Source: Candidatus Uhrbacteria bacterium | GTDB taxonomy: Bacteria > Patescibacteriota > Patescibacteriia > 2-12-FULL-60-25 | Direction of reading: 5' to 3' | DNA length: 64,000 nt | Assembly (NCBI GenBank): GCA_020850575.1 | Contig: JADZEJ010000002.1 | Span: 238,511 to 302,510 of the forward strand | Part shown: piece after piece, positions 1 through 64,000 of the stretch | Numbering within the stretch: position 1 is the stretch's first letter | Layout of the letters: each line of letters opens with the position of its first letter | The notes under the pieces: generated by a model | Told to the model about the DNA's origin: nothing | The model's input: only the letters and a program-made list of their open reading frames with translations | Database searches by the model: none | Translations under genes and position numbers: made by a program

Positions 1-940
1 GACGAGAATTCGTCCACACTCTCACAGAGGCAGTCGTGGTGGTATAACCGACATTATCTCCGGCAACAAAACGTGGTCCAAAAACCCAATGTTGACTCGT
101 AGTCTGGATAGAACGAATAAAAACATCGTCGCTCGCAATCACCTGAATCCGATACACCCCTGGTTTTGCATCCATTTTATTTATTCGATGTACGACTTTA
201 TTTCCTAAGCGTGTATCGAGGCTTCCAGAAACACTCACAGCCGCTCGATCAATTTCTTCATCACCGTGAAAGACACGAATAACTACAATATCGTTGCCTT
301 TATTTCTATTTGCGGCCTGGAACTCAATATTCCATTCAATTTTCCCATCACTTGGAATAAGATAAAAATCGTGTGAACCTCTAAGAGAAATTGTATAATT
401 CTGCATCTGGTGTGCCGGATCCGTTAGCTGTTCGGCGGTTGTTGTTGCATGCCAAGTTGCCAAACCTTCTGGCTTTGGATCATCAAGGCGAGAATCCGGC
501 GTACCCAGCCGAACAAATCCCTTTCCGGGTATAGCCCTGAAAGACTCTGACATTAATTCGGAAGAATACAGTGGCTGCATTTCTAACTCTTTTCCATCCG
601 CATCTCGTACCATGCCAATTTCGACCAAACTTTGACGAATCGGACGAAATTCTACATAGAGATCGACCCATTCGTACGGTCCGGGACTGCGTGCCGTAAA
701 ATACACCGGGTCGCCTAAAATTCTTTGTCCAATCCACCCATCGGCTTGCTTGCCTGGAGCGGTCGTGCGTTCCGCCGGTAAAAATGGCAGTATCCATGCA
801 TTTTTTCCATCGAGAACCGTTTGAGTTTGAAACTTGCCTGACGGAGGAAATCGTTCCATGCAAAGCCAAATAATGCCCAAGAGACAACAAATCCAAGGAA
901 TCAGTGTAAGTGTTATGCTAAGTGGACGAGGAATGTTCAT
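1..940 (-). CDS. hypothetical membrane-anchored protein (3' end runs off the window)
   Basis: Absent from the ORF track because it is truncated. Hand translation from ATG at 940-938 gives MNIPRPLSITLTLIPWICCLLGIIWLC... and stays open to position 1. It has an N-terminal TM segment. Its start overlaps the stop of 937..2535 as ATGA. Confidence 0.55.
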   Translation of the reverse strand, partial: MNIPRPLSITLTLIPWICCLLGIIWLCMERFPPSGKFQTQTVLDGKNAWILPFLPAERTTAPGKQADGWIGQRILGDPVYFTARSPGPYEWVDLYVEFRPIRQSLVEIGMVRDADGKELEMQPLYSSELMSESFRAIPGKGFVRLGTPDSRLDDPKPEGLATWHATTTAEQLTDPAHQMQNYTISLRGSHDFYLIPSDGKIEWNIEFQAANRNKGNDIVVIRVFHGDEEIDRAAVSVSGSLDTRLGNKVVHRINKMDAKPGVYRIQVIASDDVFIRSIQTTSQHWVFGPRFVAGDNVGYTTTTASVRVWTNSR

Positions 941-2535
941 TCGTCTTGAGAAAAAATTGATCCCGGATCAAATCTTGAATCAATAGCATCTATAGTGTAC
1001 ATGACTTCATTTCCTGCCACGAAATCTGCTTTCGGCATAATCCCTTCGACGACCCAATCAATCACATCATACTCATCTAATTTTCTTCCAAAATATAAAA
1101 TCGTAGTATCCGGAAATTCTTTTTTAAAACGTGCGATTTCGGATATTGGTGGAACAGGTGAAACGGGTTTTGTCTGTGGAGTAAAAAATATTTTGTCACT
1201 TCTTTCTGAAAAAATAACTGTTGAAGATGTCGTTTGGTTTTTTATGATATCACGGATTGATGCGTAGCCACGAAGAGTAGCAGCCGAGTTTTGCACAGAT
1301 TCAGCGCCCCACTGATATGCCATAAGTAAACCGAGTACGGCGAGCGTTACGACATATCCTCCGCTGATAAAAATTAGGAGTGGGATACGTTGTTCTTGTA
1401 TTTTTTTCAGCAAGAGTACGACGGCAAACGGTACAAAGAGACTACAAGGCAAGAGATACCGCAAAAAAGAATTCCCTATCGATACTACATTTAACCCGAC
1501 ATGATCTTGATAAACTCCTTGACCGTACACCAGGATCGTTGTTGATGCAGTCCACAAGAAAACATAAGTCCATGGTGAAGCTTTGATCTTTTTCCATTGA
1601 AACACCGTTGTTGCAAGCAAAATCCCAAGCCATGGCCACAACATTCCAAATACATACTCTCTCACATTAAACCAAACATGCATTGGATGAAACCCAAATG
1701 GAAACCAATTCTTCACCTGTAGAGTTGGAATGACATTAATCGTGGGCGTTACGGTATCAGTCAATTGAATAACCGGATCGCGAAGAAAATACCCGATCGT
1801 GAAAAATGATCCATATGTTTGATATTGAATAGTTGCCATTACAAGAAGAATGACACTGCACGCAATTAACCAAAGATAGATAAAACGATTTTCTTGATGC
1901 GATTTTTTTTCTTGTCTGAAGAACCAAGCACATCCCATCCAAGGCAGCATCCAAAAAATGTCTATTGGACGAACGGCGAGCGCGAGCGCGAATGTTATCC
2001 CGGATATCATTGAACGACTGTTGGTTCGTTTTTCCCACATCAAGAAACCTGCGATAGCAGTTAGACAAATGACAACTAAGTTTGGAAATAAACCACGATT
2101 TGAATATAAAACAACATTTGGTAAAGCAAACCAAGTCAATACAGATAGCAACCGTATCCACATATCTACGGACTTTGTCACTCTCCAAATAAGCATGCCT
2201 ACGATAAGTACAAGAAGCGGTGTCATTAGATGTGCGAACCACGGCATACCTACCAAAACAAATACACCTACAATGAGAGGCATCCCGATAAAGCCAACAG
2301 GAACAGCCGCATCCCCTACGGTTACAAAACTCCGCGCATGCAACCAAGGGAAATGATTCATTCTCACATCTGTTAGCCGCATTGTTCCCGTTTGTGCAAA
2401 CGTCGTCGCTGATTGATAAATTGCCGTTTCATCAGGAGATAGGAAAAGATCTGTCGGACCGACAAATGCCAAACTTGATAGCCATAAAAAAGCCATGCCG
2501 AATAGTGCGATTAGACTGTAGTGTAAACGTTTCAT
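937..2535 (-). CDS. polytopic membrane protein, possible GT-C (ArnT/PMT-like) glycosyltransferase
   Basis: 532-aa ORF with many hydrophobic segments. The function is only a fold-class guess from topology and the neighbouring extracytoplasmic genes. Confidence 0.5.
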   Translation of the reverse strand: MKRLHYSLIALFGMAFLWLSSLAFVGPTDLFLSPDETAIYQSATTFAQTGTMRLTDVRMNHFPWLHARSFVTVGDAAVPVGFIGMPLIVGVFVLVGMPWFAHLMTPLLVLIVGMLIWRVTKSVDMWIRLLSVLTWFALPNVVLYSNRGLFPNLVVICLTAIAGFLMWEKRTNSRSMISGITFALALAVRPIDIFWMLPWMGCAWFFRQEKKSHQENRFIYLWLIACSVILLVMATIQYQTYGSFFTIGYFLRDPVIQLTDTVTPTINVIPTLQVKNWFPFGFHPMHVWFNVREYVFGMLWPWLGILLATTVFQWKKIKASPWTYVFLWTASTTILVYGQGVYQDHVGLNVVSIGNSFLRYLLPCSLFVPFAVVLLLKKIQEQRIPLLIFISGGYVVTLAVLGLLMAYQWGAESVQNSAATLRGYASIRDIIKNQTTSSTVIFSERSDKIFFTPQTKPVSPVPPISEIARFKKEFPDTTILYFGRKLDEYDVIDWVVEGIMPKADFVAGNEVMYTIDAIDSRFDPGSIFSQDE

Positions 2536-2563
2536 ACCTATATGCTACCTGCTCGCCCCAGAC

Positions 2564-4069
2564 ATGACGATATGCTACAGTCAAGCTATGAGTCCTTCTT
2601 TTCTTCGTATCTCACGATTTGCACTGATTATCGGGCTTTTTTCTTGTTCATTTGCCATACCTGGCATAACCTTGATTCCAGTTCATGCGCAAGCCGTACT
2701 TGATCCGGGTTTTGATCCGGATCGGATTTTGGAAGATGAAGATATTTTTGACGTTAATGGCATGAGTTATGATCGTTTGGTTCGTTTTTTGCGTTCTAAA
2801 GGCACTTTAGCTGATCACTTGGTACAAGACATCGACGGCGTTCAAAAACCTGCGGTAGATGTTATTTGGCGGGTAGCGACAAGTTATAAAATGAATCCTA
2901 AGTATTTGATTGCGGTCTTGCAAAAAGAACAGTCATTGGTTGAAGATGCAAACCCGAATCAAAGACAATTTGATTGGGCGATGGGATATGGCGTCTGTGA
3001 TTCTTGCAGTAAAGATGATCCTGCTATTCAAGATTATAAAGGATTTGCTTCTCAGTTAGAATGGGCAGCTAAACAACATCGTGAAAAATACCTATTACGA
3101 ATTCTTGCAACAGGCACTACTCGATCCGGTACAGCTCCGGGTAAATCCATGGTCATCGACGGCGAAGTTGTCACGCCTCAGAACAATGCGACTGCCATGC
3201 TTTATGCGTATACTCCACACACACATGGGAATTTAAACTTGTGGCGCATTTGGCGTCGTTGGTTTAGTCTTAACTATCCAGATGGTACGGTGGTTAAAGG
3301 TAAGAATAGTAATAAAAATTATTTAATCCGGCTTGGTCAAAAACGAGCTTTTACTTCGCGAGCTGTTCTTGAATCCATGGTTGATCCAGAAAAAATTGTT
3401 TTAGTTTCTGATACCGAACTTGCCGCATATCCTGACGGACCAGATATTCGTTTTCCAAAATATGCCTTGTTAAAGGAAGCTACCGGAACAATTTGGCTGT
3501 TAGATGATGAAGGTAAGCGTCGTATAGCTGATATGAAAGCGTTTCATAAGTTCGGTTTTAATGAAGATGAAATTATCGAACTAGATCAGGATGAAGATAT
3601 TTCAGAATACCCAATCGGAGAAACAATCTCGGTTAAAACGGAATTCCCACAAGGAATGCTTTTCACTGAAAAAGAAACAAAAAAATTATGGTATATTGAA
3701 GGATCGGTTAAGCGCGAAGTCCCACATGTTGCTTTTTTGAAATTATATTTTTCTGGAATCAAGTCAAAGGTTACTACAACTAAAAAACTTGCGAGCTATA
3801 CCACGGGTGACCCATATCGTTTTCACGACGGAGAGCTTGTTCGCGGTGTAAAGAATGCTTCTGTCTATGTCGTTGAAAATGGTCTTTTGCGCCCAATCCC
3901 ATCTGCAGAAATTTTTGAATCAATTGGCTGGAAATGGAAAAATGTGATTACGGTAGCCGATAGCGTCATTAAGAGCTATGATGTGGGTGACTATATAACT
4001 CTTGAAAGCGTTAAAACCAGAGCTACGACACAAACTACTCTTGAAAGAGCATCAAATTCTTCATCTTAG
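2564..4069 (+). CDS. secreted protein of unknown function
   Basis: 501-aa ORF with an N-terminal signal-like segment (FALIIGLFSCSFAIPGITLIPVHAQA). It contains a YLIAVLQKEQSL-type motif that I associate loosely with cell-wall-active proteins. Confidence 0.6.
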   Translation: MTICYSQAMSPSFLRISRFALIIGLFSCSFAIPGITLIPVHAQAVLDPGFDPDRILEDEDIFDVNGMSYDRLVRFLRSKGTLADHLVQDIDGVQKPAVDVIWRVATSYKMNPKYLIAVLQKEQSLVEDANPNQRQFDWAMGYGVCDSCSKDDPAIQDYKGFASQLEWAAKQHREKYLLRILATGTTRSGTAPGKSMVIDGEVVTPQNNATAMLYAYTPHTHGNLNLWRIWRRWFSLNYPDGTVVKGKNSNKNYLIRLGQKRAFTSRAVLESMVDPEKIVLVSDTELAAYPDGPDIRFPKYALLKEATGTIWLLDDEGKRRIADMKAFHKFGFNEDEIIELDQDEDISEYPIGETISVKTEFPQGMLFTEKETKKLWYIEGSVKREVPHVAFLKLYFSGIKSKVTTTKKLASYTTGDPYRFHDGELVRGVKNASVYVVENGLLRPIPSAEIFESIGWKWKNVITVADSVIKSYDVGDYITLESVKTRATTQTTLERASNSSS

Positions 4070-4867
4070 TTGCATATGATTATTTTTTCTGCAATTGTTC
4101 CACACTCTCCATTACTTGTTCCGTCGATCGGTAAAGATCAGCGAGAGAAATTATCCGGTACCATTGCGGCAATGCAAGAAATTGAGCAGGCCTTATACAT
4201 CACGAAGCCGGATACGATTTGTATCGTAGCTCCTCACGGTTCACGTTATCCAGACGCTTACTCGATTAACATGTCACCTAAATACGTAGGTGATTTTAAG
4301 ACATTCGGTGATTTTTCCACTACTATCAGCAATAAAGGGAATTTTTTATTAATTGATCATTTGCAGAGAAAGATGCGGGAGGAAAATGTTCCGTTTACTT
4401 TAACTTCAAATGAAAACCTGGATTACGGTTTTAGTGTTCCTATTTTGTTATTAACATCGCATCTTGATCCATGGAAATTAATCCCTATCACACCTTCGAT
4501 GCTGGATGGTAATTCTCATTATCAATTTGGTGCTCAACTAAAACGAGTACTTCATGCGGAATCTTCACGCGTTGCCATTATTGCGAGCGCAGATTTATCA
4601 CACAAGCTTTCTAAAGAAGCTCCGGGCGGTTACTCTGCTGAAGGCGAAGCATTTGATAAAGCAATGACAGAAGCAATTTCTAAAAACGATATCCAGGCGT
4701 TACTTACAATGGATCCAAATTTAGTAGAGAATGCGAGTCAATGTGGCTATCGACCAATCATGACGATGCTCGGATGTTTAGATGGCATAAAAGTTAAGGC
4801 GTCCACACTGTGCTATGAATCTCCATTCGGTGTTGGTTATTTAACTGCACGTTACGATATTGTTTGA
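4070..4867 (+). CDS. LigB-superfamily (class III extradiol dioxygenase / MEMO1-like) protein
   Basis: Motifs AIVPHSP, SADLSHKL and CGYRPI resemble the LigB/MEMO family. The likely ATG start is at 4076. Confidence 0.55.
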   Translation: MHMIIFSAIVPHSPLLVPSIGKDQREKLSGTIAAMQEIEQALYITKPDTICIVAPHGSRYPDAYSINMSPKYVGDFKTFGDFSTTISNKGNFLLIDHLQRKMREENVPFTLTSNENLDYGFSVPILLLTSHLDPWKLIPITPSMLDGNSHYQFGAQLKRVLHAESSRVAIIASADLSHKLSKEAPGGYSAEGEAFDKAMTEAISKNDIQALLTMDPNLVENASQCGYRPIMTMLGCLDGIKVKASTLCYESPFGVGYLTARYDIV

Positions 4868-6626
4868 TTTTTTTTCATCGCTAATGTCGGCACGTTTTGT
4901 TCGATTGATTCCAGCTATCCGCACAATTCATGGCGTGGATTTTTTTGATTATTCTCTTCCAGTAAATCATGATTTCAGCATTGGTGACATTGTCCGTTTT
5001 TACTTTCGTCGTAGATATATCGTGGGAATGATTTATGAATTTCTTGATGATTCACCATTTAAAAAGAAGATTCAACCCCTCGAAAAACAGATACCTTTAC
5101 TACGTTTAGGTGAACCGGCAAAAGATTTGCTTCAACAGACCGCTTTGAGAACCTTAACTTCGCAACCCACCGTATTATTGTCCTGGCTTAGAAAAATTCC
5201 TAAACGTGCGAAAGGCATTGAAACCTCTTCATCTAAAGAGATGATCAAAAAAACTCAATCGGCTACCTCTACGAACTTTGTACTTGACCGTTGGAAGGGA
5301 GAACAAGGTTTACTTGCTCAGTTACCCGCATCATCAGGACCAATTTTAATTTTAACACCGTGGCGTCATCGTACTGAACAAATCGCAGAATTATGTGGTG
5401 CACTTGTTTTACATGCCGATATTACGGATACGAAAGCTTGGAACGTCATTCAAGCTTTTTGTGAACATAAAAAAACCATCGTAGTCTCGACACGAATTGG
5501 CGCTTGGCTAGGTTGTGTTGCTCAAACAATTCTCATCGATGAACCTGAACACGATGATCACAAACAAGACGATGCGAGTCCACGCTACGATGCTCGATGG
5601 ATTGCGACCATGGCAAAAACAATCAGACCTGAAGTAACACTTACTGCTTTCAGTACCACTCCACGATTACAGCATGATCCAATTCATTCAGACGTACCAA
5701 CAATTGAACCCTTGCCAATCCTTGACCCATTGATTCAAGGTCATCGATCCACTCAAGTCCCCGTTTTAACAGAATCGAGTATCTATGAATTAGAACAAGC
5801 TATATTAGAACATAAACCGGCGGTTATCGTTCATCCAACAGAAGGTCTGCGCGGACGTATTTCATGTCGTGATTGCGGTTGGGCGGCTCATTGTGATGAT
5901 TGTGATTTTTTACTCTCGCATACAACTCGTGGCGCCGAATGTCGTCGCTGTGGAAAAACAACATCTATTCCTGATCAATGTCAAAAATGTGGCGGTTTTG
6001 ATTTGTCCAGAGGTCGCATCGGTAGAGATTTACTTCAAACCATGTGTTCAAAATATTTTGGAGAAAATAAAATAGCCATCGTTTCACCTACAGAGCTTGA
6101 ATCAACTCCTATTCATGGGGGCTGCGTGGTTGTGACTGATGTGCAAGGATTTAGTGGAGTTGTTGAAGATATACGTCGTAAAGAGCGCCTTGCAATCAAT
6201 CTTCGACGCTTGGCGGCAAAATGCGCAGTAAATCAAACGAAACTCATTTGGCAAGGTAAGAGCGATGTATTACAGGAATGCTCAGCTTGGTTATCCGCCG
6301 CTGGTTTACACGCTTTATGGAATACTGAACGAAAAGAAAGATCGCTTTTTTCATATCCGCCAATGACTAAATTGGTTAAGATTCTCATCGACGGCACAGA
6401 AGACGAAATTCTTAAATTTAAGAAAAAATTGAAAGATACCCTTGGTGAAACATGGCATATCAGAGGACCTTTTATTATTTTGTTTCGATCAAAAAAACGT
6501 CAACACCGTCAAATCATTCATTTGATCCCGCCGCTTGAATTATCTTCTATGACGATCGTACAAACATTACAACCATTTGCATCTCAAGCTATCTTTGACC
6601 TTGACCCAGTCTCATTTTTCTGCTAA
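4860..6626 (+). CDS. priA: primosomal protein N' (PriA-like), Walker A degenerate
   Basis: Has a DExH-like LIDEPEHDDHKQDD...RYDAR segment and a Cys-rich zinc module CRDCGWAAHCDDCDFLL...CRRCGK...CQKCGG. Sits in the classic priA-def-fmt order. An alternative ATG start lies at 4884. Confidence 0.8.
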   Translation: MFDFFSSLMSARFVRLIPAIRTIHGVDFFDYSLPVNHDFSIGDIVRFYFRRRYIVGMIYEFLDDSPFKKKIQPLEKQIPLLRLGEPAKDLLQQTALRTLTSQPTVLLSWLRKIPKRAKGIETSSSKEMIKKTQSATSTNFVLDRWKGEQGLLAQLPASSGPILILTPWRHRTEQIAELCGALVLHADITDTKAWNVIQAFCEHKKTIVVSTRIGAWLGCVAQTILIDEPEHDDHKQDDASPRYDARWIATMAKTIRPEVTLTAFSTTPRLQHDPIHSDVPTIEPLPILDPLIQGHRSTQVPVLTESSIYELEQAILEHKPAVIVHPTEGLRGRISCRDCGWAAHCDDCDFLLSHTTRGAECRRCGKTTSIPDQCQKCGGFDLSRGRIGRDLLQTMCSKYFGENKIAIVSPTELESTPIHGGCVVVTDVQGFSGVVEDIRRKERLAINLRRLAAKCAVNQTKLIWQGKSDVLQECSAWLSAAGLHALWNTERKERSLFSYPPMTKLVKILIDGTEDEILKFKKKLKDTLGETWHIRGPFIILFRSKKRQHRQIIHLIPPLELSSMTIVQTLQPFASQAIFDLDPVSFFC

Positions 6627-6637
6627 AATTCGGTTAA

Positions 6638-7129
6638 ATGTCGAAATCTCTACCACTCGTCAAAATCCCAGCAATGTCATTACGTGAACGTTCTATTGAA
6701 GTTGATCAGACTCACATCGGTACGTCTGAATTTCAATCATTTTTGGATGATTTGATTGAAACCATGATTGTTGAAGATGGTATTGGAATTGCCTCACCGC
6801 AAGTTGGAAAAAATATTCGGGTCTTTATCGTTAATGAAAAATTTGGTCCAAAAGCGTATATTAATCCAGAAGTGACGCCTATCGGAGAACCAATCATTGA
6901 AAGTGAAGAAGGTTGTTTAAGTGTCCCTGGAGTTTGGGGAATAGTGATGCGAACCAAAAAAGCAAAAGTCAAAGCTCTTGACCGCCACGGTCGTCGAGTT
7001 GAATTTGAGGTTAAAGGTTTTATGGCTATTGTGTTCCAGCATGAATTTGATCACCTAAACGGAGTGTTGTTTATAGATAAAGCAATTCGAACAGAGCAGG
7101 CAAATCAACATACGAAACAACTGGTCTAA
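6638..7129 (+). CDS. def: peptide deformylase
   Basis: Motifs GIGIASPQVG, EGCLSVPG and QHEFDHLNG. Confidence 0.95.
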   Translation: MSKSLPLVKIPAMSLRERSIEVDQTHIGTSEFQSFLDDLIETMIVEDGIGIASPQVGKNIRVFIVNEKFGPKAYINPEVTPIGEPIIESEEGCLSVPGVWGIVMRTKKAKVKALDRHGRRVEFEVKGFMAIVFQHEFDHLNGVLFIDKAIRTEQANQHTKQLV

Positions 7130-7140
7130 ACTACGCAACT

Positions 7141-8094
7141 ATGTACCGCATTCTTTTTTTTGGAACATCCGATTTTGCGGTTCCGAGTTTAAAGACACTA
7201 CTATATGATGATCGTTTTGAAGTCGTCGGAATTGTTACCCAACCTGACAAACCAGTAGGTCGACATGCTGTTTTAACTGCACCACCGGTAAAAAAATTCG
7301 TACAAAATGAGAAATTTTTTTTAGAAAAAACTTCTCTCTTTCAATCTGATTCTTCCAAGAAAAAGAATCTATTTCAACCCAATAAACTGTCTGATCCTGA
7401 TTTTAGATCATGGATTGAAACCATTGGTTTAAACTGCGATGCTTTTGTCGTCATTGCCTACGGTAAAATTATACCGCAATCGATTATCGATTTAACAAAC
7501 AAAGGTGTCGTGAATGTTCATGGATCTTTATTACCACGCTGGCGTGGAGCTTCTCCGATTCAGGCTGCTATTGCAGCAGGTGATACGCAAAGTGGTGTTA
7601 CCGTTATGCTCATCGATGACAAGCTTGACCACGGACCAATTCTTGGAGTTGCCGAGACAGCTATTTTTGATACAGACACAGGAGCTACTTTGCATGATAG
7701 ATTGGCTATACTCGGCTCCCAAATTTTGCCAGATATTCTCGTTAGTTATCTCAATGGAAAGATCCGCCCTCGTGAACAAGACCATGACTTGGCTACCGAA
7801 TGCAAAACTTTATCGCGCGAAGATGGGAAACTTGATTTTACGAAAACTTCGCAAGAATTAGAACGAATGATTCGAGCTTTTCATCCATGGCCTGGAACCT
7901 GGATGATGTACAAGGAAAAACGTCTTAAAATACACGAAGCGAGAGTGGCTCCGAATACAGATCAACAAGCCGGAACTTTGTTTTCAACACCACATGGATT
8001 ATTTGTCGCTTGCGCACAAGGAACCTGTTTAGAACTTGTATGTATTCAACAGGAAGGAAAAAAGAATATCGAAGGTAAATTATTTTTGTTGTAG
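7141..8094 (+). CDS. fmt: methionyl-tRNA formyltransferase
   Basis: N-terminal ILFFGTSDFAVP and the NVHGSLLPRWRGASPIQ motif. Confidence 0.95.
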   Translation: MYRILFFGTSDFAVPSLKTLLYDDRFEVVGIVTQPDKPVGRHAVLTAPPVKKFVQNEKFFLEKTSLFQSDSSKKKNLFQPNKLSDPDFRSWIETIGLNCDAFVVIAYGKIIPQSIIDLTNKGVVNVHGSLLPRWRGASPIQAAIAAGDTQSGVTVMLIDDKLDHGPILGVAETAIFDTDTGATLHDRLAILGSQILPDILVSYLNGKIRPREQDHDLATECKTLSREDGKLDFTKTSQELERMIRAFHPWPGTWMMYKEKRLKIHEARVAPNTDQQAGTLFSTPHGLFVACAQGTCLELVCIQQEGKKNIEGKLFLL

Positions 8095-10353
8095 TATTTC
8101 TTTCATCCTGCTTTTAAGCGTTATATTTCTTTCTTTACTTTCAAATTCTTCTAAAAATGCTTTTACAACTTCAAAATTTTTCTTTTGTTTCATATGCTTT
8201 TCAAAAATTGAAATAATATCCTCTCGTATTTTTGTATACTTTAACGAGTCCTGTTCAAGCAATTCCTGATAGGAAGTATATAAACTTCGAATACCTTCTG
8301 AACCGATAAAGCCTGTTTGTATATCGATCCCTGGTTTATTTTTTATTGTTGGTCTTGATCTTAAAAGATTTATATATTCACTTAACAAGAAGGTTAATTT
8401 TCCGCCACGAGCAATAAATTCATTCACCTTTGTTTCATCAAGATTTTTATACTGATCATAGTTGATACGTAATTCAATTGGTCTCACTACAGATTCCAGT
8501 TCCTTGGAAGAGAATGCTGATGTATCACGTATATCAATAATGGTTATGTGCTTTGGAATATGCTTGAATAACTCAGATCCATTTTTAAATGGAGTAATGA
8601 CCAGTGCTCCATTTACCATCTCTTGTATTCCATTATTAATCTTCAAAACTGTCCCGGTTAACTCATTTCCTTCCCATTTCGGATCGGCGCTTGCTTTTTT
8701 CCATGCTTCAATCAAACGTTGATCAAATACACCGTCTTTACTTGGGTTAATATCAAGACTAATATGAACTTGATAACCTAATTCTTGCACCACTTCATTG
8801 GACCATTTCTCCGTGTCGCCAACATCAAATCTGAGAAGGCCTTGTGCTATAGCTTTATTCGTTGTTTCTTTCAGTTCCTCCTTCGTATTGAAAGTGATAT
8901 CCGTTAGATTTACCGAAGCTTCACTAAATACCAAATGAAGGGTTGAAATCATGACTGCTTCGCGTGCATCTTTGAGTGCTTTTTCAACTTTTGTTTGGGT
9001 ATCGTTTTCTAAAATTTCAACCTGAAAAATATCTTCAGGTTTAGCCGTGTCTTTCCATTTTTTTATCCGTTCTTCCGCTTCTGCGCTTAAATGCACCGGT
9101 TGAACCTGCTCTTTTTCTAATTGTCGTTCATTAAACTCTGCATCCGCTAATTCACCCTGGACGATTACGTTACGTTTAAGCGGTTGATCCGTTTTTATAT
9201 CTATTAACGTATCCAGTGCTTTCGGAGCTGCCGATGTCTGTTTTGATGCACTTACTTCAATTGGTTTGCTTGAAACGAGAGACTTTTTTAACAATTGACT
9301 ATCGATCGTTGCTGACTTTTCAGGTGTATTCCCTTTTTCTTGAGCGATTGGAATAACACGACCGTCCAATAAAAATGATTTTGAAATTGAGCCAATCGGT
9401 ATCGTAACAACCGTCCTTACATGCTGTTTTACTTCATTAGAACCAAAAGAATATTTTTTTCTTTCTTGTTCCGGAAGAGCTTCGATCGCCTCTTCGATGA
9501 TCATTTCTTGAGCGTAATCAACGGAAACGCAATTTCTTTTTTTTGTTATAAAATATTCAGTAACCGATGCTTGTCCCCAATCGTAAACCGTTTCACCTCC
9601 ATACGTTTCTTGAGTCAATTCTCCTAAAAAAGCTTCATCAATTTTTCCTCGTTCTTTTGCTTTCTCTGCATAGCGTTTTGCCATCGCCTCAGCGATTTTC
9701 TTTGCTTGATCAATTTTTTCTGGCGGTGTTCCGGCTAACCGTTCCAATTCAAAAACCATGTCTTTCAGACGTGGCTGTTTTCCTTGTTCCATTTCTCGTT
9801 CAACTTTTTTTTGATATGCAACCATGCCAGCAGGATCTTCGCGCTTCTTTCTTTCTTGAACGTTTTTTTCAACTCTTTTTTTATCTGCTTCACTTTGAGG
9901 TGAATATACTTTATCGTATTGCATCCAATCCAAATGACCCTCTGAAACATTTTTTATTACTTTTTTTGTGGTTTCTATCCCCGTTTTAAACGGTTCCACG
10001 TCTTTCAAAACCGGTGCATGCGCACTTAACGCCGTTGCTAAACCAAGAGCAAACGGTAGACGAGGATATCTTGAGACTACTTTATGAATCCTTTCCATTA
10101 CCGTTTTTCGCTTCTCCTCAAGTTGTTCACCAACGTGTTCTAGTGCACTCTTTGCAGCTTGATCTATTTCAGTTTTTTCTTCACTAGGAGTCATCTCCTT
10201 TATTCGTTGTTCCCATGTCGTTAAAGCATGAGGTACTATTTTTTTTGCTTCATCAAACGTAGCAAGCAATGTTTTTTGCACTTCAATTTCTGGTGAAAAT
10301 TCGGTCGTCTCATTTAATTTCACCATTTCATGTAATTGTTTTACTTCTTTCAT
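8080..10353 (-). CDS. large charged/coiled-coil hypothetical protein, last gene of the glycan operon
   Basis: 757-aa ORF, translationally coupled (4-nt overlap) to the upstream GT2-ligase gene. I recognised no family motif. Confidence 0.65.
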   Translation of the reverse strand: MKEVKQLHEMVKLNETTEFSPEIEVQKTLLATFDEAKKIVPHALTTWEQRIKEMTPSEEKTEIDQAAKSALEHVGEQLEEKRKTVMERIHKVVSRYPRLPFALGLATALSAHAPVLKDVEPFKTGIETTKKVIKNVSEGHLDWMQYDKVYSPQSEADKKRVEKNVQERKKREDPAGMVAYQKKVEREMEQGKQPRLKDMVFELERLAGTPPEKIDQAKKIAEAMAKRYAEKAKERGKIDEAFLGELTQETYGGETVYDWGQASVTEYFITKKRNCVSVDYAQEMIIEEAIEALPEQERKKYSFGSNEVKQHVRTVVTIPIGSISKSFLLDGRVIPIAQEKGNTPEKSATIDSQLLKKSLVSSKPIEVSASKQTSAAPKALDTLIDIKTDQPLKRNVIVQGELADAEFNERQLEKEQVQPVHLSAEAEERIKKWKDTAKPEDIFQVEILENDTQTKVEKALKDAREAVMISTLHLVFSEASVNLTDITFNTKEELKETTNKAIAQGLLRFDVGDTEKWSNEVVQELGYQVHISLDINPSKDGVFDQRLIEAWKKASADPKWEGNELTGTVLKINNGIQEMVNGALVITPFKNGSELFKHIPKHITIIDIRDTSAFSSKELESVVRPIELRINYDQYKNLDETKVNEFIARGGKLTFLLSEYINLLRSRPTIKNKPGIDIQTGFIGSEGIRSLYTSYQELLEQDSLKYTKIREDIISIFEKHMKQKKNFEVVKAFLEEFESKERNITLKSRMKEILQQK

Positions 10354-12836
10354 TTTGTTGGATTCATTTTTGAGATACGTTTTTTGATCTTATCTACTTC
10401 AAGCGCTTCTATTTTTTTACCAAAATGCTGAATCAAACGACTTGTCTCACGCTTAGCTTGAATAATTGCTTTTTGCAAATCAGTATCAATTTCTTTGATT
10501 TGCTCAAGTGCTTCATCTAATTCTTTATCCATTCTTCTATTGTACACCACTTTACCACGTTCAATACATGCTTCAATAAATAAGATTACAGAAATTCCTA
10601 AAGGATGATTCAGATACGGAGTAAAAACATGGATTGCAGAAAGCATCACAACGATCGTTATTCCTGAAATTCTGAGCCAGATATCCCATGAAGATCTCCA
10701 GACACGCCAAGCAATTGAACTTACTATCCACATCATAAGTGGAATCCCGATTATTCCAAATTTTACCCAATGTTCAAGCCAACCCCATTCGAAAGTACTC
10801 GTCGTATAAGTACCACCACTTTGATGAATAATCCTCGGATCCTTGGTTTCGTAGGTAACGGTTGCGCCAAAGCCAGAACCTACTATTGGATGTAAAGCAA
10901 TTTTTTGTTTTAACGAAGATAATAGGTTCCAACGGCTGATGACCGCAGCTTCTCCCCCATCGGTTCGATTTCCGATGACAGCAGAAAGAGAAGCCATGTC
11001 CACCGGTGGTAATGGAAGTATGACACTCCCAATTCCCAAACAAATTCCCAGGATCACCGATAAACTTATCCCACGTGCCGCATATTTCCATTGTTTTTTT
11101 GATATCGAACAAAATTTATACGTCAAACCAAATGCACACGCTACACCAACAACTGTTCCAAGCCAGAAACTACGCGAAAGACCCAATATGCCAACGGCAA
11201 CAGTACCCGCTAATAGCCATGAGATAGAGCGTTTTTCTAAAAAGAGCTGTCTTACACCTAAGACAACAATCGCAAATATGGAATAAATATGTGATTGGAA
11301 AAATATTCGAAAAAAATTTCCTGAAATTATTGTAATTTCGCCAACTCCGGTGCGTCTTATCCAAGGATACAAATATCGTGCGATTCTAAATCCGTGAGAA
11401 AAAATATACGATATGAGTAAGGTTTTTGCCACGATCCATGAAATCCCTATTTTTAAAACAACGATTACGTGTTTTTGAGCACGTTCTCCGTGTTGAGTTA
11501 CGATATCCAATATCGGTAAAAGCAAGATCCAAAATCCCCATGCATTCGCATCTTTCCAAACAGTAGCTCCATTTCCTAGCGCAATACCCCGTATGAGGGC
11601 AAAACAAATGACCACCAATAGACATACGTATGCCCAACGACCCTGTAAGAAACGTACCCAACTTGCTATTCGTTTCAATGCGTTACCCTCAGCCAGTATA
11701 TTCAAGCTCCAACCTACTATAAAAGCGACAAATAATAAGATACGAAAAGAAACTGTTTGCGGATGTTGACCAACAAATAAAATCGCACCCTTTGATCCGA
11801 TCAAAATTTCGAGCAGTAAAGCAGAAATGGCGATCCATGGTCTTTTCCATGCTAAAAATGCCACGAAGCTTGCTGCAATTACCGCCACAAGTGACATGGC
11901 GGTCGGATTAAATACACTTATACATGAAATAAATTCGATACTTAGCAATGCTGCCAACCAACGCCCCCAATATTGTCGCATCGCATAAATACTCCAAACT
12001 GCACCTTGCCCAATCGGTGCAATCATTCGGATTGTCCAAGCCTGTGGACCCGGATGCCATTTATCAAAATATTTTATGAGACTGGTTGTAAAATATTTTT
12101 GTTTACGTGGTTGAAATTCTTGTTCAAAAGATTTACCACGATGATGAATAACGGAAATACTTGGAATATAGCGAACCGTCCAACCTTTCTGTATGGCGAC
12201 TTTACAAAAATCAACTTCCTCCATCCAAATGAAATAGCGCTCATCAAAACCGAGTTTTTGCGTGATTAATTCACTACGAACTAAAAAACAAGCTCCCATG
12301 ACTTGATCTACATCCTGTTCCAGATTTTGATCGAGATCTCGTGCGAAATATTTTTGAAAAATTTTTAATTTTGGAAAAAGATGAACCATTTTTAAAACAA
12401 TCCCCGCTTGATCCAAAAAAGTAGGAAAGCGTCGCACTGATTCTTGAAAAGTTCCGTCAGGATACACCAATTTAGGTCCTAAAATTCCCGCTTCCGGATT
12501 TCGATCGGCTGTACGAACTAAATTTGAAAGACTCCGTATCGGACACTCAGTATCCGGATTTAAATACAAAAAATATCGAACATCCGCATCTTTTGATCCG
12601 AGATTACAAGCCTTGGCAAAACCAAGATTTTCGCCCGCTTCAAGAACTTGTATTCGATCTTGAGCGATTTCTTTTGAAACAGCTTTGGCGACAGCGACGC
12701 TATCATCCTTAGAAGCGTTGTCAACAATAATGCATTCCCAATCTAAGCCTTGGCATGCTTGAGGTATTAATTGTAAGCATTTTCTTAACAACTGAGAAAC
12801 ATTCCATGAAACAATGACGATACGGAGGTCTTTCAT
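10350..12836 (-). CDS. family-2 glycosyltransferase fused to an O-antigen-ligase/polymerase-like polytopic domain
   Basis: The N-terminus (IVIVSWN...DNASKDDS...YLNPD) is GT2-like. The remaining roughly 500 aa are multi-TM, followed by a C-terminal coiled coil. Confidence 0.7.
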   Translation of the reverse strand: MKDLRIVIVSWNVSQLLRKCLQLIPQACQGLDWECIIVDNASKDDSVAVAKAVSKEIAQDRIQVLEAGENLGFAKACNLGSKDADVRYFLYLNPDTECPIRSLSNLVRTADRNPEAGILGPKLVYPDGTFQESVRRFPTFLDQAGIVLKMVHLFPKLKIFQKYFARDLDQNLEQDVDQVMGACFLVRSELITQKLGFDERYFIWMEEVDFCKVAIQKGWTVRYIPSISVIHHRGKSFEQEFQPRKQKYFTTSLIKYFDKWHPGPQAWTIRMIAPIGQGAVWSIYAMRQYWGRWLAALLSIEFISCISVFNPTAMSLVAVIAASFVAFLAWKRPWIAISALLLEILIGSKGAILFVGQHPQTVSFRILLFVAFIVGWSLNILAEGNALKRIASWVRFLQGRWAYVCLLVVICFALIRGIALGNGATVWKDANAWGFWILLLPILDIVTQHGERAQKHVIVVLKIGISWIVAKTLLISYIFSHGFRIARYLYPWIRRTGVGEITIISGNFFRIFFQSHIYSIFAIVVLGVRQLFLEKRSISWLLAGTVAVGILGLSRSFWLGTVVGVACAFGLTYKFCSISKKQWKYAARGISLSVILGICLGIGSVILPLPPVDMASLSAVIGNRTDGGEAAVISRWNLLSSLKQKIALHPIVGSGFGATVTYETKDPRIIHQSGGTYTTSTFEWGWLEHWVKFGIIGIPLMMWIVSSIAWRVWRSSWDIWLRISGITIVVMLSAIHVFTPYLNHPLGISVILFIEACIERGKVVYNRRMDKELDEALEQIKEIDTDLQKAIIQAKRETSRLIQHFGKKIEALEVDKIKKRISKMNPTK

Positions 12837-13660
12837 AGACTATGTTTTATTCGAATCACTTGTTCAGCGTCGCGATAATTTTTTATTTCTTTCGGTATCC
12901 ACCCGATAATATGCCAGGGAAGATGATGAAAAAAACTTGGTAACCAGGTACTCATTCCCTTACCTCTTTTACGAGGTTCAATTTTATATAATTCTTTATC
13001 AATCCAAACTCCAATTTTGCCTTGTTTTGCCATCGTGAGCCATACATCCCAGTCTTGAAATTTCTTTAAACTTTCGTCAAAGCCGGGAAAAGCTGTGCGC
13101 CTTATCAAAGACGAGGTATGAATATAATTCGCTTGTTTTAAAAAATCTGGATCGAAAGTGCGAGACTTAAAAAGACGATTCCCCCAACGAAAATTTGCAT
13201 ACGCATATTCAGCTTCTGGATGATCTTCCAATGCTTGAAGGAAAGTCTCTAGAGCCGATGGCACCAATTCGGCGTCTGCATCCAGAAAAATGATGAAAGA
13301 TGCACGTGAGATGGCAGCTCCGAGATTTCGCGCAACCGGTGCTCCAGAGTTTTTTTCTAGTCGGATATACACAATGCGTGAAATATCTTGTTTTTTTTCT
13401 TCACCTTGAAACAATTTTGGATCGATTTCTGTGACTGATATTCCGTTTGTTCCTGTTTTGTGGAATACAGTTCCTGCATCTATCACTTCAGGAAACGCCT
13501 GTTTCACGAGCTCGAAAGGGTGATCATTTGAACCGTCATCAACAACGATCACTTCTTTTACGGGAATGGTTTGTTTTTTAAGCGCTTCAAGCGTGCGTCG
13601 TAAAACGTTTGTGTGATTATAGCACGGGATAATAACCGCGATATCCGCCGATTGTTGCAT
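12833..13660 (-). CDS. family-2 glycosyltransferase
   Basis: Motifs IAVIIPCYNH, VVDDGSND and FLDADA. I chose the ATG at 13660. The ORF track extends to 13705. Confidence 0.85.
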   Translation of the reverse strand: MQQSADIAVIIPCYNHTNVLRRTLEALKKQTIPVKEVIVVDDGSNDHPFELVKQAFPEVIDAGTVFHKTGTNGISVTEIDPKLFQGEEKKQDISRIVYIRLEKNSGAPVARNLGAAISRASFIIFLDADAELVPSALETFLQALEDHPEAEYAYANFRWGNRLFKSRTFDPDFLKQANYIHTSSLIRRTAFPGFDESLKKFQDWDVWLTMAKQGKIGVWIDKELYKIEPRKRGKGMSTWLPSFFHHLPWHIIGWIPKEIKNYRDAEQVIRIKHSL

Positions 13661-13662
13661 AC

Positions 13663-14748
13663 CTAAATAAGCTTTTGCATTATGATTTGCCACCGACTTT
13701 CCCAATCAAATTGCGACAGTACACGCTCGCGTGCATTTTTTCCAATCTTCGCAGCTTGTTCGGTATCAACGAGCAACGTACGAATCGCTTGTGCAACTTC
13801 CTCTGCACTCGTTGGATCCACAAGAATTCCGGTTTTGCCATCTATCACCGCTTCCATCGCGCCTCCTGAACATCCGGCAATTGTAGGTTTTCCTGCCATA
13901 GCCGCTTCAAGATACACGATACCAAATCCTTCTATATCATCAGCAGTTTCACGTGATGGCATGCAGAAAATGTCGCAAGCAAAAAACCAATCCCATTTTT
14001 GTTCATCGTTTGCAGAAACCCACATCACATCGACACCGACAGTTTTTGCCATTTCTTCCAGGCGTCCACGATCGGTTCCGGAACCGATCACGACATATCG
14101 AACTGATAACTCCGATTGAATCTTTGCCATTGCTTGAATGGTTACATCGATTCCTTTACGAGGAACAAAACGTGAAACCGTAAGCACGATTTTCATCTCA
14201 TCGCCGAGACCTAATTTTTTTCGCGCTTGTTTTTGTTCCTTCTTCTCACGCAAACGGATGCCTGGAGTTATTATGATCGATTTGACATTGTCCGGAGCAC
14301 ATCGTTCTTGCAAAAGGTTGGCCGTGGCCTGGCTATTCACGAAAAGCGCACGAGCTCGTTTACAGATCAAGCGTAACAAAAATCGTTTCCAGGTTGATGA
14401 TGCCAACTTTAAATCCAAACCATGAAACAGAAGACTATACTCTGGACCTCCGAATATCCGTGCAATCCAAGCAGCGAAACCGACTGGAAACACATGACTG
14501 ATTAAAACCTGCTCATCGGTTGCAATTTTTGTCCGAAATAATCGCACAAGCGGCCACCACACAGGCTTTTGTGTTTGAAACATTGGTAGCGCCATCACAT
14601 GACCTGGTCCATCCGTTTGATGTTCTTCTGGAACAACAACACGCATTCTACCAGCTGCCTCCTGCACCAATTCAGACACATAGCGCGCAACACCCCCAAC
14701 TTCTGGCGGATAATCAAGCGTCACAAGAACAAGACGTTTAAGAGGCAT
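13663..14748 (-). CDS. GT-B fold glycosyltransferase (family 4/1)
   Basis: Has the EGFGIVYLEAAMAGKPTIA motif. The MPLKRLVLVTLDYPPEVGG start is at 14748. The ORF track extends to 14805. Confidence 0.85.
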   Translation of the reverse strand: MPLKRLVLVTLDYPPEVGGVARYVSELVQEAAGRMRVVVPEEHQTDGPGHVMALPMFQTQKPVWWPLVRLFRTKIATDEQVLISHVFPVGFAAWIARIFGGPEYSLLFHGLDLKLASSTWKRFLLRLICKRARALFVNSQATANLLQERCAPDNVKSIIITPGIRLREKKEQKQARKKLGLGDEMKIVLTVSRFVPRKGIDVTIQAMAKIQSELSVRYVVIGSGTDRGRLEEMAKTVGVDVMWVSANDEQKWDWFFACDIFCMPSRETADDIEGFGIVYLEAAMAGKPTIAGCSGGAMEAVIDGKTGILVDPTSAEEVAQAIRTLLVDTEQAAKIGKNARERVLSQFDWESRWQIIMQKLI

Positions 14749-16195
14749 GTATTTTTTCAGGAATGCTGGCTCGACGAAAACTAAGAATTCGTCGAATATC
14801 AGCAACGGTAATCAGGCGAAAGAGAAAAGCTGCACACACCGCAACCGCGGCTCCAAACAATACCGTTGGTATTATTGGCATGTATTCTCCAACTTCATGC
14901 CATGCTATCCAAGATGCAACAGAAGCGAATGTTGTTCGAGTCAAAATAGAGGTATGGATTTTCCATCCACCAGCGTCTCTTGCTGTCAAAACGGCACCAA
15001 TGAGATACAAACTCCAAAAACTAAAAATCGCTGCCCAAGCAGCACCTATCGGTCCCATACTCGGAACCAATACTGCGTTCAATAAAACATTAATAAACAT
15101 GGTTGCAACCATGGCTGTGGTTTTCAATCGAGCACGATGTGATGCATTGAGTAGAGAGCCGATTGGAAAATCCAAAAAAATTGGAATTAATACCCATGGC
15201 AAAATTTCGAGGACGGGTATGGTTGCCAAATACGTATTACCATACAATATCTTAATCAAAAATCCCGCCAAGCCCGACAATCCTGCTGCTAATGGAAAAG
15301 AGACAGCTGCCATAAAACGTAACGATCCAACAAATGTTTCTCGTAATTCTTGATGCGACTGTTTTGCCCAGGCTCGAGACAAGGCCGGATACAATGCCGC
15401 TATAAACGTTAGCGGTAAAAACTGTAGGGCATAAGTCAGTTTATAAGCAACGGAATAATATCCAACCGCTTGTTCGCCGTAAAATGCTTGAATCAATAAA
15501 CTATCAACGTAGGAATACACTTTGACTGCAATACCTGCCACAGCAAAAGGCACAGCTTCATGCATAAGTGCCATAAAATCAGCTTTGATCGGACTCGTCC
15601 ATGCAAGTTCTAGTTTTTTAAATTGAACCAAAGCCCAAAATACATTCCACAAACTGCCAAGTAACAATGCTGCAACCAAAGCCACCGGACCAAGATCAAA
15701 ATATGCGACTGAAATTGCAACAATTGTTGTCAGAATTTGTCCGATTAACATGCCTATTGCTTCAGGTTTCAATTTTTCATGCCCTCGCAAAATTCCGTAT
15801 AATACAAGATGAAAAGTGTCTGCCGTCATGACCAAACAAGCTACGCCAATGGTTGCAAGTGTTAGCGCATCGACTTGCTTGAAATATCCGTAAGACAAAG
15901 CACATATAATAGCGATTGGTACCAAAACACATTTAGCCCGAATAGCGGCTGAAAGATAACGTACTGCCTGCTCTCTTTGTCCTGCAATGGCACGAATAAC
16001 CACTGGCGTCATTCCCAGGTCTGCTAACGTGACAAAAATAGAGGTCACGGACACGCCAAAAAAATAGACACCGGTGACCTGCGGACCACTCCAACGCGCA
16101 ACCAAGGTGAAGCTGATAAAAGCTAAAACCTTGTTTAAAGTAGTTGCAATCACCAAATAACTCGCATTTTTAGCGATAATTGCGCTTTGAGACAT
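14738..16195 (-). CDS. Wzx-like MOP-family polysaccharide flippase
   Basis: 485-aa protein with about 12-14 TM segments, first in the glycosyltransferase operon. Confidence 0.75.
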   Translation of the reverse strand: MSQSAIIAKNASYLVIATTLNKVLAFISFTLVARWSGPQVTGVYFFGVSVTSIFVTLADLGMTPVVIRAIAGQREQAVRYLSAAIRAKCVLVPIAIICALSYGYFKQVDALTLATIGVACLVMTADTFHLVLYGILRGHEKLKPEAIGMLIGQILTTIVAISVAYFDLGPVALVAALLLGSLWNVFWALVQFKKLELAWTSPIKADFMALMHEAVPFAVAGIAVKVYSYVDSLLIQAFYGEQAVGYYSVAYKLTYALQFLPLTFIAALYPALSRAWAKQSHQELRETFVGSLRFMAAVSFPLAAGLSGLAGFLIKILYGNTYLATIPVLEILPWVLIPIFLDFPIGSLLNASHRARLKTTAMVATMFINVLLNAVLVPSMGPIGAAWAAIFSFWSLYLIGAVLTARDAGGWKIHTSILTRTTFASVASWIAWHEVGEYMPIIPTVLFGAAVAVCAAFLFRLITVADIRRILSFRRASIPEKIHAS

Positions 16196-16258
16196 GCCCG
16201 TAGTTTAGCGGAAATATTGTATTCTTCCAAATTCTGTCAAAATCTGTAAAGACTATAC

Positions 16259-16287
16259 TTGACAAAAATATATACATATGCTATACA
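16259..16287 (+). promoter_or_regulatory. sigma70-type promoter with extended -10
   Basis: TTGACA (16259-16264), a 17-nt spacer ending in TGc, then TATACA (16282-16287). Confidence 0.6.
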
Positions 16288-16344
16288 ATATTTTCACCTT
16301 GTGAAACTGACTTTTTGGCAGATTCTCGAATGTGCCTAATAGTC

Positions 16345-16391
16345 ACCTACGGACGGCTCATAACACCAAACCAACCCCTAACTCCGTAGGT
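16345..16391 (+). promoter_or_regulatory. 5' UTR stem-loop ahead of the high-GC orphan gene
   Basis: ACCTACGGA (16345-16353) pairs with TCCGTAGGT (16383-16391). The RBS GAGG at 16395-16398 lies just downstream. Confidence 0.4.
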
Positions 16392-16403
16392 CATGAGGTC
16401 AAA

Positions 16404-17639
16404 ATGGTCATCAATTCTCCTTCACAGTTTCTCGCGGCCATGCAGCAGGTCAACCAGGTCGGTATTCCCGAGCTCATCGAAGCCGAAGCTGAGATGAAGT
16501 CGGAAGTCGTCGAGACCAAAAAGCCGGCTCTGCCGGTGGACATGCGTCCCGAGTGCAAACTCGTGACCTGCGGAGAGCGGTTCACGCCCCCCGAGGGTTA
16601 CATCGACGGCTACTGCCGCAAGTGCCATCCCGATGGATGGGCGTTCGCCGAAGATCGCAAGACCAAGGTGCAGGTGCCCTCGGTGAGGATCTGTAGCAGG
16701 ACGGACTGTCTCAAGGCGTTCATTCCGCCTAAGCAGTACCCCTTCGCCGCCAACTGCCCGACCTGCCACGCCAAGGACGTGGCGGAGCGCAAGGCTCTCT
16801 GGGCTAAGCGCACCGAGGAAGACCGGAGGCTTGCCGAGGAGCGCCGTGCAAACGGCGTGATCAAGGCGCGTGACAAGGAGGAAGCGAGGCTCAAGACCGA
16901 GGCCGCCAAGCAGGCGCGTCTCCAGGCTGTGGGCTGCCCATCCTGCAAGACCTGCCATCGGTTCTTCGAACCGGTGTACGCAGGTGCGCTGTACTGTCAG
17001 CCCTGTGCGCGCGAGTACAAGCGCAAGCAAGTTGAGGACTACGCCAAGGCCCAAGCCGATCAGAAGGCTCGGGCAGACGCAGATAAAGCGCTCGCCGAGC
17101 GCGGCATCCTGACGCAGAGCGAGCGCGCGCGCCGCTTCGAGGAGCTGAAGTCGCTCTTCGTCGCTGGGAAGGACATGCCGGAAGGCACGACCCTGACCCG
17201 GAACGGGACGCAGCTCGTCTTCGTCCAGCTGACGAAGGATACGCACCCCGATGGCTCGCCTAAAAAACTGAGCCTGTCGGGTCACTGTTCGCTCACCTCG
17301 ACCGAGTGCGCCGAGGCAGAGGCTCTCAAGGCCAAGGCCGAGGTCGCGAAGCGCAAGCTCGAGACCGAGCGCGCCGAGGCCGAGCGCGCTCGCAAGGTGC
17401 TCGAGGCGAAGAAGAAGGAGCTTGGCGAACGGTACCTCGAGGGCACACTGCCCGCAGAGGTGACTGCGCTGGTCATCACCGAGCAGACCGGAAAGAAGGG
17501 AGAGACCAAGTCTCTCCTCCGGATCAGCTTTGCGGACGGCAGCCCGTCCATCGACATGCCGGTCCCCGTCAAGGAGACCAAGAAGGCTAAGTCGAAGAAG
17601 GACGAGGGCGCCAAGAAGGGTAAGAACAACAAAAAGTAA
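16404..17639 (+). CDS. high-GC orphan protein with three zinc-ribbon-like repeats and a Lys/Glu/Ala-rich coiled-coil tail
   Basis: ATG at 16404 sits 5 nt after GAGG. Strong GC3 codon bias. Repeats are CKLVTCGERFTPPEGYIDGYCRKC, CSRTDCLKAFIPPKQYPFAANCPTC and CPSCKTCHRFFEPVYAGALYCQPC. The ORF track starts at a GTG at 16332. Confidence 0.75.
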   Translation: MVINSPSQFLAAMQQVNQVGIPELIEAEAEMKSEVVETKKPALPVDMRPECKLVTCGERFTPPEGYIDGYCRKCHPDGWAFAEDRKTKVQVPSVRICSRTDCLKAFIPPKQYPFAANCPTCHAKDVAERKALWAKRTEEDRRLAEERRANGVIKARDKEEARLKTEAAKQARLQAVGCPSCKTCHRFFEPVYAGALYCQPCAREYKRKQVEDYAKAQADQKARADADKALAERGILTQSERARRFEELKSLFVAGKDMPEGTTLTRNGTQLVFVQLTKDTHPDGSPKKLSLSGHCSLTSTECAEAEALKAKAEVAKRKLETERAEAERARKVLEAKKKELGERYLEGTLPAEVTALVITEQTGKKGETKSLLRISFADGSPSIDMPVPVKETKKAKSKKDEGAKKGKNNKK

Positions 17640-17665
17640 CAAAGGAAAGGAAAACATCATTCTTT

Positions 17666-17705
17666 AGGGGACAAGCGTCGTGCTTGTCCCCTTTTTCTTT
17701 TTTTA
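17666..17705 (+). terminator. rho-independent terminator
   Basis: AGGGGACAAGC, a 5-nt loop, GCTTGTCCCCT, then a T-rich run. Confidence 0.8.
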
Positions 17706-17730
17706 ATTTCTCCTGTTAGACTAGATTTCT

Positions 17731-17904
17731 ATGTGGACCGTAAGCAATGACATGCTTCTCGACATTAAACCGACACTTTCAGATCAAGAGGCTCTAGACA
17801 TGGCGACTGCGGTTACAAAAAAAGCAGTTGGTGAAGCTGCTTTGATTGATATTCATCGCATTCGCGCGAATAAAATGCGGGTGATCATCTACGTTCAAAA
17901 CTGA
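17731..17904 (+). CDS. possible 57-aa hypothetical protein
   Basis: Hand-found ORF below the track cutoff (MWTVSNDMLLDIKPTLSDQEALDM...VIIYVQN). Host-like composition and no recognised motif. Confidence 0.3.
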   Translation: MWTVSNDMLLDIKPTLSDQEALDMATAVTKKAVGEAALIDIHRIRANKMRVIIYVQN

Positions 17905-17927
17905 ATACGTTTCTTCATATTCAATAG

Positions 17928-18654
17928 CTACACATCTTTTTTTCTTGTCCAGAAACAAATACTCGGAAACAACTGTTCTTTTAAGCGAAGATCTGTGACT
18001 TTTTTTGAGATTTCCGCTTCAATATGAACAATCTCACGCATCAATTCTTCGTTCATATGACTTTTCACCAAACGCACTAAGTTTGGCATATTATTCCAAG
18101 TAACTTCTTCGATATCACATTGTTTTTCTAATAACGATTGAACCCATTCAATTTTGAGATAACGCGCGACTTTATACTCTGGAATAAAACGGATTAATGG
18201 CGTACCGCATAGACGCGTTTGAATCCATTCTTTTGTATTTGATGGATACAGCGCGTGTCCTAAATCATACAAGTGAATCACTTCTCCACCCACCCGTGCC
18301 ATCTTGACAGAAAATTTTAGTAACTATTCTAATTTTTTTACATGCTCAAGAACACTTAAAGAAAAAACAATATCAAATTGTCCTTGCAATGGCTGATCAT
18401 ATCCTAATCCTTGTTGAATACTTGCCTGAGTAAAAGACGATAACCTTGTTTGTGCTTTTCTTGCTGATTGTGGATCTGGTTCAATCCCAATATATTCGAT
18501 ATTTGAAAATTTTTGCAGAAGCTGCTCTGCGATTTCTGATGTACCACAACCAATTTCAAGTATTCGTATTGTCTTTCTATCGTATTTCTGTATTTTTTTG
18601 TATTTTCTCTACAAATGTATATTTTGAAGGTTTTGTTGGAAACATATTATTCAT
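17928..18654 (-). pseudogene. class I SAM-dependent methyltransferase, disrupted
   Basis: Motif I RILEIGCGT. The N-terminal MNNMFPTKPSKYTFVEKIQK is in another frame across an A7 run near 18591-18600. An in-frame TAG lies at 18324-18326 (LEHVKKLE*LLKFSVKMARVGGEV). Confidence 0.7.
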
Positions 18655-18700
18655 TAATACAACTTTCACGAAATCTAGGCTCACTGAAAAATAAGATACC

Positions 18701-19377
18701 TCAGCATTTTGAATTCTCGCTACTATTTTTTGAGGTATTCTTTGCTAAGACTAAAAAAGACAATCCTAACAAACTCGGAAATATTTTAGATAGTCGACGC
18801 ATTAGATACCCAAGTACTCTTTTATCCGTCCAAAATGTATTTGTAACTGTTCTATCAATTTGCCAACCTGTTTTTTTTAATAATTCTTTTAAAACTGTAT
18901 CCGTAAACCAGTACATATGACCTTTCTTAGGATGATTATTTTCTGGTACCCCCCAATAAGGACTTGTAAACGCGCCGGAAGTGAACAAAAATTAGGAACC
19001 GAAATAATAATTTGATCAATATTGCGGGACTGAAGAGTAGACAGAATTTTTTCTGGTTCAAGAAGGTGCTCTAACACGTCTAATAAAACCGCTGTCTTTA
19101 TTTTTTTATCCGGCAATATACCACTCCCAAAATCAAAAAATTCCGCATTCAATTTTTTTTCTCGACAAATATTAACGGAAGAAGCAGAAAAATCTACTCC
19201 CCATGAGTCTAATCCTATCTCTTTCAATTTTTGTAATAAAAATCCGTCTCCACACCCAATATCAACAATTGGCTCATTGTTTTTGTTTAACCATGCAAGC
19301 GCTTGTCGATGACGGAAAACTTCCAGCTGATGGTGCCGCTCCCAATATTGATCTTGAAATGAAGAAAGCATGCTCAT
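18701..19377 (-). pseudogene. class I SAM-dependent methyltransferase, frameshifted
   Basis: Motif I IVDIGCGDG and LLDVLEHL. The frame breaks in a T5 run near 18980 (..IIISVPNF | LFTSGAFTSPYWGVPENNHPKKGHMYWFT). Confidence 0.75.
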
Positions 19378-19420
19378 AATATATTTTTAGTATATCCCGT
19401 GCGATTTACTCGCGCAATAC

Positions 19421-19447
19421 AAAAAACTCGCATACTGTGAGTTTTTT
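19421..19447. terminator. bidirectional rho-independent terminator, probably the ancestral rpsI terminator
   Basis: A-run, ACTCGCA, loop TAC, TGTGAGT, T-run. It lies just outside attL. Confidence 0.7.
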
Positions 19448-19486
19448 GTTCAATATTTCGTTTTGAATATTGTGGATCTTGGCGAT

Positions 19487-19506
19487 TAACGCTTTGACCA
19501 CTAAGG
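19487..19506. repeat. attL direct repeat (relic copy of the rpsI 3' end)
   Basis: TAACGCTTTGACCACTAAGG matches 27885-27904 at 19 of 20 positions. Confidence 0.75.
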
Positions 19507-19633
19507 TTCGCGCGGTTCCTCTTTTCTACGGCCGCTTTCTGGCGGCCTCTATGTATGAAAATTACGTCTCAACCTTGACCCAAGCTTAGCTTGTAATACC
19601 TACTTGGTCAAGTAATCGGAATAAAAAGGGCTT

Positions 19634-19810
19634 CTAGGCAAGTTTCGCCAAGGTTTGACCCTGGCGAGCTTTGCGGCGATGGCGTTGGACGATCTTGTGA
19701 ACCGTTGTCCAATGGAGGTTGAATTCGCCAGCCACCTCCCGAATTGTACTACCCGATAAACATTTTCTCACGATTTGCAGATTCCGCTGCGATTTTTCTG
19801 GCCTGGACAT
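19634..19810 (-). CDS. possible 58-aa helix-turn-helix protein (excisionase or regulator candidate)
   Basis: Hand-found ORF MSRPEKSQRNLQIVRKCLSGSTIREVAGEFNLHWTTVHKIVQRHRRKARQGQTLAKLA. It has an HTH-like core and overlaps the integrase 3' end out of frame by 62 nt. Confidence 0.4.
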   Translation of the reverse strand: MSRPEKSQRNLQIVRKCLSGSTIREVAGEFNLHWTTVHKIVQRHRRKARQGQTLAKLA

Positions 19811-20819
19811 AGGATTGCTCTAAGATATTACCTACTGGCTCAGATGCAGACTGTTTTTTATCCACCGATGCATCGAACGATGCCTCAAACACCTTGCGAT
19901 ACTCATGCTCCACATCCGTGTTTTTGTACCCCATATATATGGTGGTCGAACGGATGTTCGCGTGGCCCATCATGACTTGAAGATATCGGAGATTCACGTT
20001 TCTTTTGACGCCAAGAGATGCGAATCCATGTCGGCATGAGTGAGGCGTGATCCGCTTCTCGATACCTAGCTTCGCCCTGGCCGCACGGAACGTCTTTTGA
20101 ACCGCGCTGCGATCCATGCGTTTTGGCTCCGTGGCCGTATTGAAGCTGATGAATAGAGCTTCGGAACCGCTGTCCTTCCGACCAAGGATACGTTCCCTAA
20201 CTTCGATCCAGCGTGCCAGCAAACGATTCGTTTCATCGTCCCAATACACCTCACGCTTGTGATATTTGCACTTAAAAGTCTTTGCAACTGCTTTTCGCTG
20301 GTTCAGATCAATGTCGTCCACGTTCAGATTGAGCATCTCGCCTAAACGCAGACCCGTGTTGTAAAGGAACGCGACGATTGTCTTATCCCGCAATTCCTTG
20401 GGATACATTTCATCGTACAGGTTTAAGATCGCTTTATATTCATGAGGCTCAAGAAACGGATGGGACTCCTTTTCGACACCCTGCGGAACCGGAATGAGAT
20501 CGTCATTGATTTTAACTTTCCCCTGACGATAGAGCCATTTCCACAACGTCCGGAGTGACGTGATGTACAGAGCTCGCGTACCGCCCCTCAGTCCCCGATT
20601 CTCCAGCCAGATGTGATACCTGGAGAGATCGTCGATATCACAATCGGTCAGTACCTTCCCGAGTTCGTTCAGGTACTTGGTCAATGAATAAAGCGCGAAC
20701 TTATAGGACGAGACTGTAGCCGGAGACCGGCTGCCGCCCAGCCAAACGAGGAAACTGTCGATAATCTTATCGTTATCGATCATATAAACCGCCCACCCTA
20801 CTTCCGCCTCGGATTGCAA
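19749..20819 (-). CDS. tyrosine site-specific recombinase (phage integrase / XerC-D family)
   Basis: Motifs NTGLRLGE, HSCRHGFAS and GHANIRSTTIYMGY (catalytic R..HxxR..Y). An alternative start MIDNDK lies at 20783. Confidence 0.9.
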   Translation of the reverse strand: MQSEAEVGWAVYMIDNDKIIDSFLVWLGGSRSPATVSSYKFALYSLTKYLNELGKVLTDCDIDDLSRYHIWLENRGLRGGTRALYITSLRTLWKWLYRQGKVKINDDLIPVPQGVEKESHPFLEPHEYKAILNLYDEMYPKELRDKTIVAFLYNTGLRLGEMLNLNVDDIDLNQRKAVAKTFKCKYHKREVYWDDETNRLLARWIEVRERILGRKDSGSEALFISFNTATEPKRMDRSAVQKTFRAARAKLGIEKRITPHSCRHGFASLGVKRNVNLRYLQVMMGHANIRSTTIYMGYKNTDVEHEYRKVFEASFDASVDKKQSASEPVGNILEQSYVQARKIAAESANREKMFIG

Positions 20820-21065
20820 GCCTTGGCGGTTTCGGATGGGCGGTATTACTACACTCTCACGATATGCAAGAGTCGGACAACCATATCAAAGTTGCCCGAG
20901 AAAGCAATAACCAACCTACCCGCGCCGTTTGCAATGACATCCCATTGGGACGCCGCCCTATTCGGGCACGATGCGGTTAAAGGGTCGGGAATTAAATTAG
21001 TAAGCCCCGACAAGCGGTTGTACCGTAGCTTGGCTTGGGAAAGCAAGCAAATCAGAAATAACGCG

Positions 21066-22067
21066 TTATTTATCAGAAATTAGCCATGCGATGTTTTGAA
21101 CTTTTTCAGATAGCTTATGAGTGTATCCGTGGCTAAGCAGTCCCACGTAAGATGCGACTGTCTGAGCGTTTGGACTCTGCCTCACTCTTTTCAGGATCCT
21201 CGATTTCGTCTTCTGGCGCGGGACGCGATGGTGTGGGAAATGCACCCAGCCGAGAAAATCCACTCCCGAGGCAAGCGTCTTAATGAAGACTTTATTCGGA
21301 TACAGTTCCAAGTCCAATGGTCCAGCGAGAAATGCGGCGATTTTAGGAAGGCATTCGAGCAACTCCTGTCGGTCGCGTGATAAAAATACAAAATCGTCGG
21401 CATAGCGAGCGTAGTATTTCGCCCTCAATTCATGCTTCACATACCGATCAAACTCATTCATGTAAATGTTAGCAAAGATCTGTGAAGTAAGATTGCCAAG
21501 CGGTATACCTTTCCCCGGGCGAGTCTGAAAGCTCACGATGACGCGTCGAAGTAAATCTAGAAGCCACCTGTCTGCGATTCTCCGATCCAAAATCTCGAGA
21601 AGGATTTGGTGATTGATGCTCGCAAAAAATTTCCGGATGTCGCATTTCAAAACCCAACACGTTTTAGTGCCGTTCTTGCTCGCTTTTCTAGACAGCCTCT
21701 CGAAGCGCTCAAGCGCACGATGCAACCCCTTGGTTTTCTGGCATGAAAAAGAATCGAAAATGAACACACTGGCGAAAAATGGATATAGCTTCCGATGAAT
21801 GGCATGATGCAGCAACCTATCCCGCACGGTCGCTTTGTGGATTTCCCGCGGCTTTGGATCGTTAATGCGGAAATGCGAGTAAGTGCCATGGCAATACGTG
21901 CCATTCATCAAATCCAGATGCAAATTCGCGATCTCGTCCCCGAGACGGAGCATGAACTCCTGCACATCTTTCTTCTTTCGTTTCCCTCGGATAAACTCTT
22001 GCCAAGCTTCACATAAATTTTCCATCGATACGATTTCATCGAAGGAGATAAATAATAATTTTCTCAT
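21066..22067 (-). CDS. DGR reverse transcriptase
   Basis: Motifs GIPLGNLTSQIFANIYM (DGR-type xxSQ motif) and YARYADDFVF (YxDD), about 333 aa from MRKLLFISFDE. A TR and VR lie nearby. The ORF track extends to 22145. Confidence 0.9.
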   Translation of the reverse strand: MRKLLFISFDEIVSMENLCEAWQEFIRGKRKKKDVQEFMLRLGDEIANLHLDLMNGTYCHGTYSHFRINDPKPREIHKATVRDRLLHHAIHRKLYPFFASVFIFDSFSCQKTKGLHRALERFERLSRKASKNGTKTCWVLKCDIRKFFASINHQILLEILDRRIADRWLLDLLRRVIVSFQTRPGKGIPLGNLTSQIFANIYMNEFDRYVKHELRAKYYARYADDFVFLSRDRQELLECLPKIAAFLAGPLDLELYPNKVFIKTLASGVDFLGWVHFPHHRVPRQKTKSRILKRVRQSPNAQTVASYVGLLSHGYTHKLSEKVQNIAWLISDK

Positions 22068-22081
22068 AGAGGAGTATGTTA

Positions 22082-22092
22082 CCCCCCCCCCC
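22082..22092. repeat. C11 (G11 on the minus strand) homopolymer between the RT and avd starts
   Basis: Direct count of eleven consecutive C. Confidence 0.9.
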
Positions 22093-22116
22093 GCAAAAAT
22101 CACGTCAAATCTTCCC

Positions 22117-22464
22117 GTGTTGCAGAAGGTTGTTGATGTATACAAAATCTGGCACGCCCATTATTCAAATTTCCCCCGTCTTTCTAAATTTTCACTCGGC
22201 GCAAAAATAGACTCTCTGTTCACCGACCTGATCGAGCTCATCTTTCTTGCCGGTTATGCCGGATCCGATCAAAAATACACGTTCGTAGTACGCGCATCTA
22301 CAAAACTCGATCTACTTAAATTTTTCATGCAGGCCGCATGGGAAGTAAAGTGCTTGGACCAAAGAAAGTACGCGGCACTCGCTGTACCGCTGAACGAAAT
22401 CGGAAAAGACATTGGTAGCTGGCAAAAATTCCTACAAACGAAACAGCCCCCATCCAAAGAATGA
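22117..22464 (+). CDS. avd: Avd-like four-helix-bundle protein (accessory variability determinant family)
   Basis: KIWHAHYSNFPRLSKFSLGAKI...LKFFMQAAWEVKCLD...IGKDIGSWQKF resembles the Avd / 23S-IVS four-helix-bundle family. GTG start at 22117. The 21883-22116 part of the tracked ORF is antisense to the RT. Confidence 0.75.
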   Translation: MLQKVVDVYKIWHAHYSNFPRLSKFSLGAKIDSLFTDLIELIFLAGYAGSDQKYTFVVRASTKLDLLKFFMQAAWEVKCLDQRKYAALAVPLNEIGKDIGSWQKFLQTKQPPSKE

Positions 22465-22493
22465 GGGCGTTCGTTATAAAAACGTGAAGAGAT

Positions 22494-22624
22494 TTGCGGA
22501 CGAACAGGAACCGGTTGTCGGAGTTCCACTCGTTGTCGAACCAGTTGTTGTCGAGGATGCGCCTGTCGGAGTTGCTGTTCAGCATCGCGACGTTGCGGTT
22601 GTCGTCGTACATCGTGGACGAGCC
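22494..22624 (-). repeat. DGR template repeat (TR)
   Basis: 131 nt homologous to 22998-23131. It is adenine- and AAC-rich on the minus strand (9 AAC codons in the VR frame). Confidence 0.85.
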
Positions 22625-22877
22625 GTCCTGTCCGTGTCGGGAGCCATCCAGATCACCACCGCTTGAATCATCTCGCGGTTGAATTTTATTCGGGGCCGTT
22701 AGCCCGCCAGCTCCCAACACCAAGTATCTTCAGTTCATGAACGAGCCGACGCACGCTGCCGACCGGCGTACCGCCCGGCATTCTGGCAAACGAGCTCATT
22801 CAGATTTCGACCGCCTGCAACCGTAATCGCAAGCTGTTTCGTCTACTATCCGTGTGTAATTTTATCAAAAAGCAAGC

Positions 22878-22929
22878 GACCCCGTCCAACGCGCGAATCC
22901 AAGTTTCGGATTGCGTGTCGGACGGGGTC
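22878..22929 (-). other. long GC-rich hairpin downstream of the VR (terminator and/or DGR homing-associated stem-loop)
   Basis: GACCCCGTCC pairs with GGACGGGGTC, with an imperfect interior and an apical AATCC/GGATT stem. A T5 run follows on the minus strand. Confidence 0.6.
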
Positions 22930-22993
22930 TGAGCGCCAAGAGTCCAAGGTCCCAAGAGCCTTTTTAAGGGCCGAGGGACCGAGGGTCCAAGTG

Positions 22994-23659
22994 CTACTTG
23001 CGGACGAACAGGAACCGGAAGCCGGAGCGCCAACCGCGGGCGAACCAGTCGCTGCCGAGGATGCGCCCGTCGGAGACGCTGCACAGCATCGCGACGAAGC
23101 GGTCGTCGCCGTCGTACCGCGTGGACGAGCCGAGAGCGACGATCCAGAACTGACGCTGCAGCTCCGGGTTGGCCTTGGCGAACGCGTACGCCTCGAGGTG
23201 GGTCGCGGGGCGGTAGCCCAGCTTGTCCATCTCAGCGATGGCGTCCTCGGACTCGATCGCCCGGTTGAAGTGCTTGACGAGCATGATGCGCTCGCCCGGC
23301 GTCTGGTCGATCTCGGCGCACGACGAGTGATTCTTCCACTCGTAGTTGCCGTAGAACAGCTCTGACACGCCGTCCTTCGAGAACTCGCTCTCGAGCTTGG
23401 CCTTGTCGCGCGGCATCTCGTAGCTGACCGGCACGCGGTACTCGCCATCGACGAGCGGTCGCTCCATCTCCGAACCGGCCGGGACGATGAGATCTGCGAT
23501 CTGCTTCTGCAGAGCGCTTTCCTTCACCACCCGCCGCAGGTGCTGCATGGTTCCGCCCTTGGCCATGACGGCGTGAGCGATCACCTTGAAGACCTCGAAC
23601 GCGAAGCCGAGATTGCTGAGTACGTCACCGATCGCCTGATCCTTCTTGTTCTGTCGCAT
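22994..23659 (-). CDS. DGR variable (target) protein, C-terminal VR of C-type-lectin-like style
   Basis: ATG at 23659 sits 6 nt after GGAGAG. The C-terminus is ..GSSTRYDGDDRFVAMLCSVSDGRILGSDWFARGWRSGFRFLFVRK. High GC. The tracked ORF starts at a GTG at 23686. Confidence 0.85.
   Translation of the reverse strand: MRQNKKDQAIGDVLSNLGFAFEVFKVIAHAVMAKGGTMQHLRRVVKESALQKQIADLIVPAGSEMERPLVDGEYRVPVSYEMPRDKAKLESEFSKDGVSELFYGNYEWKNHSSCAEIDQTPGERIMLVKHFNRAIESEDAIAEMDKLGYRPATHLEAYAFAKANPELQRQFWIVALGSSTRYDGDDRFVAMLCSVSDGRILGSDWFARGWRSGFRFLFVRK
22998..23131 (-). repeat. DGR variable region (VR)
   Basis: Aligns to the TR with about 22 substitutions at TR adenines, 2 at other bases and one extra codon. The last 20 nt are identical (CGGTTCCTGTTCGTCCGCAA). 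Confidence 0.85.
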
Positions 23660-23790
23660 GGTCGTCTCTCCGTTTTTCCGGCTCACCTCTTAATCCCGCA
23701 CCATGCAGGACCACAAGGCTTGCCTATCCGTGACCGAAGCTAAGTAGACACTTGGAAATGTAAGGTTCAGAACCGTAGTCTGAATAAAAC

Positions 23791-23819
23791 AAGATAGCAT
23801 AAAACAGGCCTTTTGTCAA
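23791..23819 (-). promoter_or_regulatory. sigma70-type promoter for the DGR target gene
   Basis: On the minus strand: TTGACA, a 17-nt spacer ending in TGc, then TATCTT. Confidence 0.55.
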
Positions 23820-23866
23820 GGGATAAACGCCAAAATTTGGCTAAAATATAATATTTCTACGAAAAT

Positions 23867-25550
23867 TTAGCCAATTCTCTGAATTTCTTCAGTTAACACA
23901 CTGCTAATAGCACGTCTCCACTCAGATGCCTCTTGACTATCACGTAGAATGCAACAGCGATCTAGCAAATCCTTCACGTACTGGACGTTAACTTTGTTGT
24001 TAATAAATTGCGCCTCAAAAAATTCCTTAAACTGGATAAGCGTAAAAGGCACGATATTCAATCGAACCCTCTGTTCGTCTTTGTTGAACCACTCACCTCT
24101 CCGAAAAGTTTCGAGAGTATTAATGTCTATCTTATTCGCGATGAATAATCCGTAGACCGGTTTGGTTGTCCGTTCTGCAATCACAGACACATGACGGCGT
24201 ACCGGCTCACCCTCAACCGCCTCCTGTCTTGAACTCTCAGTCAGCGTAACCTCAACCACCAATATAAAATTCTCCAGTTCAAAAATTAAATCCGGTCCGT
24301 TGCCTGGAGCTGTACCAATTGGAAGAAAATCTTGATCAATTTTAAATCTTCGCGCTTCGTATGGTTTATTGATCAAACTATACTATTGCCAGAAAAGCTC
24401 TCCATAAAACCCATTCAAAATACGCAGCCGCTTCAGCTTTAGGAACCTGAATTTGATTGCCTTCGGAAAGGGTGGCGGAACGGAGTTTCCCTGAGATCAA
24501 ATCCATGTACGTTGCGATCTCTTTCCATTCAGCTGCTTGGTCAATCGCATATTTCTCTTCATTGGCACGACTGAGTAATTCCTCAGCTTGGAATCTTACT
24601 TGTCCGATATCCGCAGGCGTCTTTAGCGATTCCTTTTTGACTTCCAGCTTCAAATTTTTATCTTTCAGGCGTTCGAGTAAGTCGTCGAGTACCACCAAAG
24701 CTGAATCCTTATCGTCAGTTGGCAGCGCGGCTCCATTGCAAAGTGCCGTGAAGTAGGCAATTTCAGACTGAGGCATCTGACTTTGCTGAACGAACTTCTC
24801 AATAAATAGATGCTTCTCTGGGATGATGGAAATTCCCCTTCCAGCACCCTGAACCAAACCAGTCGCCTTTAAATAACGAATATTTGTGTCCGCGTAATCA
24901 TTGAACGTCTGCTCTTTATAATCATGCACTACTGAAGCCTTTTCACGTTCAACTCGATCGAATTTACGTTTATTATCACTCGATAATCGACGTGATCGAA
25001 TATCCAAAACGCGATGAACCACTTCACTGAGATCATCGTCGCTATTTGTCAGCTGTGCTACAACAGCCATTTCGATAAAATTGATTCTGCTATCACCGGT
25101 TTCTCTTTCAAGTTCCAACATGATTTTCAAAATATGCTGCAACGGAGAGAATACAGAAAACTCATAGTCATCTTCCAGCACCGATGGTATGACGTAGGCC
25201 GCAAGCGATCTTAAAAAACACTCCTGCATTGCAGGAACCGTCTCTGCTTTAATGAGTCTTAAACCGTTCGGTGTGATTCTATCGACTTCACCAATTTGCG
25301 CCTGATCAATGCCGAGAGATTTTGGGATCTCTGGATACAAAAAACCGAGCTTGGTTAATGCCGATCGCCACTTCCGTCCGACACTATAGGTTTTATCCTC
25401 GCCCAGCTCCACAATGCCATGCTCCCCGAGGAGTTTACGAAATGCAATGTCCTGCTCCTTACCTCGCAAGTTCCCTTGAAGTTCCGATCCATAGAGCGCT
25501 ACAAGGCCATCGCGCAGGCGAAATGGACTGCGGACGGTTGTGTTTCCCCC
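23867..25550 (-). pseudogene. AlwI-family-like type II restriction endonuclease, frameshifted and lacking its own start
   Basis: Has GNTTVRSPFRLRDGL, GRKWRSALTKLGF and YADTNIRYLKATGL. The frame breaks at 24376-24378. The nuclease core continues as PDLIFELENFILVVEVTL...GEPVRRH. The family call is from memory. Confidence 0.55.
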
Positions 25551-26051
25551 GCCATAGGTCGATGACCGAATGATGGAGCGGTACCAAGTCGAACCAATCT
25601 TGAACAGGTACACGCGACCTACGGTGAAGATCGTCGTTTGGTCTCCTGCGATCGTGTGTTGGTTTGCTGCAGAGACGGTCGTGACGGTTGATTGCAGAAT
25701 CATGCCTTGGGTTACCGGTCCGATCTCGATTTGCATGCCGTCAAAATGCGCTTTCGTGAGATGAAGCTCGATGACGGTTCCTGCGGCGTGCGTAGCGGTC
25801 GTCGTGCCGTTGTATCCGCGCGTATCGATTGTGCATGTGACCGTCCCGCCTGAAATCGACATAGCCGAAAGCAAGATCTGTTCCTGCTCAATCGTGAGAA
25901 TCGCCTTGGATCCAGCCGGCATGTTCCACGATTGCGTACCAAGAACGGACGATGAAGATCCTGTGAAATTGCCGGACGTGAGCGAAGAAAGGAGCTGGGC
26001 GTCCAGCAGGAAAGAAGCGCGATCGAGAATGTAGATGTTTTGGTATGGCAT
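25545..26051 (-). pseudogene. phage tail-fibre-like N-terminal fragment (5' part of chimeric ORF 24378..26051)
   Basis: MPYQNIYILD...TRGYNGTTTATHAAGTVIELHLTKAHF resembles phage fibre N-termini. It is high GC, unlike the AlwI-like part. Confidence 0.45.
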
Positions 26052-26052
26052 A

Positions 26053-26313
26053 TCAGAAATAACGTGAATAATGGATTTCAGTCACCGCGATCGAGAAACC
26101 CGAGCCGGTGAGCGTGATCTTGAAGATATTGGTACCCGCTACGACTTTCGGAAGGATGCCCGTGTAATCAATGTCGACTCCGTTTTTTGTGACTCGTTTA
26201 TTCTCTCCGTCAATGATGACCTGATCGCCATTCGTGAAGCTCCCAGCGATGATGAGCTTGTCGCCATTCGTTGTGTTCTCCCGTGTGATTTGCGATACGG
26301 TGCCGGCCGTCAC
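26053..26313 (-). pseudogene. C-terminal fragment of a phage distal-tail (Dit-like) protein
   Basis: ..DQVIIDGENKRVTKNGVDIDYTGILPKVVAGTNIFKIT.. matches the typical siphophage tail-component C-terminus. Only about 86-95 aa remain. Confidence 0.4.
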
Positions 26314-26318
26314 GAGGG

Positions 26319-26867
26319 TCAGGTACGCGAGAGCATCCGCTTGCCGTTGACGGTCGCGATCGCGTCGACCAAGTCCGCGTATCCGTGGACGCGCGAGTAG
26401 ATGAGCTTTTCGGCGTGTTGGAATCGCACGTCATGTTCGTTGAACCAGCTCAGGAACGCGTTGATGCCGGCACGGACGCGTCCGTCCGAATCGTCCGGAA
26501 TAGACGGAACGTCCGATCGATGGATGACTGCGAGCGCGAATGCTTCCGCGTACGCGTGCACCATGTCTCCGATGGATGCCGCTTGTTCCTTCTTGATCTG
26601 GTGTTGGCGGACGGCTTCCTCGATAACCGGAACGATTTCCTCGACCGTGAACGGTCCGGAATTGGATTCGAGGAATGAACGGAGGTGCTTCTCGGCAAGC
26701 CCAACTGCCCATGGGATGAGGAATCGGGACTTGTCGATGATGCCCGTGCAAGCCGTGACCGAAAGCAGGTATTCTTTCGAACCTTCGATCCGGTAACGGT
26801 GCGAGTCAGGCAGATGCTCGAGCGTGATTTCTCCGCCGTAGAGCTTCTCGGTGATTTTTTCAGCCAT
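26319..26867 (-). CDS. phage PD-(D/E)XK-type exonuclease, apparently C-terminally truncated
   Basis: HRYRIEG..LLSVTACTGIIDKSRFLIPWA..GDMVHAYAE..GYADLVDAI pattern. It ends abruptly where the tail fragment begins. Confidence 0.5.
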   Translation of the reverse strand: MAEKITEKLYGGEITLEHLPDSHRYRIEGSKEYLLSVTACTGIIDKSRFLIPWAVGLAEKHLRSFLESNSGPFTVEEIVPVIEEAVRQHQIKKEQAASIGDMVHAYAEAFALAVIHRSDVPSIPDDSDGRVRAGINAFLSWFNEHDVRFQHAEKLIYSRVHGYADLVDAIATVNGKRMLSRT

Positions 26868-26871
26868 ATGG

Positions 26872-27702
26872 TTAGACGGCTGCCGCGACTTTGGTTCGCG
26901 CGGTTTCGAGTGCCTGATTCGGATCGACTTGCGGTTTGGCTGGCGCGGGCGGAGTCACCGGAGCTTCGGTTTTTGGTTCCGCAGCAACAGGTTTCTTTGA
27001 CCACGCATAGCTTTCCGTGCCATGGACGGCCTTAATGATCTTCGAAAAGTCCGGCTCGATGATTTTCCCGAGCTGGCCAGTCCGATCCTTGGCCGTGAAC
27101 TTGTCCGATGAAGGATCCACGAATATGACGCGCTTCGATTCGCCGTCGGCGGTTTGAACGACCGTCATGTAGCCGACCACGTCAACCATGTTCACGATGT
27201 CCTTCGAGACTTTGGTCGTGATAAGCGGACGCAAAAGAACCCGATCTTCGTCAGGCTTGTCGTCCACGTGGGCGATCAAAAGAACGTGCATGCCGGAGTC
27301 CCGGAGCACCTTCACGTAGTCGCGCATGGTTTTACGGAGCCACCCCAAACCAGCTTGGCTGGGAGAGCCATCCTTTTGTACGAGCTTGGAATCGCCGAGA
27401 GCCCCCATGTGGCGCATGAGCTTTTCCATGAGTTCACCGATAGGGTCGATGACGGCAGTTTCGTACCCGCTCTTTTTGAGAGCTTCGGTGTACTCTCGCA
27501 TGTCGGCCCATTTCTCGACGTGAGCCACGTCGAGTTTGATCCCGCGCAATCCGAAATACTTCGAACCGTTCTCGCAGTCCGCCATGAGCGGCTTGGGAGC
27601 GGTTGATGCAAACGTTGATTTGCCGACGCCGCCTTCGCCATACACGAGCATGACGAGCGGAGGTTTAACCGACGGATCGCCGGTGTTGATGATTTTGAGC
27701 AT
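26872..27702 (-). CDS. Sak4-like AAA_24 phage recombination ATPase
   Basis: LVMLVYGEGGVGKSTFASTAPKPLMADCENG (Walker A plus an AAA_24-style N-terminus). RBS AAGAGGA upstream. Confidence 0.8.
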   Translation of the reverse strand: MLKIINTGDPSVKPPLVMLVYGEGGVGKSTFASTAPKPLMADCENGSKYFGLRGIKLDVAHVEKWADMREYTEALKKSGYETAVIDPIGELMEKLMRHMGALGDSKLVQKDGSPSQAGLGWLRKTMRDYVKVLRDSGMHVLLIAHVDDKPDEDRVLLRPLITTKVSKDIVNMVDVVGYMTVVQTADGESKRVIFVDPSSDKFTAKDRTGQLGKIIEPDFSKIIKAVHGTESYAWSKKPVAAEPKTEAPVTPPAPAKPQVDPNQALETARTKVAAAV

Positions 27703-27804
27703 AGTTTGGTCCTCTTAATGAATGGAATAAGTCCTCTGCCGGATTTACCGCCGGCACGGCCCGACCTTGAGAGGCGATGACGAATTCCATACAAGAGGCG
27801 CCAA

Positions 27805-27841
27805 AAACAAAACTCCCTGGCTGTTCTGCCAGAGAGTTTTT
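27805..27841. terminator. island-supplied rho-independent terminator just downstream of rpsI
   Basis: On the minus strand: AAAAACTCTCTGGC, loop AGAACA, GCCAGGGAGTTTTGTTTTT. Confidence 0.6.
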
Positions 27842-27883
27842 GACCGTAGATTTGGGGTTTCGAGCGACTGTGGAGCGTTGGTA

Positions 27884-28450
27884 CTAACGCTTTGACCACT
27901 GAGGAGCACGACGTGCACCCTTGAGACCAAACTTTTTGCGCTCCTTTTTGCGTGGATCACGCATCAAGTAGCCAAGTTTCTTTAAAGACTTACGGAAGGT
28001 TGGATTGAGTTCAACTAAGGCGCGAGATACACCGTGTCGAACTGCTTCAGCTTGTCCACGAACACCACCTCCTAATACCTTAGCTGAAATATCAATCGAT
28101 GTGTCTTGACCTGTTACCTTGAGTGGATTCACGATTTGCTCGCGAAGATCATAGGTAGTGAAATATTCTTCAAATTTCTTTCCATTGATGGTGATATTTC
28201 CTTTGCCGTTCTTGATCAAACGAACACGAGCGACAGAGGTTTTGCGACGACCGACGGCTGGAATGAATGAACCGCCTTTGCTAACCTTGGCTGCTTCCAT
28301 TTCGCTTGCTTCAAGGGATTCAAGAGCAACTTCTGGCTCAACAGACTTGGTAGCTGGAGCTTTTTTTGCAGTAGCTTTTTTTGCTGGTGCTTTCTTCTTT
28401 TCTTCCGTCGCTACTGGAGCTTCGGATGTCGTTTTTTTAGTGGTTGCCAT
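27884..28450 (-). CDS. rpsI: 30S ribosomal protein S9 with a Lys/Ala-rich N-terminal extension
   Basis: GRRKTSVARVRL...RDPRKKERKKFGLKGARRAPQWSKR. About 55 extra N-terminal residues. Confidence 0.95.
   Translation of the reverse strand: MATTKKTTSEAPVATEEKKKAPAKKATAKKAPATKSVEPEVALESLEASEMEAAKVSKGGSFIPAVGRRKTSVARVRLIKNGKGNITINGKKFEEYFTTYDLREQIVNPLKVTGQDTSIDISAKVLGGGVRGQAEAVRHGVSRALVELNPTFRKSLKKLGYLMRDPRKKERKKFGLKGARRAPQWSKR
27885..27904. repeat. attR direct repeat (functional rpsI 3' end)
   Basis: TAACGCTTTGACCACTGAGG encodes ..PQWSKR plus part of the stop codon. Confidence 0.75.
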
Positions 28451-28451
28451 A

Positions 28452-28832
28452 TTAGGAAATAATGAGACGCTTCATGCGCTCAGCTTGAGTACGATTCTTT
28501 GGCAGCATGTATTTTACAGCATGGCGTAATACTTCTCCCGGACGCTCTTCACGTAACTTTGAAACTGGAATGCGCTTTATACCACTTGGGCGGTTTGAGC
28601 TACGAAAGTGAGCTTTTTGCTCCCATTTCTTACCTGTAAATACTACTTTATCAGCGTTAGTAACTTTAACAAAATCTCCTCCATCAATATGTGGGACATG
28701 ATCCACTTTATGTTTACCCACGAGCAACGTTGCGATTTTAGTCGCTAAACGACCAACTACCATTCCGGTTGCGTCGATCTGATGAGTAGCCCGTTTTACG
28801 GTGGGCATTCCGGGTTGTTTTTTCCACGGCAT
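28452..28832 (-). CDS. rplM: 50S ribosomal protein L13
   Basis: IDATGMVVGRLATKIATLLVGKHK. Confidence 0.95.
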   Translation of the reverse strand: MPWKKQPGMPTVKRATHQIDATGMVVGRLATKIATLLVGKHKVDHVPHIDGGDFVKVTNADKVVFTGKKWEQKAHFRSSNRPSGIKRIPVSKLREERPGEVLRHAVKYMLPKNRTQAERMKRLIIS

Positions 28833-28834
28833 AC

Positions 28835-29191
28835 TTAATCTTTAATCAATTGAAGTTGAGCAATTTCAGCTCCATCTCCTTTACGTTGTCCTAACTTGAT
28901 AATACGGGTATATCCGCCGTTGCGCTTCGCATAACGAGGACCAAGTTCTTCAAGAACTTTGTTAACCGCTGATTCACTCAAAAGCACTGCGAGTAAACGG
29001 CGACGGGAAGTCAAGCTCTTGTCTCGACCAAGCGTAATCAATCGTTCGACGAGTGGTTTGACGGTTTTCGCTTTTGCGAGCGTCGTATTTATATTCTCAT
29101 ACAGAATGGCACTGGTTGCCAATCCACGGAGAAGAGCAATACGTGGTCCGCGCTTGCGACCAAGACTCTTGCGCTTAAAATTATGCTTCAT
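28835..29191 (-). CDS. rplQ: 50S ribosomal protein L17
   Basis: LGRKRGPRIALLRGLATSAILYENINTTLAKAK. Confidence 0.95.
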   Translation of the reverse strand: MKHNFKRKSLGRKRGPRIALLRGLATSAILYENINTTLAKAKTVKPLVERLITLGRDKSLTSRRRLLAVLLSESAVNKVLEELGPRYAKRNGGYTRIIKLGQRKGDGAEIAQLQLIKD

Positions 29192-29879
29192 ATTCGAGTT
29201 CTTTCAATAGATTCAGGTGGTCAAGCAAAATAGCTACCGAATCACGACAAGCATCAAGTGGATCCATCGTGCCGTCAGTTTCAACCGATAAGATAAGCTT
29301 GTCATAATCAGTTTTTTCACCCAATCGAGTGGCTTCAACTTTGTATGAGACGTTAATCACCGGGCTGTACAGGGCGTCTATTGCTATTGTTCCGAGTTCT
29401 AATTTTTCCTTCAACCGTTCTTCAGTCGTACGAAAACCACGGCCTTGAGCGACGGTAATTTCCATTTCGAAGGAAGAAGATTTATCGGTTAATGTTGCTA
29501 TAACGAGATCCTTATTAATGATCTCGACATCAGCGTTTTTTTCAAAATCCGCAGCAGTAACGGTTTTTTCTCCTTTTACTGAGAGTGAAATTTTAACCGG
29601 CTCAGACGAGTGACACTTGAGGCGTAAGGCTTTCAAGTTAAGGATGATTTCGAGCACATCTTCTTTTGCACCATTAATAGTCGAAAACTCATGGTCGACG
29701 CCTTTAATTTTAACGGCAACAACCGCTGCACCCGGTAATGAAGAGAGCAGAACGCGGCGCATGGCGTTTCCAATGGTTGTTCCATATCCTTGCGTACATG
29801 GTTCGATGGTAAGAATTCCTTCGTGAGGACGTTCACCTTTCGAAAAACGAATTTTTGATGGGAGGAGGAGTGATTCCAT
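29181..29879 (-). CDS. rpoA: RNA polymerase alpha subunit, N-terminal domain only (232 aa)
   Basis: GYGTTIGNAMRRVLLSSLPGAAV. The ORF ends overlapping rplQ with no C-terminal domain. Confidence 0.9.
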   Translation of the reverse strand: MESLLLPSKIRFSKGERPHEGILTIEPCTQGYGTTIGNAMRRVLLSSLPGAAVVAVKIKGVDHEFSTINGAKEDVLEIILNLKALRLKCHSSEPVKISLSVKGEKTVTAADFEKNADVEIINKDLVIATLTDKSSSFEMEITVAQGRGFRTTEERLKEKLELGTIAIDALYSPVINVSYKVEATRLGEKTDYDKLILSVETDGTMDPLDACRDSVAILLDHLNLLKELEYEA

Positions 29880-29900
29880 AGTGATGGAATAAAGGTTCGA

Positions 29901-30512
29901 TTAACGCGAGTAAAATTCGACAATGAGTTTTGGGTCGAATGGCTGCTTCAATTCTTCTCCGGATGGTCGACTGACAATTTTAGCTACCATTTCTTTCAAA
30001 TCGATTGTAATCCATGATGGAGTTTCAATCTGTTTTGTGGATTCTCCAAAATTCTTCCAGAGTTTTTTTTCTGCTTTGGTCTTGCGAATAGTGATTTGTT
30101 CACCCGGTTTTACCAAGTATGAAGGGATATTCACTTTTTTTCCATTAACATCTATATGAGCGTGAGAAACAAGTTGGCGAGCTCCAGCGCGTGTTTTTGA
30201 GAGGCCGGCTCGAAATACCGCATTATCCAAACGTGATTCGAGCAAGCGTACAAGATTTTCACCCGTATCACCTTTCATACTTGTCGCCTTTTCAAAATAG
30301 TTACGAAATTGTTTTTCATTCAAACCAAAAACAAGTTTTGCGCGCTGCTTCTCTCGAAGTTGCTTGCCGTATTCTGTCATTCGACCTTGTCCCTTTGGAC
30401 CATGGACGCCTGGTGGATACCCACGCTTTTCGAGGATACGAGCCATTTTATCACGACCGTCGAGATTAATTCCCTCGCGGCGGACACGTTTTGCGGTTAT
30501 TTTCATTCGCAT
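29901..30512 (-). CDS. rpsD: 30S ribosomal protein S4
   Basis: EYGKQLREKQRAKLVFGLNEKQFRNYF..RLDNAVFRAGL. Confidence 0.95.
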   Translation of the reverse strand: MRMKITAKRVRREGINLDGRDKMARILEKRGYPPGVHGPKGQGRMTEYGKQLREKQRAKLVFGLNEKQFRNYFEKATSMKGDTGENLVRLLESRLDNAVFRAGLSKTRAGARQLVSHAHIDVNGKKVNIPSYLVKPGEQITIRKTKAEKKLWKNFGESTKQIETPSWITIDLKEMVAKIVSRPSGEELKQPFDPKLIVEFYSR

Positions 30513-30535
30513 AGAAGTAATTCGCTTAAGAGAGA

Positions 30536-30955
30536 TTAGACACGTCGAGGACGTGGTGGGCGACAGCCATTATGAGGGATTGGTGTGATATCTTTGATCG
30601 TAAGGACATTTACCCCATTTGCATTAAAAGCACGAATTGCCCCTTCTCGACCCTGACCAACACCTGAAATATAAACATTTACTTCTTTTAAGCCGATTTC
30701 TGCAATCTTATCAAGCACATTCTTTACCACAACGGAAGCAGCATATGGTGTTGCTTTTTTAGGTCCTTTAAAGCCTGATGAGCCAGCGCTGGACCAACCA
30801 AGAACATTACCGTTTAAATCGGTCAAAGTAACAATGGTGTTGTTATACGTAGCTTGCACATACGCTTTACCATGTGAAATTGCAGCCTTGGCTTTCGCTT
30901 TCTTTTTGGTGTTGCGTTTTGCAGCAACAGAATTGGTTGTTTTCTTTTCAGCCAT
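30536..30955 (-). CDS. rpsK: 30S ribosomal protein S11
   Basis: NNTIVTLTDLNGNVLGWSSAGSSGFKG. Confidence 0.95.
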   Translation of the reverse strand: MAEKKTTNSVAAKRNTKKKAKAKAAISHGKAYVQATYNNTIVTLTDLNGNVLGWSSAGSSGFKGPKKATPYAASVVVKNVLDKIAEIGLKEVNVYISGVGQGREGAIRAFNANGVNVLTIKDITPIPHNGCRPPRPRRV

Positions 30956-30960
30956 ACGTA

Positions 30961-31347
30961 TTAGGTCTTTTCAAGTTTACGTTTACCAGAACCCATTGTC
31001 TTACGGGCATTACCTCGAATAGTGCGATTATTCGTCTTGGTTCGTTGACCTCGAGCGGGCAAGCCCTTGATGTGTCGTGAACCACGAAAAGAGCCGATAT
31101 CCTTCAATCGTTTGATATTGGACATGACTTCACGTCTAACCTCACCTTCGACTTTAAATTGTTTTTCCACGAGGTCGCGGAGCTTGTTTGTTTGAGCTTC
31201 CGTGAGATCTTTCACACGGATTTCTGGAGAGACACCAGATGCTGCGATGATTTTCTTCGCAGTTGTGGTACCAATTCCGTATATGTAGGTCAACCCGATG
31301 TCGATGCGTTTTTGTGCAGGGAGGGTGACGCCAGCGATGCGTGCCAT
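30961..31347 (-). CDS. rpsM: 30S ribosomal protein S13
   Basis: [26 protein letters not shown]. Confidence 0.95.
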
Positions 31348-31401
31348 AGGTGTTATTTAGGACCGTTCAGCCTGAGTTATTTATGGATGAATTATAATTG
31401 A

Positions 31402-31518
31402 TTAGCCTTGACGTTGCTTGTGTTTAGGAGACTTTTTACAAATAACCACAACACGTCCTTTACGGCGGATTACTTGGCAGTCGCGGCACATGGCCTTTAC
31501 AGATGATCGTACTTTCAT
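31402..31518 (-). CDS. rpmJ: 50S ribosomal protein L36
   Basis: Hand-translated 38 aa, [38 protein letters not shown]. Below the ORF-track cutoff. Confidence 0.9.
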
Positions 31519-31557
31519 AGCACTTCAGAATTTGGGCTGTGGTTACATTAAAGTGGG

Positions 31558-31776
31558 CTAAAGCCTATAGCTAATGCGACCTTTTGTCAAATCGTACGGA
31601 CTCACTTCAACTTCGACCTCATCGCCTGGAGTTAAACGAATGCGATTTTTGCGGAGTTTACCTGCTAAATGACACAGTAAAAACTGACCATTATCGAGTT
31701 TTACGCGGAATGTCGTCGCTGGCAAGGATTCGGTAATTACGCCTTTCACGACGATAAAATCTTTCGTTCCGCTCAT
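31558..31776 (-). CDS. infA: translation initiation factor IF-1
   Basis: 72-aa S1-like protein, [31 protein letters not shown]. Confidence 0.95.
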
Positions 31777-31821
31777 AGGTTGCTCACAACAAATTTCATG
31801 GTTAAGTTAAAATTTTGCCTG

Positions 31822-31849
31822 AGTATAGCATGTACAAGCTAAACGTCAA
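31822..31849 (-). promoter_or_regulatory. sigma70-type promoter of the infA-ribosomal protein operon
   Basis: On the minus strand: TTGACG, a 16-nt spacer ending in TGc, then TATACT. Confidence 0.55.
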
Positions 31850-31880
31850 CATAAAAATATGCTTTATCACAAAAGATGAC

Positions 31881-31905
31881 AAAAAAAGTCGCACTTTCTG
31901 CGACT
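31881..31905 (-). terminator. rho-independent terminator
   Basis: On the minus strand: AGTCGCA, loop GAAAG, TGCGACT, then T7. Confidence 0.75.
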
Positions 31906-31922
31906 TATAGACTTTATATGTT

Positions 31923-32486
31923 CTACATTTCCCTAATTTTAGAGAGCAAAGGTTCCATTGGTTTGCAAACTATTCGCCAACCGGCATGACCTGCTTTTCC
32001 TGGAACAAGGATGCTTCTTTCTTCAAAAGTCTTGCGCAATTTTGGAAGATCTTCGATCACAATAGATAGAGGGTAAAGCTGTGCAGCTTCCCCCTTTTTC
32101 TCCAACAAGAATACCTGTCTGGAGTTTCCATGTTGAAGATTCCGGTTCCAAAAAATGCAAACACCTTTTTCAGGCAAATTAGCTGTTTCCAACCCAGTCA
32201 ATATTTGTTTAATGATTGTTTCGGATTGGAACGGTTCGAAGTAGAGGCTAGGCGTAAAAACCGTTTCTGATTTTCCTTCTGGTTTTGGAAGGGGTGGGAG
32301 AGACTTCGTCGCATCGGTGGACGGAATCGCAACTTCGACGTGAGTAGGTGAAGGATTTGGCTTATGAGCAGAGCATCCCCACAAACCAGAACAATACACG
32401 CTGATAAACATGAAACAGTGATTGAACTTGGTCATGAGTTTCTCCACCGTAAAAGGACCCTCTATAGGTTTACTCAGAGGATTCAT
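31923..32486 (-). CDS. hypothetical lipoprotein
   Basis: Lipobox-like ..YCSGLWGCSA. No family recognised. Confidence 0.55.
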   Translation of the reverse strand: MNPLSKPIEGPFTVEKLMTKFNHCFMFISVYCSGLWGCSAHKPNPSPTHVEVAIPSTDATKSLPPLPKPEGKSETVFTPSLYFEPFQSETIIKQILTGLETANLPEKGVCIFWNRNLQHGNSRQVFLLEKKGEAAQLYPLSIVIEDLPKLRKTFEERSILVPGKAGHAGWRIVCKPMEPLLSKIREM

Positions 32487-32515
32487 ACTGTCAATCTTAA
32501 CCTTTGATGCCTCAA

Positions 32516-34366
32516 TTATCGACCGCTAACACTTGCTTTAATGCGGCGGATACCTGCACTAACCGCTTCTTCTTTTTGTATTTTAAATTTTCCCAAATCT
32601 CCCGTATGAGTTACATGTGGTCCGCCACAAATTTCTTTCGAAAAATCAGTAATTTCATTTCCTATGAAATAGACTTTAACTTTGTCTCCATATTTTTCTT
32701 CAAACAAACCAATAGCACCATGCATTTTAGCTTCAGCGACGGTCATTTCTTTGGAATGTACAGGTAGATCTTGGTCAATTACGGCATTCACCATGTCTTC
32801 AACACGTTTGATCTGCTCAGGTGTCAACTTTTCCGGATGTGAGAAATCAAAACGTAAACGTTCAGATGTAATATTACTCCCCTTTTGTTCAACATGTTCA
32901 CCGAGAATATTTTTCAAAGCTCGATGCAATAAATGCGTTGCGGTATGTAAACGAGTGGATTCGATAGAATGATCCGCAAGACCACCTTTGAACATACCGG
33001 CAGAAGCCGTACGAGATAATTCCTGATGTTTTTTGAATTCGGCTGCAAAAACCTCACGATCTATACTCGAACCACGTTCACGTAACATTTCTTCAGTTAA
33101 TTCTATCGGAAAACCATAGGTCGAAAACAACATAAATGCCTGCTCACCCGTTATCGTACCCATGTTAGCCATTTTTTCAAATTCTTTCGTTCCCTTTTCA
33201 ATGGTTTTTGCAAACTTATCTTCTTCTTTTTGGAGTTCACCTACAATATGCGAACGATTTGTTTCGAGCTCTGTATAATGTGTGCCGTATTGACCAATAA
33301 TTACCGCAGCAATTTTGGCCAAGAATGGATCAGTCAAACCTAAACGATGTCCTTCACGAATCGCACGACGCAATAAACGACGCACGATATATCCTTGCCC
33401 TATGTTTGAGGGCACGACGCCGTGCGGATCACCAATCACAAAGGTTGAGGCGCGAATATGATCGGCAATGATGCGAAATGCGCGTTTTGTATCATGATAT
33501 TTTTTATGACTTACTTGTTCAATGGCAGAAATAATAACTTCAAATTCTGGCGTTTCGAAAACAGTTTCATTTCCATTCAACATGGCGACCATGCGTTCCA
33601 AACCCATGCCAGTGTCAACATTTTTTGATGGGAGCTCTTCAAGTGCACCGCCTTCAGACAAGCGGTTAAACTGCATGAAGACATTATTCCAAATCTCAAC
33701 AAAGCGTCCGCAGTCACAATTTGGATTACATACTTTATCAAAACCAGGCTGATGTGCTTTTCCAGTATCATAAAAGATTTCGGTATCCGGACCACACAAG
33801 CCTTTCATTGTCGCACCTGGCCACCAATTTTTCTTTTTTGGATATGCGTATATACGAGCACCATTTACATCTTGAGTCGGTTCATCCTGATTAACGACAC
33901 CAATTTCAGCTGCTATGCCTTGAATTTCAAATAAACTTTGCCAAATACCGATTGATTCCTCATCACGAATCGCATCTTCATCACCTTCAAAAACAGTTAC
34001 ATAAATCTTTTTTGGATCTAGACCGAGCCATTTTTTATCAGTCAAAAATTCAAATGCCCAGGTTATCGCTTCTGGTTTAAAATAATCACCAAGCGACCAA
34101 TTTCCAAGCATTTCAAAAAATGTTAAATGGCGATTGTCACCAACTTCTTCAATATCATCTGTACGAAGACATTTTTGTGCGCTCACCAAACGACTGCCCA
34201 TTGGATGTGGATTTCCGGACAAAAACGGAATTAGCGGCTGCATTCCTGCCGTTGTAAACAATACCGTTGGATCATTCTGCGGCACAATCGAAGCAGAAGG
34301 AATAACGGCATGCCCTTTTTCCTTAAAAAAATCTAGATACTTTTGGCGTAGTTCGGCGGCGGTCAT
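32516..34366 (-). CDS. alaS: alanine--tRNA ligase, short form without the C-Ala domain
   Basis: MTAAELRQKYLDFFKEKGH.., FTTAGMQP, the editing-domain HTATHLLH and CGGPHV. Ends about 250 aa short of typical bacterial AlaRS. Confidence 0.9.
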   Translation of the reverse strand: MTAAELRQKYLDFFKEKGHAVIPSASIVPQNDPTVLFTTAGMQPLIPFLSGNPHPMGSRLVSAQKCLRTDDIEEVGDNRHLTFFEMLGNWSLGDYFKPEAITWAFEFLTDKKWLGLDPKKIYVTVFEGDEDAIRDEESIGIWQSLFEIQGIAAEIGVVNQDEPTQDVNGARIYAYPKKKNWWPGATMKGLCGPDTEIFYDTGKAHQPGFDKVCNPNCDCGRFVEIWNNVFMQFNRLSEGGALEELPSKNVDTGMGLERMVAMLNGNETVFETPEFEVIISAIEQVSHKKYHDTKRAFRIIADHIRASTFVIGDPHGVVPSNIGQGYIVRRLLRRAIREGHRLGLTDPFLAKIAAVIIGQYGTHYTELETNRSHIVGELQKEEDKFAKTIEKGTKEFEKMANMGTITGEQAFMLFSTYGFPIELTEEMLRERGSSIDREVFAAEFKKHQELSRTASAGMFKGGLADHSIESTRLHTATHLLHRALKNILGEHVEQKGSNITSERLRFDFSHPEKLTPEQIKRVEDMVNAVIDQDLPVHSKEMTVAEAKMHGAIGLFEEKYGDKVKVYFIGNEITDFSKEICGGPHVTHTGDLGKFKIQKEEAVSAGIRRIKASVSGR

Positions 34367-34491
34367 AAAAATAAGCATTCATGCAAACATCAAGCATTTC
34401 CCACTGAATTTTTTGAAGTCTGATAATGTCTTCGTTTGTAATTTTTTGAAATCATAGATTTGAATAAGAGGAAAGTCAAAAAAACGTATAC

Positions 34492-35316
34492 TTATTGTAC
34501 TTCTCCACTTACATTTGAAGTTACTTTTTCAATTGCTTCGAGAGGTTCTTCATTTTCTTGCCCACCTTTACTGATCAAATTATGATAAATCAATTCAGCT
34601 TGATTGGCGAAGACTTTTACTAAAGGTACTTCGAGAGTATCGGTGTGATCTTTTGCTAATACCATCAGAAGATAAGCCTTAATTGGACTATCTTGTTTAT
34701 CGCTAGGAACCACTAAAACGCGGGATCCTTCACTTTGTACTATTTGATGTGAATTTCCTCCTTCATGAAGTTCGCGTAATTCACGATTAGAAATTTTGAT
34801 TACCTTTTTTCCTTCCAAATGATGATACACTTCACGATCAGTGCGTAATTTTTCAAGTTCAACAAATCGTATCAATACAGACTTCGCATTGGTACAGGCA
34901 GCTGCATTTGCCGCTAATGATGCTAAGAGATCCTTCCAATACGCACGCTTTCCTGTAAGTTCCATGCTTGTTTCATTGAAATGCTTTTTTAGCACATCTA
35001 TTTGGCGATTAACTGAACCGATATACCGATACGACTCAACCAATTCTTTCATCGCGCGTTCAGCACTTTGGATCGCATCATCACGTTCTTGAGTGCGACG
35101 CTCCATTAAACGTTCATACAAGGTAAACGTTCCAAGACCACCCAATCCAAACAAAAAGATCAATACTTCTTCAATATGTTGTTGCGGAACCCCGAACATG
35201 TCTTCCGGAACGATGGAAGGTGTCATTACGGCTAAGACGAAAAAAATGAGATATATTAAAGAAATCCATTCGATGCGACGATTATGTGGAAGCTGCTTGT
35301 CTGGTGCCATATTCAA
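34492..35316 (-). CDS. hypothetical membrane protein
   Basis: 274-aa ORF with two N-terminal TM segments. Confidence 0.6.
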   Translation of the reverse strand: MNMAPDKQLPHNRRIEWISLIYLIFFVLAVMTPSIVPEDMFGVPQQHIEEVLIFLFGLGGLGTFTLYERLMERRTQERDDAIQSAERAMKELVESYRYIGSVNRQIDVLKKHFNETSMELTGKRAYWKDLLASLAANAAACTNAKSVLIRFVELEKLRTDREVYHHLEGKKVIKISNRELRELHEGGNSHQIVQSEGSRVLVVPSDKQDSPIKAYLLMVLAKDHTDTLEVPLVKVFANQAELIYHNLISKGGQENEEPLEAIEKVTSNVSGEVQ

Positions 35317-35359
35317 AGGGTAACAAAGTGACTACAATACGACTAGGCGGAATGTCAAG

Positions 35360-36442
35360 TTACACAAACACAGAAATTACACCCCCGCCAAGACATTCAT
35401 TCTCTTGATATAATACTGCGGATTGACCTGGTGCAACTGCTTTTACTGGCTGTGCAAAAATCAATTCGAGTTGTCCATTGGATTTCATTGATGCGTGACA
35501 AGAAATTGGATTTTGACGATAACGTACCTGAACTACGCAATCGAAATTTGCGGTCGGAGGTAAACCGCGTGTCCAATGTAAATCGTTCAAGATCGTTGAA
35601 TTTTGAAAAAGTAATGGATGTTCAGCCCCTTGAACAATCATCAACTGATTGGTTTTCATATCTTTTTTTGCTACATACCATGCTTGTTCACCTTTACTTA
35701 CATGAATACCGTGGCGTTGACCTATGGTATATCCATCCAAACCGGAATGCTTACCTAATATATTTCTCTTTTCATCAACAATATCACCCGGTTTAGCCGG
35801 GATTTTTTTCCGTAAAAATTCTTGCATATCAAGTTTTCCTATAAAGCAAATCCCCTGGCTATCAGGTTTTTCAGCAATCGGTAGACTGAATTCAGTAGCA
35901 AGCTTACGAACTTGAGTTTTGTATAGATTTCCAATAGGAAATAACGTTTTCTGGAGAACATTCTGCGGAACGCGATATAAAAAATAACTTTGATCCTTAT
36001 TCGGATCAATTCCGCGTATCAAATGAACCTCTTCTTTTTTTGGTATTCGATCGATGCATGCGTAATGACCAGTTGCAACGTAGTCCGCACCTAGTTTCAT
36101 GGCTTCGTCGTAAAATAATCCAAACTTGATCGCTTCATTGCATAACACATCGGGATTTGGCGTTTCGCCGGCCTCATACCCACGAAATATTTCTGCGACA
36201 ACTTTTTCACGATAATTTTTTTCAAAATCAAATGTTATGAGCGGAATACCGATACGGGCTGCGACACGCATCGCATCACGACGTTCGCTGCGCCAGGCAC
36301 ATTCTCCCGTCCATAATTCTTTAGAATCACTCCAATTTTTAATAAATCCACCAATGACACGATACCCTTCACGAACCAGTAAAGCCGCAGTGACGCTCGA
36401 ATCAACACCACCCGACATTCCAACAAGAACGGTTTTTTGCAT
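35360..36442 (-). CDS. mnmA: tRNA 2-thiouridine(34) synthase
   Basis: VLVGMSGGVDSSVTAALL PP-loop and conserved length. Confidence 0.9.
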   Translation of the reverse strand: MQKTVLVGMSGGVDSSVTAALLVREGYRVIGGFIKNWSDSKELWTGECAWRSERRDAMRVAARIGIPLITFDFEKNYREKVVAEIFRGYEAGETPNPDVLCNEAIKFGLFYDEAMKLGADYVATGHYACIDRIPKKEEVHLIRGIDPNKDQSYFLYRVPQNVLQKTLFPIGNLYKTQVRKLATEFSLPIAEKPDSQGICFIGKLDMQEFLRKKIPAKPGDIVDEKRNILGKHSGLDGYTIGQRHGIHVSKGEQAWYVAKKDMKTNQLMIVQGAEHPLLFQNSTILNDLHWTRGLPPTANFDCVVQVRYRQNPISCHASMKSNGQLELIFAQPVKAVAPGQSAVLYQENECLGGGVISVFV

Positions 36443-36546
36443 ATACTCTTTTCTCTTTTTCTCATTCCCTCAAACAAGGAAACTGGATTTACTAGTAGAA
36501 GACATGTCCGTATGAAAATTGAAACTAGTTTCACTTGTAAAATACA

Positions 36547-37653
36547 TTATGTCTTTATTGCGGCTTTTGCTTGCTTTTCTGCACGACTCGCTTTTGCCGC
36601 TTGAATGCCTTGTTTTAATTCACCTGAATATTCATTGATTGCCAACTGTCCGCATGCGGCATCAATGTCTTCACCGAAGGTGATGCGATGAGTTACCGAA
36701 ATACCGGCACGTTGCAATAAATGCATAAAGCGTATACGAGAAGGTGTTGCAGTAGACGTATATGCGTCAGTATCGTGATACTTTATTAAATTTATATGGT
36801 ATAAACGTCGATCTTTTTCGAGCAATTTAATCAATGCCTCCGCTTCTGCTTCACTATCGTTAATATCTTTTAACATCAAATATTCAAAAAAAACTTTACG
36901 ATTTGTTTTGCGTGTATATGTCTCAATCGCAGCCATCAGCTTTTCAATAGGAAATGCTTTATTTACTGGCATAATTTTAGAACGAGTTGTATTTACCGCC
37001 GAATGTAGCGATATCGCCAGATTTACCTGAATTTGTTCATCAGCTAAACGTAAAATTCCGGGAATGAGACCACATGTAGAAATTGAAATATGACGAGCAC
37101 CCAAATTTATTCCTTCGTGATCATTTAAGGTACGAACTGATTTCATGACCTCATCGTAATTGTTAAAAGGTTCACCCATGCCCATATACACCACATTTGT
37201 TACATGCGCATTACCATTTTCTTTCAACCAACGTCGCATTTGTACAACCTGTTCCGCAATTTCGTCTGATGTTAAATTTCGATTCAAACCCATTGTACCC
37301 GTCGCACAAAAACTACAAGCCATTGCGCAACCCACCTGTGAAGAAATACAGACCGTATTTCGACCACCTTCGTGACGCATAATGACAGTTTCAATTTTTT
37401 TTCCATCTTTTAATTCAAATAAGGTCTTAACCGTGTCTCCTTTGCTGCTTACTTGCGTTTTAAGAGGTTTCAATTCATCCCATGGTATTTCTCTTGCGGC
37501 TGCGTCGCGGAGTGCTTTAGACCAGGTACTTACTCCATCCCAGGAAGTAATCCCTTCAACATAAAAAGCGCGTTTAACTTGAGATAAACGGAAAATTGGT
37601 TGTTTTTGCTCCTTTAAGAATTGGGTAACGGCTGCAAGTTTCATTAGTTCCAC
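36547..37653 (-). CDS. rlmN: 23S rRNA/tRNA m2A methyltransferase, radical SAM (RlmN/Cfr family)
   Basis: CAMACSFCATGTMG and GEPFNNYD. Confidence 0.9.
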   Translation of the reverse strand: MELMKLAAVTQFLKEQKQPIFRLSQVKRAFYVEGITSWDGVSTWSKALRDAAAREIPWDELKPLKTQVSSKGDTVKTLFELKDGKKIETVIMRHEGGRNTVCISSQVGCAMACSFCATGTMGLNRNLTSDEIAEQVVQMRRWLKENGNAHVTNVVYMGMGEPFNNYDEVMKSVRTLNDHEGINLGARHISISTCGLIPGILRLADEQIQVNLAISLHSAVNTTRSKIMPVNKAFPIEKLMAAIETYTRKTNRKVFFEYLMLKDINDSEAEAEALIKLLEKDRRLYHINLIKYHDTDAYTSTATPSRIRFMHLLQRAGISVTHRITFGEDIDAACGQLAINEYSGELKQGIQAAKASRAEKQAKAAIKT

Positions 37654-38612
37654 TTATACGCTCTTAAAGCCCATTTGGCAAGGGATTCGGCTGCTTGAAA
37701 AGAACCTTGTTTGGTTGGTGCTCCTAAAACTACGACGTAGAGGTCTTTTCCGGTTTGATTTTCTGGGCGCACTTTCATGACAAAGTTGTACTCTGATTCG
37801 TATAAAAATCCAGTCTTTGCACCAAGAATACGCAAATCGGTTTGACCTTTTAACTTATCAGTTGTCAGAATAGTTTTCTGAACCGTTGGATTTTTGGCGG
37901 TAAATTTATACGTTCCTGTACTGGCTGCTTTTTGAATCTCGGAGTACGCAAATGATGCCCGCATTAGTTTTACCATGTCCCGAGCAGTTATGATATTAGT
38001 AGGTTCCATACCGCTTGGATCAGCGTATGAACTAGAGGTCATCCCAATTGCTTTTGCTTTTTTATTCATCAAATTCAAAAAACCTTTTTTTGAATAGCCC
38101 GTTGAACGAGCAAGAGCCATTGTGGCATTGTTCGCGCTACCTACGAGACTTGAATAAAAAGCATCTCGAACCGTAAATCTTGAACCAACCGCCAACCGTA
38201 AACGACCTCCCCCGACTTCATCTGCTTTTGATAATTTAACCACGGTATTCCAGCTTGGTCGTTTTTCAACGAACACTAAAGCGGTCATGAGTTTGGTTAA
38301 ACTTGCTGCAGGCCATTTTTTTGTTGGTTTAAATGCATACAGTTCTTTATTCGTAGCCGCATCGATTACTACCGCCGAAGCAAACATATTTTGCTCTGGG
38401 ATAAAATCCTCTACATTTGGGTCACGTACCGGCTGCTTGTACGCAATAGGTGTCGTTTTTTTTACTGCAGACTTTATTGTTGTTTTAGCCGCAGCGGTAG
38501 CCGAAAAAATTGGAATCAAACTGAAGACTAAACAGCCAAATATCATTTTTTTCCAATAACTTATTTTCATAGACTCTTTTGTATTTTCGCCCATGTGACC
38601 AAGATCCGTCAA
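37644..38612 (-). CDS. serine-type D-Ala-D-Ala carboxypeptidase (PBP5-like, S11)
   Basis: SxxK (ASLTK), SxN (SANN) and KTG motifs, plus a signal anchor. Confidence 0.85.
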   Translation of the reverse strand: MTDLGHMGENTKESMKISYWKKMIFGCLVFSLIPIFSATAAAKTTIKSAVKKTTPIAYKQPVRDPNVEDFIPEQNMFASAVVIDAATNKELYAFKPTKKWPAASLTKLMTALVFVEKRPSWNTVVKLSKADEVGGGRLRLAVGSRFTVRDAFYSSLVGSANNATMALARSTGYSKKGFLNLMNKKAKAIGMTSSSYADPSGMEPTNIITARDMVKLMRASFAYSEIQKAASTGTYKFTAKNPTVQKTILTTDKLKGQTDLRILGAKTGFLYESEYNFVMKVRPENQTGKDLYVVVLGAPTKQGSFQAAESLAKWALRAYKWN

Positions 38613-39418
38613 TGTTCAATATGAATGATTGTTCCAACTGGTGCCCATTCATACATTGTTTTTGCCGGACCTATTCCCAAACGTACACAACCATGTGAAA
38701 CGGGGACGCCAAGATGATTCACTCCTTCTTTTTTTCCTCCCGGCCACTCTGGTAACTCATGAATTCCATGACCACGATCGGTGAACTTCATCCAATATGG
38801 CATCCAGAGTTTTGCCGAACGAGACCAGGCACGTGGAATTTTTTCTTTAATCGCAAAATCTCCGGTCGGTGTGGCCATCCCTTTTTTTCCCGTTGAAACA
38901 CGAAAATTTGCCAAAACAACACCACCTAACTCTTGTTGCATTATTTGTTTAGAAAGATCAATACGTATGCGTTTTTTTAACGGTTTTTTGCTTCCCGAAC
39001 GTGGATCAAAACCTTTCGTAACCTCGTTTCCATCAGTAAAACCATCACCATCAGTATCGGAATTAAACGGATCTGTCTTGAATAACCATTCTAAACGATC
39101 ATCCAAACCATCCTTGTCTTGATCTTCAAAATTTTTAGCAATGTTCTTTTTTAATGGATCAAATATATCTTTAATTTCAGTTGAATCAGAAAAACTGTCA
39201 CCATCTGAATCTTTTTTATTCGGATCAGTTTTAAATACGAATATTTCCCATTGATCAGTCAGTTCGTCGCCATCGGTATCTACGGTTGCCTTGACATCAA
39301 ATGGAATTGTGGTCGATGCCGCAACCGCATTTGTTGTTGGAATTTGTTCTGCCGCTGAAACCAAGGAAACATTAAAAAAATAAAAAAATAACACCAAAAT
39401 AAATCCTAAATACCGCAT
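38609..39418 (-). CDS. L,D-transpeptidase (YkuD) with Asp-rich calcium-binding-type repeats
   Basis: HGIHE...SHGCVRL catalytic motif and repeated DTDGD/DSDGD/DKDGLDD/DTDGDG units. Confidence 0.85.
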   Translation of the reverse strand: MRYLGFILVLFFYFFNVSLVSAAEQIPTTNAVAASTTIPFDVKATVDTDGDELTDQWEIFVFKTDPNKKDSDGDSFSDSTEIKDIFDPLKKNIAKNFEDQDKDGLDDRLEWLFKTDPFNSDTDGDGFTDGNEVTKGFDPRSGSKKPLKKRIRIDLSKQIMQQELGGVVLANFRVSTGKKGMATPTGDFAIKEKIPRAWSRSAKLWMPYWMKFTDRGHGIHELPEWPGGKKEGVNHLGVPVSHGCVRLGIGPAKTMYEWAPVGTIIHIEH

Positions 39419-39419
39419 A

Positions 39420-40094
39420 CTAAATACGGTTCAAATGCTGGAACATCCATGTTGAAATTTTATCCGCTAAGCTTGAGTCCGCATTCAAAATAGCTGTTCC
39501 ATGTCCAGCCACTTTATAAGGCAAAAATATTTTGTCATGAACTGGAGCCATATCGAACAATTCTTTTGTGTCAGCAAATGACTGATTATCATCTTCAGCG
39601 GCTATTATTAACAAGGCTTGATCAATGGACAAATTATCCGCATCAGACAATACTTCCATTCCATTGTAATTTTTTCCGGGAGAGAATAATACAGCTCCCG
39701 CCATCCTCGGTTCTTCTGCTAAAACCGCAACTGAAACATTTGCACCAATTGAAGCACCGATCAAAAATATTCGATCTAAAGAGATGCCTTTTTGTCTCAC
39801 CCAATCAAGCGCACCTTGTACATCTAAGCTGTACATTTGATGCTCATCGTCGGTAAACTTTTTATAATCAAGTAAGCCATCAGCATCTTCAATGCTTTCA
39901 CCATGACCACGCAAATCAATTGCAAGTGAAGCGATATTTTTTCTTGCTAAAGATCGTTGTAAAAAACCCCAAGACTTTCGTGTCTCTGACATCATGTGTA
40001 CAAGAATAGCAACGCCGTCCAAAGTTGGAACCGGTTGCCAATCTCCTACAATTTTCATCATGTCGCGAGTAACAAAGCTAATACGTTCAGGCAT
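39420..40094 (-). CDS. alpha/beta hydrolase
   Basis: GASIG nucleophile elbow, DLRGHGES. Confidence 0.7.
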   Translation of the reverse strand: MPERISFVTRDMMKIVGDWQPVPTLDGVAILVHMMSETRKSWGFLQRSLARKNIASLAIDLRGHGESIEDADGLLDYKKFTDDEHQMYSLDVQGALDWVRQKGISLDRIFLIGASIGANVSVAVLAEEPRMAGAVLFSPGKNYNGMEVLSDADNLSIDQALLIIAAEDDNQSFADTKELFDMAPVHDKIFLPYKVAGHGTAILNADSSLADKISTWMFQHLNRI

Positions 40095-40098
40095 ATGT

Positions 40099-42090
40099 TT
40101 AGTCGTCTTTTGTTAATCGTTCTTTATTTTTTTCAATCGGTTTTTGCTTTGATTGCATAAGCTGTCCAAGTAAACCGTTTTCTTCTTCATTTTTTTCATC
40201 TTCTTCCTTTGCTGATTTCAAAAATGCCGATAAATCACCCAAAATACGTGGTCGATTCGGTGGTTCGGACTTTGATCTGACGTTATCTCCATCATTACGC
40301 TCAAGATTACCTTTTTTGGCTACTTGAGTATGATTAAATTTATTTGAGTTGGTTCTACGCGCCGGCGTATGTATAGCTTCACGTTTTGCTGATTTTATAT
40401 CAAGTTCTTTTACTTTCTTTTCTTCACGGATAATTGGTAAACATTCATTGCAATAAATTGGACGACTAATGTCTAATTGAATAGGCATTTCCCATACTTT
40501 TCCGCAACGGCTACAGGTATGCGCAAACATTGGTTTTTTCTTTTTTGCTTGTTGACCTGATTGTGGTGGTTTTGAAATGGCCGCCAAACGCTCTGCTGAT
40601 ATTTTTAGGTATTCGACCGGCTTTGATTTTTCTTGTACTTCTTTTGTTTCATCCACCATTGCATCCGCTTCTGGTTTTTGCGCTGGTACGTCCTTTAATG
40701 CAACCCGTGGGGTCAATGTATGTGATTCAATTTCTTCTTCACTCAAAATTTTTGGGTAGCTCACACCTTCCGGCTCATCTCCACGCACCATACCACTCCA
40801 ACGCAATACTTTTTCTTCAATATCTGCACGTTTACTTGCGTACCTTTCACGTGATACAGCCACTACTTTTTGCTCAGAGGCTGTTCGTTTTGCAATCGGT
40901 GCCATGGTATTTGAAGAAAATGGTTGAGTCGCAACCCCATCAACCATGAGTTTCAAATAGACTTGATATTTTGCCAAGTTTAGCAAATCTTCCGGTGTAA
41001 ACGTCGGCATGAATTCCTTTTCCATGAAAGCAGCATCTTCGGCACCAACTCGAAACGTTATAATAGTTCCGACGTTTCCGAAAATCGCAGAAGCAACTTT
41101 TTCATCCAACTGTTGAATGTATTGATGCGCTACAATCAAATTCAAATGATATTTTCGTGCTTCTGATAAGATTGATGCAAATGATTCATTTGCAAAATTC
41201 TGAAATTCATCAACAAATAAATAAAAATCGCGACGATCAACCTCATTTTTTATATCAACACGTTCCATGGCAGCCATAGAAAGCTTGGTAATCAACATGC
41301 CACCCAATAGGCGCATATTGTCTTCTCCGATTTTTCCTTTCGACAAATTAACGATCAAAATTTTTCCAGAATCCATGATATCGCGCAAATCAATTGTTGA
41401 TTTTACCTGAGCGACGATATTTCGAATGATGGAAGCTGATAAAAATTGACCAACCTTATTTTGAACCGGCGCAATGGCTTCGGTTGCGTATTTTTCTGAC
41501 CATGATGAAAATTCTGCGACCCAAAAGGTTTTTACGACTGGATCTTTAATGGCTGAAATAACGCGCTTGCGATATTCGGCATCGACAAGCAGTCGATTTA
41601 TCCCAAGCAGAGTCGCACCCGGGTAATCCAATAAAGCGAGTACACAATTTAACAAAATATATTCCATGCGCGGACTCCAAACATCTGGCCATATCTTTTT
41701 AAAGACGCCCATTAAACCTGCCGCAACAAGATGCTTTTTATCGTCCTCAACAGTTTCTAAAATATTAAATCCCAACGGATACGAAAAATCCGAAGGATTG
41801 AAATACACGACATCATTGATCCGATGCGGCGGAATAAAATCCAACAGTTTTTCTGCTGTGTCACCGTGAGGATCAACATAACAACATCCGTGTCCCGCTA
41901 AAATATCCGATAAAACCATGTTTTCAATCAGTGTGGTTTTACCCATGCCAGTCTTACCAATAATGTACATGTGACGACGACGATCATCCGTCTTAATCCC
42001 AAACCGTCGCATTTGATTTCGAAAATTTGTTTGCCCAAAAAGGGTAATCTCGTTTTCGTGGTCGTGATTATATTCGAGGGACATAGACAA
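40099..42090 (-). CDS. VirD4/TraD-like P-loop ATPase with a C-terminal zinc ribbon
   Basis: IIGKTGMGKTTL Walker A, LFVDEFQNF Walker B and C-terminal CSRCGKVWEMPIQLDISRPIYCNEC. Confidence 0.65.
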   Translation of the reverse strand: MSMSLEYNHDHENEITLFGQTNFRNQMRRFGIKTDDRRRHMYIIGKTGMGKTTLIENMVLSDILAGHGCCYVDPHGDTAEKLLDFIPPHRINDVVYFNPSDFSYPLGFNILETVEDDKKHLVAAGLMGVFKKIWPDVWSPRMEYILLNCVLALLDYPGATLLGINRLLVDAEYRKRVISAIKDPVVKTFWVAEFSSWSEKYATEAIAPVQNKVGQFLSASIIRNIVAQVKSTIDLRDIMDSGKILIVNLSKGKIGEDNMRLLGGMLITKLSMAAMERVDIKNEVDRRDFYLFVDEFQNFANESFASILSEARKYHLNLIVAHQYIQQLDEKVASAIFGNVGTIITFRVGAEDAAFMEKEFMPTFTPEDLLNLAKYQVYLKLMVDGVATQPFSSNTMAPIAKRTASEQKVVAVSRERYASKRADIEEKVLRWSGMVRGDEPEGVSYPKILSEEEIESHTLTPRVALKDVPAQKPEADAMVDETKEVQEKSKPVEYLKISAERLAAISKPPQSGQQAKKKKPMFAHTCSRCGKVWEMPIQLDISRPIYCNECLPIIREEKKVKELDIKSAKREAIHTPARRTNSNKFNHTQVAKKGNLERNDGDNVRSKSEPPNRPRILGDLSAFLKSAKEEDEKNEEENGLLGQLMQSKQKPIEKNKERLTKDD

Positions 42091-43434
42091 TTAGCCGAAT
42101 GGAAGATTAATCGGAGGTTCGGTGCGCTTAGCTTCTGTTTTATTAAGTTGCGGCGCTTTGACTTGCAGTGAGTGCGGAAAATGCCATAGCGTAGCGAGTT
42201 CTTCCGTGTTCAGGTGAAATGGCGGAGTACCGAAACCAGGACTGCGTTTTTTGAATGCGGAAATGAGCAAGGTTTTTCGACGACTATTACGATGATCTTT
42301 GAACCACCACAACGATCCATTAATGCCAACGCGTTTGGTTTCCGGCTTTAAAGACAATAAATTATTCGAATTAATTTGTTTTATAGCGCCCATAAACGGA
42401 CTAACCGCTTTTGCTTTATTCATTACTTGTTTCTTTGCAATATAGAGAAAACGCAGCTTACACTTATAGACAATTTTTGAACTCTTGTTTTCGATGGCTG
42501 TAATAATGTCTTTTTCACCCGCTGTCATTGCTATGATTTTTGGTTGACCCGCTTCTTTCTTTGGAGGAGCTTTTGGAGCTCCTCCGATCCCAGTAAAAGC
42601 CTCAACAACATCCATTAAAATGGCGAACGGATATTCTAAAGCATTTTCAATAAAATTCTTCTTAGGAGGCGCTACTTCGCCTTTCATTTTTTTTATGGTT
42701 TCCATCGCCTTTTTTGGGAAATCTCCTTGACCTATTGGAACAAGAATAATTTGCCACCAAATTTGTTCACCGGGACCAAGGCGACCCAATGTTTCAAGCA
42801 TGGCAGCCATCGGATCCTTAAATTCGCCAGAAACCTTATCCTCAAACATCGGGTATGTGCGAAGTGGATATACATCTGACTTTACAGGAATCATTTCAGC
42901 TCCCCATGCATCCCATTCTTCATCTGGATAGTCTTTTGGAACCTTGGTTGTGTAGTCTTCTATTTCATTGATTTCCGCATCCGGATATTGTGAATAAACG
43001 GCAGCTTCAATAATATCGCGGAATTGTCGGATAGCACGAACAACAAAATCGATACGACCATCTATCGAAACAATTTCAAATGACAGTGTATCTTGTGTGC
43101 GCCCATCAATCCATTCTTCACGCCAAGAATTGCCTGAATGCGTACCGGCGATATAGGCGAACATGTTATCTACGGCAAGCGGACCTTGTTCGTGTAAACG
43201 TGGAATCCGTATTGATAGAACAATAAATTTTCGTTTATTGTGGTACAGTTCTTGACGCCAATCTTTCCATAAATGGATTGCGGCCCAGCCAAAAAAAATA
43301 ACAAAAACAATCCAACCGCCATTCACAAAAAAGAACCACATTGCCTCAAATGGGTTGTCACTAAAACTTTTAATCAGTGAGATGTCTAGACCGGAAAAGA
43401 GTTCGTCCATGAAAGTATGTTTAAAGTATAACAT
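42091..43434 (-). CDS. membrane protein partner of the VirD4/TraD-like ATPase
   Basis: Abuts the ATPase gene with no gap. Has an N-terminal TM hairpin. Confidence 0.6.
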   Translation of the reverse strand: MLYFKHTFMDELFSGLDISLIKSFSDNPFEAMWFFFVNGGWIVFVIFFGWAAIHLWKDWRQELYHNKRKFIVLSIRIPRLHEQGPLAVDNMFAYIAGTHSGNSWREEWIDGRTQDTLSFEIVSIDGRIDFVVRAIRQFRDIIEAAVYSQYPDAEINEIEDYTTKVPKDYPDEEWDAWGAEMIPVKSDVYPLRTYPMFEDKVSGEFKDPMAAMLETLGRLGPGEQIWWQIILVPIGQGDFPKKAMETIKKMKGEVAPPKKNFIENALEYPFAILMDVVEAFTGIGGAPKAPPKKEAGQPKIIAMTAGEKDIITAIENKSSKIVYKCKLRFLYIAKKQVMNKAKAVSPFMGAIKQINSNNLLSLKPETKRVGINGSLWWFKDHRNSRRKTLLISAFKKRSPGFGTPPFHLNTEELATLWHFPHSLQVKAPQLNKTEAKRTEPPINLPFG

Positions 43435-43478
43435 GAAAAACGCCCCGATTCATCGGAGCGTTTTTTTGGCTTTTTTTC

Positions 43479-44372
43479 TTATTTTTTATTTCGTTTCGAT
43501 AAACTATTCCAAGCAACCAGAATCGGTGGGGCGATAAAAATGGAAGAATAGGTTCCGGTTGCGATACCCACGATCAACGCCAAGGAAAAATCACGAACGG
43601 ATTCGCCGCCAAAAAAATACACCGAGATCAAGGTTAACATGGTTGTCATTGACGTGTTGAATGAACGTAACATCGTTTGATGTAATGATCGTTCGACAAT
43701 TTCTTCAAATGTTCCTGAGCTTTTTTGAAGATTTTCACGAATACGGTCAAAAATAACAATCGTATCGTTAATTGAGTACCCCATGATGGTCAGAATAGCT
43801 GCTATAAAAGGAGTACCAATTTCCACATTATGGAATTTACCTAAAATCGCAAATAAACCAATCGGCACGATTACGTCGTGAAAAGCAGAAAAAATCACAA
43901 TCAAACCATATTTCCAACTTGCGACAGGTGCAGAAATATTACGAAATGACCAAGCGATAAAACCAAGAATAGCAAGAAATATAATCACCAATGCCGTCAC
44001 TGATTTTTGGCGCAACTCTTCACCGATAGCTGGACCAATTGCATTATATTCAAGTTCTTGAATATTCCCGTACTTTTCTTTCATTACTTTCGTAATTTCT
44101 TGGTGTTCGGCTTCCTCAATATTCTTCAAGCGTAAGTTTATATCTTTTTCTCCAACGGGTTGAATCGTCACACTGCCGAGGTTAAACGGCTTTAGATCTT
44201 CTTCGACTTGAATGACGGTTGGACGTTCACCTTCAAAACGCAAAGACATCAAGGTACCGCCTGTAAAATCAATTCCTTGCTTTAAACCAAACATTGCGAG
44301 ACAAATAATCGAACCGCTGATCAATACAGCCGAGCAGGTAAACCAGAGATTTCGAAGCTTAATGATATTCAT
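43479..44372 (-). CDS. secF: protein translocase subunit SecF
   Basis: GIDFTGGT motif, six-TM pattern, adjacent to secD. Confidence 0.9.
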   Translation of the reverse strand: MNIIKLRNLWFTCSAVLISGSIICLAMFGLKQGIDFTGGTLMSLRFEGERPTVIQVEEDLKPFNLGSVTIQPVGEKDINLRLKNIEEAEHQEITKVMKEKYGNIQELEYNAIGPAIGEELRQKSVTALVIIFLAILGFIAWSFRNISAPVASWKYGLIVIFSAFHDVIVPIGLFAILGKFHNVEIGTPFIAAILTIMGYSINDTIVIFDRIRENLQKSSGTFEEIVERSLHQTMLRSFNTSMTTMLTLISVYFFGGESVRDFSLALIVGIATGTYSSIFIAPPILVAWNSLSKRNKK

Positions 44373-44382
44373 ACAGAAAAAC

Positions 44383-46455
44383 TTAGGACTGAGACTTTTC
44401 TTTTTTCGGTACCAAGAACAGCCATGGTAATTTAGCTGGAATATTCCATCCGGATACGAGGCGCATAAAGGTTCTTGTCACTACAATAGCTGTGAATAAA
44501 GACACAAAAATACCGATCGCTAGAGTTAAGGCAAAACCTTTAATGACTGATGAAGAGAACCAGTACAATACCATACACGAGATTAATGTCGTCGCATTTC
44601 CATCACGAATTGAAGTCCAAGCACGTTTAAATGCTTCTTCAATGGCTTGGCTGTAACCCTTTCCGGTTCGCAATTCTTCTTTTAGGCGTTCATATACCAG
44701 AACATTCGCATCGACCGCGATACCAAGAGACAAAATGAATCCAGCAATTCCGGATAATGTTAGAGTAACAGGCAGGGTCTTGAAAATTGCAAAGGAAATC
44801 GCTATGTACATGATGAGTGATAAAATCGAAATCAATCCAGGCAAGCGATACCAGAACAACATGAATATAATAATCATGATAAAACCATACAGACCGGCAC
44901 GAACAGACTTATCCACAGAGTCTTGCCCAAGAGTTGGTCCAACGGTTTGTTGGGCTATTAATTTAATTGGCACCGGAAGCGCACCCTGCTGCAAGCGCAT
45001 AGCGTTTGCTTTTGCTTCTTGCACAGAATATTGACCCGTAATTACTGCCTGTCCGTTCAAAATCGCCGTTTGCACTGTTGGAGTGACAATTGGTTTTCCA
45101 TCAAGAAAAATTGCAACAGGTTTCTGCAAATTACGTTTTGTAATGTCAGCAAATAACTTGGTTCCTTCTTCATCAAATTGTAAGGCAATTTGTGGAGCGC
45201 CGGTACGCTGGTCAAAATCAAGAGTTGCACGCTTCAATTGCTTACCGCCCAAACCTGTCAATTTCCATTCATCGATCGGAGGAAGAATATCCGTATTTTG
45301 TGTTTTTCTGATAAAAATTGCGCGAACGCGACTATCAATCAACGGACGTTCATCGCTTTTAAAAATCAAATGATATCCGAATTGTGTTTCGGTGACACCG
45401 GAAATTTCGCCTTTCTTTAAATTGAAAGCAGATTTTTCAAAATCTTCAACCATGATGCCCTTACCAAACCAACCTAAATCACCGCCAGTTTCCTTAGCTC
45501 CCGGTTCTTCTGAATATTTTTTTGCTAATTCAACAAAATTTTGTGGATTAACTTCTTTTGCGATTTTTTCAATTTCAGCTTTTGCCTGTTCTTTTGTTCT
45601 TGTTGTGGTTGTCGCTGCACCAGCCGCTCCAGCGTATGTAATTAAAATATGATTTCCTTTTATTTCTTGTCCTGCATCTTTCGTTTCTTCAACCTTCACT
45701 ACCGCATAATAAGTTTTATCTTCAATCAATTTTGGTAAGACTGATCCAGCAGCAATACCTTTTACCGCATCAGCAATGACAGAATATTGTGGTTTGTCTT
45801 TCAAAAAACCTAAATCACCGCCAAGAGCTTTTGATGCGGGGTCATTTGATTTTTCTTTCGCCAATTGTTCCACTTTGGAAGGATCCTTTATGGATTCGGC
45901 AAGCAAAGCATCAGCAGACGCTTTTTCTTTGGCATTCGCCTCAGCTAATTTCTTTTTTTCATCAGCCGTCATTTCACGTGGCTTTTCATCATTCCCTTCT
46001 TTAAATTCCAAAATAGGAGTTTCGCCGATTGTCTTAATAGCCTGATTGACATCCCGAATACCAGCGAGTTCAACGGAAACGCGATACGCCTCTCCGGCAC
46101 GTGCAGTTTGCACAAGCGGTTCAGATACACCAAGCGCATTCACTCGACGTTCGATTAGATCGCGAACGCCAGCTAATTGTGAAGCGCGCTCGCTTTCCTC
46201 GATCTTGCTCATATCCGCCTCGTACTCAAGACGTGTCCCCCCTTGTAAATCCAAACCAAGAACGAATCCTTTTTCAACGGTTGGAATATGGAAACCAAAC
46301 ACTCCATTTACTTTATTAATCAACCAGTTTGCTGGTGGTGGATATGATAAGCCACCCAAGATGAGCGCAAGTAGAACAAGTAGAGTAGTCCGCCGTTTGA
46401 CGCTCGAAAACGGTAAAGACTTCGAAACCGGTTTAGACATAGTAGAATGAGGCAA
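44383..46455 (-). CDS. secD: protein translocase subunit SecD with inserted parvulin-type PPIase module(s)
   Basis: LGLDLQGGT and a C-terminal six-TM SecD core. Residues about 155-372 carry GGDLGFL.. and GNHILI...GGDLGWF...FGYHLI parvulin signatures. Confidence 0.9.
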   Translation of the reverse strand: MPHSTMSKPVSKSLPFSSVKRRTTLLVLLALILGGLSYPPPANWLINKVNGVFGFHIPTVEKGFVLGLDLQGGTRLEYEADMSKIEESERASQLAGVRDLIERRVNALGVSEPLVQTARAGEAYRVSVELAGIRDVNQAIKTIGETPILEFKEGNDEKPREMTADEKKKLAEANAKEKASADALLAESIKDPSKVEQLAKEKSNDPASKALGGDLGFLKDKPQYSVIADAVKGIAAGSVLPKLIEDKTYYAVVKVEETKDAGQEIKGNHILITYAGAAGAATTTTRTKEQAKAEIEKIAKEVNPQNFVELAKKYSEEPGAKETGGDLGWFGKGIMVEDFEKSAFNLKKGEISGVTETQFGYHLIFKSDERPLIDSRVRAIFIRKTQNTDILPPIDEWKLTGLGGKQLKRATLDFDQRTGAPQIALQFDEEGTKLFADITKRNLQKPVAIFLDGKPIVTPTVQTAILNGQAVITGQYSVQEAKANAMRLQQGALPVPIKLIAQQTVGPTLGQDSVDKSVRAGLYGFIMIIIFMLFWYRLPGLISILSLIMYIAISFAIFKTLPVTLTLSGIAGFILSLGIAVDANVLVYERLKEELRTGKGYSQAIEEAFKRAWTSIRDGNATTLISCMVLYWFSSSVIKGFALTLAIGIFVSLFTAIVVTRTFMRLVSGWNIPAKLPWLFLVPKKEKSQS

Positions 46456-46625
46456 AGTCTAGCGGAAAGTGTCAAAAGAAACAAGAGAAAGCTAAAAATG
46501 AGAATTCCAGTGGCTGTAAATTTTTATCTTCTTGCGTATTTTGTGCATGAAGAAATACACAATTTCTTATAAAGAAGGGTAAAATAATCCGTTTTTTTTC
46601 CTTTGAAACCTTCGTCATCTCCAAA

Positions 46626-49394
46626 CTATTTTTCCGCTCCGTGACACTTTTTATATTTCTTACCTGAGCCACATGGACAGAGTTCATTTCGACCAACAGC
46701 TTTTATCGGTTCATTGGTGGAGTTTGTTACATTTGGTTTTTCGACAATGCCTGCAGTGCTCACAAAATTCGTAGCCGATGCTCCTTTTTCAGGCCCGGAT
46801 AAAACTACTTGGGCCGGATTTGCTCCTGCTGTTCTTGCCATTTCACTTTGCATTGAATCGATTGCTGTTTGCATTGCGATTTGTAAACGAAACACCGCAT
46901 GCGCTGACTGTTTATCAATCATTGCCAATAACTCATTGTAAAGACGAAAGGCTTCTTTTTTATATTCAACCAATGGATCACGTTGGCCGTAACTACGCAA
47001 ACCAATTCCACGACGTAAATGATCAATCGCTTCTAGATGCTCCACCCACAACATATCCGTCGCTTGAACGAGTACATTTTTTTCAATTTCACCCATACGT
47101 ACACTGTCACCAACGGATTGCTCAATTGCTTGATATTCATCTTTTGCAACTTTCATCATGCCTTCGATTAAAGCCGTACGACGAAGTACGATATCTTGTT
47201 GACTGTTTTGTTCGATAAACTCTTTTAAAGCTGTATGAACTTTATCTTTTGATGAAAATAAAGCAACGAAAGCATTTTCCAATTCATCCAAGTTCCAATT
47301 TTCAACATTTTCGTCGGCAGTATGAAATAGACTGATTTGTTCTACTTCTCTTTCGATCGCAGTCATCACCATCGCTTTAACCGGACGTTCTCCGTCAATG
47401 GTTGGCGTGTGAGCCAATTTCAAAACCTCGCGACGGTGTTTGTAAACAACCATGCGATGCTTGTTTAGAACATCATCGTATTCAAGTAAGTGTTTTCGAA
47501 TGTCGAAGTGATGACCTTCAACTTTTTTCTGCGCGCCCTCAATGGCTCGTGATAACATCTTACTCTCAATCGCTTCGTCCTCCGGCACGCGAAATAATTC
47601 CATATTCCGCTTCATGCGATCGGTACCAAAAATACGCATTAAATCATCTTCCATTGAAACATAAAATTGAGTTTGACCGGGATCGCCTTGGCGACCTGAA
47701 CGACCACGCAACTGGTTGTCGATACGACGTGATTCGTGACGCTCCGTACCGAGTACAAATAAACCACCGAGAGCACGCACCTCTTCTGCTTCTTTTGGAT
47801 CAACCGGATTTCCACCTAAAATAATATCAACACCACGACCTGCCATATTTGTCGCAATCGTCACGGCACCTTTACGACCAGCTTGGGCGATAAACTCAGC
47901 TTCATGTTCATGATTCTTCGCATTCAATAAATTAAATGGAATACCTTCCATGCGAAGCAATTCTGATAAAATTTCATTTTTTTCTATAGAAGATGTACCA
48001 ACAAGCACTGGTTGACCTTTTTCATGCAATGTTCGGATTTCACGAATCACAGCTTTAAATTTTCCTAACTCGGTTTTGTATACTCGATCTGGAAGATCTT
48101 TACGCTGCGTTTCACGATTTGTCGGAATTTGCAACACCTCAAGTTTATAGATCTTATAGAATTCTTCCGCTTCAGTCATGGCTGTACCTGTCATGCCTGA
48201 CAGCTTTGAATATAATCGAAATAAATTCTGAAATGTAATTGTTGCCATGGTCACCGACTCGCGCTGGATCGTAACGTGTTCTTTGGCTTCTATCGCTTGG
48301 TGCAAACCTTCGGAATATCGACGTCCTTGCATTAAGCGTCCTGTAAACTCATCAACGATGATAACCTCATCGTTCTGTACAACATAATCTTTATCTCTCT
48401 TATATAAAACGTTTGCTCGTAATGCCTGCTCAAGGTGATGAACCATCCGCAAACCGCCTTGCACATATAAGTTTTCGACTCCGAGCCACTGTTCTATTTT
48501 ATTGATACCACTTTCCGTTAACGTTGCCGCCCGTAATTTTTCGTCAATTGTATAATCTGTCGTTATTTCAAGTCGAGAAACGAGTTCCGCAAAACGATAA
48601 TACATCTCGCCCGGATCTTCGGCTGGTGCACTAATAATGAGAGGTGTGCGAGCTTCGTCGATTAAAATAGAGTCTACTTCGTCGATAACCGCGAAATGCA
48701 ATTCACGCTGCACCATATCGGTCACCGAACCAACCATATTATCGCGTAAATAATCAAAACCGAATTCATTATTGGTACCGTAGGTAATATCGGCAGTATA
48801 TGCTTCGTGACGACTAACCGGACGGAGATAGTCCATATCCACACGAAAAGATCCTGTTTGATCACGCTCCTGATCATGTTCAACTTCGTTTTTAAAGCTT
48901 GGATCATAACGAAACCCGCCTTCATGTTGAATGCAGCCAATCGTTAGACCTAATAAGTGATACACCTGACCCATCCAAACTGCATCACGGCGTGCAAGAT
49001 AATCATTCACCGTAATCACATGCACACCTTTGCCGGTTAACGCATTCAAATAAGTCGGAGCCGCTGCGGTCAAGGTTTTACCCTCACCGGTACGCATTTC
49101 TGCAATCATTCCCATGTGTAGAGCAATACCTCCGATTAACTGAACGTCGTATTGGCGCTGTTTCAATACACGAAAAGAGGCTTCTCGCACAATCGCAAAA
49201 GCTTCAGGCAAAATTGCCTCCATTGTTTCACCTTGGAGAAGGCGTTGTTTGAATTCATCGGTTTTTGAACGTAACCCTTCATCAGACAAGGTTTGGATAC
49301 TTGTTTCAAGATTATTTACATTGTCTACTATTTTGCGTAATTTTGCGACTTCTTTTGCATTCGGATCACCGAAAATGTTAGACAAAAAACTCAT
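46626..49394 (-). CDS. secA: preprotein translocase ATPase SecA
   Basis: MRTGEGKT, the DEAD-like motor and a C-terminal CPCGSGKKYKKCHG zinc tail. Confidence 0.97.
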   Translation of the reverse strand: MSFLSNIFGDPNAKEVAKLRKIVDNVNNLETSIQTLSDEGLRSKTDEFKQRLLQGETMEAILPEAFAIVREASFRVLKQRQYDVQLIGGIALHMGMIAEMRTGEGKTLTAAAPTYLNALTGKGVHVITVNDYLARRDAVWMGQVYHLLGLTIGCIQHEGGFRYDPSFKNEVEHDQERDQTGSFRVDMDYLRPVSRHEAYTADITYGTNNEFGFDYLRDNMVGSVTDMVQRELHFAVIDEVDSILIDEARTPLIISAPAEDPGEMYYRFAELVSRLEITTDYTIDEKLRAATLTESGINKIEQWLGVENLYVQGGLRMVHHLEQALRANVLYKRDKDYVVQNDEVIIVDEFTGRLMQGRRYSEGLHQAIEAKEHVTIQRESVTMATITFQNLFRLYSKLSGMTGTAMTEAEEFYKIYKLEVLQIPTNRETQRKDLPDRVYKTELGKFKAVIREIRTLHEKGQPVLVGTSSIEKNEILSELLRMEGIPFNLLNAKNHEHEAEFIAQAGRKGAVTIATNMAGRGVDIILGGNPVDPKEAEEVRALGGLFVLGTERHESRRIDNQLRGRSGRQGDPGQTQFYVSMEDDLMRIFGTDRMKRNMELFRVPEDEAIESKMLSRAIEGAQKKVEGHHFDIRKHLLEYDDVLNKHRMVVYKHRREVLKLAHTPTIDGERPVKAMVMTAIEREVEQISLFHTADENVENWNLDELENAFVALFSSKDKVHTALKEFIEQNSQQDIVLRRTALIEGMMKVAKDEYQAIEQSVGDSVRMGEIEKNVLVQATDMLWVEHLEAIDHLRRGIGLRSYGQRDPLVEYKKEAFRLYNELLAMIDKQSAHAVFRLQIAMQTAIDSMQSEMARTAGANPAQVVLSGPEKGASATNFVSTAGIVEKPNVTNSTNEPIKAVGRNELCPCGSGKKYKKCHGAEK

Positions 49395-49477
49395 ATATTA
49401 GCGTATTCTTGCATAACTTAAACAAAAAAGAAAGCCCCCGTATATGGTTAAGCTTTCTTTTTCTGAGAAGTGTATTC

Positions 49478-49945
49478 TTATTTAATCTCTGAACAAGCTT
49501 TGCTAGCAGCCTGGTGGGCGGCGACAATTTCATTGTGAGTCGCTTTCCATGCATCCACACGAGCTTTTCGTGCAGCTACACGAGCGTCATTTGCGGCTTT
49601 ACGTTCAGCTTTCCAGGTTTCACGAGCTGCTTTGGCAGCAACAGAGTCTTTTGCATCAAGAGCAGCTTTACGTGCGGCTACATATTTATCCCAAGCTGTT
49701 TTCACTGATGCTTGGAAAGTGTCTAAATCCGTTTTTGCAGCAGCCACCCGTGTTGACCATGCTGCTGTTGCGGATTCAATTCGTTTTGCTTGTGCCTGCT
49801 TACGACATTCGAAACGTTGCGTCATGGCACTTGTTCTCGCTTCCATGCGTGCCTGTACTGTGCTTCCGTCCTCCATCGCAAAGGCAGGTGTAGCAACAAG
49901 AGTTAATAAAGTCGAACCAGCGATACAAGCTTGAGTAAGCTTCAT
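49478..49945 (-). CDS. secreted Ala/Lys-rich helical protein
   Basis: The start MKLTQACIAGSTLLTLVATPAFA is a signal peptide. The tracked ORF extends upstream to 50164 across hpf, which is implausible. Confidence 0.6.
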   Translation of the reverse strand: MKLTQACIAGSTLLTLVATPAFAMEDGSTVQARMEARTSAMTQRFECRKQAQAKRIESATAAWSTRVAAAKTDLDTFQASVKTAWDKYVAARKAALDAKDSVAAKAARETWKAERKAANDARVAARKARVDAWKATHNEIVAAHQAASKACSEIK

Positions 49946-50021
49946 ATAGATAAGGTTATGTGAATAATTGAACGAGTTTTTGGGGCTCGATATTGTCTTA
50001 TACCTTCTATTCCATCTTTTG

Positions 50022-50384
50022 TTACACGTCACTCTCTTCTGATAATTCCGATATTTCTGAATCTCTGTCACTTTTACGGCGTGCATCAAGAACCTTTTCT
50101 TTTCGTTGCGACAATGCTTCACGTAAATGATCACGAACTTTGTCGATCGCCTTATATAAATCATCTGCTTCCCGTTCGATCTTCATATCATCACCTGAAA
50201 AAAGCACATGAGCCGAACATACATATACATTGCCATTTTGATGATGATGCGAGCTACGACCTACTTCTATATCAATCATTTGAATTTGAGATTCGTATTT
50301 GTCTAAACTGGAAAACTTTTCTTCAACATACGCACGAATCGCCTCGGTTAAATCAATCTGAATCCCACGAATATTTATTGTCAT
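50022..50384 (-). CDS. hpf: ribosome hibernation promoting factor (HPF/RaiA family)
   Basis: MTINIRGIQIDLTEAIRAYVEEKFSSLDKY.. Confidence 0.9.
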   Translation of the reverse strand: MTINIRGIQIDLTEAIRAYVEEKFSSLDKYESQIQMIDIEVGRSSHHHQNGNVYVCSAHVLFSGDDMKIEREADDLYKAIDKVRDHLREALSQRKEKVLDARRKSDRDSEISELSEESDV

Positions 50385-50455
50385 ATCAGAAATTTCATTA
50401 AGGAATTATGGGTACATTAAGCATAAACCCTTCGTTGGATAAATGCCAACATTTT

Positions 50456-51436
50456 TTAGAATCCCACATATTGAATTTCATCTTCAAGAAGAATGCCATA
50501 TTCATCACGAATTTTCATCTTAATTAGACTAGATAACTGAATTACATCTTGCGCTTTTGCCTGACCAAGATTGACCAAAAAATTTCCATGAATTGGACTC
50601 ACTTGTGCCCGACCAATGGTTTTTCCCTTTAAACCAAGTTTATCAATTAACCAGCCGGCAGGAATTCTTTTATTTTGAAGAAAATCTAACGGAATTTCAG
50701 CTTCATGTTTTAATTTTTCAAGCTCTTTTTCATCTTGAAATGATGCATTTTTAAAGAGACAACCCGCAGTAAAAGCTCCTTGTGGTTGCGTTTCTTTTCT
50801 CTTAGACATTATTTCGGTTATTTTTTCTTTGGCTTTTATTTTGTCTCCCATTTTCAAATTCAGTGTTGTTGACAAAATAATATGTGGTTCGTGCTTAAAA
50901 TGACTATCACGGTACCCAAACCTACATTCGACATTTGAGTATGTCACAAAAACAGCATCCGCTAAACGCAATGCATCGACAGTTTCGATATGATCTTTTA
51001 TCTCGCCACCAAAACACCCAGCATTCCCGTATACTGCTCCACCAATTGTTCCCGGAACGCCGACACCCCACTCAAATCCTTCGAGCCCAGCCTCCACGGA
51101 AGCACGGGCAATAAGTGCAGTGAACGCACCAGCGGCAATACGCACATGATTTCCTTCTATCTTATATGTAGTGTCCGCAACTTGAATTACCAAACCTTCA
51201 TATCCTTCATCTGATACAAGTATATTCGAACCGCCTCCAATTACACTAAAAGGAATACCCGCTTCACGAGAAACAGAGACGGCATGTATTACGTCCTCAA
51301 GTGTTTTTGCAAGGTAAAAAAAACGTGCTGGTCCACCAATTTTTAAGTACGTATGAAGCGACATGGATTCATCCTGTTTAACCTGAGGCAGTGCTTTCAT
51401 AACTGCTTCAATTTGTTGGTCGGTGAGCTGGTTCAT
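50456..51436 (-). CDS. murB: UDP-N-acetylenolpyruvoylglucosamine reductase
   Basis: FAD-binding LKIGGPA, IGGGSNIL, and adjacency to murC. Confidence 0.9.
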   Translation of the reverse strand: MNQLTDQQIEAVMKALPQVKQDESMSLHTYLKIGGPARFFYLAKTLEDVIHAVSVSREAGIPFSVIGGGSNILVSDEGYEGLVIQVADTTYKIEGNHVRIAAGAFTALIARASVEAGLEGFEWGVGVPGTIGGAVYGNAGCFGGEIKDHIETVDALRLADAVFVTYSNVECRFGYRDSHFKHEPHIILSTTLNLKMGDKIKAKEKITEIMSKRKETQPQGAFTAGCLFKNASFQDEKELEKLKHEAEIPLDFLQNKRIPAGWLIDKLGLKGKTIGRAQVSPIHGNFLVNLGQAKAQDVIQLSSLIKMKIRDEYGILLEDEIQYVGF

Positions 51437-52890
51437 ACAAGTGACTGACGTATCGCTGCATCAATATCCCCTGCACCCATCACGATTAAAATATCGCCAG
51501 GTTTTGATAATGTACGAGCGATTTGAACAGCTTGTTTCGGGTTCTCCGCATATTCAACCGTACGACTTTTTCCATGCTCCGCATCACGACGCGCAATAAC
51601 ATCCAAAAAATCTTTCGAAGAAATGTGTTCATCTTCCGCTCCATCACGTCCAGCGACATCGTATATTTCACACAAGACCAGGCTATCGGCTTCATCAAAA
51701 CTAGACTCGAACTCAAAAAAAAGATGCTTTGTTCGATTTCGATGATGCGGTTGAAAGCATAAAATAATTTTTGAGTCAGGAAATGATTCATGCGCAGCGA
51801 CTAATGTTTGTGAAACTGCCGTTGGATGGTGACCGTAATCAGTAAAAATATGAACTCCGTCGTGCAATCCCAAAGATTCGAAACGTCTCCAAATGCCGGT
51901 AAACGTATCCAGTGACGAAATAGCTTTTGTTATATCAGCCCCCAGCGCTTGCGCCATTACGAGCGCACCCATCGCATTAATCGCATTAAAAAGACCCGGA
52001 ATTTGCAGATGGATCGGATACGTTTTTTGTAAAGGTGAAAACAGTTGGAACACTTGTACTCCTTGAAAAACTTGAGCTTCATTAAATTTTGCCGAGATGA
52101 GATCAGTTGATTGAATCACTTTACGTTGTTCAATACGCCATTGAGACTCAGCGTTAAACGGAATTACCTGTATATTTCGTGCAGCGAGTTTTGTCGACAT
52201 GTCCATCAAAAGCTGTTTGACGTTTCTATCGGCAATATTCGCAATAATAATACCATCATGTTGCACGTTATTCAGTAAGTCACAAAAAGCTGCAATCATT
52301 GATTTAAGATCAGTAAAAATATCTGTGTGATCAAGTTCAATGTTATTGATGAGTACGGCATATGGTCTAAACTCCAAAAAATGTTTGGCGTATTCATCCC
52401 CTTCGATAACTACTATATCCGATGAACCACGAAATATGTTTCCTTCTTCAAAATCCGGCACTTTACTTCCCACGATAACCGTCGGATGCATTTCAGCTGC
52501 AATCAAAGCACGACCAAGCATAGCTGTCGTTGTGCTTTTGCCGTGAGTTCCAGTTACTAGTACAACTTTTTTAGTTAAAAACCATTGAGCGATAAATTCG
52601 AAATTCGTGCGTTCAGGAATTCCTCGTCGTTTTGCTTCACGTCTTTCACGATTTGTTTCCGGTGCGGCAGAAGTATAGATTAAAAGTTCTGCATCAGGAG
52701 GAATAAAAGATTCATCTTCTCCAATATGAATTGTCGCGCCTCGATCCGATAATACCTTGGTTTGATCATTTTCTTTTATATCAGAACCTGAAACACGAAT
52801 GCCAGCCGCCAATAACAGCTTAGCAAGCGCTGACATGTTAATACCACCGATACCGGTTAGGTGGACAGAAGAAAGTTGTCGGATATTCAT
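51433..52890 (-). CDS. murC: UDP-N-acetylmuramate--L-alanine ligase
   Basis: HLTGIGGINMSALA and GTHGKSTTT. Confidence 0.92.
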   Translation of the reverse strand: MNIRQLSSVHLTGIGGINMSALAKLLLAAGIRVSGSDIKENDQTKVLSDRGATIHIGEDESFIPPDAELLIYTSAAPETNRERREAKRRGIPERTNFEFIAQWFLTKKVVLVTGTHGKSTTTAMLGRALIAAEMHPTVIVGSKVPDFEEGNIFRGSSDIVVIEGDEYAKHFLEFRPYAVLINNIELDHTDIFTDLKSMIAAFCDLLNNVQHDGIIIANIADRNVKQLLMDMSTKLAARNIQVIPFNAESQWRIEQRKVIQSTDLISAKFNEAQVFQGVQVFQLFSPLQKTYPIHLQIPGLFNAINAMGALVMAQALGADITKAISSLDTFTGIWRRFESLGLHDGVHIFTDYGHHPTAVSQTLVAAHESFPDSKIILCFQPHHRNRTKHLFFEFESSFDEADSLVLCEIYDVAGRDGAEDEHISSKDFLDVIARRDAEHGKSRTVEYAENPKQAVQIARTLSKPGDILIVMGAGDIDAAIRQSLV

Positions 52891-53009
52891 AAGAATAGGC
52901 TACACGGCAAAAACTAAGCAGGCAAACCGATTCATCGTGATGTTCCAGATTGTTGAAAAATTCATATTCAGGTTTGCCTTTCTTCGACGCCCGCATTACG
53001 CTTTTCAAC

Positions 53010-54287
53010 ATGTCACAACTTTCTCATTCCGATCCTCAGCTAGCTCAATTGCTTGATGCTGAACTCGAACGTCAGCGTCATGGTCTTGAGCTTATTGCAA
53101 GTGAAAATTATGTCAGTCCGGCAGTCCTTGAAGCTTTAGGCACTTCGCTGACAAATAAATATTCAGAAGGTTATCCAGGTAAACGATACTATGGAGGCAA
53201 TCAGATTATTGATCAGATAGAAGAACTCGCAATTCATCGAGCAAGAAAATTATTCGATGCGGAACACGTTAATGTGCAACCACATGCGGGATCACAAGCA
53301 AATTTTGCAGTTTACTTGGCTTTGTGTAAACCAGGCGATACGGTTTTGGCGATGGATTTGTCGCATGGCGGACATCTTACGCATGGATCGACGGCAAATT
53401 TTTCAGGAAAGTTATTTCGCATAATACCGTATGGCGTAGACAAGAATACGGAATGCATAGACATGAATGCCGTACGACAGCTGGCTCTCAAAGAAAAACC
53501 ACGCATGATTATCGCAGGTTTTAGCGCCTATCCACGAACGTTAGATTTTACTGCATTCGCTGATATCGCAAAGGAAGTTGGTGCATACCTATTTGTAGAT
53601 ATGGCGCACGTAGCCGGTTTAATTGCCGCGAAACTCTATCCAAATCCAATTCCACATGCAGATGTCGTCACAACTACAACGCATAAAACATTACGTGGAC
53701 CTCGTGGTGCAATTATTTTATCGCGTGTGCAAGATCGTCTTGATCCAGATGGAAAAAAAACGTTGTCGCAAAAAATTGACAGTGCGGTTTTTCCGGGAAC
53801 ACAAGGGGGTCCATTAGAACATGTAATCGCCGCAAAAGCAGTCTGTTTTGGAGAAGCGTTGCAATCTCATTTTGTGACTTATCAAAAACAAGTTCTGAAA
53901 AATGCACAAGCTCTTGCAAAAGTATTACAAGAAGGTGGTGCTCGTTTGGTTTCTGGAGGTACGGATAACCATCTACTCCTTGTGGACTTGTCTCCATTTG
54001 GCATTGGAGGAAAATTAGCCGAAGAGGTCTTAGAAATTGCAGGAATCAGCATCAACAAAAATATGGTGCCTTTTGATACACGAAAGCCGACGGATCCTTC
54101 AGGTATTCGTTTAGGGACTCCTGCGATAACTACCCGCGGTTTTGATGAAATCGCAACACGTACACTAGGCAATCTCATTTTGACCATTCTGAAAAATCCA
54201 ACAGAAATTCAAGCGCTTACAGTCCTCAAGGAAGTAAAAGAGTTAGCTCAGGCTTTTCCACTGTATCCTAAAGATCCTATTATTTGA
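53010..54287 (+). CDS. glyA: serine hydroxymethyltransferase
   Basis: [11 protein letters not shown] and [16 protein letters not shown] at 53010. The tracked ORF starts at 52950. Confidence 0.95.
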
Positions 54288-54411
54288 TCATTTTTAACGG
54301 ACAACGTACAGGTAATTGATATCCTATGTATTTTAGATATTTCTTCTAACAATCCATATTAGGATATGTTACACATTGCAAGGTGTAACAACTTGCCGTA
54401 TCGTGAACTTT

Positions 54412-55278
54412 ATGAAAAGACTTTCGGGGAAAATACTCTCTCAAAAAATCAATGATGAGACAAAAGTCTTGGTACAAAAACTCGCTAAGCCACCTTGTTT
54501 AGCCGTCCTTTTGGTTGGGACTGATCCAGCCTCGCATTTGTATGTTTCTTTGAAAGAAAAAATGGCTCATGAATTAGGTATCAAAACAGTTATTCGTCGT
54601 GTTCCAGCACAGACGCCAGATACGTTATTACTTGAATTAATTGATGAATGGAATCGGAATTCTGATATTCACGGCATTTTAATTCAGGTTCCCTTGCCAC
54701 CAGGACATGATACAGATGCGCTCATCCAAGCAATGAGTCCCGAGAAAGATGTTGATACCTTTCATCCAACCAATATCAAGCGCCTACTTGCCGGTGAAGC
54801 ACAGATACTATCACCAGTACATGAAGGCATTATGCGCTTAATCGCATCAACGGGCATCGCAATTAATCATGCTCGTACTGCTGTAATAATGAATTCTGAG
54901 ACTTTTGCCAAACCACTTGGATATGTTTTAAGCCGTGCCGGTGCCGTGGTTGAATACATGTCTCCAGATACGTTTGATGCTGAACACTGCAGAACATGCG
55001 ACATCATCGTGATCGCAGTTGGGCAAAAGAAATTTTTGAAAAAAAATGCCGTTAAAAATGGCGCTGTCATTATCGATGTTGGAACAAATCGTGAAAGTGA
55101 CGGACGTGTTGTCGGGGATGTTGATTTTCTTGATGTTTCCGAGCTGGATGGTTGGCTCACGCCCGTACCTGGTGGCGTCGGTCCGATGACTATTGCTATT
55201 TTATTAAAAAATGTTGTTACTTTGGCTACTCCATCATTCCCTCGCCAAGAACCGCTGCAATCTTCTTTCGGCGGGTAA
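54412..55278 (+). CDS. folD: bifunctional methylene-THF dehydrogenase/cyclohydrolase
   Basis: LAVLLVGTDPASHLYV, HGILIQVPLP and PVPGGVGPMT. Confidence 0.93.
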   Translation: MKRLSGKILSQKINDETKVLVQKLAKPPCLAVLLVGTDPASHLYVSLKEKMAHELGIKTVIRRVPAQTPDTLLLELIDEWNRNSDIHGILIQVPLPPGHDTDALIQAMSPEKDVDTFHPTNIKRLLAGEAQILSPVHEGIMRLIASTGIAINHARTAVIMNSETFAKPLGYVLSRAGAVVEYMSPDTFDAEHCRTCDIIVIAVGQKKFLKKNAVKNGAVIIDVGTNRESDGRVVGDVDFLDVSELDGWLTPVPGGVGPMTIAILLKNVVTLATPSFPRQEPLQSSFGG

Positions 55279-55636
55279 TATACACTGCCGACAAAATTGC
55301 AATAACATCAATCACGTACTGTACATGTAAATAATAATCTTGAATCAAAAAATAAACATACCCATATTGCATCATTTCAACAGCAACTTGTAAGGAAAAT
55401 GTTGTCACGAACCAGATCGTCAAAAACATTACTCCATCACGTTTTCCCGGTAAGCGTTTTTGAAAAGCCCAAGTGGCAAATCCAAAAGACAGTAGAAAAT
55501 TTATTATCCAAATAGGAAATGCTAGTAATATTCCTCGCAAACCAACAAAAACATATATTGAAAGAAGTGCAAAGACGACATATGAAAATGTCCAATGCAG
55601 AACTGAAATACTAAGAAAGCGAAACCACATACTCAT
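55226..55636 (-). CDS. small integral membrane protein
   Basis: 136 aa with four hydrophobic segments, coupled to the upstream permease gene. Confidence 0.55.
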   Translation of the reverse strand: MSMWFRFLSISVLHWTFSYVVFALLSIYVFVGLRGILLAFPIWIINFLLSFGFATWAFQKRLPGKRDGVMFLTIWFVTTFSLQVAVEMMQYGYVYFLIQDYYLHVQYVIDVIAILSAVYITRRKKIAAVLGEGMME

Positions 55637-56733
55637 GTTAGGTTAAGAATACGTGAAATCAGAATTAAAAGAAAGATACCGCTAATTCCGAGCGGCCAAT
55701 ATATTTTTTTTAATCTAACTACCATCACTGTGGCAAAGATCGCATTCAAAGCATTAAAAAATCCTCCAATAAAACTAACTATCGAAAGAAAATTTCTTTG
55801 CGTAATAAATAAAAGGATTAAAGGTGCCGATAGGGCAAGAACTTTCGCAGTGTTTTTATGAAGCTTTGCATCTGCCACCAACATACGTCTCATTCCTTCC
55901 ATCAAGGTAATAAAAGAAGTTGCCACAGCTAAAAATCCAATTACCGGAATTATGAGACGTGTGCGAGCAGATAAAACAGACGCATACCCAAGCGCTGATG
56001 TGTCGTTACTCGGCGCCGCCGCATAAGCCATGACACCGAATAACCACATTAATAAAGCTGCACCAAGCGTTCCAAATGTAATACTTTGATGCACGGGTTC
56101 ACGTTTACTGCCGGCCAATTCAACAATTTCAGGAATTACCGATAAACCAAATAACGAAAAAACTAAGATACCGATGGGTGACCATGCCCATTCTGCTTGG
56201 ACTTGAAAAAACAAATTAGGATCGGCAATTTTAGAAAAGAGAACTACTGACATTAATAAAGAAGCGACCAATATCCAGGTAAGCCATGATTCAATTTTTG
56301 CAATAAAATTCAAACCAATCAGTACCGTTACTGCGCCTCCCGCCCAAAATACAAACTGCCAAAATAAGACAGATGAAATAATTTTTTCGCCTCCAAGAGC
56401 ATATAAAAACTCTCCACCCAAAACGATATATGCTAAACAAGCCCCGATGATTTGACTTGGATGTGTCAAGAAAGCGATTTTCCCCCAATTTGGTCCCAAA
56501 ATAGAAGACACCATTCCAGGCAGCCTCATTCTTCTAAAGATTGTTTTTTGTAAAATGACTTCAGAAAATAACAAATGTGTTACCAGTACCAAGATAGCGA
56601 TCAACCAATAGATCAAACTTCCCCAACCGATTCCGTACTGTCGGAAGACAGAAGGAATCGCAAACACTCCAGCTCCTATAATGGTTCCTAACATCGCAAG
56701 AGCTGCACGCAAACTTTGTTTATTGATTGACAT
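55633..56733 (-). CDS. amino-acid permease-like transporter
   Basis: 366-aa polytopic protein with an N-terminal GTIIGAGVFAIP motif. Confidence 0.65.
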   Translation of the reverse strand: MSINKQSLRAALAMLGTIIGAGVFAIPSVFRQYGIGWGSLIYWLIAILVLVTHLLFSEVILQKTIFRRMRLPGMVSSILGPNWGKIAFLTHPSQIIGACLAYIVLGGEFLYALGGEKIISSVLFWQFVFWAGGAVTVLIGLNFIAKIESWLTWILVASLLMSVVLFSKIADPNLFFQVQAEWAWSPIGILVFSLFGLSVIPEIVELAGSKREPVHQSITFGTLGAALLMWLFGVMAYAAAPSNDTSALGYASVLSARTRLIIPVIGFLAVATSFITLMEGMRRMLVADAKLHKNTAKVLALSAPLILLFITQRNFLSIVSFIGGFFNALNAIFATVMVVRLKKIYWPLGISGIFLLILISRILNLT

Positions 56734-56801
56734 TTATCATATGATAACACTTTTTTTATCGTTTTTGACATTTCTGTTTTTGATGTCTACGGTATAGCCA
56801 T

Positions 56802-58292
56802 ATGAGCAGTGGTATTGAGCGTATTCCACCCCAAAATTTGGAAGCTGAGCAATCTTTGCTGGGTTCCTTATTGCTCGATAAGGATGCCGTCATCAAAATC
56901 GGTGACCAAGTGAATGAAGAAGACTTTTATGCGGATAAGCACCGCTTGATTTTTGAAGCAATGCTCGACTTATTTCGTCGTCATGAACCAATTGATATTT
57001 TATCTCTCACGAATCGTCTTCAGGAGAAAGAACAACTCGAACGTATCGGTGGTCGCTCCTACTTGATTCATCTTTCTAATGTTGTTCCTACGGCGAGCAA
57101 TGTAATCCACTACGCGCATATCGTACAAAAGAAATCGACTTTGCGCCGTCTTTTGTCCGCTGCGGGTGATATTACTGAACTAGGTTTTCAAGAAGCTGAA
57201 GATATTCATGAAATATTGGATGAAGCAGAACAGAAGCTATTTAATGTTTCGCAGAAATTCCTAAAAACCTCATTTACTCCAATACAAAATATTTTGGATG
57301 GTGCATTTGAACGTATTGATGAACTCCACAAGGAAAAAGGGAAATTACGCGGAACGCCAACAGGATATGTTGATTTAGACCAACTTCTCGGAGGTTTACA
57401 AAAATCGGACTTAATCATTCTGGCAGCCCGTCCCGCTTGTGGTAAGACTTCATTTGCTTTGGATATTGCACGCCACGCGGCAGTCAAAAACAAGGTTGGC
57501 GTTGGTTTGTTTTCATTAGAAATGAATAAGGAACAATTGGTCGATCGCTTGATTTGTGCAGAGGCGAATGTCAATCTATGGAGTTTACGTACGGGTCATT
57601 TATCCGAGTCCGGACCAAATGATGATTTTTCTCGCATTGGTCATGCGCTCGGCGTTTTGAGTGAGGCTCCGATTTATATCGATGATTCTGCAGCGGCAAC
57701 GATTATGGACGTACGAACAAAAGCACGTCGTCTACAGATGGAAAAAGGTCTTGGCTTGCTTGTCATAGATTATTTACAGCTCATGGAATCAAGTTCAAAA
57801 AATTCCGGAGATAATCGTGTACAAGAAATATCCGAAATCACTCGTGGTCTAAAAGCGATTGCTCGTGAACTAAATATCCCAGTTATCGCTTTGTCTCAAT
57901 TGTCACGTCAGGTTGAAATGCAAAAACCAGCAATTCCACGCTTAGCGCATTTACGTGAATCAGGGTCAATTGAACAGGATGCCGATATTGTTATGTTTAT
58001 TTACCGCAAAGCCGCGGATCGTAATTATCGTTTGGAAGATTTATCTCCAGAAGAAAAACATTTAGCTGAAATCCATGTCGCTAAACACCGCAATGGTCCC
58101 ATCGGATTGATTAATCTCTTTTTTGATGACTCACGTGCTTGTTTTCGTAATTTAGCCAAGAAATCACAGAATGCGATTTCGTCTCAACCACTACCCGCAA
58201 ACACTCAAATACATTCACCTTCTAATTCACAAGCTCCAACATTTGATCCAAATACAGTCATCGTATCTACTCCTCCGCCAAATACCTTCTAA
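56802..58292 (+). CDS. dnaB: replicative DNA helicase
   Basis: PPQNLEAEQSLLGSLL, ARPACGKTSF and ESGSIEQDAD. Confidence 0.95.
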   Translation: MSSGIERIPPQNLEAEQSLLGSLLLDKDAVIKIGDQVNEEDFYADKHRLIFEAMLDLFRRHEPIDILSLTNRLQEKEQLERIGGRSYLIHLSNVVPTASNVIHYAHIVQKKSTLRRLLSAAGDITELGFQEAEDIHEILDEAEQKLFNVSQKFLKTSFTPIQNILDGAFERIDELHKEKGKLRGTPTGYVDLDQLLGGLQKSDLIILAARPACGKTSFALDIARHAAVKNKVGVGLFSLEMNKEQLVDRLICAEANVNLWSLRTGHLSESGPNDDFSRIGHALGVLSEAPIYIDDSAAATIMDVRTKARRLQMEKGLGLLVIDYLQLMESSSKNSGDNRVQEISEITRGLKAIARELNIPVIALSQLSRQVEMQKPAIPRLAHLRESGSIEQDADIVMFIYRKAADRNYRLEDLSPEEKHLAEIHVAKHRNGPIGLINLFFDDSRACFRNLAKKSQNAISSQPLPANTQIHSPSNSQAPTFDPNTVIVSTPPPNTF

Positions 58293-58382
58293 AGAAGACT
58301 ATTCTTTTCTACGAAATAATTTTTTGTTTTTTTTACTCACCCTCTCCCCAAAATAGAACACTTCGGGTAAGCTGCAAATCAT

Positions 58383-58715
58383 ATGTTTAATAAACTCAAA
58401 CAATTCAAAGACATTCGTGATAAAGCAAAAATTATTCAAGAAGCGTTACAAGGTGAAACCGCTCTCGGATCTGCCGGCTGGGGTGACAAGGTAAAAGTTA
58501 CAGTGAACGGTCTTCAACAAATTGTCGCTGTTTCGATCGATGCTGATGCAATGAACGATAAAACGAAATTAGAAAACTGGATTAAAGATGCGGCTAATGA
58601 TGCAATGCAAAAAGTGCAAAAAGTTATGGCGCATAAAATGAAAGATATGGGCGGTATGGATTTAGCCAAAGATTTACAAGGTATGTTAGGAAAAGGAGGA
58701 GAAACGTCTGAATAA
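58383..58715 (+). CDS. ybaB: YbaB/EbfC nucleoid-associated protein
   Basis: 110 aa, upstream of recR as is usual. Confidence 0.85.
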   Translation: MFNKLKQFKDIRDKAKIIQEALQGETALGSAGWGDKVKVTVNGLQQIVAVSIDADAMNDKTKLENWIKDAANDAMQKVQKVMAHKMKDMGGMDLAKDLQGMLGKGGETSE

Positions 58716-58717
58716 TC

Positions 58718-59332
58718 ATGTCCGCCATCCCAAAACCGATTCATGATGCCGCCGCGGCTTTTGATACCCTTCCAGGGGTTGGGCCACGAGCGGCTTTACG
58801 ATATGCGTATTGGTTAGCATCGCAACATAAGGACACGATAAAACATTTTGCGCGCTCGATTGAAAGCGTGGCAAATGGGGTCATGCATTGTGAGATTTGC
58901 GGATTGTGGAGTAGCACGCAAATCTGTAGTATTTGTTCGGATTCAAAAAGAGATATTGGTGTCATCTGTGTTGTCGGAACCAGCCAAGATGCCCGTGTCA
59001 TTGAAGAATCAGGTGCTTTTCGAGGTACTTATCATGTTCTCGGCGGACTTCTTGATCCTATTGGCGGTCGCTTACCGGAAAACCTTACTATCTCCAATTT
59101 AGTTAAACGCGTATTCAATCCGCAAAAACTTGTGAGAGAAGTTATTCTCGCGGTTGATCCTGATGTGTCAGGAGATATGACAGCGCACTATATCAGTAAA
59201 CAATTACATGGTAGCTCGGTAACGATTAGCCGTTTGGCTCGAGGCTTACAACATGGCGCTCAAATTGAGTATGCGGATGGTACAACGATTTCTGATGCTT
59301 TAGGCAACCGTAGAGATCTTTCGCTTTCTTGA
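58718..59332 (+). CDS. recR: recombination protein RecR
   Basis: LPGVGPRAALRYA HhH motif, CxxC..CxxC zinc finger and a Toprim segment. Confidence 0.93.
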   Translation: MSAIPKPIHDAAAAFDTLPGVGPRAALRYAYWLASQHKDTIKHFARSIESVANGVMHCEICGLWSSTQICSICSDSKRDIGVICVVGTSQDARVIEESGAFRGTYHVLGGLLDPIGGRLPENLTISNLVKRVFNPQKLVREVILAVDPDVSGDMTAHYISKQLHGSSVTISRLARGLQHGAQIEYADGTTISDALGNRRDLSLS

Positions 59333-59346
59333 CAAGATATAAAAAA

Positions 59347-59378
59347 ATAGCACATGCTTATCCATGGGCTATTTTTTT
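59347..59378 (+). terminator. rho-independent terminator after recR
   Basis: ATAGCACATG, loop CTTATC, CATGGGCTAT, then T7. Confidence 0.65.
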
Positions 59379-59410
59379 AGACCAAATGATCTTTTATAGA
59401 TGAGGTACTG

Positions 59411-59860
59411 ATGCAGAAAGAAGATACCCCTCCTATCAGCACCTTGCCGAACTACTGCCCACGTTGTCGTTCACCACTTCAACTCAATGGTGAATGTGTT
59501 TTGCAACGTATGCGTGGCTGTCCAGGGAACAGAAAGGAACACCTTGAATACCGTTCTATTCAAATTCCTTATAGCGTTACGAGGAGAGAAGCTATTCTAC
59601 GAGGTCAGTCCGAGATTTCAATTCGAGATAATGTTATTGAACCACCTCGAAAAACTGCCGTATTTACACTTGATGACGAACTTACTGATGAGATTGATCA
59701 AGCGCTCGGCGTGATTGAAACCTATCAAAAATCAGAAGTTCCAATACATACGATGCATTCGTCTCAACAAACAACGATCATTCGTTCCGCAACTGATCGG
59801 ATGATGAATGCAACTACTCTAAGGCGTCCAGCTCCTCCAAAAAAGCCAAATTCAGGCTAA
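59411..59860 (+). CDS. hypothetical protein with an N-terminal CxxC zinc-ribbon-like motif
   Basis: 149-aa ORF containing YCPRCRSPL..GECV.. Confidence 0.5.
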   Translation: MQKEDTPPISTLPNYCPRCRSPLQLNGECVLQRMRGCPGNRKEHLEYRSIQIPYSVTRREAILRGQSEISIRDNVIEPPRKTAVFTLDDELTDEIDQALGVIETYQKSEVPIHTMHSSQQTTIIRSATDRMMNATTLRRPAPPKKPNSG

Positions 59861-59861
59861 C

Positions 59862-59891
59862 AAAACTCCGTCTATGCAGACGGAGTTTTTT
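59862..59891. terminator. bidirectional terminator between convergent genes
   Basis: AAAACTCCGTCT, loop ATGC, AGACGGAGTTTT, then a T run. Confidence 0.75.
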
Positions 59892-59908
59892 CGTTCATGT
59901 AAGGCTCG

Positions 59909-60217
59909 CTAGGCGATCTTGGTGATTTTGATTTTAGTGAAGGCTTGGCGGTGTCCGACTCGACGATGATAGTGAGACTTCGCCTTGTATTTAACAACGG
60001 ACACTTTTTCGCCTAAACCATGAGAAATAATTTCAACGGAAACATTTTCACCAAGGCTCGGAGTGCCAAGTTTGACGTCTGATCCGTCTTCCTTAGCAAT
60101 AAGCAAGGTTTCCAAATTACATTTGGTTCCAGCTTCGCCGACCAGCTTTTCGACATTCAAAAGGTCTCCTTCTTGAACGAGATATTGCTTTCCACCTGTC
60201 TTAATGACGGCAAACAT
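59909..60217 (-). CDS. rplU: 50S ribosomal protein L21
   Basis: MFAVIKTGGKQYLVQEGD. Confidence 0.95.
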   Translation of the reverse strand: MFAVIKTGGKQYLVQEGDLLNVEKLVGEAGTKCNLETLLIAKEDGSDVKLGTPSLGENVSVEIISHGLGEKVSVVKYKAKSHYHRRVGHRQAFTKIKITKIA

Positions 60218-60264
60218 AGTGTCGGGATACTAACCGATAAAGCCAGATATGTCAAATATATGCA

Positions 60265-60777
60265 TTACTTGTACAGTAAAATCGGTATTTTTGAGCCAAT
60301 ACCTATCCCCTGTTGTTTCGCTAAACCAGCAGAAATCTCTACAACTCGATCGGCAACTACAAGAGGTGAATAACGTGCCGGCTCTTGTCCAATAACTTCG
60401 GCTGGTAAGGTCACCATGTCCACGACTTCTCCTTGATTTACCCAAAGAATATCCAAGGGAAAACGAGTTCCCTTCATCCAAAAATCGTAGATGCCGGTCT
60501 TAGGAAATATAAAGAGCATACCTTGGTTTTTTTCAAGCTGAGCTCGATTACTCAATCCCCTTTTCCATTGTTCTTCATTTTGAGCAATTTCGAGCTGCAC
60601 CTCAAGCTTTCCAAGCTGAAGCTTAGCGGCTTTCGCTTCAATTACCGATGTTCGATTTGCCAATGCTTGATAAATTTTTATACTCCCTGCAAAAATACAA
60701 AGCAGAAAAAAAAAGCCAATACCAAAATATTTCATATCGACTTTCCACGTTTTTTTGCCAGACTTGATGAAATCCAA
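60265..60777 (-). CDS. DUF192-family protein
   Basis: GMLFIFP...FWMKGTRFPLDILWV pattern with an N-terminal TM segment. Confidence 0.7.
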   Translation of the reverse strand: MDFIKSGKKTWKVDMKYFGIGFFFLLCIFAGSIKIYQALANRTSVIEAKAAKLQLGKLEVQLEIAQNEEQWKRGLSNRAQLEKNQGMLFIFPKTGIYDFWMKGTRFPLDILWVNQGEVVDMVTLPAEVIGQEPARYSPLVVADRVVEISAGLAKQQGIGIGSKIPILLYK

Positions 60778-61868
60778 GATGCAAATACGGTAAATGCGAA
60801 AAGACTACTTATGATGAAAATTTTTCCACGTGTTTGAAAACTTAACGCAAGTATTCCGGCTGTCGCGGATAAACCCCAAAGTAATAGAACAACAAGATGA
60901 GGCGATATTCCTGCGGCTAATAAACGAAAATGCAAATGACTTCTATCGCCTTGATGCCAAGGAACTCCCCGACGCATTCTGCTCCCTATTACAATCATTA
61001 TGTCCGCAATCGGAATCATTAATACACATAAGGCAATTGCTACCTTGGCACTTGAAAGAATTGCTAGTACACCCAACAAAAATCCAGCCATCACGCTCCC
61101 TGACTCGCCTAAAAATTGTTTTGATGGTGAAAAATTGCTTGGTAAAAATCCGATAAATGCCCCACCAACAATCGATGAAGTAATAGCTATCGCCGGCTGA
61201 TAATATGCGATAGATGATGATATTGATGCTACAAGACCTGAACCGATTACAGCGAGTCCGGTTACTAAGCCATCTATACCATCTTGAATCTTGAGTGCAT
61301 ATGTTGCAATCAGTAGCCACACGAAGGTCAAAATATCCGCAGGAAAAGAAATTGCTGACCATTGAAACCATACGACATTCAAGCCGCCCTTTCCAAAAAT
61401 ATTCGTTATTTGAACGAAACCAGTTCCACCGGCAATGACACAAATTGCGGCAAGAGCTGGAAACAGAATCTGAATACGTGCTGGTAATGGACGGACGTCA
61501 TCAATGATTCCTCCGATACCCAAAATTCCAATGGCACATATAATACTTATAAGCTGTTCAAAACGAATATTTCCTTGCAACCAACCCATGTTCCAGGCGA
61601 CATACAACAAAAATATGATAACTAATCCGATGCCTACTCCACCAAAGAGCGGCGTCGTTTTTGCATGTTGCTTTCTACCACCTGGAACATCCATTGCTCC
61701 AAAGTAACGAGCTAATCGACGAGTCAATGGCGCTAAAATCAATGAAAATATACCCGCTAGCAGAAAAGCGATTAGCATGGTCACAAATGTTATGCTGCGA
61801 GACATGGAATATACGGTATCCGTTCTCAGACTAAATGTGAGAGGCTTTTTGAATATCAAGCTGTCCAC
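60732..61868 (-). CDS. polyprenyl-phosphate HexNAc-1-phosphate transferase (MraY/WecA family)
   Basis: GGIIDDVRPL and QDGIDGLVTG motifs in a polytopic protein. Confidence 0.8.
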   Translation of the reverse strand: MDSLIFKKPLTFSLRTDTVYSMSRSITFVTMLIAFLLAGIFSLILAPLTRRLARYFGAMDVPGGRKQHAKTTPLFGGVGIGLVIIFLLYVAWNMGWLQGNIRFEQLISIICAIGILGIGGIIDDVRPLPARIQILFPALAAICVIAGGTGFVQITNIFGKGGLNVVWFQWSAISFPADILTFVWLLIATYALKIQDGIDGLVTGLAVIGSGLVASISSSIAYYQPAIAITSSIVGGAFIGFLPSNFSPSKQFLGESGSVMAGFLLGVLAILSSAKVAIALCVLMIPIADIMIVIGSRMRRGVPWHQGDRSHLHFRLLAAGISPHLVVLLLWGLSATAGILALSFQTRGKIFIISSLFAFTVFASWISSSLAKKRGKSI

Positions 61869-64000
61869 CTGGTAAAAGCGTCACTTGATCTTTACGGCTA
61901 ATTTCACCACGCAAGAGTGCGTCTGCCAAGGCATTATCTACCCGTTCTTGAATAACCCGGCGCAAAGGACGAGCGCCGAATAATGGATCGAATCCGTCTT
62001 TCGCTAATTCTTCAACCGCATCATCTTCTGCGCGAAAAGTAATACCTTTTTCTTCAAGTCGTTTTGTAATGCTATGCATAAATAACCAAGCAATCTGTGT
62101 CACATCGTCTAATGTTAACGGCTTGAAGACAATGACACCATCAAAACGATTTAAAAATTCAGGACGAAAAATTCCTTTTAACTCTTGTTCCAGTAAGCCT
62201 GTTTTTATCCTTTCAAGTGATGTTCCAACCGATATTTCATCTTGAATGAATCGTGTACCCGCATTTGACGTTGCGATAATCATCGTATTTGTAAAATCGA
62301 TGGTGCGACCAATGCCGTCGGTTAATCGTCCATCGTCAAGAACTTGTAAGAATAGAGTCAAAATATCCGGGTGCGCTTTTTCTAATTCATCCAATAAAAC
62401 GATGGTAAATGGACGTTTTCTTACTGCTTCCGTCAATAATCCTCCTCGCTCATCACCTGGAAAACCTATCATTCTTGGGATACTGTCTTTTGATTGATAC
62501 TCCGACATATCCAAACGAATCATTGATTCCTCACTTCCAAAATACTCATCCGCTAAAGCCTTTGACAATTCCGTTTTTCCTACACCCGTCGGACCCAAAA
62601 AAAGAAAATTCGCAATAGGGCGTTTTCCTTCTCGCATATCGGAACGAGCCCGACGTAAGGCCTGAGAGACGGCTGTTACCGCCGCATCTTGACCAATTAC
62701 ACGGCTATGGAGATGTTTTTCCATGTCAAGCAATTTATCACTTTCTTGTTTGTTAATCGCTTCAACTGGGATTCCAGTTCTTTTCGTAATTACTTTAGCG
62801 ACATCGTCGGAGGTTACAAAAGTTCGTTCACCGCGAGTTTGTTTTGCAATCACTGCCGCTTCACGAAGCACCTCAAGTGTTTTTTCCGGGGCTGCTTTTT
62901 CGTGAATAAACTTTACTGAAAGTGACGCCGCTTTTTCTAGAGAAGAATACGAAAAAAAGACACTTTGCTGGTATTCGATCATTGCGCTACGAGCCATCAG
63001 TACTTGCAATGTTGATTCAATATCCGGTTCTGAAATATTTATTCGTAACAATTTTGTTCCTAAACTACGGCGTTCAATATATTTTGTCCACGCATCCGGC
63101 GTAGTGGTTACGATGGCACGAAAATATCCTTTGTCGAGCTCGGAAGAAAAAATTTCAGCTAAATCCATCGTACCGCCTGTTCCTGATCCAACTAAGGATT
63201 CAATATTCGAGAGTACAAGAACGATATTTCCTGAATTACCTACCTCGTAAAGCATGGCTAAAAGGCGCTCGGCAGCCATGCTTGGATCACCGGAAGAAAT
63301 TAATTGAGTCACATTAATCGACACAATACGCATGTCGAACAATATTTTTGGCACATCTTCTTCAACCATGCGACGAGCAATTTGTTCTATAAGCGCTGAC
63401 TTTCCAACACCCGGAGGACCAACTAATGCCACGGAAGACCGACCACTTTCTAAGCCACGTAAAATTTCTTCTATTTCGTCGTTACGACCAATGGTCGGAG
63501 GTACGTATCCATTTCGCGCTAGAATGGTTAGATCTTCACTAAATCGATCCAAAAGCGGTGTTTGTCGCGCGGTCATCGCACGATTCATGATTGTGTTTGG
63601 TTTCAATGATGCGAGTTGAACAAAACGACTATGCTCTTCACGCATTTTTTCACGCAAACGAATCCACGATGCAACATGAATAACGTGTTTTGGCGGATAA
63701 TTTAATTGATCCAGCAAGTCTCTTACTTTTTCTGACGCATTAAAAGCTTGGATAAAGATATCATATACTCCAACATGTTTTCGATTTTGTTGTCGTGCAT
63801 CCAAATAGGCCAATGCAAGGACACGACGCGCATCCAATGACAGTGATATCGGTGGTTTACCAGAACTATCACGATTTAGCAGACGTGCTATCGAGCCTTT
63901 GACATCGTCAAAATGCATACCGAGACGTACCATGAAAATATTTCCAGCAGAGCTTGCAAGCGCTGATGCGAATAACGTTACGGGTGTAATTTCTATACGA
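61831..64000 (-). CDS. clpC: Clp/Hsp100 AAA+ chaperone (ClpC-like), 5' end outside the window
   Basis: Two AAA modules (GPPGVGKSAL, GPTGVGKTEL). The frame stays open upstream of the tracked Met through position 64000. Confidence 0.9.
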   Translation of the reverse strand, partial: RIEITPVTLFASALASSAGNIFMVRLGMHFDDVKGSIARLLNRDSSGKPPISLSLDARRVLALAYLDARQQNRKHVGVYDIFIQAFNASEKVRDLLDQLNYPPKHVIHVASWIRLREKMREEHSRFVQLASLKPNTIMNRAMTARQTPLLDRFSEDLTILARNGYVPPTIGRNDEIEEILRGLESGRSSVALVGPPGVGKSALIEQIARRMVEEDVPKILFDMRIVSINVTQLISSGDPSMAAERLLAMLYEVGNSGNIVLVLSNIESLVGSGTGGTMDLAEIFSSELDKGYFRAIVTTTPDAWTKYIERRSLGTKLLRINISEPDIESTLQVLMARSAMIEYQQSVFFSYSSLEKAASLSVKFIHEKAAPEKTLEVLREAAVIAKQTRGERTFVTSDDVAKVITKRTGIPVEAINKQESDKLLDMEKHLHSRVIGQDAAVTAVSQALRRARSDMREGKRPIANFLFLGPTGVGKTELSKALADEYFGSEESMIRLDMSEYQSKDSIPRMIGFPGDERGGLLTEAVRKRPFTIVLLDELEKAHPDILTLFLQVLDDGRLTDGIGRTIDFTNTMIIATSNAGTRFIQDEISVGTSLERIKTGLLEQELKGIFRPEFLNRFDGVIVFKPLTLDDVTQIAWLFMHSITKRLEEKGITFRAEDDAVEELAKDGFDPLFGARPLRRVIQERVDNALADALLRGEISRKDQVTLLPGGQLDIQKASHI

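Follow-up and report, generated by a model that had tools for sequence, protein, structure and literature searches.

A persistently GC-rich orphan gene with a structured leader RNA in Candidatus Uhrbacteria

The 64,000-nucleotide stretch of Candidatus Uhrbacteria DNA analysed here, referred to as the window, carries a GC-rich gene that is vertically inherited in one small group of Candidatus Uhrbacteria (Patescibacteria/CPR) and whose high third-position GC content (GC3) is held at equilibrium across saturating divergence. The persistent high GC and the self-folding of this gene are covered by no standard explanation. The gene is a clean counter-example for the detection of horizontal gene transfer (HGT), i.e. 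a sharp-edged +20-point GC island with its own promoter and terminator that is yet native and old; Koski, Morton and Golding are said to have found in 2001 that composition is a poor HGT indicator. It also offers a single coding sequence (CDS) for the study of a GC-favouring fixation bias against a changing genomic background, a tractable evolutionary case that bears on an old debate over what sets the GC content of bacteria: selection, biased conversion or mutation. Two new objects are added from a phylum that is still poorly understood, one a candidate cis-regulatory leader RNA and the other an orphan zinc-ribbon/coiled-coil family.

The transcription unit and its leader RNA

The elements of the unit are as follows.

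16259-16264, + strand: -35 hexamer TTGACA, read from the sequence, perfect consensus
16279-16287, + strand: extended -10 element TG-c-TATACA, 17-nt spacer after the -35 hexamer
16296-16399, + strand: structured 5' leader RNA, about 105 nt, three helices
16296-16304 pairing with 16391-16399, + strand: leader helix P1
16308-16345, + strand: leader hairpin P2
16346-16353 pairing with 16383-16390, + strand: leader helix P3
16395-16398, + strand: Shine-Dalgarno GAGG in the 3' arm of P1, paired to an upstream CCUU
16404-17639, + strand: CDS of an orphan zinc-ribbon/coiled-coil protein of 411 aa, start codon aligned with the starts of the orthologues
17666-17702, + strand: intrinsic terminator, 12-bp stem with 7 GC pairs, T-run

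The earlier note on this DNA had described the 411-aa open reading frame (ORF), which indeed exists, with a promoter, structured 5' UTR, ribosome binding site and terminator of its own, and the present results support such a monocistronic unit. It is self-contained, with an invariant sigma-70-type promoter (TTGACA, 17 nt, TGnTAT), the leader and a strong intrinsic terminator, and its transcription is predicted to start at about 16294-16296. Across the seven aligned loci CTTGACAAAA does not vary, and it occurs in an eighth, L007, as well; the same holds for the pattern T.TG.TAT. The promoter had been called a near-consensus extended -10 promoter; the promoter stands, with a perfect -35 hexamer and invariance across loci, but the -10 hexamer matches consensus at only 4/6 positions, and a consensus promoter scanner did not list it. 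The strong terminator proposed after the gene was detected as a stem at 17666-17692 followed by the T-run, and an equivalent hairpin and T-run are found in L002, L004, L005, L006 and L007.

The 9-bp stem-loop previously noticed in the UTR is a true helix but one part of a larger, three-helix leader. From five orthologues RNAalifold predicted 35 pairs, among them 10 with compensatory changes; with six sequences, pairing was found in 93% of cells and covariation in 15 of the 35 pairs, against 30-41% of cells paired in slid-partner controls. The single-sequence MFE structure is the same fold (z -2.87), and the leader covariance model R1 matches the L007 leader, on which it was not trained, at E 7e-8. 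The leader is present in six of the eight loci; the model found no match in L005 or L006 and no second copy in the window. The Shine-Dalgarno GAGG, which precedes the ATG at 16404 by 5 nt and is in keeping with the good ribosome binding site claimed before, is sequestered in P1, the weakest of the leader helices (80-83% of cells paired). Since GAGG and CCUU are base-paired in this closing helix, its opening probably gates translation. The leader is thus like the known Shine-Dalgarno-sequestering leaders (riboswitches, RNA thermometers, autoregulatory ribosomal-protein leaders) in its several helices, its covariation and its pairing of an anti-Shine-Dalgarno CCUU with GAGG. Unlike these it is a candidate without an Rfam match, present in 6/8 loci; over 15900-18100 the best Rfam matches reach 13.7-20.6 bits, where the gathering scores are 40-86 bits. 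The trigger of the leader, which may be a ligand, a protein or temperature, and the function assigned to the protein are both putative.

Descent of the gene and persistence of its composition

Comparison of the locus in related genomes, which had been proposed as a check, placed the gene in the same syntenic slot throughout. Seven orthologues from independent metagenomes lie divergent from wzx and carry the same promoter, and the comparative set accordingly comprises eight sequences only, i.e. the window copy and these seven. All eight loci, from different samples, show one order of divergent wzx, promoter, gene and terminator. The gene is flanked by wzx and glycosyltransferases at one end, and at the other by a conserved small ORF and the ribosomal-protein operon; L004 and L005 display a longer shared order, PriA-def-fmt-GTs-wzx-GENE...rpsI-rplM. 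Identity of the window gene to its relatives falls from 0.77 (L001) through 0.63 (L002) and 0.48 (L003 and L004) to about 0.37 (L005 and L006), and parallels the ranking for wzx (0.94, 0.88, 0.83, 0.81 and 0.62-0.66 from L001 to L005/L006). Vertical descent follows from the synteny shared across independent loci and the agreement of the two rankings. The gene was found in all eight related loci recovered, and its presence among relatives is thus not sporadic. Exhaustive phmmer searching yielded six cluster representatives among 1.84 billion, JGI metagenomes yielded one further locus (L007), and word-indexed protein searches matched family members only. No homologue was found in the GTDB representative genomes or in IMG/VR, phage and plasmid collections, and no donor-side homologue among the 1.84 billion cluster representatives.

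The contrast in composition and the gene's own promoter and terminator, features it shares with phage morons and single-gene islets, underlie its reading as a recent single-gene acquisition, in the earlier note a cassette similar to a phage moron, or as an assembly chimera. This reading is already refuted by the orthologue set and retains next to no probability. Chimerism is excluded because the same junctions recur in eight assemblies and the identical 411-aa product is repeated on a second (Logan) contig, and recent acquisition is contradicted by the syntenic orthologues in seven other assemblies with the wzx ranking. Unlike a moron the gene lies outside a prophage, keeps one chromosomal position in all the relatives recovered and has no phage, plasmid or viral homologues. 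It had also been stated that flanking repeats and a recombinase are lacking. No bracketing repeats were found around the gene, but the second part of the statement fails, since a tyrosine integrase lies nearby.

19749-20819: tyrosine integrase, 2.1 kb downstream of the gene, part of a separate inserted island

This island is absent from L004 and L005, both of which still carry the gene. The region downstream of the gene is an insertion hotspot, and there are no tRNA genes in the window.

The jump in GC content at the gene, claimed earlier, is borne out at both scales examined: the CDS is 62.6% GC (GC1/2/3 of 0.619/0.447/0.813) vs 42.0% in the rest of the window, and 200-nt windows give 58-67% over 16400-17599 against 32.5-49.5% in the upstream and 29-42% in the downstream flank. 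Native genes of the window have GC3 of 0.27-0.45. Amino-acid composition is not the source of the high GC because the protein back-translated with the window's codon usage reaches only 44.3 +/- 0.8% GC (GC3 0.301 +/- 0.022, with 0.37 the highest value in 2000 draws). The same property is found in every copy: GC3 is 0.81-0.91 in 8/8 copies vs 0.27-0.78 in neighbouring genes (0.27-0.64 without the L005 ribosomal-protein operon and one adjacent ORF), an offset of +0.27 to +0.49 in genomes that themselves have a GC3 of between 0.3 and 0.6. Of the conserved lineage gene with normal composition elsewhere that the earlier note had envisaged as the opposite case, the conservation is thus observed and the normal composition is not, every orthologue being GC-rich. 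In wzx, at a distance of only ~210 bp, GC3 is ordinary in all the genomes (0.34 to 0.60). The bias ends at, or ~30-50 nt around, the CDS boundaries. The leader is 45-52% GC, GC3 is already 0.82-0.93 in the first 40 codons of the gene in L001-L004, and it drops to 0.25 in the read-through tail of P0004. The boundary is imperfectly codon-defined, since the GC-rich stretch passes the stop codon by ~30-50 nt in L001, L002, L004, L006 and L007. High-GC3 genes also come into these genomes on mobile elements, e.g. a DGR target ORF (0.905) and an IS110 transposase (0.88).

The age of this composition can be judged from synonymous sites. Those of wzx are saturated between the window and L004, since the four-fold-site identity of 0.20 is about the 0.21 expected by chance, and the normalised synonymous retention of the gene is about that of wzx in every pair. 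Deep pairs of the gene are near chance (e.g. L005-L007, 0.35 vs 0.33) and GC3 is still at least 0.81. The high GC is therefore an equilibrium and not un-ameliorated foreign DNA, because synonymous sites turn over as in wzx with GC3 kept. In the window copy GC3 is now eroding toward the AT-rich genome: the window branch has 27 GC>AT vs 2 AT>GC synonymous changes, with amino-acid changes likewise AT-directed, and the copy has lost ~125-140 N-terminal residues. The GC-favouring force is clearly weak in the window lineage, and compositional drift toward the host is confined to this branch; changes in the L001 lineage are close to balanced, at 10 vs 4 on about 9:1 GC:AT sites.

Self-folding, codon usage and possible causes of the bias

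Excess folding of the CDS accompanies its high GC. Compared with synonymous-codon shuffles the CDS gives z of -3.5 to -10.3 in 8/8 orthologues, where control genes treated in the same way give mostly +2.0 to -3.0, with the exceptions of AAA_24 (-3.6) and the IS110 transposase (-9.7). Compared with dinucleotide shuffles all eight orthologues are more stable by 4.8-9.2 kcal/mol per 120 nt vs ~0 in native genes, and a folding tool gave z of -3.18, -2.26 and -5.09 for segments of the gene vs +1.01 for a wzx segment. The excess of the antisense strand is nearly as strong as that of the sense strand, so the folding could have its source in inverted repeats of the DNA or in a mutational process, and the comparison of strands did not separate RNA-level from DNA-level causes. 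The folding is not positionally conserved, with 0-6 compensatory pairs in ~30 per segment. The consensus-fold z inside the CDS, from a gap-free stitching that joins non-contiguous segments, is only -1.4 vs -0.6 for wzx. In view of the low z, few compensatory pairs and stitched segments, no specific structural elements are claimed in the CDS. Since the IS110 transposase of L005, an unrelated mobile gene that is also GC-rich, has a similar excess, the folding may characterise some GC-rich genes rather than this gene in particular.

Extreme translational selection, in which a very abundant protein would favour optimal codons that end in G or C, is an unlikely cause of the bias. It would accord with the invariant, strong-looking promoter, and ribosomal-protein genes do shift in the same way for CTC, CGC, ACC, AAG and NNC codons, those of L005 having GC3 of 0.70-0.78 vs 0.45-0.60 in its other genes. 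However, the ribosomal-protein genes of the window reach GC3 of only 0.30-0.45 vs 0.81 in the gene, and by rough estimate the offset of the gene is ~2-10 times theirs. The gene moreover employs GAG, CGG, AGG, CCC and GGG, which ribosomal-protein genes avoid: its codon fractions are GAG 0.79, CGG 0.23, AGG 0.13 and CCC 0.48, and theirs are GAA 0.83, CGG 0.03, AGG 0.00 and CCA 0.63. Codon adaptation is therefore not the cause, because the bias is a blanket preference for G/C-ending codons, whatever their optimality, that includes those avoided by ribosomal-protein genes; the folding excess also persists against shuffles that preserve codon usage.

A distinctly unlikely origin is an ancient transfer, in which a high-GC donor passed the gene to the ancestor of the clade and all lineages descended from it are still slowly ameliorating. 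Codon usage of the type seen in high-GC genomes (GCC, CGC, GGC, CTC, AAG, GAG), the visible decay of the window copy and the high-GC3 genes that mobile elements do bring into these genomes would all fit such a relic, but saturation or near-saturation of synonymous sites in deep pairs with GC3 intact in 8/8 copies, the near balance of the L001 lineage and the failure to find a donor-side homologue among the cluster representatives searched do not. Very improbable is GC-biased gene conversion at a recombination hotspot beside the wzx/glycosyltransferase polysaccharide locus. Blanket enrichment of G/C at free sites, indifferent to codon optimality, the short GC-rich stretch beyond the stop codon of several loci and the insertion hotspot downstream are features in its favour. 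It does not predict the excess hairpins, and it is opposed by a GC transition within tens of nucleotides of the ATG, by the ordinary GC3 of nearby wzx and by a gene tree congruent with that of wzx, which gives no sign of frequent exchange. The high GC might finally serve a second gene on the opposite strand, an idea of vanishing probability.

16422-17660, - strand: 412-aa antisense ORF, a by-product and not a gene

The ORF is full-length in the window, and no stop codon interrupts the frame in L001, L004 or L005. However, it opens automatically with the low A3 of the gene (0.02-0.08), since the sense codons TTA, CTA and TCA are absent, and it is interrupted in L002, L003 and L006. The sense third positions, which are the antisense first positions, have diverged to chance in deep pairs and show no extra constraint. 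The antisense ORF is thus rejected as a gene.

A clade-restricted, vertically inherited gene whose CDS is at a GC-rich equilibrium, with selection on a property of the mRNA as the preferred cause, is the explanation given a little better than an even chance. Such a bias would hold the CDS at its GC3 of 0.81-0.91 and raise its fold stability above expectation, and the property selected might be e.g. stability, decay resistance or controlled ribosome transit; tRNA adaptation, HGT and biased gene conversion are each considered less likely than selection of this kind, and the selective agent itself is conjectural. The gene resembles native genes of atypical composition that mimic HGT, being likewise vertical and foreign-looking by GC and codon usage, but differs in that its offset is very large and held across saturating divergence in eight genomes, and in that its bias departs from ribosomal-protein codon preferences and is coupled to excess self-folding. 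As a rather unlikely extension, the coding region may be selected as an RNA too, either as a long-lived, translationally masked store of GC-rich, hairpin-dense mRNA or as a scaffold bound by its own protein, with the leader as the release switch. In the scaffold version the protein would regulate or package the transcript that encodes it. If true, either version would amount to an adaptation of a single gene at the level of composition in ultra-small CPR cells, for which no bacterial precedent has been described.

The encoded protein

Proteins of the family are 411-547 aa in length, and the window product has the following parts.

16554-16625, + strand: predicted zinc ribbon 1, C51-x4-C56 ... 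C71-x2-C74, from the Cys pattern
16692-16769, + strand: predicted zinc ribbon 2, C97-x4-C102 ... C118-P-x-C121-H122, from the Cys pattern
16935-17006, + strand: predicted zinc ribbon 3, C181-x2-C184 ... C198-x2-C201, plus a non-conserved C178
17163-17561, + strand: two three-stranded beta units, aa 262-294 and 353-386, in the AF2 model
17577-17636, + strand: disordered Lys-rich C-terminal tail, residues 392-411, pLDDT <50

The three tandem Cys units described earlier (C51-C74, C97-C121 and C181-C201) are present and conserved. In ribbon 1 C56, C71 and C74 are invariant in seven homologues; ribbon 2 is invariant in the five closer orthologues and lacking in P0007; in ribbon 3 C181, C184, C198 and C201 are invariant in 7/7. 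Structure prediction of these repeats, suggested as a check, gave an AF2 model with short beta elements at the Cys units (pLDDT 57-84), i.e. predicted zinc ribbons. Each of the two predicted beta units starts with a P-E-G-V/T-T-like motif, with a 48-residue helix between them, and pLDDT is mostly 84-93 (69 around residues 361-370). Residues invariant in this region are P259, G261, R266, G268, T269, Q270, F273, S290, H294, T298 and E301. No signal peptide or membrane segment is evident on reading the homologues, none of which has a visible N-terminal hydrophobic segment, and the product thus reads as cytoplasmic. Binding of heme c, as in a c-type cytochrome (CxxCH), was considered and rejected because a signal peptide is absent and only one CxxCH motif, the CP-x-CH of ribbon 2, is conserved; the cytochrome profile matches are all far below cut-off, and the remaining Cys pair as four-Cys ribbons.

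The earlier statement that the protein cannot be assigned to any family still holds. The nearest Pfam family is DUF7564 (PF24445), of unknown function, which resembles zinc ribbon 1 with the adjoining sequence: residues 51-100 match profile positions 6-54 of 76 with 28.2 bits (E 2.6e-6), unlike a family member in that the score is below the 32.2-bit gathering threshold and the match covers 50 of 411 residues. It recurs in 6/7 homologues; beyond it Pfam gave only noise from CxxC(H) motifs. The best PHROGs match (E 0.0016) is a family of unknown function, NCBIfam and PADLOC gave no match, the best E of a PDB sequence-profile search is 0.18, and a Foldseek comparison of the AF2 model with PDB and BFVD found no match at E <= 0.001. 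Nothing pertinent was found in the literature on DUF7564, CPR zinc-ribbon proteins or persistent compositional outliers.

DksA/TraR are zinc-ribbon and coiled-coil regulators, and Hc1 or HupB are basic-tailed nucleoid proteins with H1-like tails. The window product is like these in its predicted C4 zinc ribbons by long helices, its Lys-rich disordered tail and its apparently cytoplasmic location, and unlike them in its length, its three ribbons, its two beta units and the absence of a fold match; zf-dskA_traR (PF01258) matches marginally in 2/7 members (best E 0.011), with no structural match. From these domain types the protein is most likely oligomeric and nucleic-acid-binding. The Lys-rich tail and the long helical region claimed earlier are both present in the AF2 model, and a comparable tail is found in 6/7 homologues, P0007 ending earlier with a shorter basic tail.

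A single-gene GC island and its descent

The overall GC content of the window is ~42%, and in 200-nt steps the profile runs at 32-37% over 16100-16399, at 58-67% over 16400-17599 and at 29-42% by 17600-18800. The GC-rich stretch is filled by a single ORF (16404-17639, + strand, 411 aa), which bears out the one-gene island described in an earlier note made from the sequence alone. The CDS is 62.6% GC, with GC1/GC2/GC3 of 0.619/0.447/0.813; the GC3 of the window's native genes is 0.27-0.45. In 2000 back-translations of this product that drew on codon frequencies of the window, GC was 44.3 +/- 0.8% and GC3 0.301 +/- 0.022, with 0.37 the highest GC3 reached; the anomaly therefore lies almost wholly in synonymous codon choice rather than in amino-acid content.

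The product is deposited as MCC7357271.1 ('hypothetical protein IT408_02075 [Candidatus Uhrbacteria bacterium]') from a 318-kb contig, and an identical 411-aa product is called from an independent 36.8-kb Logan contig. The family is very small: an exhaustive phmmer search of 1.84 billion cluster representatives yielded six proteins, a word-indexed search a seventh, and a metagenome scan an eighth locus. No homologue was found in 185,579 GTDB representative genomes, IMG/VR, INPHARED phages or PLSDB plasmids. All homologues could be placed on contigs (loci L001-L007, in other assemblies). At every locus the gene and a wzx-type flippase gene start side by side and run in opposite directions, with the same promoter ahead of the former, and the longer contigs share with the window the order Memo-PriA-def-fmt-GT2/Wzy-GT2-GT4-wzx, the gene, then further along rpsI-rplM-rplQ-rpoA. 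The interval between the gene and rpsI differs, being empty in L005, occupied by NAGPA and small ORFs in L003 and L004, and by a ~10-kb island in the window.

Identity of the gene to the window copy is 0.77 (L001), 0.63 (L002), 0.48 (L003/L004) and ~0.37 (L005/L006), and wzx, compared over its first 78 residues, ranks the loci in the same order (0.94, 0.88, 0.83, 0.81, 0.62-0.66). The gene is thus fast-evolving and vertically inherited. The common synteny and parallel ranking rule out the recent acquisition proposed in the earlier note, whose anatomy of the locus stood while its origin story did not; chimeric assembly is excluded by the syntenic orthologues and the Logan contig.

Leader and protein

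The upstream TTGACA, hairpin, GAGG Shine-Dalgarno and terminator are all there. The promoter elements CTTGACAAAA and T.TG.TAT are invariant in seven aligned loci, and both also occur in L007. A leader of ~105 nt 3' of the promoter is common to six of the eight loci. RNAalifold on five sequences folds it into 35 pairs, a closing helix and two hairpins, with compensatory changes at 10 of the 35. In the MAFFT alignment 92.5% of cells are paired versus 29-41% when partners are slid by 1-3 columns, and the observed covariation score was reached by none of 500 shuffles. A covariance model trained on the five leaders, with L007 left out, matches the leader of L007, a distant locus whose protein is ~38% identical overall and 32% identical over its best tblastn segment, at 35 bits (E 7e-8); it has no second match anywhere in the window. 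Inclusion of L007 gives covariation at 15 of the 35 pairs, in an alignment that is fitted to the model and leans toward it. The window leader folded singly has the same architecture (-33 kcal/mol, z -2.87). In the closing helix, ACCUUGUGA (16296-16304) pairs with UCAUGAGGU (16391-16399), which includes the GAGG; support is weakest for this helix (80-83% of its cells pair). The leader matches no Rfam family. A strong terminator stands 3' of the gene in L002, L004, L005, L006 and L007 as well as in the window.

The ATG at 16404 is conserved, lies 5 nt after the Shine-Dalgarno and aligns with the orthologue starts. The NCBI annotation begins at Met13 (399 aa) and the Logan gene call is 411 aa (window 16404-16442); from this alignment the deposited start is probably wrong and too far downstream.

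An AF2 model from a seven-sequence alignment (mean pLDDT 78.5, pTM 0.34) recovers the three Cys units, helical regions and Lys-rich tail of the earlier description, and its low pTM is consistent with an elongated protein.

Predicted layout of the 411-aa product (AF2 model)
residues 1-41: disordered
residues 51-74, 97-121, 178-201: three Cys4 knuckle pairs
residues 119-176, 199-232, 238-253, 299-346: helices
residues 262-294, 353-386: two three-stranded beta units
residues 392-411: Lys-rich tail, disordered

The cysteines of predicted ribbons 1 and 3 are invariant in all seven homologues, as is the block P-x-G-x4-R-x-G-T-Q-x2-F...S...H...T..E of the first beta unit. The proteins of L001-L004 are longer at the N-terminus by ~125-140 residues; this Ala/Pro-rich region opens with MFQALS... 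and holds an NGNGHH motif, and the window copy, nested among them, has lost it. The sequences show neither a signal peptide nor a membrane segment on inspection, and family and fold searches of the product were all negative; spurious cytochrome-c matches arise because ribbon 2 carries a CP-x-CH motif. Judged by its domain types, the product is possibly, though rather doubtfully, an oligomeric coiled-coil protein that binds nucleic acid.

Maintenance and nature of the bias

GC3 of the gene is 0.813 in the window and, from L001 to L007, 0.908, 0.863, 0.876, 0.829, 0.889, 0.845 and 0.806, with neighbouring genes at 0.27-0.45 in the window and up to 0.45-0.64 in L004 and L005 (excepting the L005 ribosomal-protein operon and one adjacent ORF, 0.70-0.78). 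A slowly ameliorating relic explains part of these data and fails at least one test run here. The Wzx proteins of the window and L004 share 75% identity, and GC3 of wzx has shifted from 0.34 to 0.60 between the two; its four-fold-site identity is 0.20 versus 0.21 by chance, so synonymous sites are saturated. In every pair the gene and wzx have much the same normalised retention, (identity - chance)/(1 - chance), so silent sites of the gene are replaced at an ordinary rate.

Normalised synonymous retention
window-L001: gene 0.58, wzx 0.47
window-L002: gene 0.26, wzx 0.24
L005-L007: gene 0.03, wzx 0.03

These comparisons show a sustained gene-specific bias toward G or C rather than residual foreign composition. 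Synonymous changes polarised by L002 number 27 GC>AT versus 2 AT>GC on the window branch and 10 versus 4 on that of L001, and the 32 window-branch amino-acid changes are mostly AT-directed (A>T, A>V, T>I, V>I). The window genome is the most AT-rich of the set, and the bias is weakening on its branch, an exception in degree; the reading frame and every Cys ligand are still intact.

Extreme codon adaptation likewise explains part of the data, as ribosomal-protein genes and the gene both favour CTC, CGC, ACC, AAG and NNC codons. However, the gene uses GAG (0.79) whereas ribosomal-protein genes use GAA (0.83), CCC (0.48) whereas they use CCA (0.63), CGG at 0.23 versus 0.03 and AGG at 0.13 versus 0.00, and its GC3 offset is several-fold theirs; on these grounds tRNA adaptation was rejected. 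gBGC, which also accounts for part of the data, fails at least one test: conversion tracts are disfavoured because the bias ends near the CDS boundaries and wzx, ~210 bp away, is compositionally ordinary. The leader is 45-52% GC, and GC3 over codons 1-40 already stands at 0.82-0.93 in the L001-L004 genes. At the other end ~30-50 nt past the stop are still GC-rich in L001, L002, L004, L006 and L007, possibly left behind as stop codons shifted. The L003 homologue P0004 has a 29-residue C-terminal extension (L003 2154-2240; GC3 0.25, TTA codons present), probably a recent stop-codon loss with read-through into the 3' UTR, which shows where the GC-rich regime ends. An antisense gene was also rejected: the 412-aa ORF is broken in three orthologues and is a by-product, since absence of TTA, CTA and TCA codons alone keeps its frame open.

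In L005 (11080-14554) ribosomal-protein and rpoA genes have GC3 of 0.70-0.78 versus 0.45-0.60 for other genes, and in the window 0.30-0.45 versus 0.27-0.38; expression-linked enrichment therefore differs strongly within the clade.

The CDS also folds on itself in excess. Mean 120-nt MFE lies below that of synonymous shuffles preserving protein, codon usage and GC3 in 8/8 orthologues (z -3.5 to -10.3). Sixteen control genes gave z of +2.0 to -3.0 with two exceptions, AAA_24 (-3.6) and a GC-rich IS110 transposase of L005 (-9.7); the DGR target gene, at GC3 0.905, shows no excess (-0.26). Relative to dinucleotide shuffles, the gene gains 4.8-9.2 kcal/mol of stability per 120 nt, whereas native controls differ by -1.4 to +1.9; the folding tool returns z of -3.18 and -2.26 in a pair of gene segments from the window, -5.09 in one from L003 and +1.01 in wzx. 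The excess is near-symmetric between strands and its positions are not conserved: compensatory pairs are few and consensus-fold z is -1.4, as compared to -0.6 in wzx. This indicates generic G-C hairpin density rather than specific RNA elements. Its origin may be RNA-level selection or a DNA-level or mutational process. The IS110-type transposase (Transposase_20; L005 18968-20515, + strand, GC3 0.88, genome ~55% GC) is the only control with comparable excess; some GC-rich mobile genes may therefore share it.

The best-supported account is of a native, clade-specific gene that would be strongly promoted and gated in translation, with a bias that keeps the CDS GC-rich and hairpin-dense and stops at its boundaries or no more than tens of nucleotides from them. 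Selection on an mRNA property is favoured as the cause because the bias stops near the CDS edges, disregards tRNA optimality and is accompanied by excess folding that outlasts codon-preserving shuffles. Each component has known counterparts in native genes of atypical composition, leaders that sequester the SD and zinc-ribbon / coiled-coil proteins; this leader and protein family are themselves undescribed. We know of no published account of a vertically inherited bacterial gene that holds a GC3 offset of ~+0.3 to +0.5, together with excess self-folding, across saturating divergence and hosts of GC3 0.3 to 0.6, and literature searches returned none.

Neighbouring ORFs and the downstream island

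Directly 3' of the gene lies a 57-aa ORF (17731-17904, + strand, MWTVSNDMLLDI...), 93% identical in L002 and with no Pfam match; L003 and L004 have ORFs of 56-63 aa at a corresponding place 3' of the gene. Between it and rpsI is an inserted island (~17928-27800), absent from L004 and L005, mosaic at 42-57% GC and above the host. It includes a complete diversity-generating retroelement (DGR; 21066-23686, - strand), whose in-register mismatches all fall on template adenines (23/23).

Features of the island
18889-19377: SAM methyltransferase
19749-20819: tyrosine integrase
21066-22145, - strand: DGR reverse transcriptase (RVT_1)
22494-22625, - strand: DGR template repeat
22994-23686, - strand: DGR target ORF, 230 aa, GC3 0.905
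22998-23129, - strand: DGR variable repeat, at the 3' end of the target ORF
23867-24376 and 24378-26051: AlwI-type restriction endonuclease, split over two ORFs
26872-27702: AAA_24 ATPase

On the other side of the gene (13663-16195, - strand) a GT4 glycosyltransferase ORF (TTG start, 13663-14805) overlaps the wzx ORF (14738-16195) by 68 nt in a mechanical ORF finder listing. Gene calls in L004 and L005 overlap by just 11 nt, and the window's GT4 ORF probably begins downstream of the listed TTG.

Follow-up and report, generated by a model that had tools for sequence, protein, structure and literature searches.

A very probable gutted prophage, carrying a diversity-generating retroelement, at the rpsI 3' end in a Candidatus Uhrbacteria bacterium

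What separates the ribosomal protein gene rpsI from its neighbours in this Candidatus Uhrbacteria genome, and how did it come to be there? In the 64-kb stretch of DNA analysed here (the window), 11.7 kb lie between rpsI and a flippase gene, an interval of 0.05-2.2 kb in relatives. A sequence-only reading of the same DNA had proposed an integration with defined attB and attP sites. Comparison with other loci (denoted by L numbers) supports every structural element of that model and places the boundaries exactly at the repeat it described. We consider it very probable that the island is a defective prophage, which a tyrosine integrase inserted in the 3' end of rpsI and which was later gutted by internal deletion.

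The repeat TAACGCTTTGACCACT[A/G]AGG has exactly two copies in the window (at up to 2 mismatches), the left one at 19487-19506 (ending ..ACTAAGG) and the right one at 27885-27904 (ending ..ACTGAGG), where the sequence-only reading had placed its 20-bp direct repeats. A repeat search found no third copy on either strand of the window at up to 5 mismatches, and 100 shuffles of the sequence gave no match; similarity between the two copies reaches imperfectly over 36 nt (19471-19506 and 27869-27904, 81%). The right copy, the attR core TAACGCTTTGACCACTGAGG, lies within rpsI (27884..28450, minus strand), which encodes an S9 protein of 188 aa ending ..RAPQWSKR. Pfam Ribosomal_S9 was found on the identical protein in contig L001, and the closest of the 80 homologous S9 loci are labelled Candidatus Uhrbacteria or Patescibacteria. 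The last six rpsI codons are the integration target. At the variable position attR has the host-type base (plus-strand G, giving a CAG codon), and the ORF confirms that the right copy encodes the true S9 C-terminus with the stop codon TAG, the third base of which (G) is the complement of 27884, just beyond the repeat, and is derived from the island. The left copy, the attL core TAACGCTTTGACCACTAAGG, is a relic of the S9 C-terminal codons that reads, as previously described, CCT TAG TGG TCA AAG CGT TAA, with the element-type base (TAG in place of CAG) and a TAA stop. The cores bound the element, one of them inside the target gene, and homology to related elements stops at them. There were no tRNA, tmRNA or Rfam matches in the window, so no RNA-gene target has been overlooked.

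The right arm of the island (P' arm, 27703..27884, minus strand) starts TACCAACGCTCCACAGTCGC and is homologous to the sequence following rpsI in other hosts, a CCACAGT motif being kept in six arms. It contains a terminator at 27840-27809 (minus strand), a hairpin with a 13-bp stem and a U-run (MFE -28.1 kcal/mol, z -2.8), which recurs in related prophages; the island does, as had been proposed, supply both the last base of the stop codon and a replacement terminator. Downstream of the relic a second hairpin with a U-run (19421..19447, minus strand; MFE -21.3 kcal/mol, z -3.9) folds as the sequence-only reading suggested; it would have served rpsI before the integration, as that reading took it, or else an older element. 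A terminator lies 10-50 nt past the stop at every empty site and every attL seen. Since RNAalifold gave weak covariation for the terminator in six right arms (2 compensatory pairs, in a poor alignment), these terminators are called from single-sequence folds.

The gene near attL encodes a XerC/D-like tyrosine integrase (19749..20783, minus strand; 344 aa from Met13 of the ORF; Pfam Phage_integrase, 4.4e-35, with a SAM-like N domain), confirming its earlier identification. Aligned to XerA (5hxy), the protein has intact catalytic motifs R, HxxR and H..Y (TGLRLGE, HSCRHGF and GHANIRSTTIY), in the R ... H-x-x-R ... H/W ... Y pattern of tyrosine recombinases. Homologues of 344 aa, 87-90% identical, occur in two other hosts; the exact sequence has no record elsewhere, IMG/VR gave no match, and the best tblastn identity to GenBank phage records, 115 from Streptococcus included, is below 30%. 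Between the integrase gene and attL lies a gene for a small HTH protein of 58 aa (19634..19810, minus strand; Pfam HTH_Tnp_ISL3, HTH_23 and Mor) with a PHROG late transcriptional activator match, a sequence that is kept downstream of the integrase in L105, L110 and L120 and that may encode a recombination directionality factor or a regulator. The left arm (P arm, 19507..19633, minus strand), from this gene to the core, is conserved with L105 and L110, and the homology ends at 19482-19484.

Both boundaries recur elsewhere. In L105-109 and L110-111 the related integrases are each followed by the same 21-mer as in the window, CCTTAGTGGTCAAAGCGTTAA, as far as which the island-side homology reaches; past it lies unrelated host-specific DNA with a terminator. 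At the other end, the junction of rpsI with a phage arm is found in L011, L112, L116-118 and L125-126. In all of these except L011, the rpsI stop is followed by an arm starting TACCAACGCTCCACAGTCGC, a terminator and a gene for an AAA_24 ATPase; L011, L127 and L128 have a variant right arm. These arms open prophages with exonuclease, methyltransferase, VRR-NUC, terminase, portal and capsid genes. In at least five other contexts the loss of homology coincides with the island boundaries.

Related genomes also supply unoccupied sites, in part as the sequence-only reading had anticipated: they were found in a sister species, and none was found for the window's own species by S9 look-up, metagenome scan or blastn of the flanks. 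Strains of the sister species (~86% nucleotide identity) that are 99.4-100% identical upstream of the site have it either unoccupied or filled by one of three elements, which differ from each other. The site is empty in L129/L130 (rpsI TAA followed by the host terminator) and in L131, and occupied in L124 and L125-128; occupied L128 is 100% identical to empty L131 over 1200 nt upstream, and L124, occupied at the exact site, is 99.4-99.7% identical to the empty-site strains. Exact S9 look-up returned only L001 and L002, short contigs of the window's own strain, both of which run unbranched through attR. One scan of metagenomes with the 20-mer gave 12 loci, and this species had no empty site among them: ten are rpsI genes from other lineages, with the core in common and ordinary terminators, L083 also matched, and in L088/L089 the relic adjoins a different integrase. 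A blastn comparison of host flanks (from the window, L105 and L110) with the loci fetched up to then gave no empty site. In a separate observation, MAG contig L003 breaks off precisely at the final base common to attB and attR.

The predicted attP junction was likewise found in related free phage contigs and not for the window element itself, of which no attP or circular junction was found. The 36.7-kb phage contig L120 and contig L121 share the same integrase and left arm and diverge right after GGTCCAAGCGTTAA, beyond which L120 continues into phage DNA (attP) and L121 into host DNA (attL). In L122/123, phage contigs of 43 kb, CGTGCTCCACAGTGGTCCAAGCGCTAG encodes RAPQWSKR and a stop; the attP mimics the S9 C-terminus. 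The integrases of L120/L121 and L122/123 are 49-57% identical to that of the window. In L119 a left flank other than rpsI is joined to a right arm of the window type, which probably represents the attP junction of a phage with such an arm. Scans of IMG/VR for the 20-mer and for a degenerate attR/attP arm pattern gave no match. The related phages L095-097 and L114, whose AAA_24 genes are 89-97% identical, have a different upstream arm and neighbourhood (DUF218/RmuC in L114) and were dropped as guides to the rpsI att site.

Gene content indicates a phage origin and extensive loss. Next to the right arm is a gene for a Sak4-like ssDNA-annealing ATPase (26872..27702, minus strand; AAA_24, 9.5e-33; PHROG 124, 6e-46), which comes first in the gene order of the related full prophages, with proteins 88-97% identical beside rpsI in other hosts. 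It is followed by a truncated phage exonuclease (26319..26867, minus strand; PHROG 298) of 182 aa, against 259 aa in relatives and with full-length genes in L112, L114 and L126. Homology of this region to L112, L116 and L011 ends at ~26332, the left edge of the internal deletion. The right edge is marked by a C-terminal fragment of 86 aa of the distal tail protein Dit (26053..26313, minus strand; Pfam SPP1_Dit; PHROG 33), a protein of 282 aa in L110; by blastn, window 26348-25750 corresponds to L110 3400-4000. The N-terminus of a tail fibre is then fused to an AlwI-type restriction endonuclease (23867..26051, minus strand; Pfam RE_AlwI), which is frameshifted at ~24377 into ORFs 24378-26051 and 23867-24376, adjacent ORFs that match the RE_AlwI profile at 1-317 and 321-440. 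The split is identical in the independent contig L001, and the endonuclease is probably inactive. The island has no DNA methyltransferase gene, and the related prophages have no homologue of the endonuclease. Apart from the Dit fragment, the fibre N-terminus and the truncated exonuclease, the window lacks the terminase, portal, capsid and tail gene set; terminase, portal/MuF and capsid genes are carried by L011, L112, L116-119 and L126, and tail genes by L110.

The main surviving cargo is a diversity-generating retroelement (DGR). The sequence-only reading recognised the island and left this cargo unmentioned, along with the gutted prophage itself. A reverse transcriptase (RT) with LGNLTSQ and YADD motifs (21066..22145, minus strand; Pfam RVT_1, 1.2e-24) is given here as its longest ORF; its true start is probably near 21950, because the proteins of relatives have 290-333 aa. 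The accessory protein bAvd (22087..22464; Pfam bAvd, 2.5e-12; gene calls in L001, L105 and L124) is encoded on the plus strand, opposite to the template region (TR), the RT and the target. The TR (22492..22675, minus strand) and the target gene of 230 aa (22994..23686, minus strand) were located from repeats D1/D3 and the TR/VR alignment, the variable region (VR) occupying the 3' end of the target gene at ~22996-23180. Over the 3' ~100 nt, where TR and VR are in register, nearly every difference falls on a TR adenine, and an identical 21-nt end, CCGGTTCCTGTTCGTCCGCAA, follows. An ungapped comparison of 134 nt gives 24 A-to-N mismatches; the other mismatches lie mostly in the 5' part, which is put out of register by a 3-nt indel. 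An RT is present, as are a TR/VR pair with adenine-specific differences and a VR that lies 3'-terminally in the target ORF; the pattern of differences points to recent activity of the DGR. In the full prophage L110 the DGR cassette lies between the tail-fibre genes and the integrase.

From these junctions we infer the following order of events. A temperate tailed phage would have entered the last rpsI codons of a Candidatus Uhrbacteria host (Patescibacteria/CPR) by site-specific recombination, using its own XerC/D-like tyrosine integrase. Its attP would have lain ~240 bp downstream of the integrase gene, beyond the small HTH gene, and would have comprised a duplicate of the six final codons of S9, then TAG, a short arm with the CCACAGT motif and the intrinsic terminator. 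Recombination would have created attR inside rpsI, leaving the S9 protein unchanged, turning the stop from TAA to TAG and substituting the phage's terminator, with attL left as a non-coding relic beside the integrase gene. Two diagnostic bases, one in the Gln codon (C/T) and one at the third position of the stop, bracket the crossover, which would therefore have fallen within the 16-nt AGTGGTCAAAGCGTTA. A later internal deletion would have fused the exonuclease gene, at codon ~182, with the final 86 codons of Dit, taking with it the replication, packaging, head and most tail genes, and the AlwI-type endonuclease gene, now frameshifted, would have taken the place of most of the fibre gene. The survivors would be both att sites, the integrase and HTH genes and the complete DGR (target with VR, TR, Avd and RT). 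The integrase and att sites, intact as read, may be functional, and the remnant may be able to excise.

That the genes between rpsI and the flippase gene are instead ancestral, the 20-nt repeat being a chance or functional duplication unrelated to mobility, is scarcely credible. The missing same-species empty site is its only support, and it is opposed by the absence of chance matches in the shuffles, the recurrent loss of homology at the boundaries, the empty/occupied polymorphism at 99.4-100% flanking identity, the attP junctions in phage contigs, the short distance between the two genes in relatives and the mosaic GC content of the island (~42-63%, against 42-45% in the flanking ribosomal-protein gene cluster). 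Ancestral synteny without repeats, which the sequence-only reading had named as the finding that would overturn its model, is contradicted by these same sites, boundaries and junctions. A better but still unlikely alternative is that the island is a selected and still mobile mini-element, satellite-like or integrative, with the DGR, the HTH gene, the integrase and the att sites as its working unit, which would persist or spread alone or with help from related full phages. In another species L124 has, at the same site, an element of at least ~5.6 kb that contains small ORFs, a DGR and an integrase gene, the module of which is 92.8% identical in nucleotides to window 23238-19683, when the host rplM-rpsI region is only 86% identical; L105 carries the same DGR-integrase module beside the flippase region, and the window retains undamaged integrase and HTH genes, undamaged att cores at both ends and a DGR that appears recently active. 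However, the L124 contig lacks the attL end, in L110 the same module is just the end of a full prophage tail region, and the truncated exonuclease (182/259 aa) and Dit (86/282 aa) and the frameshifted endonuclease look like decay rather than design. Pfam and PHROGs detected no replication or packaging-redirection genes in the island, no relaxase, conjugation or mobilisation domains in its ORFs, and no primase/rep, small terminase or capsid-remodelling homologues of the kind found in PICI-like satellites, although distant homologues could escape these profiles; of the satellite-type genes the island has only the integrase and HTH genes.

The history of the DNA to the left of attL bears on what the defective prophage entered. 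The sequence-only reading took it for AT-rich host DNA; it is AT-rich (31-37% GC), but the 1.6 kb at 17909-19486 are missing from the empty sites of the sister species, where the rpsI terminator and ~120 nt are followed by a homologue of the window from 17908 downward, not from 19486 downward. This segment is therefore not demonstrably ancestral host DNA, and may be variable sequence or what is left of an older element. It is conceivable, though we lean against it, that 17909-19486 is an eroded older rpsI element and that the present island entered an rpsI end restored by it. Besides its absence from the empty sites and its AT-richness, the segment holds a broken MetW-like methyltransferase ORF, and its first ~19 nt past the stop of the relic, TCGCCAAGATCCACA, are similar to TCGCCGCAGTCCACA, the sequence on the element side of the L124 junction, which is not host DNA because the near-identical L129-131 differ after rpsI; small relic-flanked remnants also exist elsewhere, as in L007, where 550 bp lie between two copies of GTGGTCAAAGCGCTAA with a terminator after each. 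Against this, there is no second core relic near 17909 or elsewhere in the window even at 5 mismatches, the segment matches no known phage family, and L005, an apparently empty site, is followed by a similar ATCGCAAGATC, so that the junction motif may be of host type. The L005 flank (TAAATCGCAAGATC.. with a terminator) resembles the left flank of the window weakly (local alignment score 18, against 8-16 for other loci).

The comparisons yield a precise, cross-validated set of attB, attP, attL and attR sites for phages of Candidatus Uhrbacteria and related Patescibacteria, whose hosts are largely uncultured. Mimicry of the S9 C-terminus by attP provides a signature by which metagenomic phage contigs may be assigned to CPR hosts, the rpsI-flippase interval is a recombination hot spot, which helps in judging MAG contig breaks, and the integrase, its chromosomal target being conserved, is a candidate for use as a genetic tool. 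The recurring small islands of DGR and integrase (the window, L124 and L105) may be a retained or still mobile module, not debris. We suggest, tentatively and at somewhat less than even odds, that an undescribed and widespread family of temperate CPR phages uses XerC/D-like integrases at the near-universal last six codons of rpsI. If so, sequence alone could tie uncultured phages to CPR hosts through the integrase/attP pair, which could also serve as a broad-host integration tool in a phylum with few genetic tools, because many CPR lineages have the core of 14-20 nt in common in their rpsI genes.

The 3' end of rpsI is a documented hot spot in streptococci for ICEs, IMEs, PICI-like elements and prophages, and integrases have also been left there as singletons without a full prophage (PMC4701971, PMC5090054, PMC7487436). 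The earlier view that a ribosomal-protein gene is an uncommon target holds in that the site is unusual, but it is not new, being known in streptococci (PMC4701971, PMC5090054, PMC7487436). The streptococcal elements (ICEs whose conjugation modules are of the ICESt3 type, IMESag-rpsI and GBS prophages of integrase type GBSInt5) share with the island the same gene end, a tyrosine integrase and a target gene kept intact; they differ in that the host here belongs to Patescibacteria, not Bacillota, the integrase is less than 30% identical, relaxase and conjugation genes are missing, and the cargo is a DGR, not resistance genes. We found no published report of integration at the rpsI 3' end in Patescibacteria. 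The mechanism is textbook site-specific integration into an already known target gene, and no concept is changed. Phage 21 in icd of E. coli is the classic lambdoid case of 3'-end integration, in which attP encodes the replacement C-terminus. As there, attP copies the 3' end of the target and preserves its product, repeats flank the element and the integrase gene lies beside an att site; in the island, however, the duplicated segment is very short (16-21 nt, six codons), and the phage adds a stop base and a terminator. DGRs are common in CPR genomes. The present one resembles BPP-1-type phage DGRs in its RT with LGxxxSQ, its Avd, its adenine-specific TR/VR pair and a VR placed 3'-terminally in a small target gene, and differs from them in that avd lies on the strand opposite to TR and RT and that the window has lost by deletion the virion genes its target would ordinarily serve.

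The island at window positions 19487-27904 is a defective prophage carrying a diversity-generating retroelement (DGR), and it belongs to a Patescibacteria phage family that integrates into the last codons of rpsI. The 20-mer TAACGCTTTGACCACT[A/G]AGG is present at 19487-19506 and at 27885-27904, with no other copy in the window at up to 5 mismatches on both strands; dinucleotide-preserving shuffles gave 0 matches, and a repeat finder lengthens the match, with imperfections, to 36 nt. On the right, the repeat forms the 3' terminus of the 188-aa S9 gene (27884-28450, minus strand), whose product ends in ..RAPQWSKR before a TAG stop that has its last base just beyond the repeat. The left copy reads CCT TAG TGG TCA AAG CGT TAA, and past each copy, reading the minus strand, comes a hairpin with a U-run (27840-27809 and about 19447-19421). 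The sequence-only reading had proposed a direct-repeat pair made up of the genuine S9 end on the right and a relic on the left; the mismatch-tolerant search shows the pair to be real and unique in the window, and translation of the two copies bears out what each one is. No tRNA, tmRNA or Rfam match was found in the window. S9 proteins of this clade have an N-terminal Lys/Ala/Thr-rich extension of ~55 residues (window 28290-28450), which some annotations of this gene lack (P0288 and P0291, both 138 aa and in the same cluster).

All island genes except avd lie on the minus strand. Next to rpsI is the right arm, which includes the terminator. The order from there is a Sak4-like ATPase of the AAA_24 family (26872-27702), a phage exonuclease shortened to 182 aa (26319-26867), the C-terminal 86 aa of the distal tail protein Dit (26053-26313), the N-terminal part of a tail fibre with an AlwI-type restriction endonuclease (ORFs 24378-26051 and 23867-24376, frameshifted near 24377), the gene for the 230-aa DGR target (22994-23686), the TR (template region, 22492-22675), the plus-strand gene for the accessory protein bAvd (about 22087-22464), a reverse transcriptase (RT) having LGNLTSQ and YADD motifs (longest ORF 21066-22145), a 344-aa tyrosine integrase (19749-20783) and a 58-aa HTH protein (19634-19810). 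An alignment of the integrase to XerA and XerD shows that it keeps the catalytic motifs. The DGR is complete within the island (21066-23686: target with variable region VR, TR, Avd and RT). Where TR and VR are in register, towards the 3' side, nearly all their differences fall on adenines of TR, and the two end in an identical 21 nt. TR and RT share a strand and avd is on the other one, so that transcription from TR to RT would cross avd in antisense; L105 and L124 have this layout as well. Samples SRR11294022 and SRR11294020 yielded two independent contigs of the window's strain, L001 and L002, and both end in the TR/avd region. About 230 codons derived from a tail-fibre gene are joined in frame to the AlwI-type gene (23867-26051), and the frameshift split of that gene near 24377 also occurs in L001; no companion DNA methyltransferase was found in the island, and no homologue of the endonuclease gene in related prophages.

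Related elements locate both boundaries of the island. On contigs from two other hosts, homologues 87-90% identical to the 344-aa integrase are followed, about 240 nt past each integrase stop, by exactly CCTTAGTGGTCAAAGCGTTAA. Upstream of this sequence the DNA is homologous to the window, and downstream is host-specific DNA forming a terminator, with a flippase gene 2.1 kb further on in L105. Because CCTTAGTGGTCAAAGCGTTAA is shared after integrases in different hosts, the T of TAG (versus CAG) is element-derived. At the other end, the rpsI stop in the window reads TAG followed by TACCAACGCTCCACAGTCGC.., then a terminator and the AAA_24 gene; L116-118 and L125-126 have the same arm, terminator and gene behind their rpsI stop, and variants of the arm come after rpsI in L112, L011, L127 and L128. 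Since this arm recurs behind rpsI codons that vary with the host, the stop-codon G and the terminator are element-derived. A CCACAGT motif 10-15 nt past the stop is kept in 6/6 right arms aligned. From the two diagnostic positions, strand exchange would take place within the 16-nt AGTGGTCAAAGCGTTA. In element-borne S9 codons a Gln codon is replaced by a stop, which is TAG in the window (19487-19506), L105 (4588) and L110 (11277) and TAA in the distantly related L120 (11261), and the mismatch adjoins the crossover region; the attP-type cores of L119 and L122 retain CAG.

Distant integrase relatives, 49-57% identical, occur on 36.7-43.3-kb contigs of phage genes. L120 and L121 have an identical integrase and a common left arm and diverge immediately after ..GTAATGGTCCAAGCGTTAA. 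From there L120 runs through TACTTGGTCACCACAGTCGAC.. and a terminator into phage genes, and L121 through another terminator into a host epimerase gene. The L120 junction is attP, the element ends joined across the core, and the L121 junction is attL. In L122/123, ..CGTGCTCCACAGTGGTCCAAGCGCTAG encodes RAPQWSKR* and is followed by a CCACAGT-bearing arm, a terminator and phage genes. L119, whose AAA_24 protein is the same as that of L116-118, starts with ATAGGGAACGCACCGCGCCCCGCAGTGGTCAAAGCGTTAG joined to a window-type right arm; its left flank is not rpsI, because it has an in-frame stop, and resembles the integrase-side arm, so that the contig start is most likely an attP junction.

The rpsI site was found in several states on contigs encoding P0289, a variant in the 90%-identity cluster of the window S9. 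Compared over the last 1200 nt up to the rpsI stop, these contigs fall into two strain groups that are 99.4-100% identical within, about 95.5% between, and both about 86% identical to the window. In the first group, the site is empty in L129 and L130 (..CCTCAGTGGTCAAAGCGTTAA, then the host terminator) and in L131 (TAG followed by TACCAAAAAACACTCC.., with the same terminator), is occupied in L128 by a prophage having the L011-type arm, with upstream DNA 100% identical to L131, and holds in L124 a small island of four small ORFs, a DGR and an integrase. The second group carries prophages with the window-type arm (L125, L126) or the L011-type arm (L127). About 120 nt past the empty site, L129 and L131 enter a homologue of window 17908-17154. 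The empty rpsI site for which the sequence-only reading had asked in relatives therefore exists in a sister species and, together with the related elements' boundaries at the cores and the attP junctions in relatives, it confirms the repeats as attL and attR; the claim that the island supplies the last stop base and a replacement terminator also holds, the same arm being present after rpsI in other hosts. No empty site and no circle was found for the species of the window itself, and L001 and L002 are unbranched through attR, so the remnant may be fixed there.

Empty sites vary among near-identical strains, reading TAA followed by AACAAAAACACTCC in L129 (4096-4125) and TAG followed by TACCAAAAAACACTCC in L131 (1845-1875). 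The L131 form has 9 extra bases (TAGTACCAA) in common with the window-type phage arm, and could be natural variation or the footprint of an earlier integration/excision cycle. In L003, the closest GTDB relative (S9 95% identical), the MAG contig (10540-10566) ends exactly at ..GCGTTA, the last base common to attB (TAA) and attR (TAG), a break only suggestive of the assembly-graph branch expected at a polymorphic site.

Searching GTDB genomes with the window S9 gave 80 species-level loci, the closest labelled Candidatus Uhrbacteria or Patescibacteria group. In relatives, the distance from rpsI to a downstream Polysacc_synt/MurJ-like flippase gene is 0.05-2.2 kb; the window copy is at 14738-16195 (minus strand), leaving an rpsI-flippase gap of 11.7 kb. 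Homologues of island genes were sought in the relatives' rpsI-flippase intervals and found only in L011, where the first two genes of a prophage after rpsI are 91% and 77% identical to the window AAA_24 and exonuclease; this is also the only one of the 80 loci with a phage arm after rpsI. The S9 C-terminal peptide is PQWSKR in 40/80 loci, and the exact 14-nt TGGTCAAAGCGTTA is present in 8/80. An ORF of 435 aa (window 16332-17639, plus strand), rich in Lys, Ala and Glu and containing several CxxC pairs, has 61-66% GC, versus about 40% in the genome region, and its sole family match is a weak, sub-threshold one to Pfam DUF7564; since DNA 75-79% identical to it directly adjoins rpsI on the downstream side at the empty sites of L129 and L131, this ORF is kept in the clade, convergent with rpsI.

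By blastn, 27884-26332 matches the rpsI-proximal prophage end of L112 (89%), L011 (79%) and L116 (77%), prophages that go on with methyltransferase, VRR-NUC, terminase, portal/MuF and capsid genes. The stretch 26348-25750 matches the Dit/fibre junction of L110, the AlwI region (25750-23850) has no counterpart in related loci, and 23847-23741 plus 23236-19482 correspond to the DGR-integrase end of L105 (76%), L110 (74%) and L124 (93%). In L110 the DGR-integrase module is the end of the prophage, after tape-measure, Dit and Collar-fibre genes. Given this position and the blastn mosaic, a single deletion brought the exonuclease gene up against the end of dit, with loss of the middle of the phage genome. 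The recurrent small DGR-integrase islands may be debris or a selected module. AAA_24 genes 89-97% identical are also found in L114 (9503-10001) and L095-L097 with another upstream arm and no rpsI-like core, the L114 phage sitting after DUF218/RmuC genes and not rpsI; set against the rpsI type, these phages suggest that the integration module has been exchanged within this phage group.

The AT-rich 1.6 kb to the left of attL (17909-19486; 31-37% GC) contains a 162-aa MetW-like methyltransferase ORF that looks truncated and small ORFs with no family match. Through tandem accretion this segment could be the residue of an older element at the same site, since its initial ~19 nt are similar to L124's element-side junction; it is also missing from the sister-species empty sites. 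However, L005 has a short motif of this kind after a site that appears empty, and no second core relic is detectable at up to 5 mismatches. Other Patescibacteria have second copies of the rpsI end that look like nearly erased former insertions: L007 (10478-11047) has a 550-bp insert between two copies of GTGGTCAAAGCGCTAA, each followed by a terminator, and L022 (7567-7616) and L032 (about 10435-10550) have degenerate second copies 12 and 94 nt past the stop. In L089 (10893-12284; also L088), beside grpE-dnaK, a different 393-aa tyrosine integrase adjoins a relic encoding ARKAPQWSKR*, and from this pairing a second integrase lineage appears to use the S9 C-terminal codons as its target.

In streptococcal ICEs, site-specific tyrosine integrases are known to target the rpsI 3' end (PMC4701971), the integrase of IMESag-rpsI likewise targets it (PMC5090054), and so does a GBS prophage integrase type, at a site termed a hot spot where integrases are present as singletons too (PMC7487436). 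Full-text literature searches found nothing on rpsI as an integration site of Patescibacteria/CPR prophages, and 'ribosomal protein S9' is absent from the text of a recent paper on att-flanked prophages in Absconditicoccaceae. The prophage in the window is of use for linking phages to hosts, and might also serve as a tool. The window integrase is not close to the streptococcal rpsI integrases, having <30% identity to any GenBank phage record, and the island differs from streptococcal ICEs and IMEs in that no conjugation or mobilisation genes were found in it. Integration at the rpsI end is here mechanistically conventional.

Follow-up and report, generated by a model that had tools for sequence, protein, structure and literature searches.

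A Probable Intact Diversity-Generating Retroelement and Its Structured RNA Leader in the Chromosome of a Candidatus Uhrbacteria Bacterium

Organization of the Locus

The window analyzed here is a 64,000-nucleotide segment of the chromosome of Candidatus Uhrbacteria. Its positions 21,066–23,819 contain together a reverse transcriptase (RT) of the diversity-generating retroelement (DGR) clade, an avd accessory gene, and a pair of template and variable repeats (TR and VR), which are listed with the remaining features in Table 1. The avd gene is antisense to the RT, TR, and target gene, and the core order along the DNA is TR-(avd)-RT. This order is the "Architecture B3" of Wu et al. 2018 (PMC5758913), in which avd lies on the reverse strand and which makes up 90% of the CPR DGRs, so that the element belongs to an already known kind. 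The inverted orientation of avd is conserved in related loci, at least 15 of which share the gene order and the adenine bias. DGRs of this type are already known to be common in the ultra-small CPR/Patescibacteria bacteria. The preliminary description of this DNA mentioned neither the inversion of avd nor that such an architecture is the published standard among CPR DGRs.

Table 1. Features of the element and its surroundings, with positions in the window.
Feature	Position	Strand	Basis
Promoter-like site upstream of target (TTGACA-17-TATCTT with TG)	23791..23819	-	Consensus match from promoter scan
Target gene, 221 aa	22994..23659	-	ORF; 100% identity to MCC7357280.1; AF2 model
VR, final ~45 codons of target	22998..23132	-	TR alignment; family hypervariability at TR A-codons
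Array of ~7 octamers NNNCTYGG directly 3' of stop codon	22925..22991	-	CTYGGNNNCTYGG counts; related loci
Long hairpin GACCCCGTCCGAC...GTTGGACGGGGTC, then T-run	22865..22929	-	Sequence; conserved in related loci
Promoter-like site (TGGACG-18-TAAAAT with TG)	22859..22888	-	Scan; TGnTAnAAT block conserved in alignments A4 and A5
Structured non-coding TR leader (helices P1, P2, P3; inner hairpins P3a, P3b)	22634..22852	-	RNAalifold covariation
Leader block UGAAGAUA, candidate primer strand	22725..22732	-	Pairs with 22492..22485 in single-sequence MFE fold
TR	22494..22625	-	Alignment to VR; 35 adenines, nine AAC codons
UCUCUUCA motif, complementary to leader block	22485..22492	-	Conserved or co-varying in all lineages examined
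Hairpin and U-run between TR end and avd stop	22446..22468	-	Scan; RNAalifold compensatory changes
avd accessory gene	22117..22464	+	PF22296, 1.8e-12; start taken as GTG 22117
G11 homopolymer, then TAACATA	22082..22092	-	49-nt divergent avd/RT intergenic region
DGR reverse transcriptase, 333 aa	21066..22067	-	Pfam RVT_1, 1.2e-24; structure-relative, NCBIfam, and PHROG searches
Tyrosine recombinase directly downstream of RT	19749..20819	-	Pfam Phage_integrase, 4e-35

Reverse Transcriptase and Accessory Gene

DGR RTs carry an [I/L/V]GxxxSQ motif where group II and retroviral RTs have QG, together with a catalytic YxDD motif. The RT at this locus, for which ATG 22067 is a likelier start than TTG 22145, carries LGNLTSQ of the DGR type and a catalytic YADD; both LGNLTSQIFANIYM and YADD, as pointed out in the preliminary description, were seen in its ORF. 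Its closest solved relative is the Bordetella phage enzyme bRT (8ub7_A, 136 bits, E = 1e-38), whereas the best group II intron RT scored 63 bits (1.6e-16) and retron and DRT RTs lower. The RT is hence nearer to bRT than to group II intron or retron RTs on profile and structure-relative scores. It also matched phrog_1423 ("Reverse transcriptase") at 3.6e-102, and it aligns residue-for-residue with I181–Q187 and D215/D216 of bRT in the numbering of a cryo-EM preprint (bioRxiv 10.1101/2023.10.23.563531). Among its best 120 homologues (59–94% identity), all named ones are from Patescibacteria or Uhrbacteria. Roux et al. 2021 (PMC8144416) described a DGR clade 2 that is restricted to Patescibacteria and has targets without known domains; with such homologues and a domain-less target, the present RT would fit this clade.

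The product of avd matched PF22296 (bAvd) with 48.1 bits against a cutoff of 40 and the PHROG "Avd protein of DGR" at 4e-15, and it scored 66 bits with NCBIfam NF033474, under the equivalog cutoff of 80. The Avd identity previously proposed for a 115-aa ORF therefore stands on the PF22296 and PHROG matches, but the protein does not end at ...SWQKF and runs 10 residues further. Avd is present in most DGRs, though not in all. The avd/RT intergenic region contains a G tract, and G9–G12 was found at the equivalent site in 13 loci; its length is 12 in locus L173 versus 10 in the near-identical L174. Such a conserved, length-variable tract could act as a slipped-strand on/off switch for hypermutation.

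Adenine-Specific Divergence of the Repeats

Local alignment of TR (22625..22492) with VR (23132..22996) on the minus strand gave 134 aligned columns with 24 mismatches and one 3-nt insertion in VR. The mismatches fell on TR adenines in 22 of 24 cases (12 A>G, 6 A>T, and 4 A>C), the same count that had been obtained by hand alignment. When tabulated by TR base, 22 of the 35 adenines were changed versus 2 of the 99 other bases, an overwhelming enrichment (Fisher p = 3.6e-14). Both non-A changes adjoin a mutated A, and the mismatches are distributed as 10, 12, and 2 over the first, second, and third codon positions of VR. Nine TR codons were confirmed to be AAC. The final 20 nt, CGGTTCCTGTTCGTCCGCAA, reported earlier as identical in the two repeats, occur exactly twice in the window (22494–22513 and 22998–23017), for which the chance expectation is zero. 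Adenines occupy only the last two positions of this shared end, which makes it a candidate IMH/IMH*-type boundary of mutagenesis.

The same bias was observed in related Patescibacteria loci, where mismatches at A amounted to 18/19, 21/21, 24/24, 8/8, 22/22, 26/30, and 20/23. A remote paralogue in a sister MAG differed from the TR of that MAG at 19 positions, all of them A. Close relatives have near-identical scaffolds with VRs that differ throughout, and the entropy of the target family was 2.58 bits at TR codons with A in position 1 or 2 versus 0.69 elsewhere (p = 6e-8). The claim of a complete DGR in the preliminary description is thus borne out by both the adenine bias and the affinity of the RT. 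The region 21066–23819 is very probably an intact chromosomal DGR of a Patescibacteria (CPR) lineage with the architecture target-TR-(avd)-RT.

Target Protein

ATG 23659 is the most probable start codon of the target. The resulting protein matches the Candidatus Uhrbacteria hypothetical protein MCC7357280.1 with 100% identity and has 173 homologues; searches of Pfam, NCBIfam, and PHROG gave no match. An AF2 model was obtained with a pLDDT of 91.4, in which an N-terminal three-helix region is predicted to precede a C-terminal alpha/beta domain bearing VR. The ~45 residues encoded by VR are the last of the protein, and the same positions are hypervariable family-wide. Variable proteins of DGRs typically present such residues on a C-type-lectin or Ig-like fold. 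Foldseek of this model gave E ≥ 0.09 and TM 0.3–0.55 throughout, with mostly C-type lectin domains atop the PDB matches and many in BFVD; known DGR variable proteins were absent from the top matches, and the target profile found nothing in a sequence search of the PDB. Of the fold test that had been suggested for the target, a confident model was hence obtained, while the modeled likeness to a C-type-lectin fold is weak. The variable proteins AvpA (nanoarchaeal/CPR), Mtd, and TvpA resemble the target in having a C-terminal VR with variable residues among an invariant aromatic/glycine scaffold, and C-type lectin domains, though weakly matched, are the top structural neighbors of the model. The target differs from them in showing no significant sequence or fold match to solved variable proteins (best Foldseek E = 0.09–0.15) and in its N-terminal three-helix module, which is also found in a different target family at locus L175.

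Elements between VR and the Leader

The octamer array 3' of the stop codon is composed of two triplets flanking CCCTTAAAAAGG. Overlapping matches to CTYGGNNNCTYGG number 4 in the array versus 0.19 expected across the whole window, and related loci contain 3–6 CTTGG per 100 nt 3' of VR versus a background of 0.16; no such array was found after TR. About 34% of DGRs have a GC-rich inverted repeat 3' of VR, a feature that does not strictly define them. At this locus no GC-rich cruciform was found downstream of VR, the only inverted repeat there being the 5-bp GGACC-CTC-GGTCC within the octamer array, and a strong GC hairpin is inserted at this place in some relatives (L003, L005, L009, and L040). 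The long hairpin that follows is a candidate terminator for the target mRNA, and the promoter-like site at 22859..22888 is a candidate promoter of the DGR RNA by its consensus match.

Structured Leader and 3' Flank of TR

A leader of ~220 nt lies immediately 5' of TR. RNAalifold predicted 50 pairs in this leader, 36 of which showed compensatory changes, and 19 of 21 pairs were compensatory in a set of 19 sequences. The structure had 95.4% of cells paired versus 36–46% when it was slid, and none of 500 shuffles reached 95.4%. The leader model R1 gave one match per DGR locus and zero in 893 kb of control DNA, and the present leader scored 146 bits with it, matching the best family members. The spacing between P3 and the start of TR is 8 nt in every locus. 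A comparison with Rfam gave no family at E ≤ 10 for the leader, and no description of the leader, the CTTGG array, or the poly-G tract was found in the accessible DGR literature, which did not cover Paul et al. 2017.

The leader block UGAAGAUA is complementary to the 3' flank of TR, and its final base, A22725, is the same in all 19 loci compared. Homology between TR and VR stops one base before the UCUCUUCA duplex, both here and in the other loci examined by eye. Cognate leader/flank duplexes beat non-cognate ones except in 1/20000 and 3/5040 permutations, and compensatory changes were observed in at least six lineages; the duplex is weak (−3 kcal/mol) in the L179 lineage. Beyond it, a hairpin was found in every locus with differing sequence, which is terminator-like here because a U-run comes next. 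According to Handa et al., 207 of 278 DGRs have a predicted Avd-binding stem-loop shortly past the TR, and the present hairpin occupies the place expected for such a stem-loop, so that it may serve in this role as well.

Proposed Mechanism and a Permuted RNA

By analogy with the Bordetella phage paradigm, TR would be transcribed, the TR RNA would be copied by RT-Avd with misincorporation opposite adenines, and the cDNA would replace VR, anchored by the shared A-poor 3' end. This replacement would diversify a ligand-binding surface of the target. The functional RNA is predicted to be ~410 nt, from roughly 22852 to roughly 22440, in the order structured 5' leader, TR, UCUCUUCA, and hairpin/terminator. 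In this RNA, the leader strand UGAAGAUA-CUU-GGUGUUGGGAGCU would form two successive duplexes, the first with the 8-nt stretch just past the 3' end of TR and the second, helix P3, with a segment just 5' of TR, and the invariant A22725 would provide the 2'-OH priming adenosine. These elements parallel in order those of the phage RNA in the cryo-EM preprint (bioRxiv 10.1101/2023.10.23.563531), where the Sp strand forms a template:primer duplex, a 2-nt linker, and then the "cPRT stop" duplex. As the bridging strand lies upstream rather than downstream of TR, the RNA order, pairings, bridging topology, and A22725 priming would amount to a circularly permuted form of the phage DGR RNA; we assign this proposal about an even chance. 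A bridging strand carried by the leader would explain how avd occupies the TR–RT space on the opposite strand.

If this proposal is true, A22725 as the priming adenosine, the strand closing the TR loop, and probably the RT-binding elements would all come from a ~220-nt structured domain 5' of TR, whereas the phage paradigm has them 3' of TR. The RNA of the class would then end at a terminator-like Avd-binding hairpin ~50 nt past TR. More tentatively, and with the odds slightly against it, all Patescibacteria TR-(avd)-RT DGRs might use such a circularly permuted RNA, and the G9–12 tract of the same cassettes could be the switch suggested above.

Alternative Explanations

The leader could instead lie outside the RT RNP as a cis-regulatory element or a separate small RNA, controlling for example TR transcription, RNA stability, or RT/Avd expression, with priming downstream of TR as in phage. 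We regard this as rather unlikely. It would agree with the Bordetella phage, whose essential RNA elements are downstream of TR except for ~20 nt (bioRxiv 10.1101/2023.10.23.563531), and with the report by Handa et al. of Sp-like elements in CPR DGRs, for which the analysis was confined to the 40 nt before TR and the 100 nt after it. In the antisense-avd region a weak second helix is also predicted, and priming from this region is a possible alternative to A22725. Against this stand the abutment of the leader on TR in every locus at the constant P3 spacing and the pairing of its invariant block with 8 nt that start one base past the TR/VR homology, compensatory changes included. Furthermore, the post-TR hairpin with its U-run is terminator-like, and the coding sequence of avd on the opposite strand constrains the region downstream of TR.

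As for the element as a whole, it is barely conceivable that the locus is not a DGR, but a group II intron, retron, or defence RT beside a TR that is a decayed duplicate of the gene 3' end. Source databases label relatives of the RT as "retron-type" or "group II intron RT", and its best NCBIfam match is a group II intron RT/maturase model, with no DGR-RT model among the matches; yet this model (TIGR04416) gave 131 bits, far under its cutoff of 300, bRT leads the other solved RT relatives by 73 bits, Avd adjoins the RT, and neutral decay does not yield an adenine-specific asymmetry of the magnitude found above. A group II intron, in which an RT/maturase is embedded in intron RNA domains I–VI, was rejected on the TIGR04416 score and on an Rfam search of the window, which gave no intron RNA domains and no other match. 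A prophage or integrative island, whose target would be a phage receptor-binding protein like that of Bordetella phage BPP-1, is improbable. It is suggested by phage-type genes just upstream (a Sak4-like annealing protein, an exonuclease, and a Dit-like tail fragment), by a tyrosine integrase and an HTH gene just downstream of the RT, and by the patchy GC content of the region; the RT–integrase adjacency recurs in L173 and L174, and the recombinase is possibly part of a mobile cassette. However, the nearby phage genes look like remnants, as with an AlwI nuclease that is split and fused to an unrelated N-terminus, and related cassettes occupy many unrelated chromosomal sites without phage genes, beside those for EF-G, NusB/RNase III, ribosomal S16, or D-Ala ligase. 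Capsid, portal, and terminase genes were not found around the element, blastn against 50,697 phage records gave no match, and the target is just 221 aa without a tail-fibre domain or PHROG match. Published surveys also class the CPR clade-2 DGRs as cellular (PMC8144416). A fossil or dormant DGR, whose parts are recognizable but whose TR/VR differences record past mutagenic retrohoming, is unlikely, though less so than a prophage. Two further, independent assemblies of the same organism, from different sequencing runs, carry the same VR as the window, and, compared with TR, this VR contains an inserted codon and two substitutions at bases other than A; many non-A mismatches in L006 and L014 indicate that decay does occur in the lineage, and L010, L026, and L027 look like deletion derivatives without avd and RT. 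On the other hand, assembled contigs are consensus sequences that hide minority alleles, slippage of the RT on a GAC repeat and a subsequent A>G change would account for the insertion, and non-A changes, just 2 of 24 here and each beside a mutated A, are frequent in CPR DGRs. All three ORFs (RT, Avd, and target) are intact, the catalytic YADD and the SQ motif are retained, and the leader scores as high as any family member. The DGR is apparently functional.

Comparison with Known Systems

The CPR DGRs of architecture B3 (PMC5758913) and clade 2 (PMC8144416) resemble this element in their gene order, in which avd sits in reverse orientation in the TR–RT interval, and in having one small neighboring target that lacks a recognizable domain. 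They also share the Patescibacteria chromosomal location and occasional non-A substitutions. Nothing essential differs, and the element is thus a member of that class. The Bordetella phage BPP-1 DGR, of the order mtd-avd-TR-brt, has in common with it the RT family and motifs (I/LGxLTSQ and YxDD, being YADD here and YMDD in bRT), Avd, adenine-specific TR-to-VR changes, an A-poor 3' anchor, and a stem-loop directly 3' of TR. A likeness is also predicted in the strand that bridges the duplex at the TR 3' end and that just 5' of TR through a 2–3-nt linker with a conserved junction adenosine, after which a short hairpin, an A-rich single strand, and a stem-loop follow. Unlike BPP-1, avd is inverted and downstream of TR, the ~140-nt TR–RT spacer is absent, and the bridging strand and putative RT-binding elements are 5' of TR in permuted order. 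The TR/VR homology stops at the duplex here and extends through it in the phage, the octamer array stands in place of the GC-rich post-VR cruciform, and the target is a small cellular protein rather than a tail fibre. If the permuted model is right, the element would also resemble retron msr/msd, in which a structured 5' non-coding RNA gives a branch-point 2'-OH primer. It differs from retrons in its RT clade, in its Avd cofactor, in a templated product that is homologous to a protein-coding target and undergoes adenine mutagenesis, and in the proposed priming residue, which is A here and G in retrons.

Complete DGR of a Known Class

The TR and VR (Table) were compared by local alignment, which gave 134 aligned columns with a single 3-nt insertion in the VR. 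The preliminary description had counted about 22 of 24 substitutions on TR adenines; machine alignment returned exactly 22 of 24 mismatches (12 A>G, 6 A>T, and 4 A>C). Tabulated by TR base, a check proposed there, changes were found at 22 of 35 adenines versus 2 of 99 non-adenine bases (Fisher p = 3.6e-14), and both non-adenine mismatches adjoined a mutated A. The mismatches were distributed over codon positions 1, 2, and 3 as 10, 12, and 2. Nine AAC codons were present in the TR, and the last 20 nt were the same in TR and VR, both as previously noted; these 20 nt had no further copy in the window (chance expectation zero). The earlier figures for this pair were essentially exact. The VR contains an additional codon, reading GAC-GGC-GAC-GAC where the TR reads GAC-GAC-AAC, which we infer would have arisen by slippage on the GAC repeat followed by A>G.

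Positions of the DGR parts and neighboring features in the window
Feature	Position	Strand	Remarks
Target gene	23659 to 22994	minus	ATG start; 221 aa
VR	23132..22996	minus	
CTTGG array	22991..22925	minus	immediately 3' of the VR stop codon, with about 7 NNNCTYGG octamers; highly non-random
Leader RNA	22852..22634	minus	about 220 nt directly 5' of TR; conserved, structured
Leader block UGAAGAUA	22732..22725	minus	
TR	22625..22492	minus	
Flank strand UCUCUUCA	22492..22485	minus	
Hairpin and U-run	22468..22446	minus	3' of TR; sequence differs from locus to locus
avd	22117 to 22464	plus	GTG start; antisense to all other DGR parts
Poly-G tract	22082-22092		in the 49-nt avd/RT divergent intergenic region
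RT gene	22067 to 21066	minus	ATG start; 333 aa
Tyrosine recombinase with small HTH gene	19634-20819	minus	directly downstream of RT
AlwI-family gene	23867-26051	minus	two ORFs (557 and 169 aa)
Phage-type genes	26053-27702	minus	

The RT matched Pfam RVT_1 and phrog_1423 (3.6e-102), and phage DGR RTs already known matched it in tblastn. Its closest solved structure was by far chain 8ub7_A (1e-38, 136 bits), identified as the Bordetella phage RT (bRT) by its chain numbering I181, Q187, D215, and D216, as described in the cryo-EM preprint (bioRxiv 10.1101/2023.10.23.563531). Group II intron RTs scored no better than 1.6e-16, followed by retron, DRT, and Abi RTs, scores that favor a DGR RT over a group II intron or retron RT. 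The Avd-like gene was verified as Avd by family matches. The preliminary description was right in both observation and DGR interpretation.

DGRs have been catalogued in thousands, and CPR (Patescibacteria) genomes are enriched for them. Within the CPR, 90% of DGRs have Architecture B3, TR-(avd)-RT, which hardly occurs in other groups (Wu et al. 2018, PMC5758913), and a cellular DGR clade restricted to Patescibacteria has targets without recognisable domains (Roux et al. 2021, PMC8144416). With its B3 order and in view of this clade description, the window element is typical of a class already published. It is intact and belongs to the known CPR B3 type of DGR; its present activity is unproven. 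As a DGR it is ordinary, since its gene order is the CPR standard, and it offers a clean, intact example of its class. The added interest lies in a conserved RNA leader and two conserved candidate cis elements, a poly-G tract and a CTTGG array, all of which are traits of the whole class and not peculiar to this locus.

Target Protein

The target protein was identical to a hypothetical protein from a Candidatus Uhrbacteria MAG. No Pfam, NCBIfam, or PHROG domain was found in it, and its sequence profile gave nothing significant against the PDB. The family contains at least 170 proteins, of which the named members are nearly all from Patescibacteria MAGs. AlphaFold, given 47 homologues, produced a confident model (pLDDT 91.4) with three helices at the N-terminus and one alpha/beta domain. 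Its Foldseek neighbours in the PDB and BFVD were mostly C-type lectin domains, all at E ≥ 0.09 and TM 0.3–0.55; a C-type-lectin-like fold, as this model may suggest, is unproven. Being only 221 aa long with no annotated domain, the target offers a compact subject for studying, by structure and function, what it is that CPR cells diversify.

In some family members, the variable domain occurs in two tandem copies (P0002, 402 aa; P0020, 382 aa), each closed by an RF(L/P)xVRK-type C-terminus. The target of the related locus L175 (1921–2547) belongs to a different family and has only the N-terminal three-helix module in common with the window's target family. Such tandem variable domains and the shared N-terminal module point to targets of modular construction.

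Diversification at Related Loci

The order target(+), approximately 360–460 nt, TR(+), avd(−), RT(+) was kept at related loci from genome and metagenome collections and from the surroundings of RT homologues, which number more than 8000. TR/VR mismatches fell at adenines in 18/19 (L003), 21/21 (L020), 24/24 (L032), 8/8 (L049), 22/22 (L173), 26/30 (L015), and 20/23 (L022) cases, and the pairs of L006 and L014 were more decayed than those of the other loci. The VRs were quite different among close relatives despite near-identical scaffolds. Across the target family, entropy was 2.58 bits in columns with an adenine in the first or second position of the TR codon versus 0.69 in the others (p = 6e-8). 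A remote target paralogue (L017, 6380–6540), only about 45% identical to the window's target, was aligned with the TR of L020 (1222–1355), which lies on a separate contig of the same MAG, and all 19 of 19 mismatches were at adenines. This indicates that two genes or more of that genome are supplied by one TR and that remote targets exist in this lineage; the window TR could also have remote targets beyond the 64 kb.

At three loci (L010, L026, and L027; e.g., L027 4001–6154), a full leader and A-rich TR ran into a VR-type flank made up of a stop codon, a CTTGG array, and a terminator, beyond which lay a second target paralogue; avd and RT were absent from approximately 2.5 kb of downstream locus. 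This arrangement looks like a derivative of TR-by-VR recombination and deletion.

Conserved Leader RNA

RNAalifold on 10 loci predicted 50 pairs in the leader, with compensatory double changes in 36. The leader cells were paired at 95.4% versus 36–46% when partners were slid, a value matched by 0 of 500 shuffles, and compensatory change was observed in 19 of 21 leader pairs (19 sequences). A covariance model of its 3' half (R1) matched exactly once per DGR locus, always on the TR strand (24 matches in about 486 kb), and gave zero matches in 893 kb of unrelated viral contigs. This control comprised 100 of the 120 viral-contig loci returned by a scan with the 14-mer TGAAGATACTTGGT, whose matches there were taken as chance because R1 was silent in the 100 searched. 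Rfam gave nothing for the whole window at gathering thresholds; the leader matched no Rfam 15 family even at E ≤ 10, and 22300–23050 gave only three chance-level matches. Two ORFs overlapping the leader and TR, 22325–22723 (−, 132 aa) and 22412–22666 (+, 84 aa), were dismissed as artefacts of the TR keeping the target frame, and the compensatory base changes show that this region is RNA structure, not coding.

The leader block UGAAGAUA was complementary to UCUCUUCA, which starts one base past the end of TR/VR homology, and this pairing was recovered by a single-sequence MFE fold. The duplex co-varied across lineages as AUAAAAUA/UAUUUUGU, UGAAUAUA/UCUAUUCG, UAAAGAUA/UCUCUUUA, UGAAGAA/UUCUUCA, and CACG(U)GGGGAA/UUCCUUCGUG, and permuted leader/flank pairs were at least as stable as the cognate ones in just 1 of 20000 and 3 of 5040 permutations. 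The final paired base of the block, A22725, was invariant at 19 of 19 loci. In the DGR RNA of Bordetella phage BPP-1, the order is an upstream stop strand, the TR (with its 3' end serving as template strand in the primer duplex), an Avd-binding stem-loop, a primer strand ending at A56, a 2-nt linker, a stop-duplex strand, a short stem-loop with adenosines, a single-stranded “thumb ring,” and a bRT-binding stem-loop (bioRxiv 10.1101/2023.10.23.563531). In the window, the block ending in the invariant A is followed by a CUU linker, the 5' strand of helix P3, the short hairpin P3a, the invariant GAAUAAAAUUCAAC, hairpin P3b, the P3 3' strand, 8 nt, the TR, the template strand, and a hairpin. The last of these occupies the position of the Avd-binding stem-loop of Handa et al. 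The window order might be the phage order circularly permuted, a reading to which we give slightly less than even weight. The leader gives a concrete, testable model of reverse-transcription priming in the most abundant, least studied DGR class, which would account for the puzzling inverted avd and define a self-contained RNA of about 410 nt, portable into engineered hypermutation systems.

CTTGG Array, Poly-G Tract, and GC Content

The octamer array was kept after most DGR-adjacent VRs, including that of the different target family in L175, and was absent after the TR and after the remote target L017. The idea that it takes the place of the phage cruciform as homing signal is weakened by this array-less L017, diversified from the L020 TR with full adenine specificity; the array is thus apparently dispensable for homing. 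Pairing of the array with an invariant ACUUGG of the leader was also considered and rejected, because CTTGG arrays persist where the leader has CUCGG or AUCGG, and AT-rich lineages have CTTAG arrays with the leader ACUUGG unchanged.

Between the avd and RT starts, G9–12 followed by TA(A/C)CAT was found in 13 of 13 loci in which this region was located (the window, L006, L022, L032, L049, L173–L175, and L177–L181). The tract length was 12 in L173 versus 10 in the near-identical L174, and the tract may act as a slipped-strand switch, or as a promoter or 5'UTR element. At every locus examined, GC content was 55–70% in the target gene, spacer, and TR versus 33–53% in avd and RT (window regions 22494–23659 and 21066–22464), an excess of 7–25 points. 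The target is equally GC-rich outside its variable part, so this excess cannot be put down to a loss of adenines from the VR.

Genomic Surroundings

A ribosomal-protein operon (S4, RpoA, L17, L13, and S9) lies just upstream of the DGR segment and polysaccharide genes lie downstream; the rest of the segment holds a disrupted AlwI nuclease, the DGR, a tyrosine integrase, an HTH gene, and a methyltransferase fragment. A prophage reading of the window was rejected on these flanks, between which there are only phage remnants: the window is chromosome, not phage. The 3.2-kb locus had no blastn match to phage records, and a search for a tRNA integration site found no tRNA genes in the window.

In the window, L173 (4797–5831), and L174 (4605–5486), a tyrosine recombinase directly follows RT in the same orientation, which suggests that some DGR cassettes of this group travel as integrative units. 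Other related cassettes occupy unrelated housekeeping contexts.

The phage-type genes that separate the ribosomal-protein operon from the DGR are what is left of a prophage; they encode a single-strand annealing protein of Sak4-like type, an exonuclease of PD-(D/E)XK type, and a fragment of 86 aa that matches the C-terminal domain of siphovirus Dit. It is a notable coincidence that an annealing protein adjoins an element that integrates cDNA, but other loci do not conserve this pairing. A frame change at 24376–24378 divides the AlwI-family restriction endonuclease into its two ORFs, the first of which (557 aa) carries an N-terminal extension of about 230 aa unrelated to AlwI; the gene is probably a pseudogene or the remnant of a fusion. 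The same split was observed in L001, another assembly of this organism, and the second ORF was shorter (130 aa) in a further one, L002.
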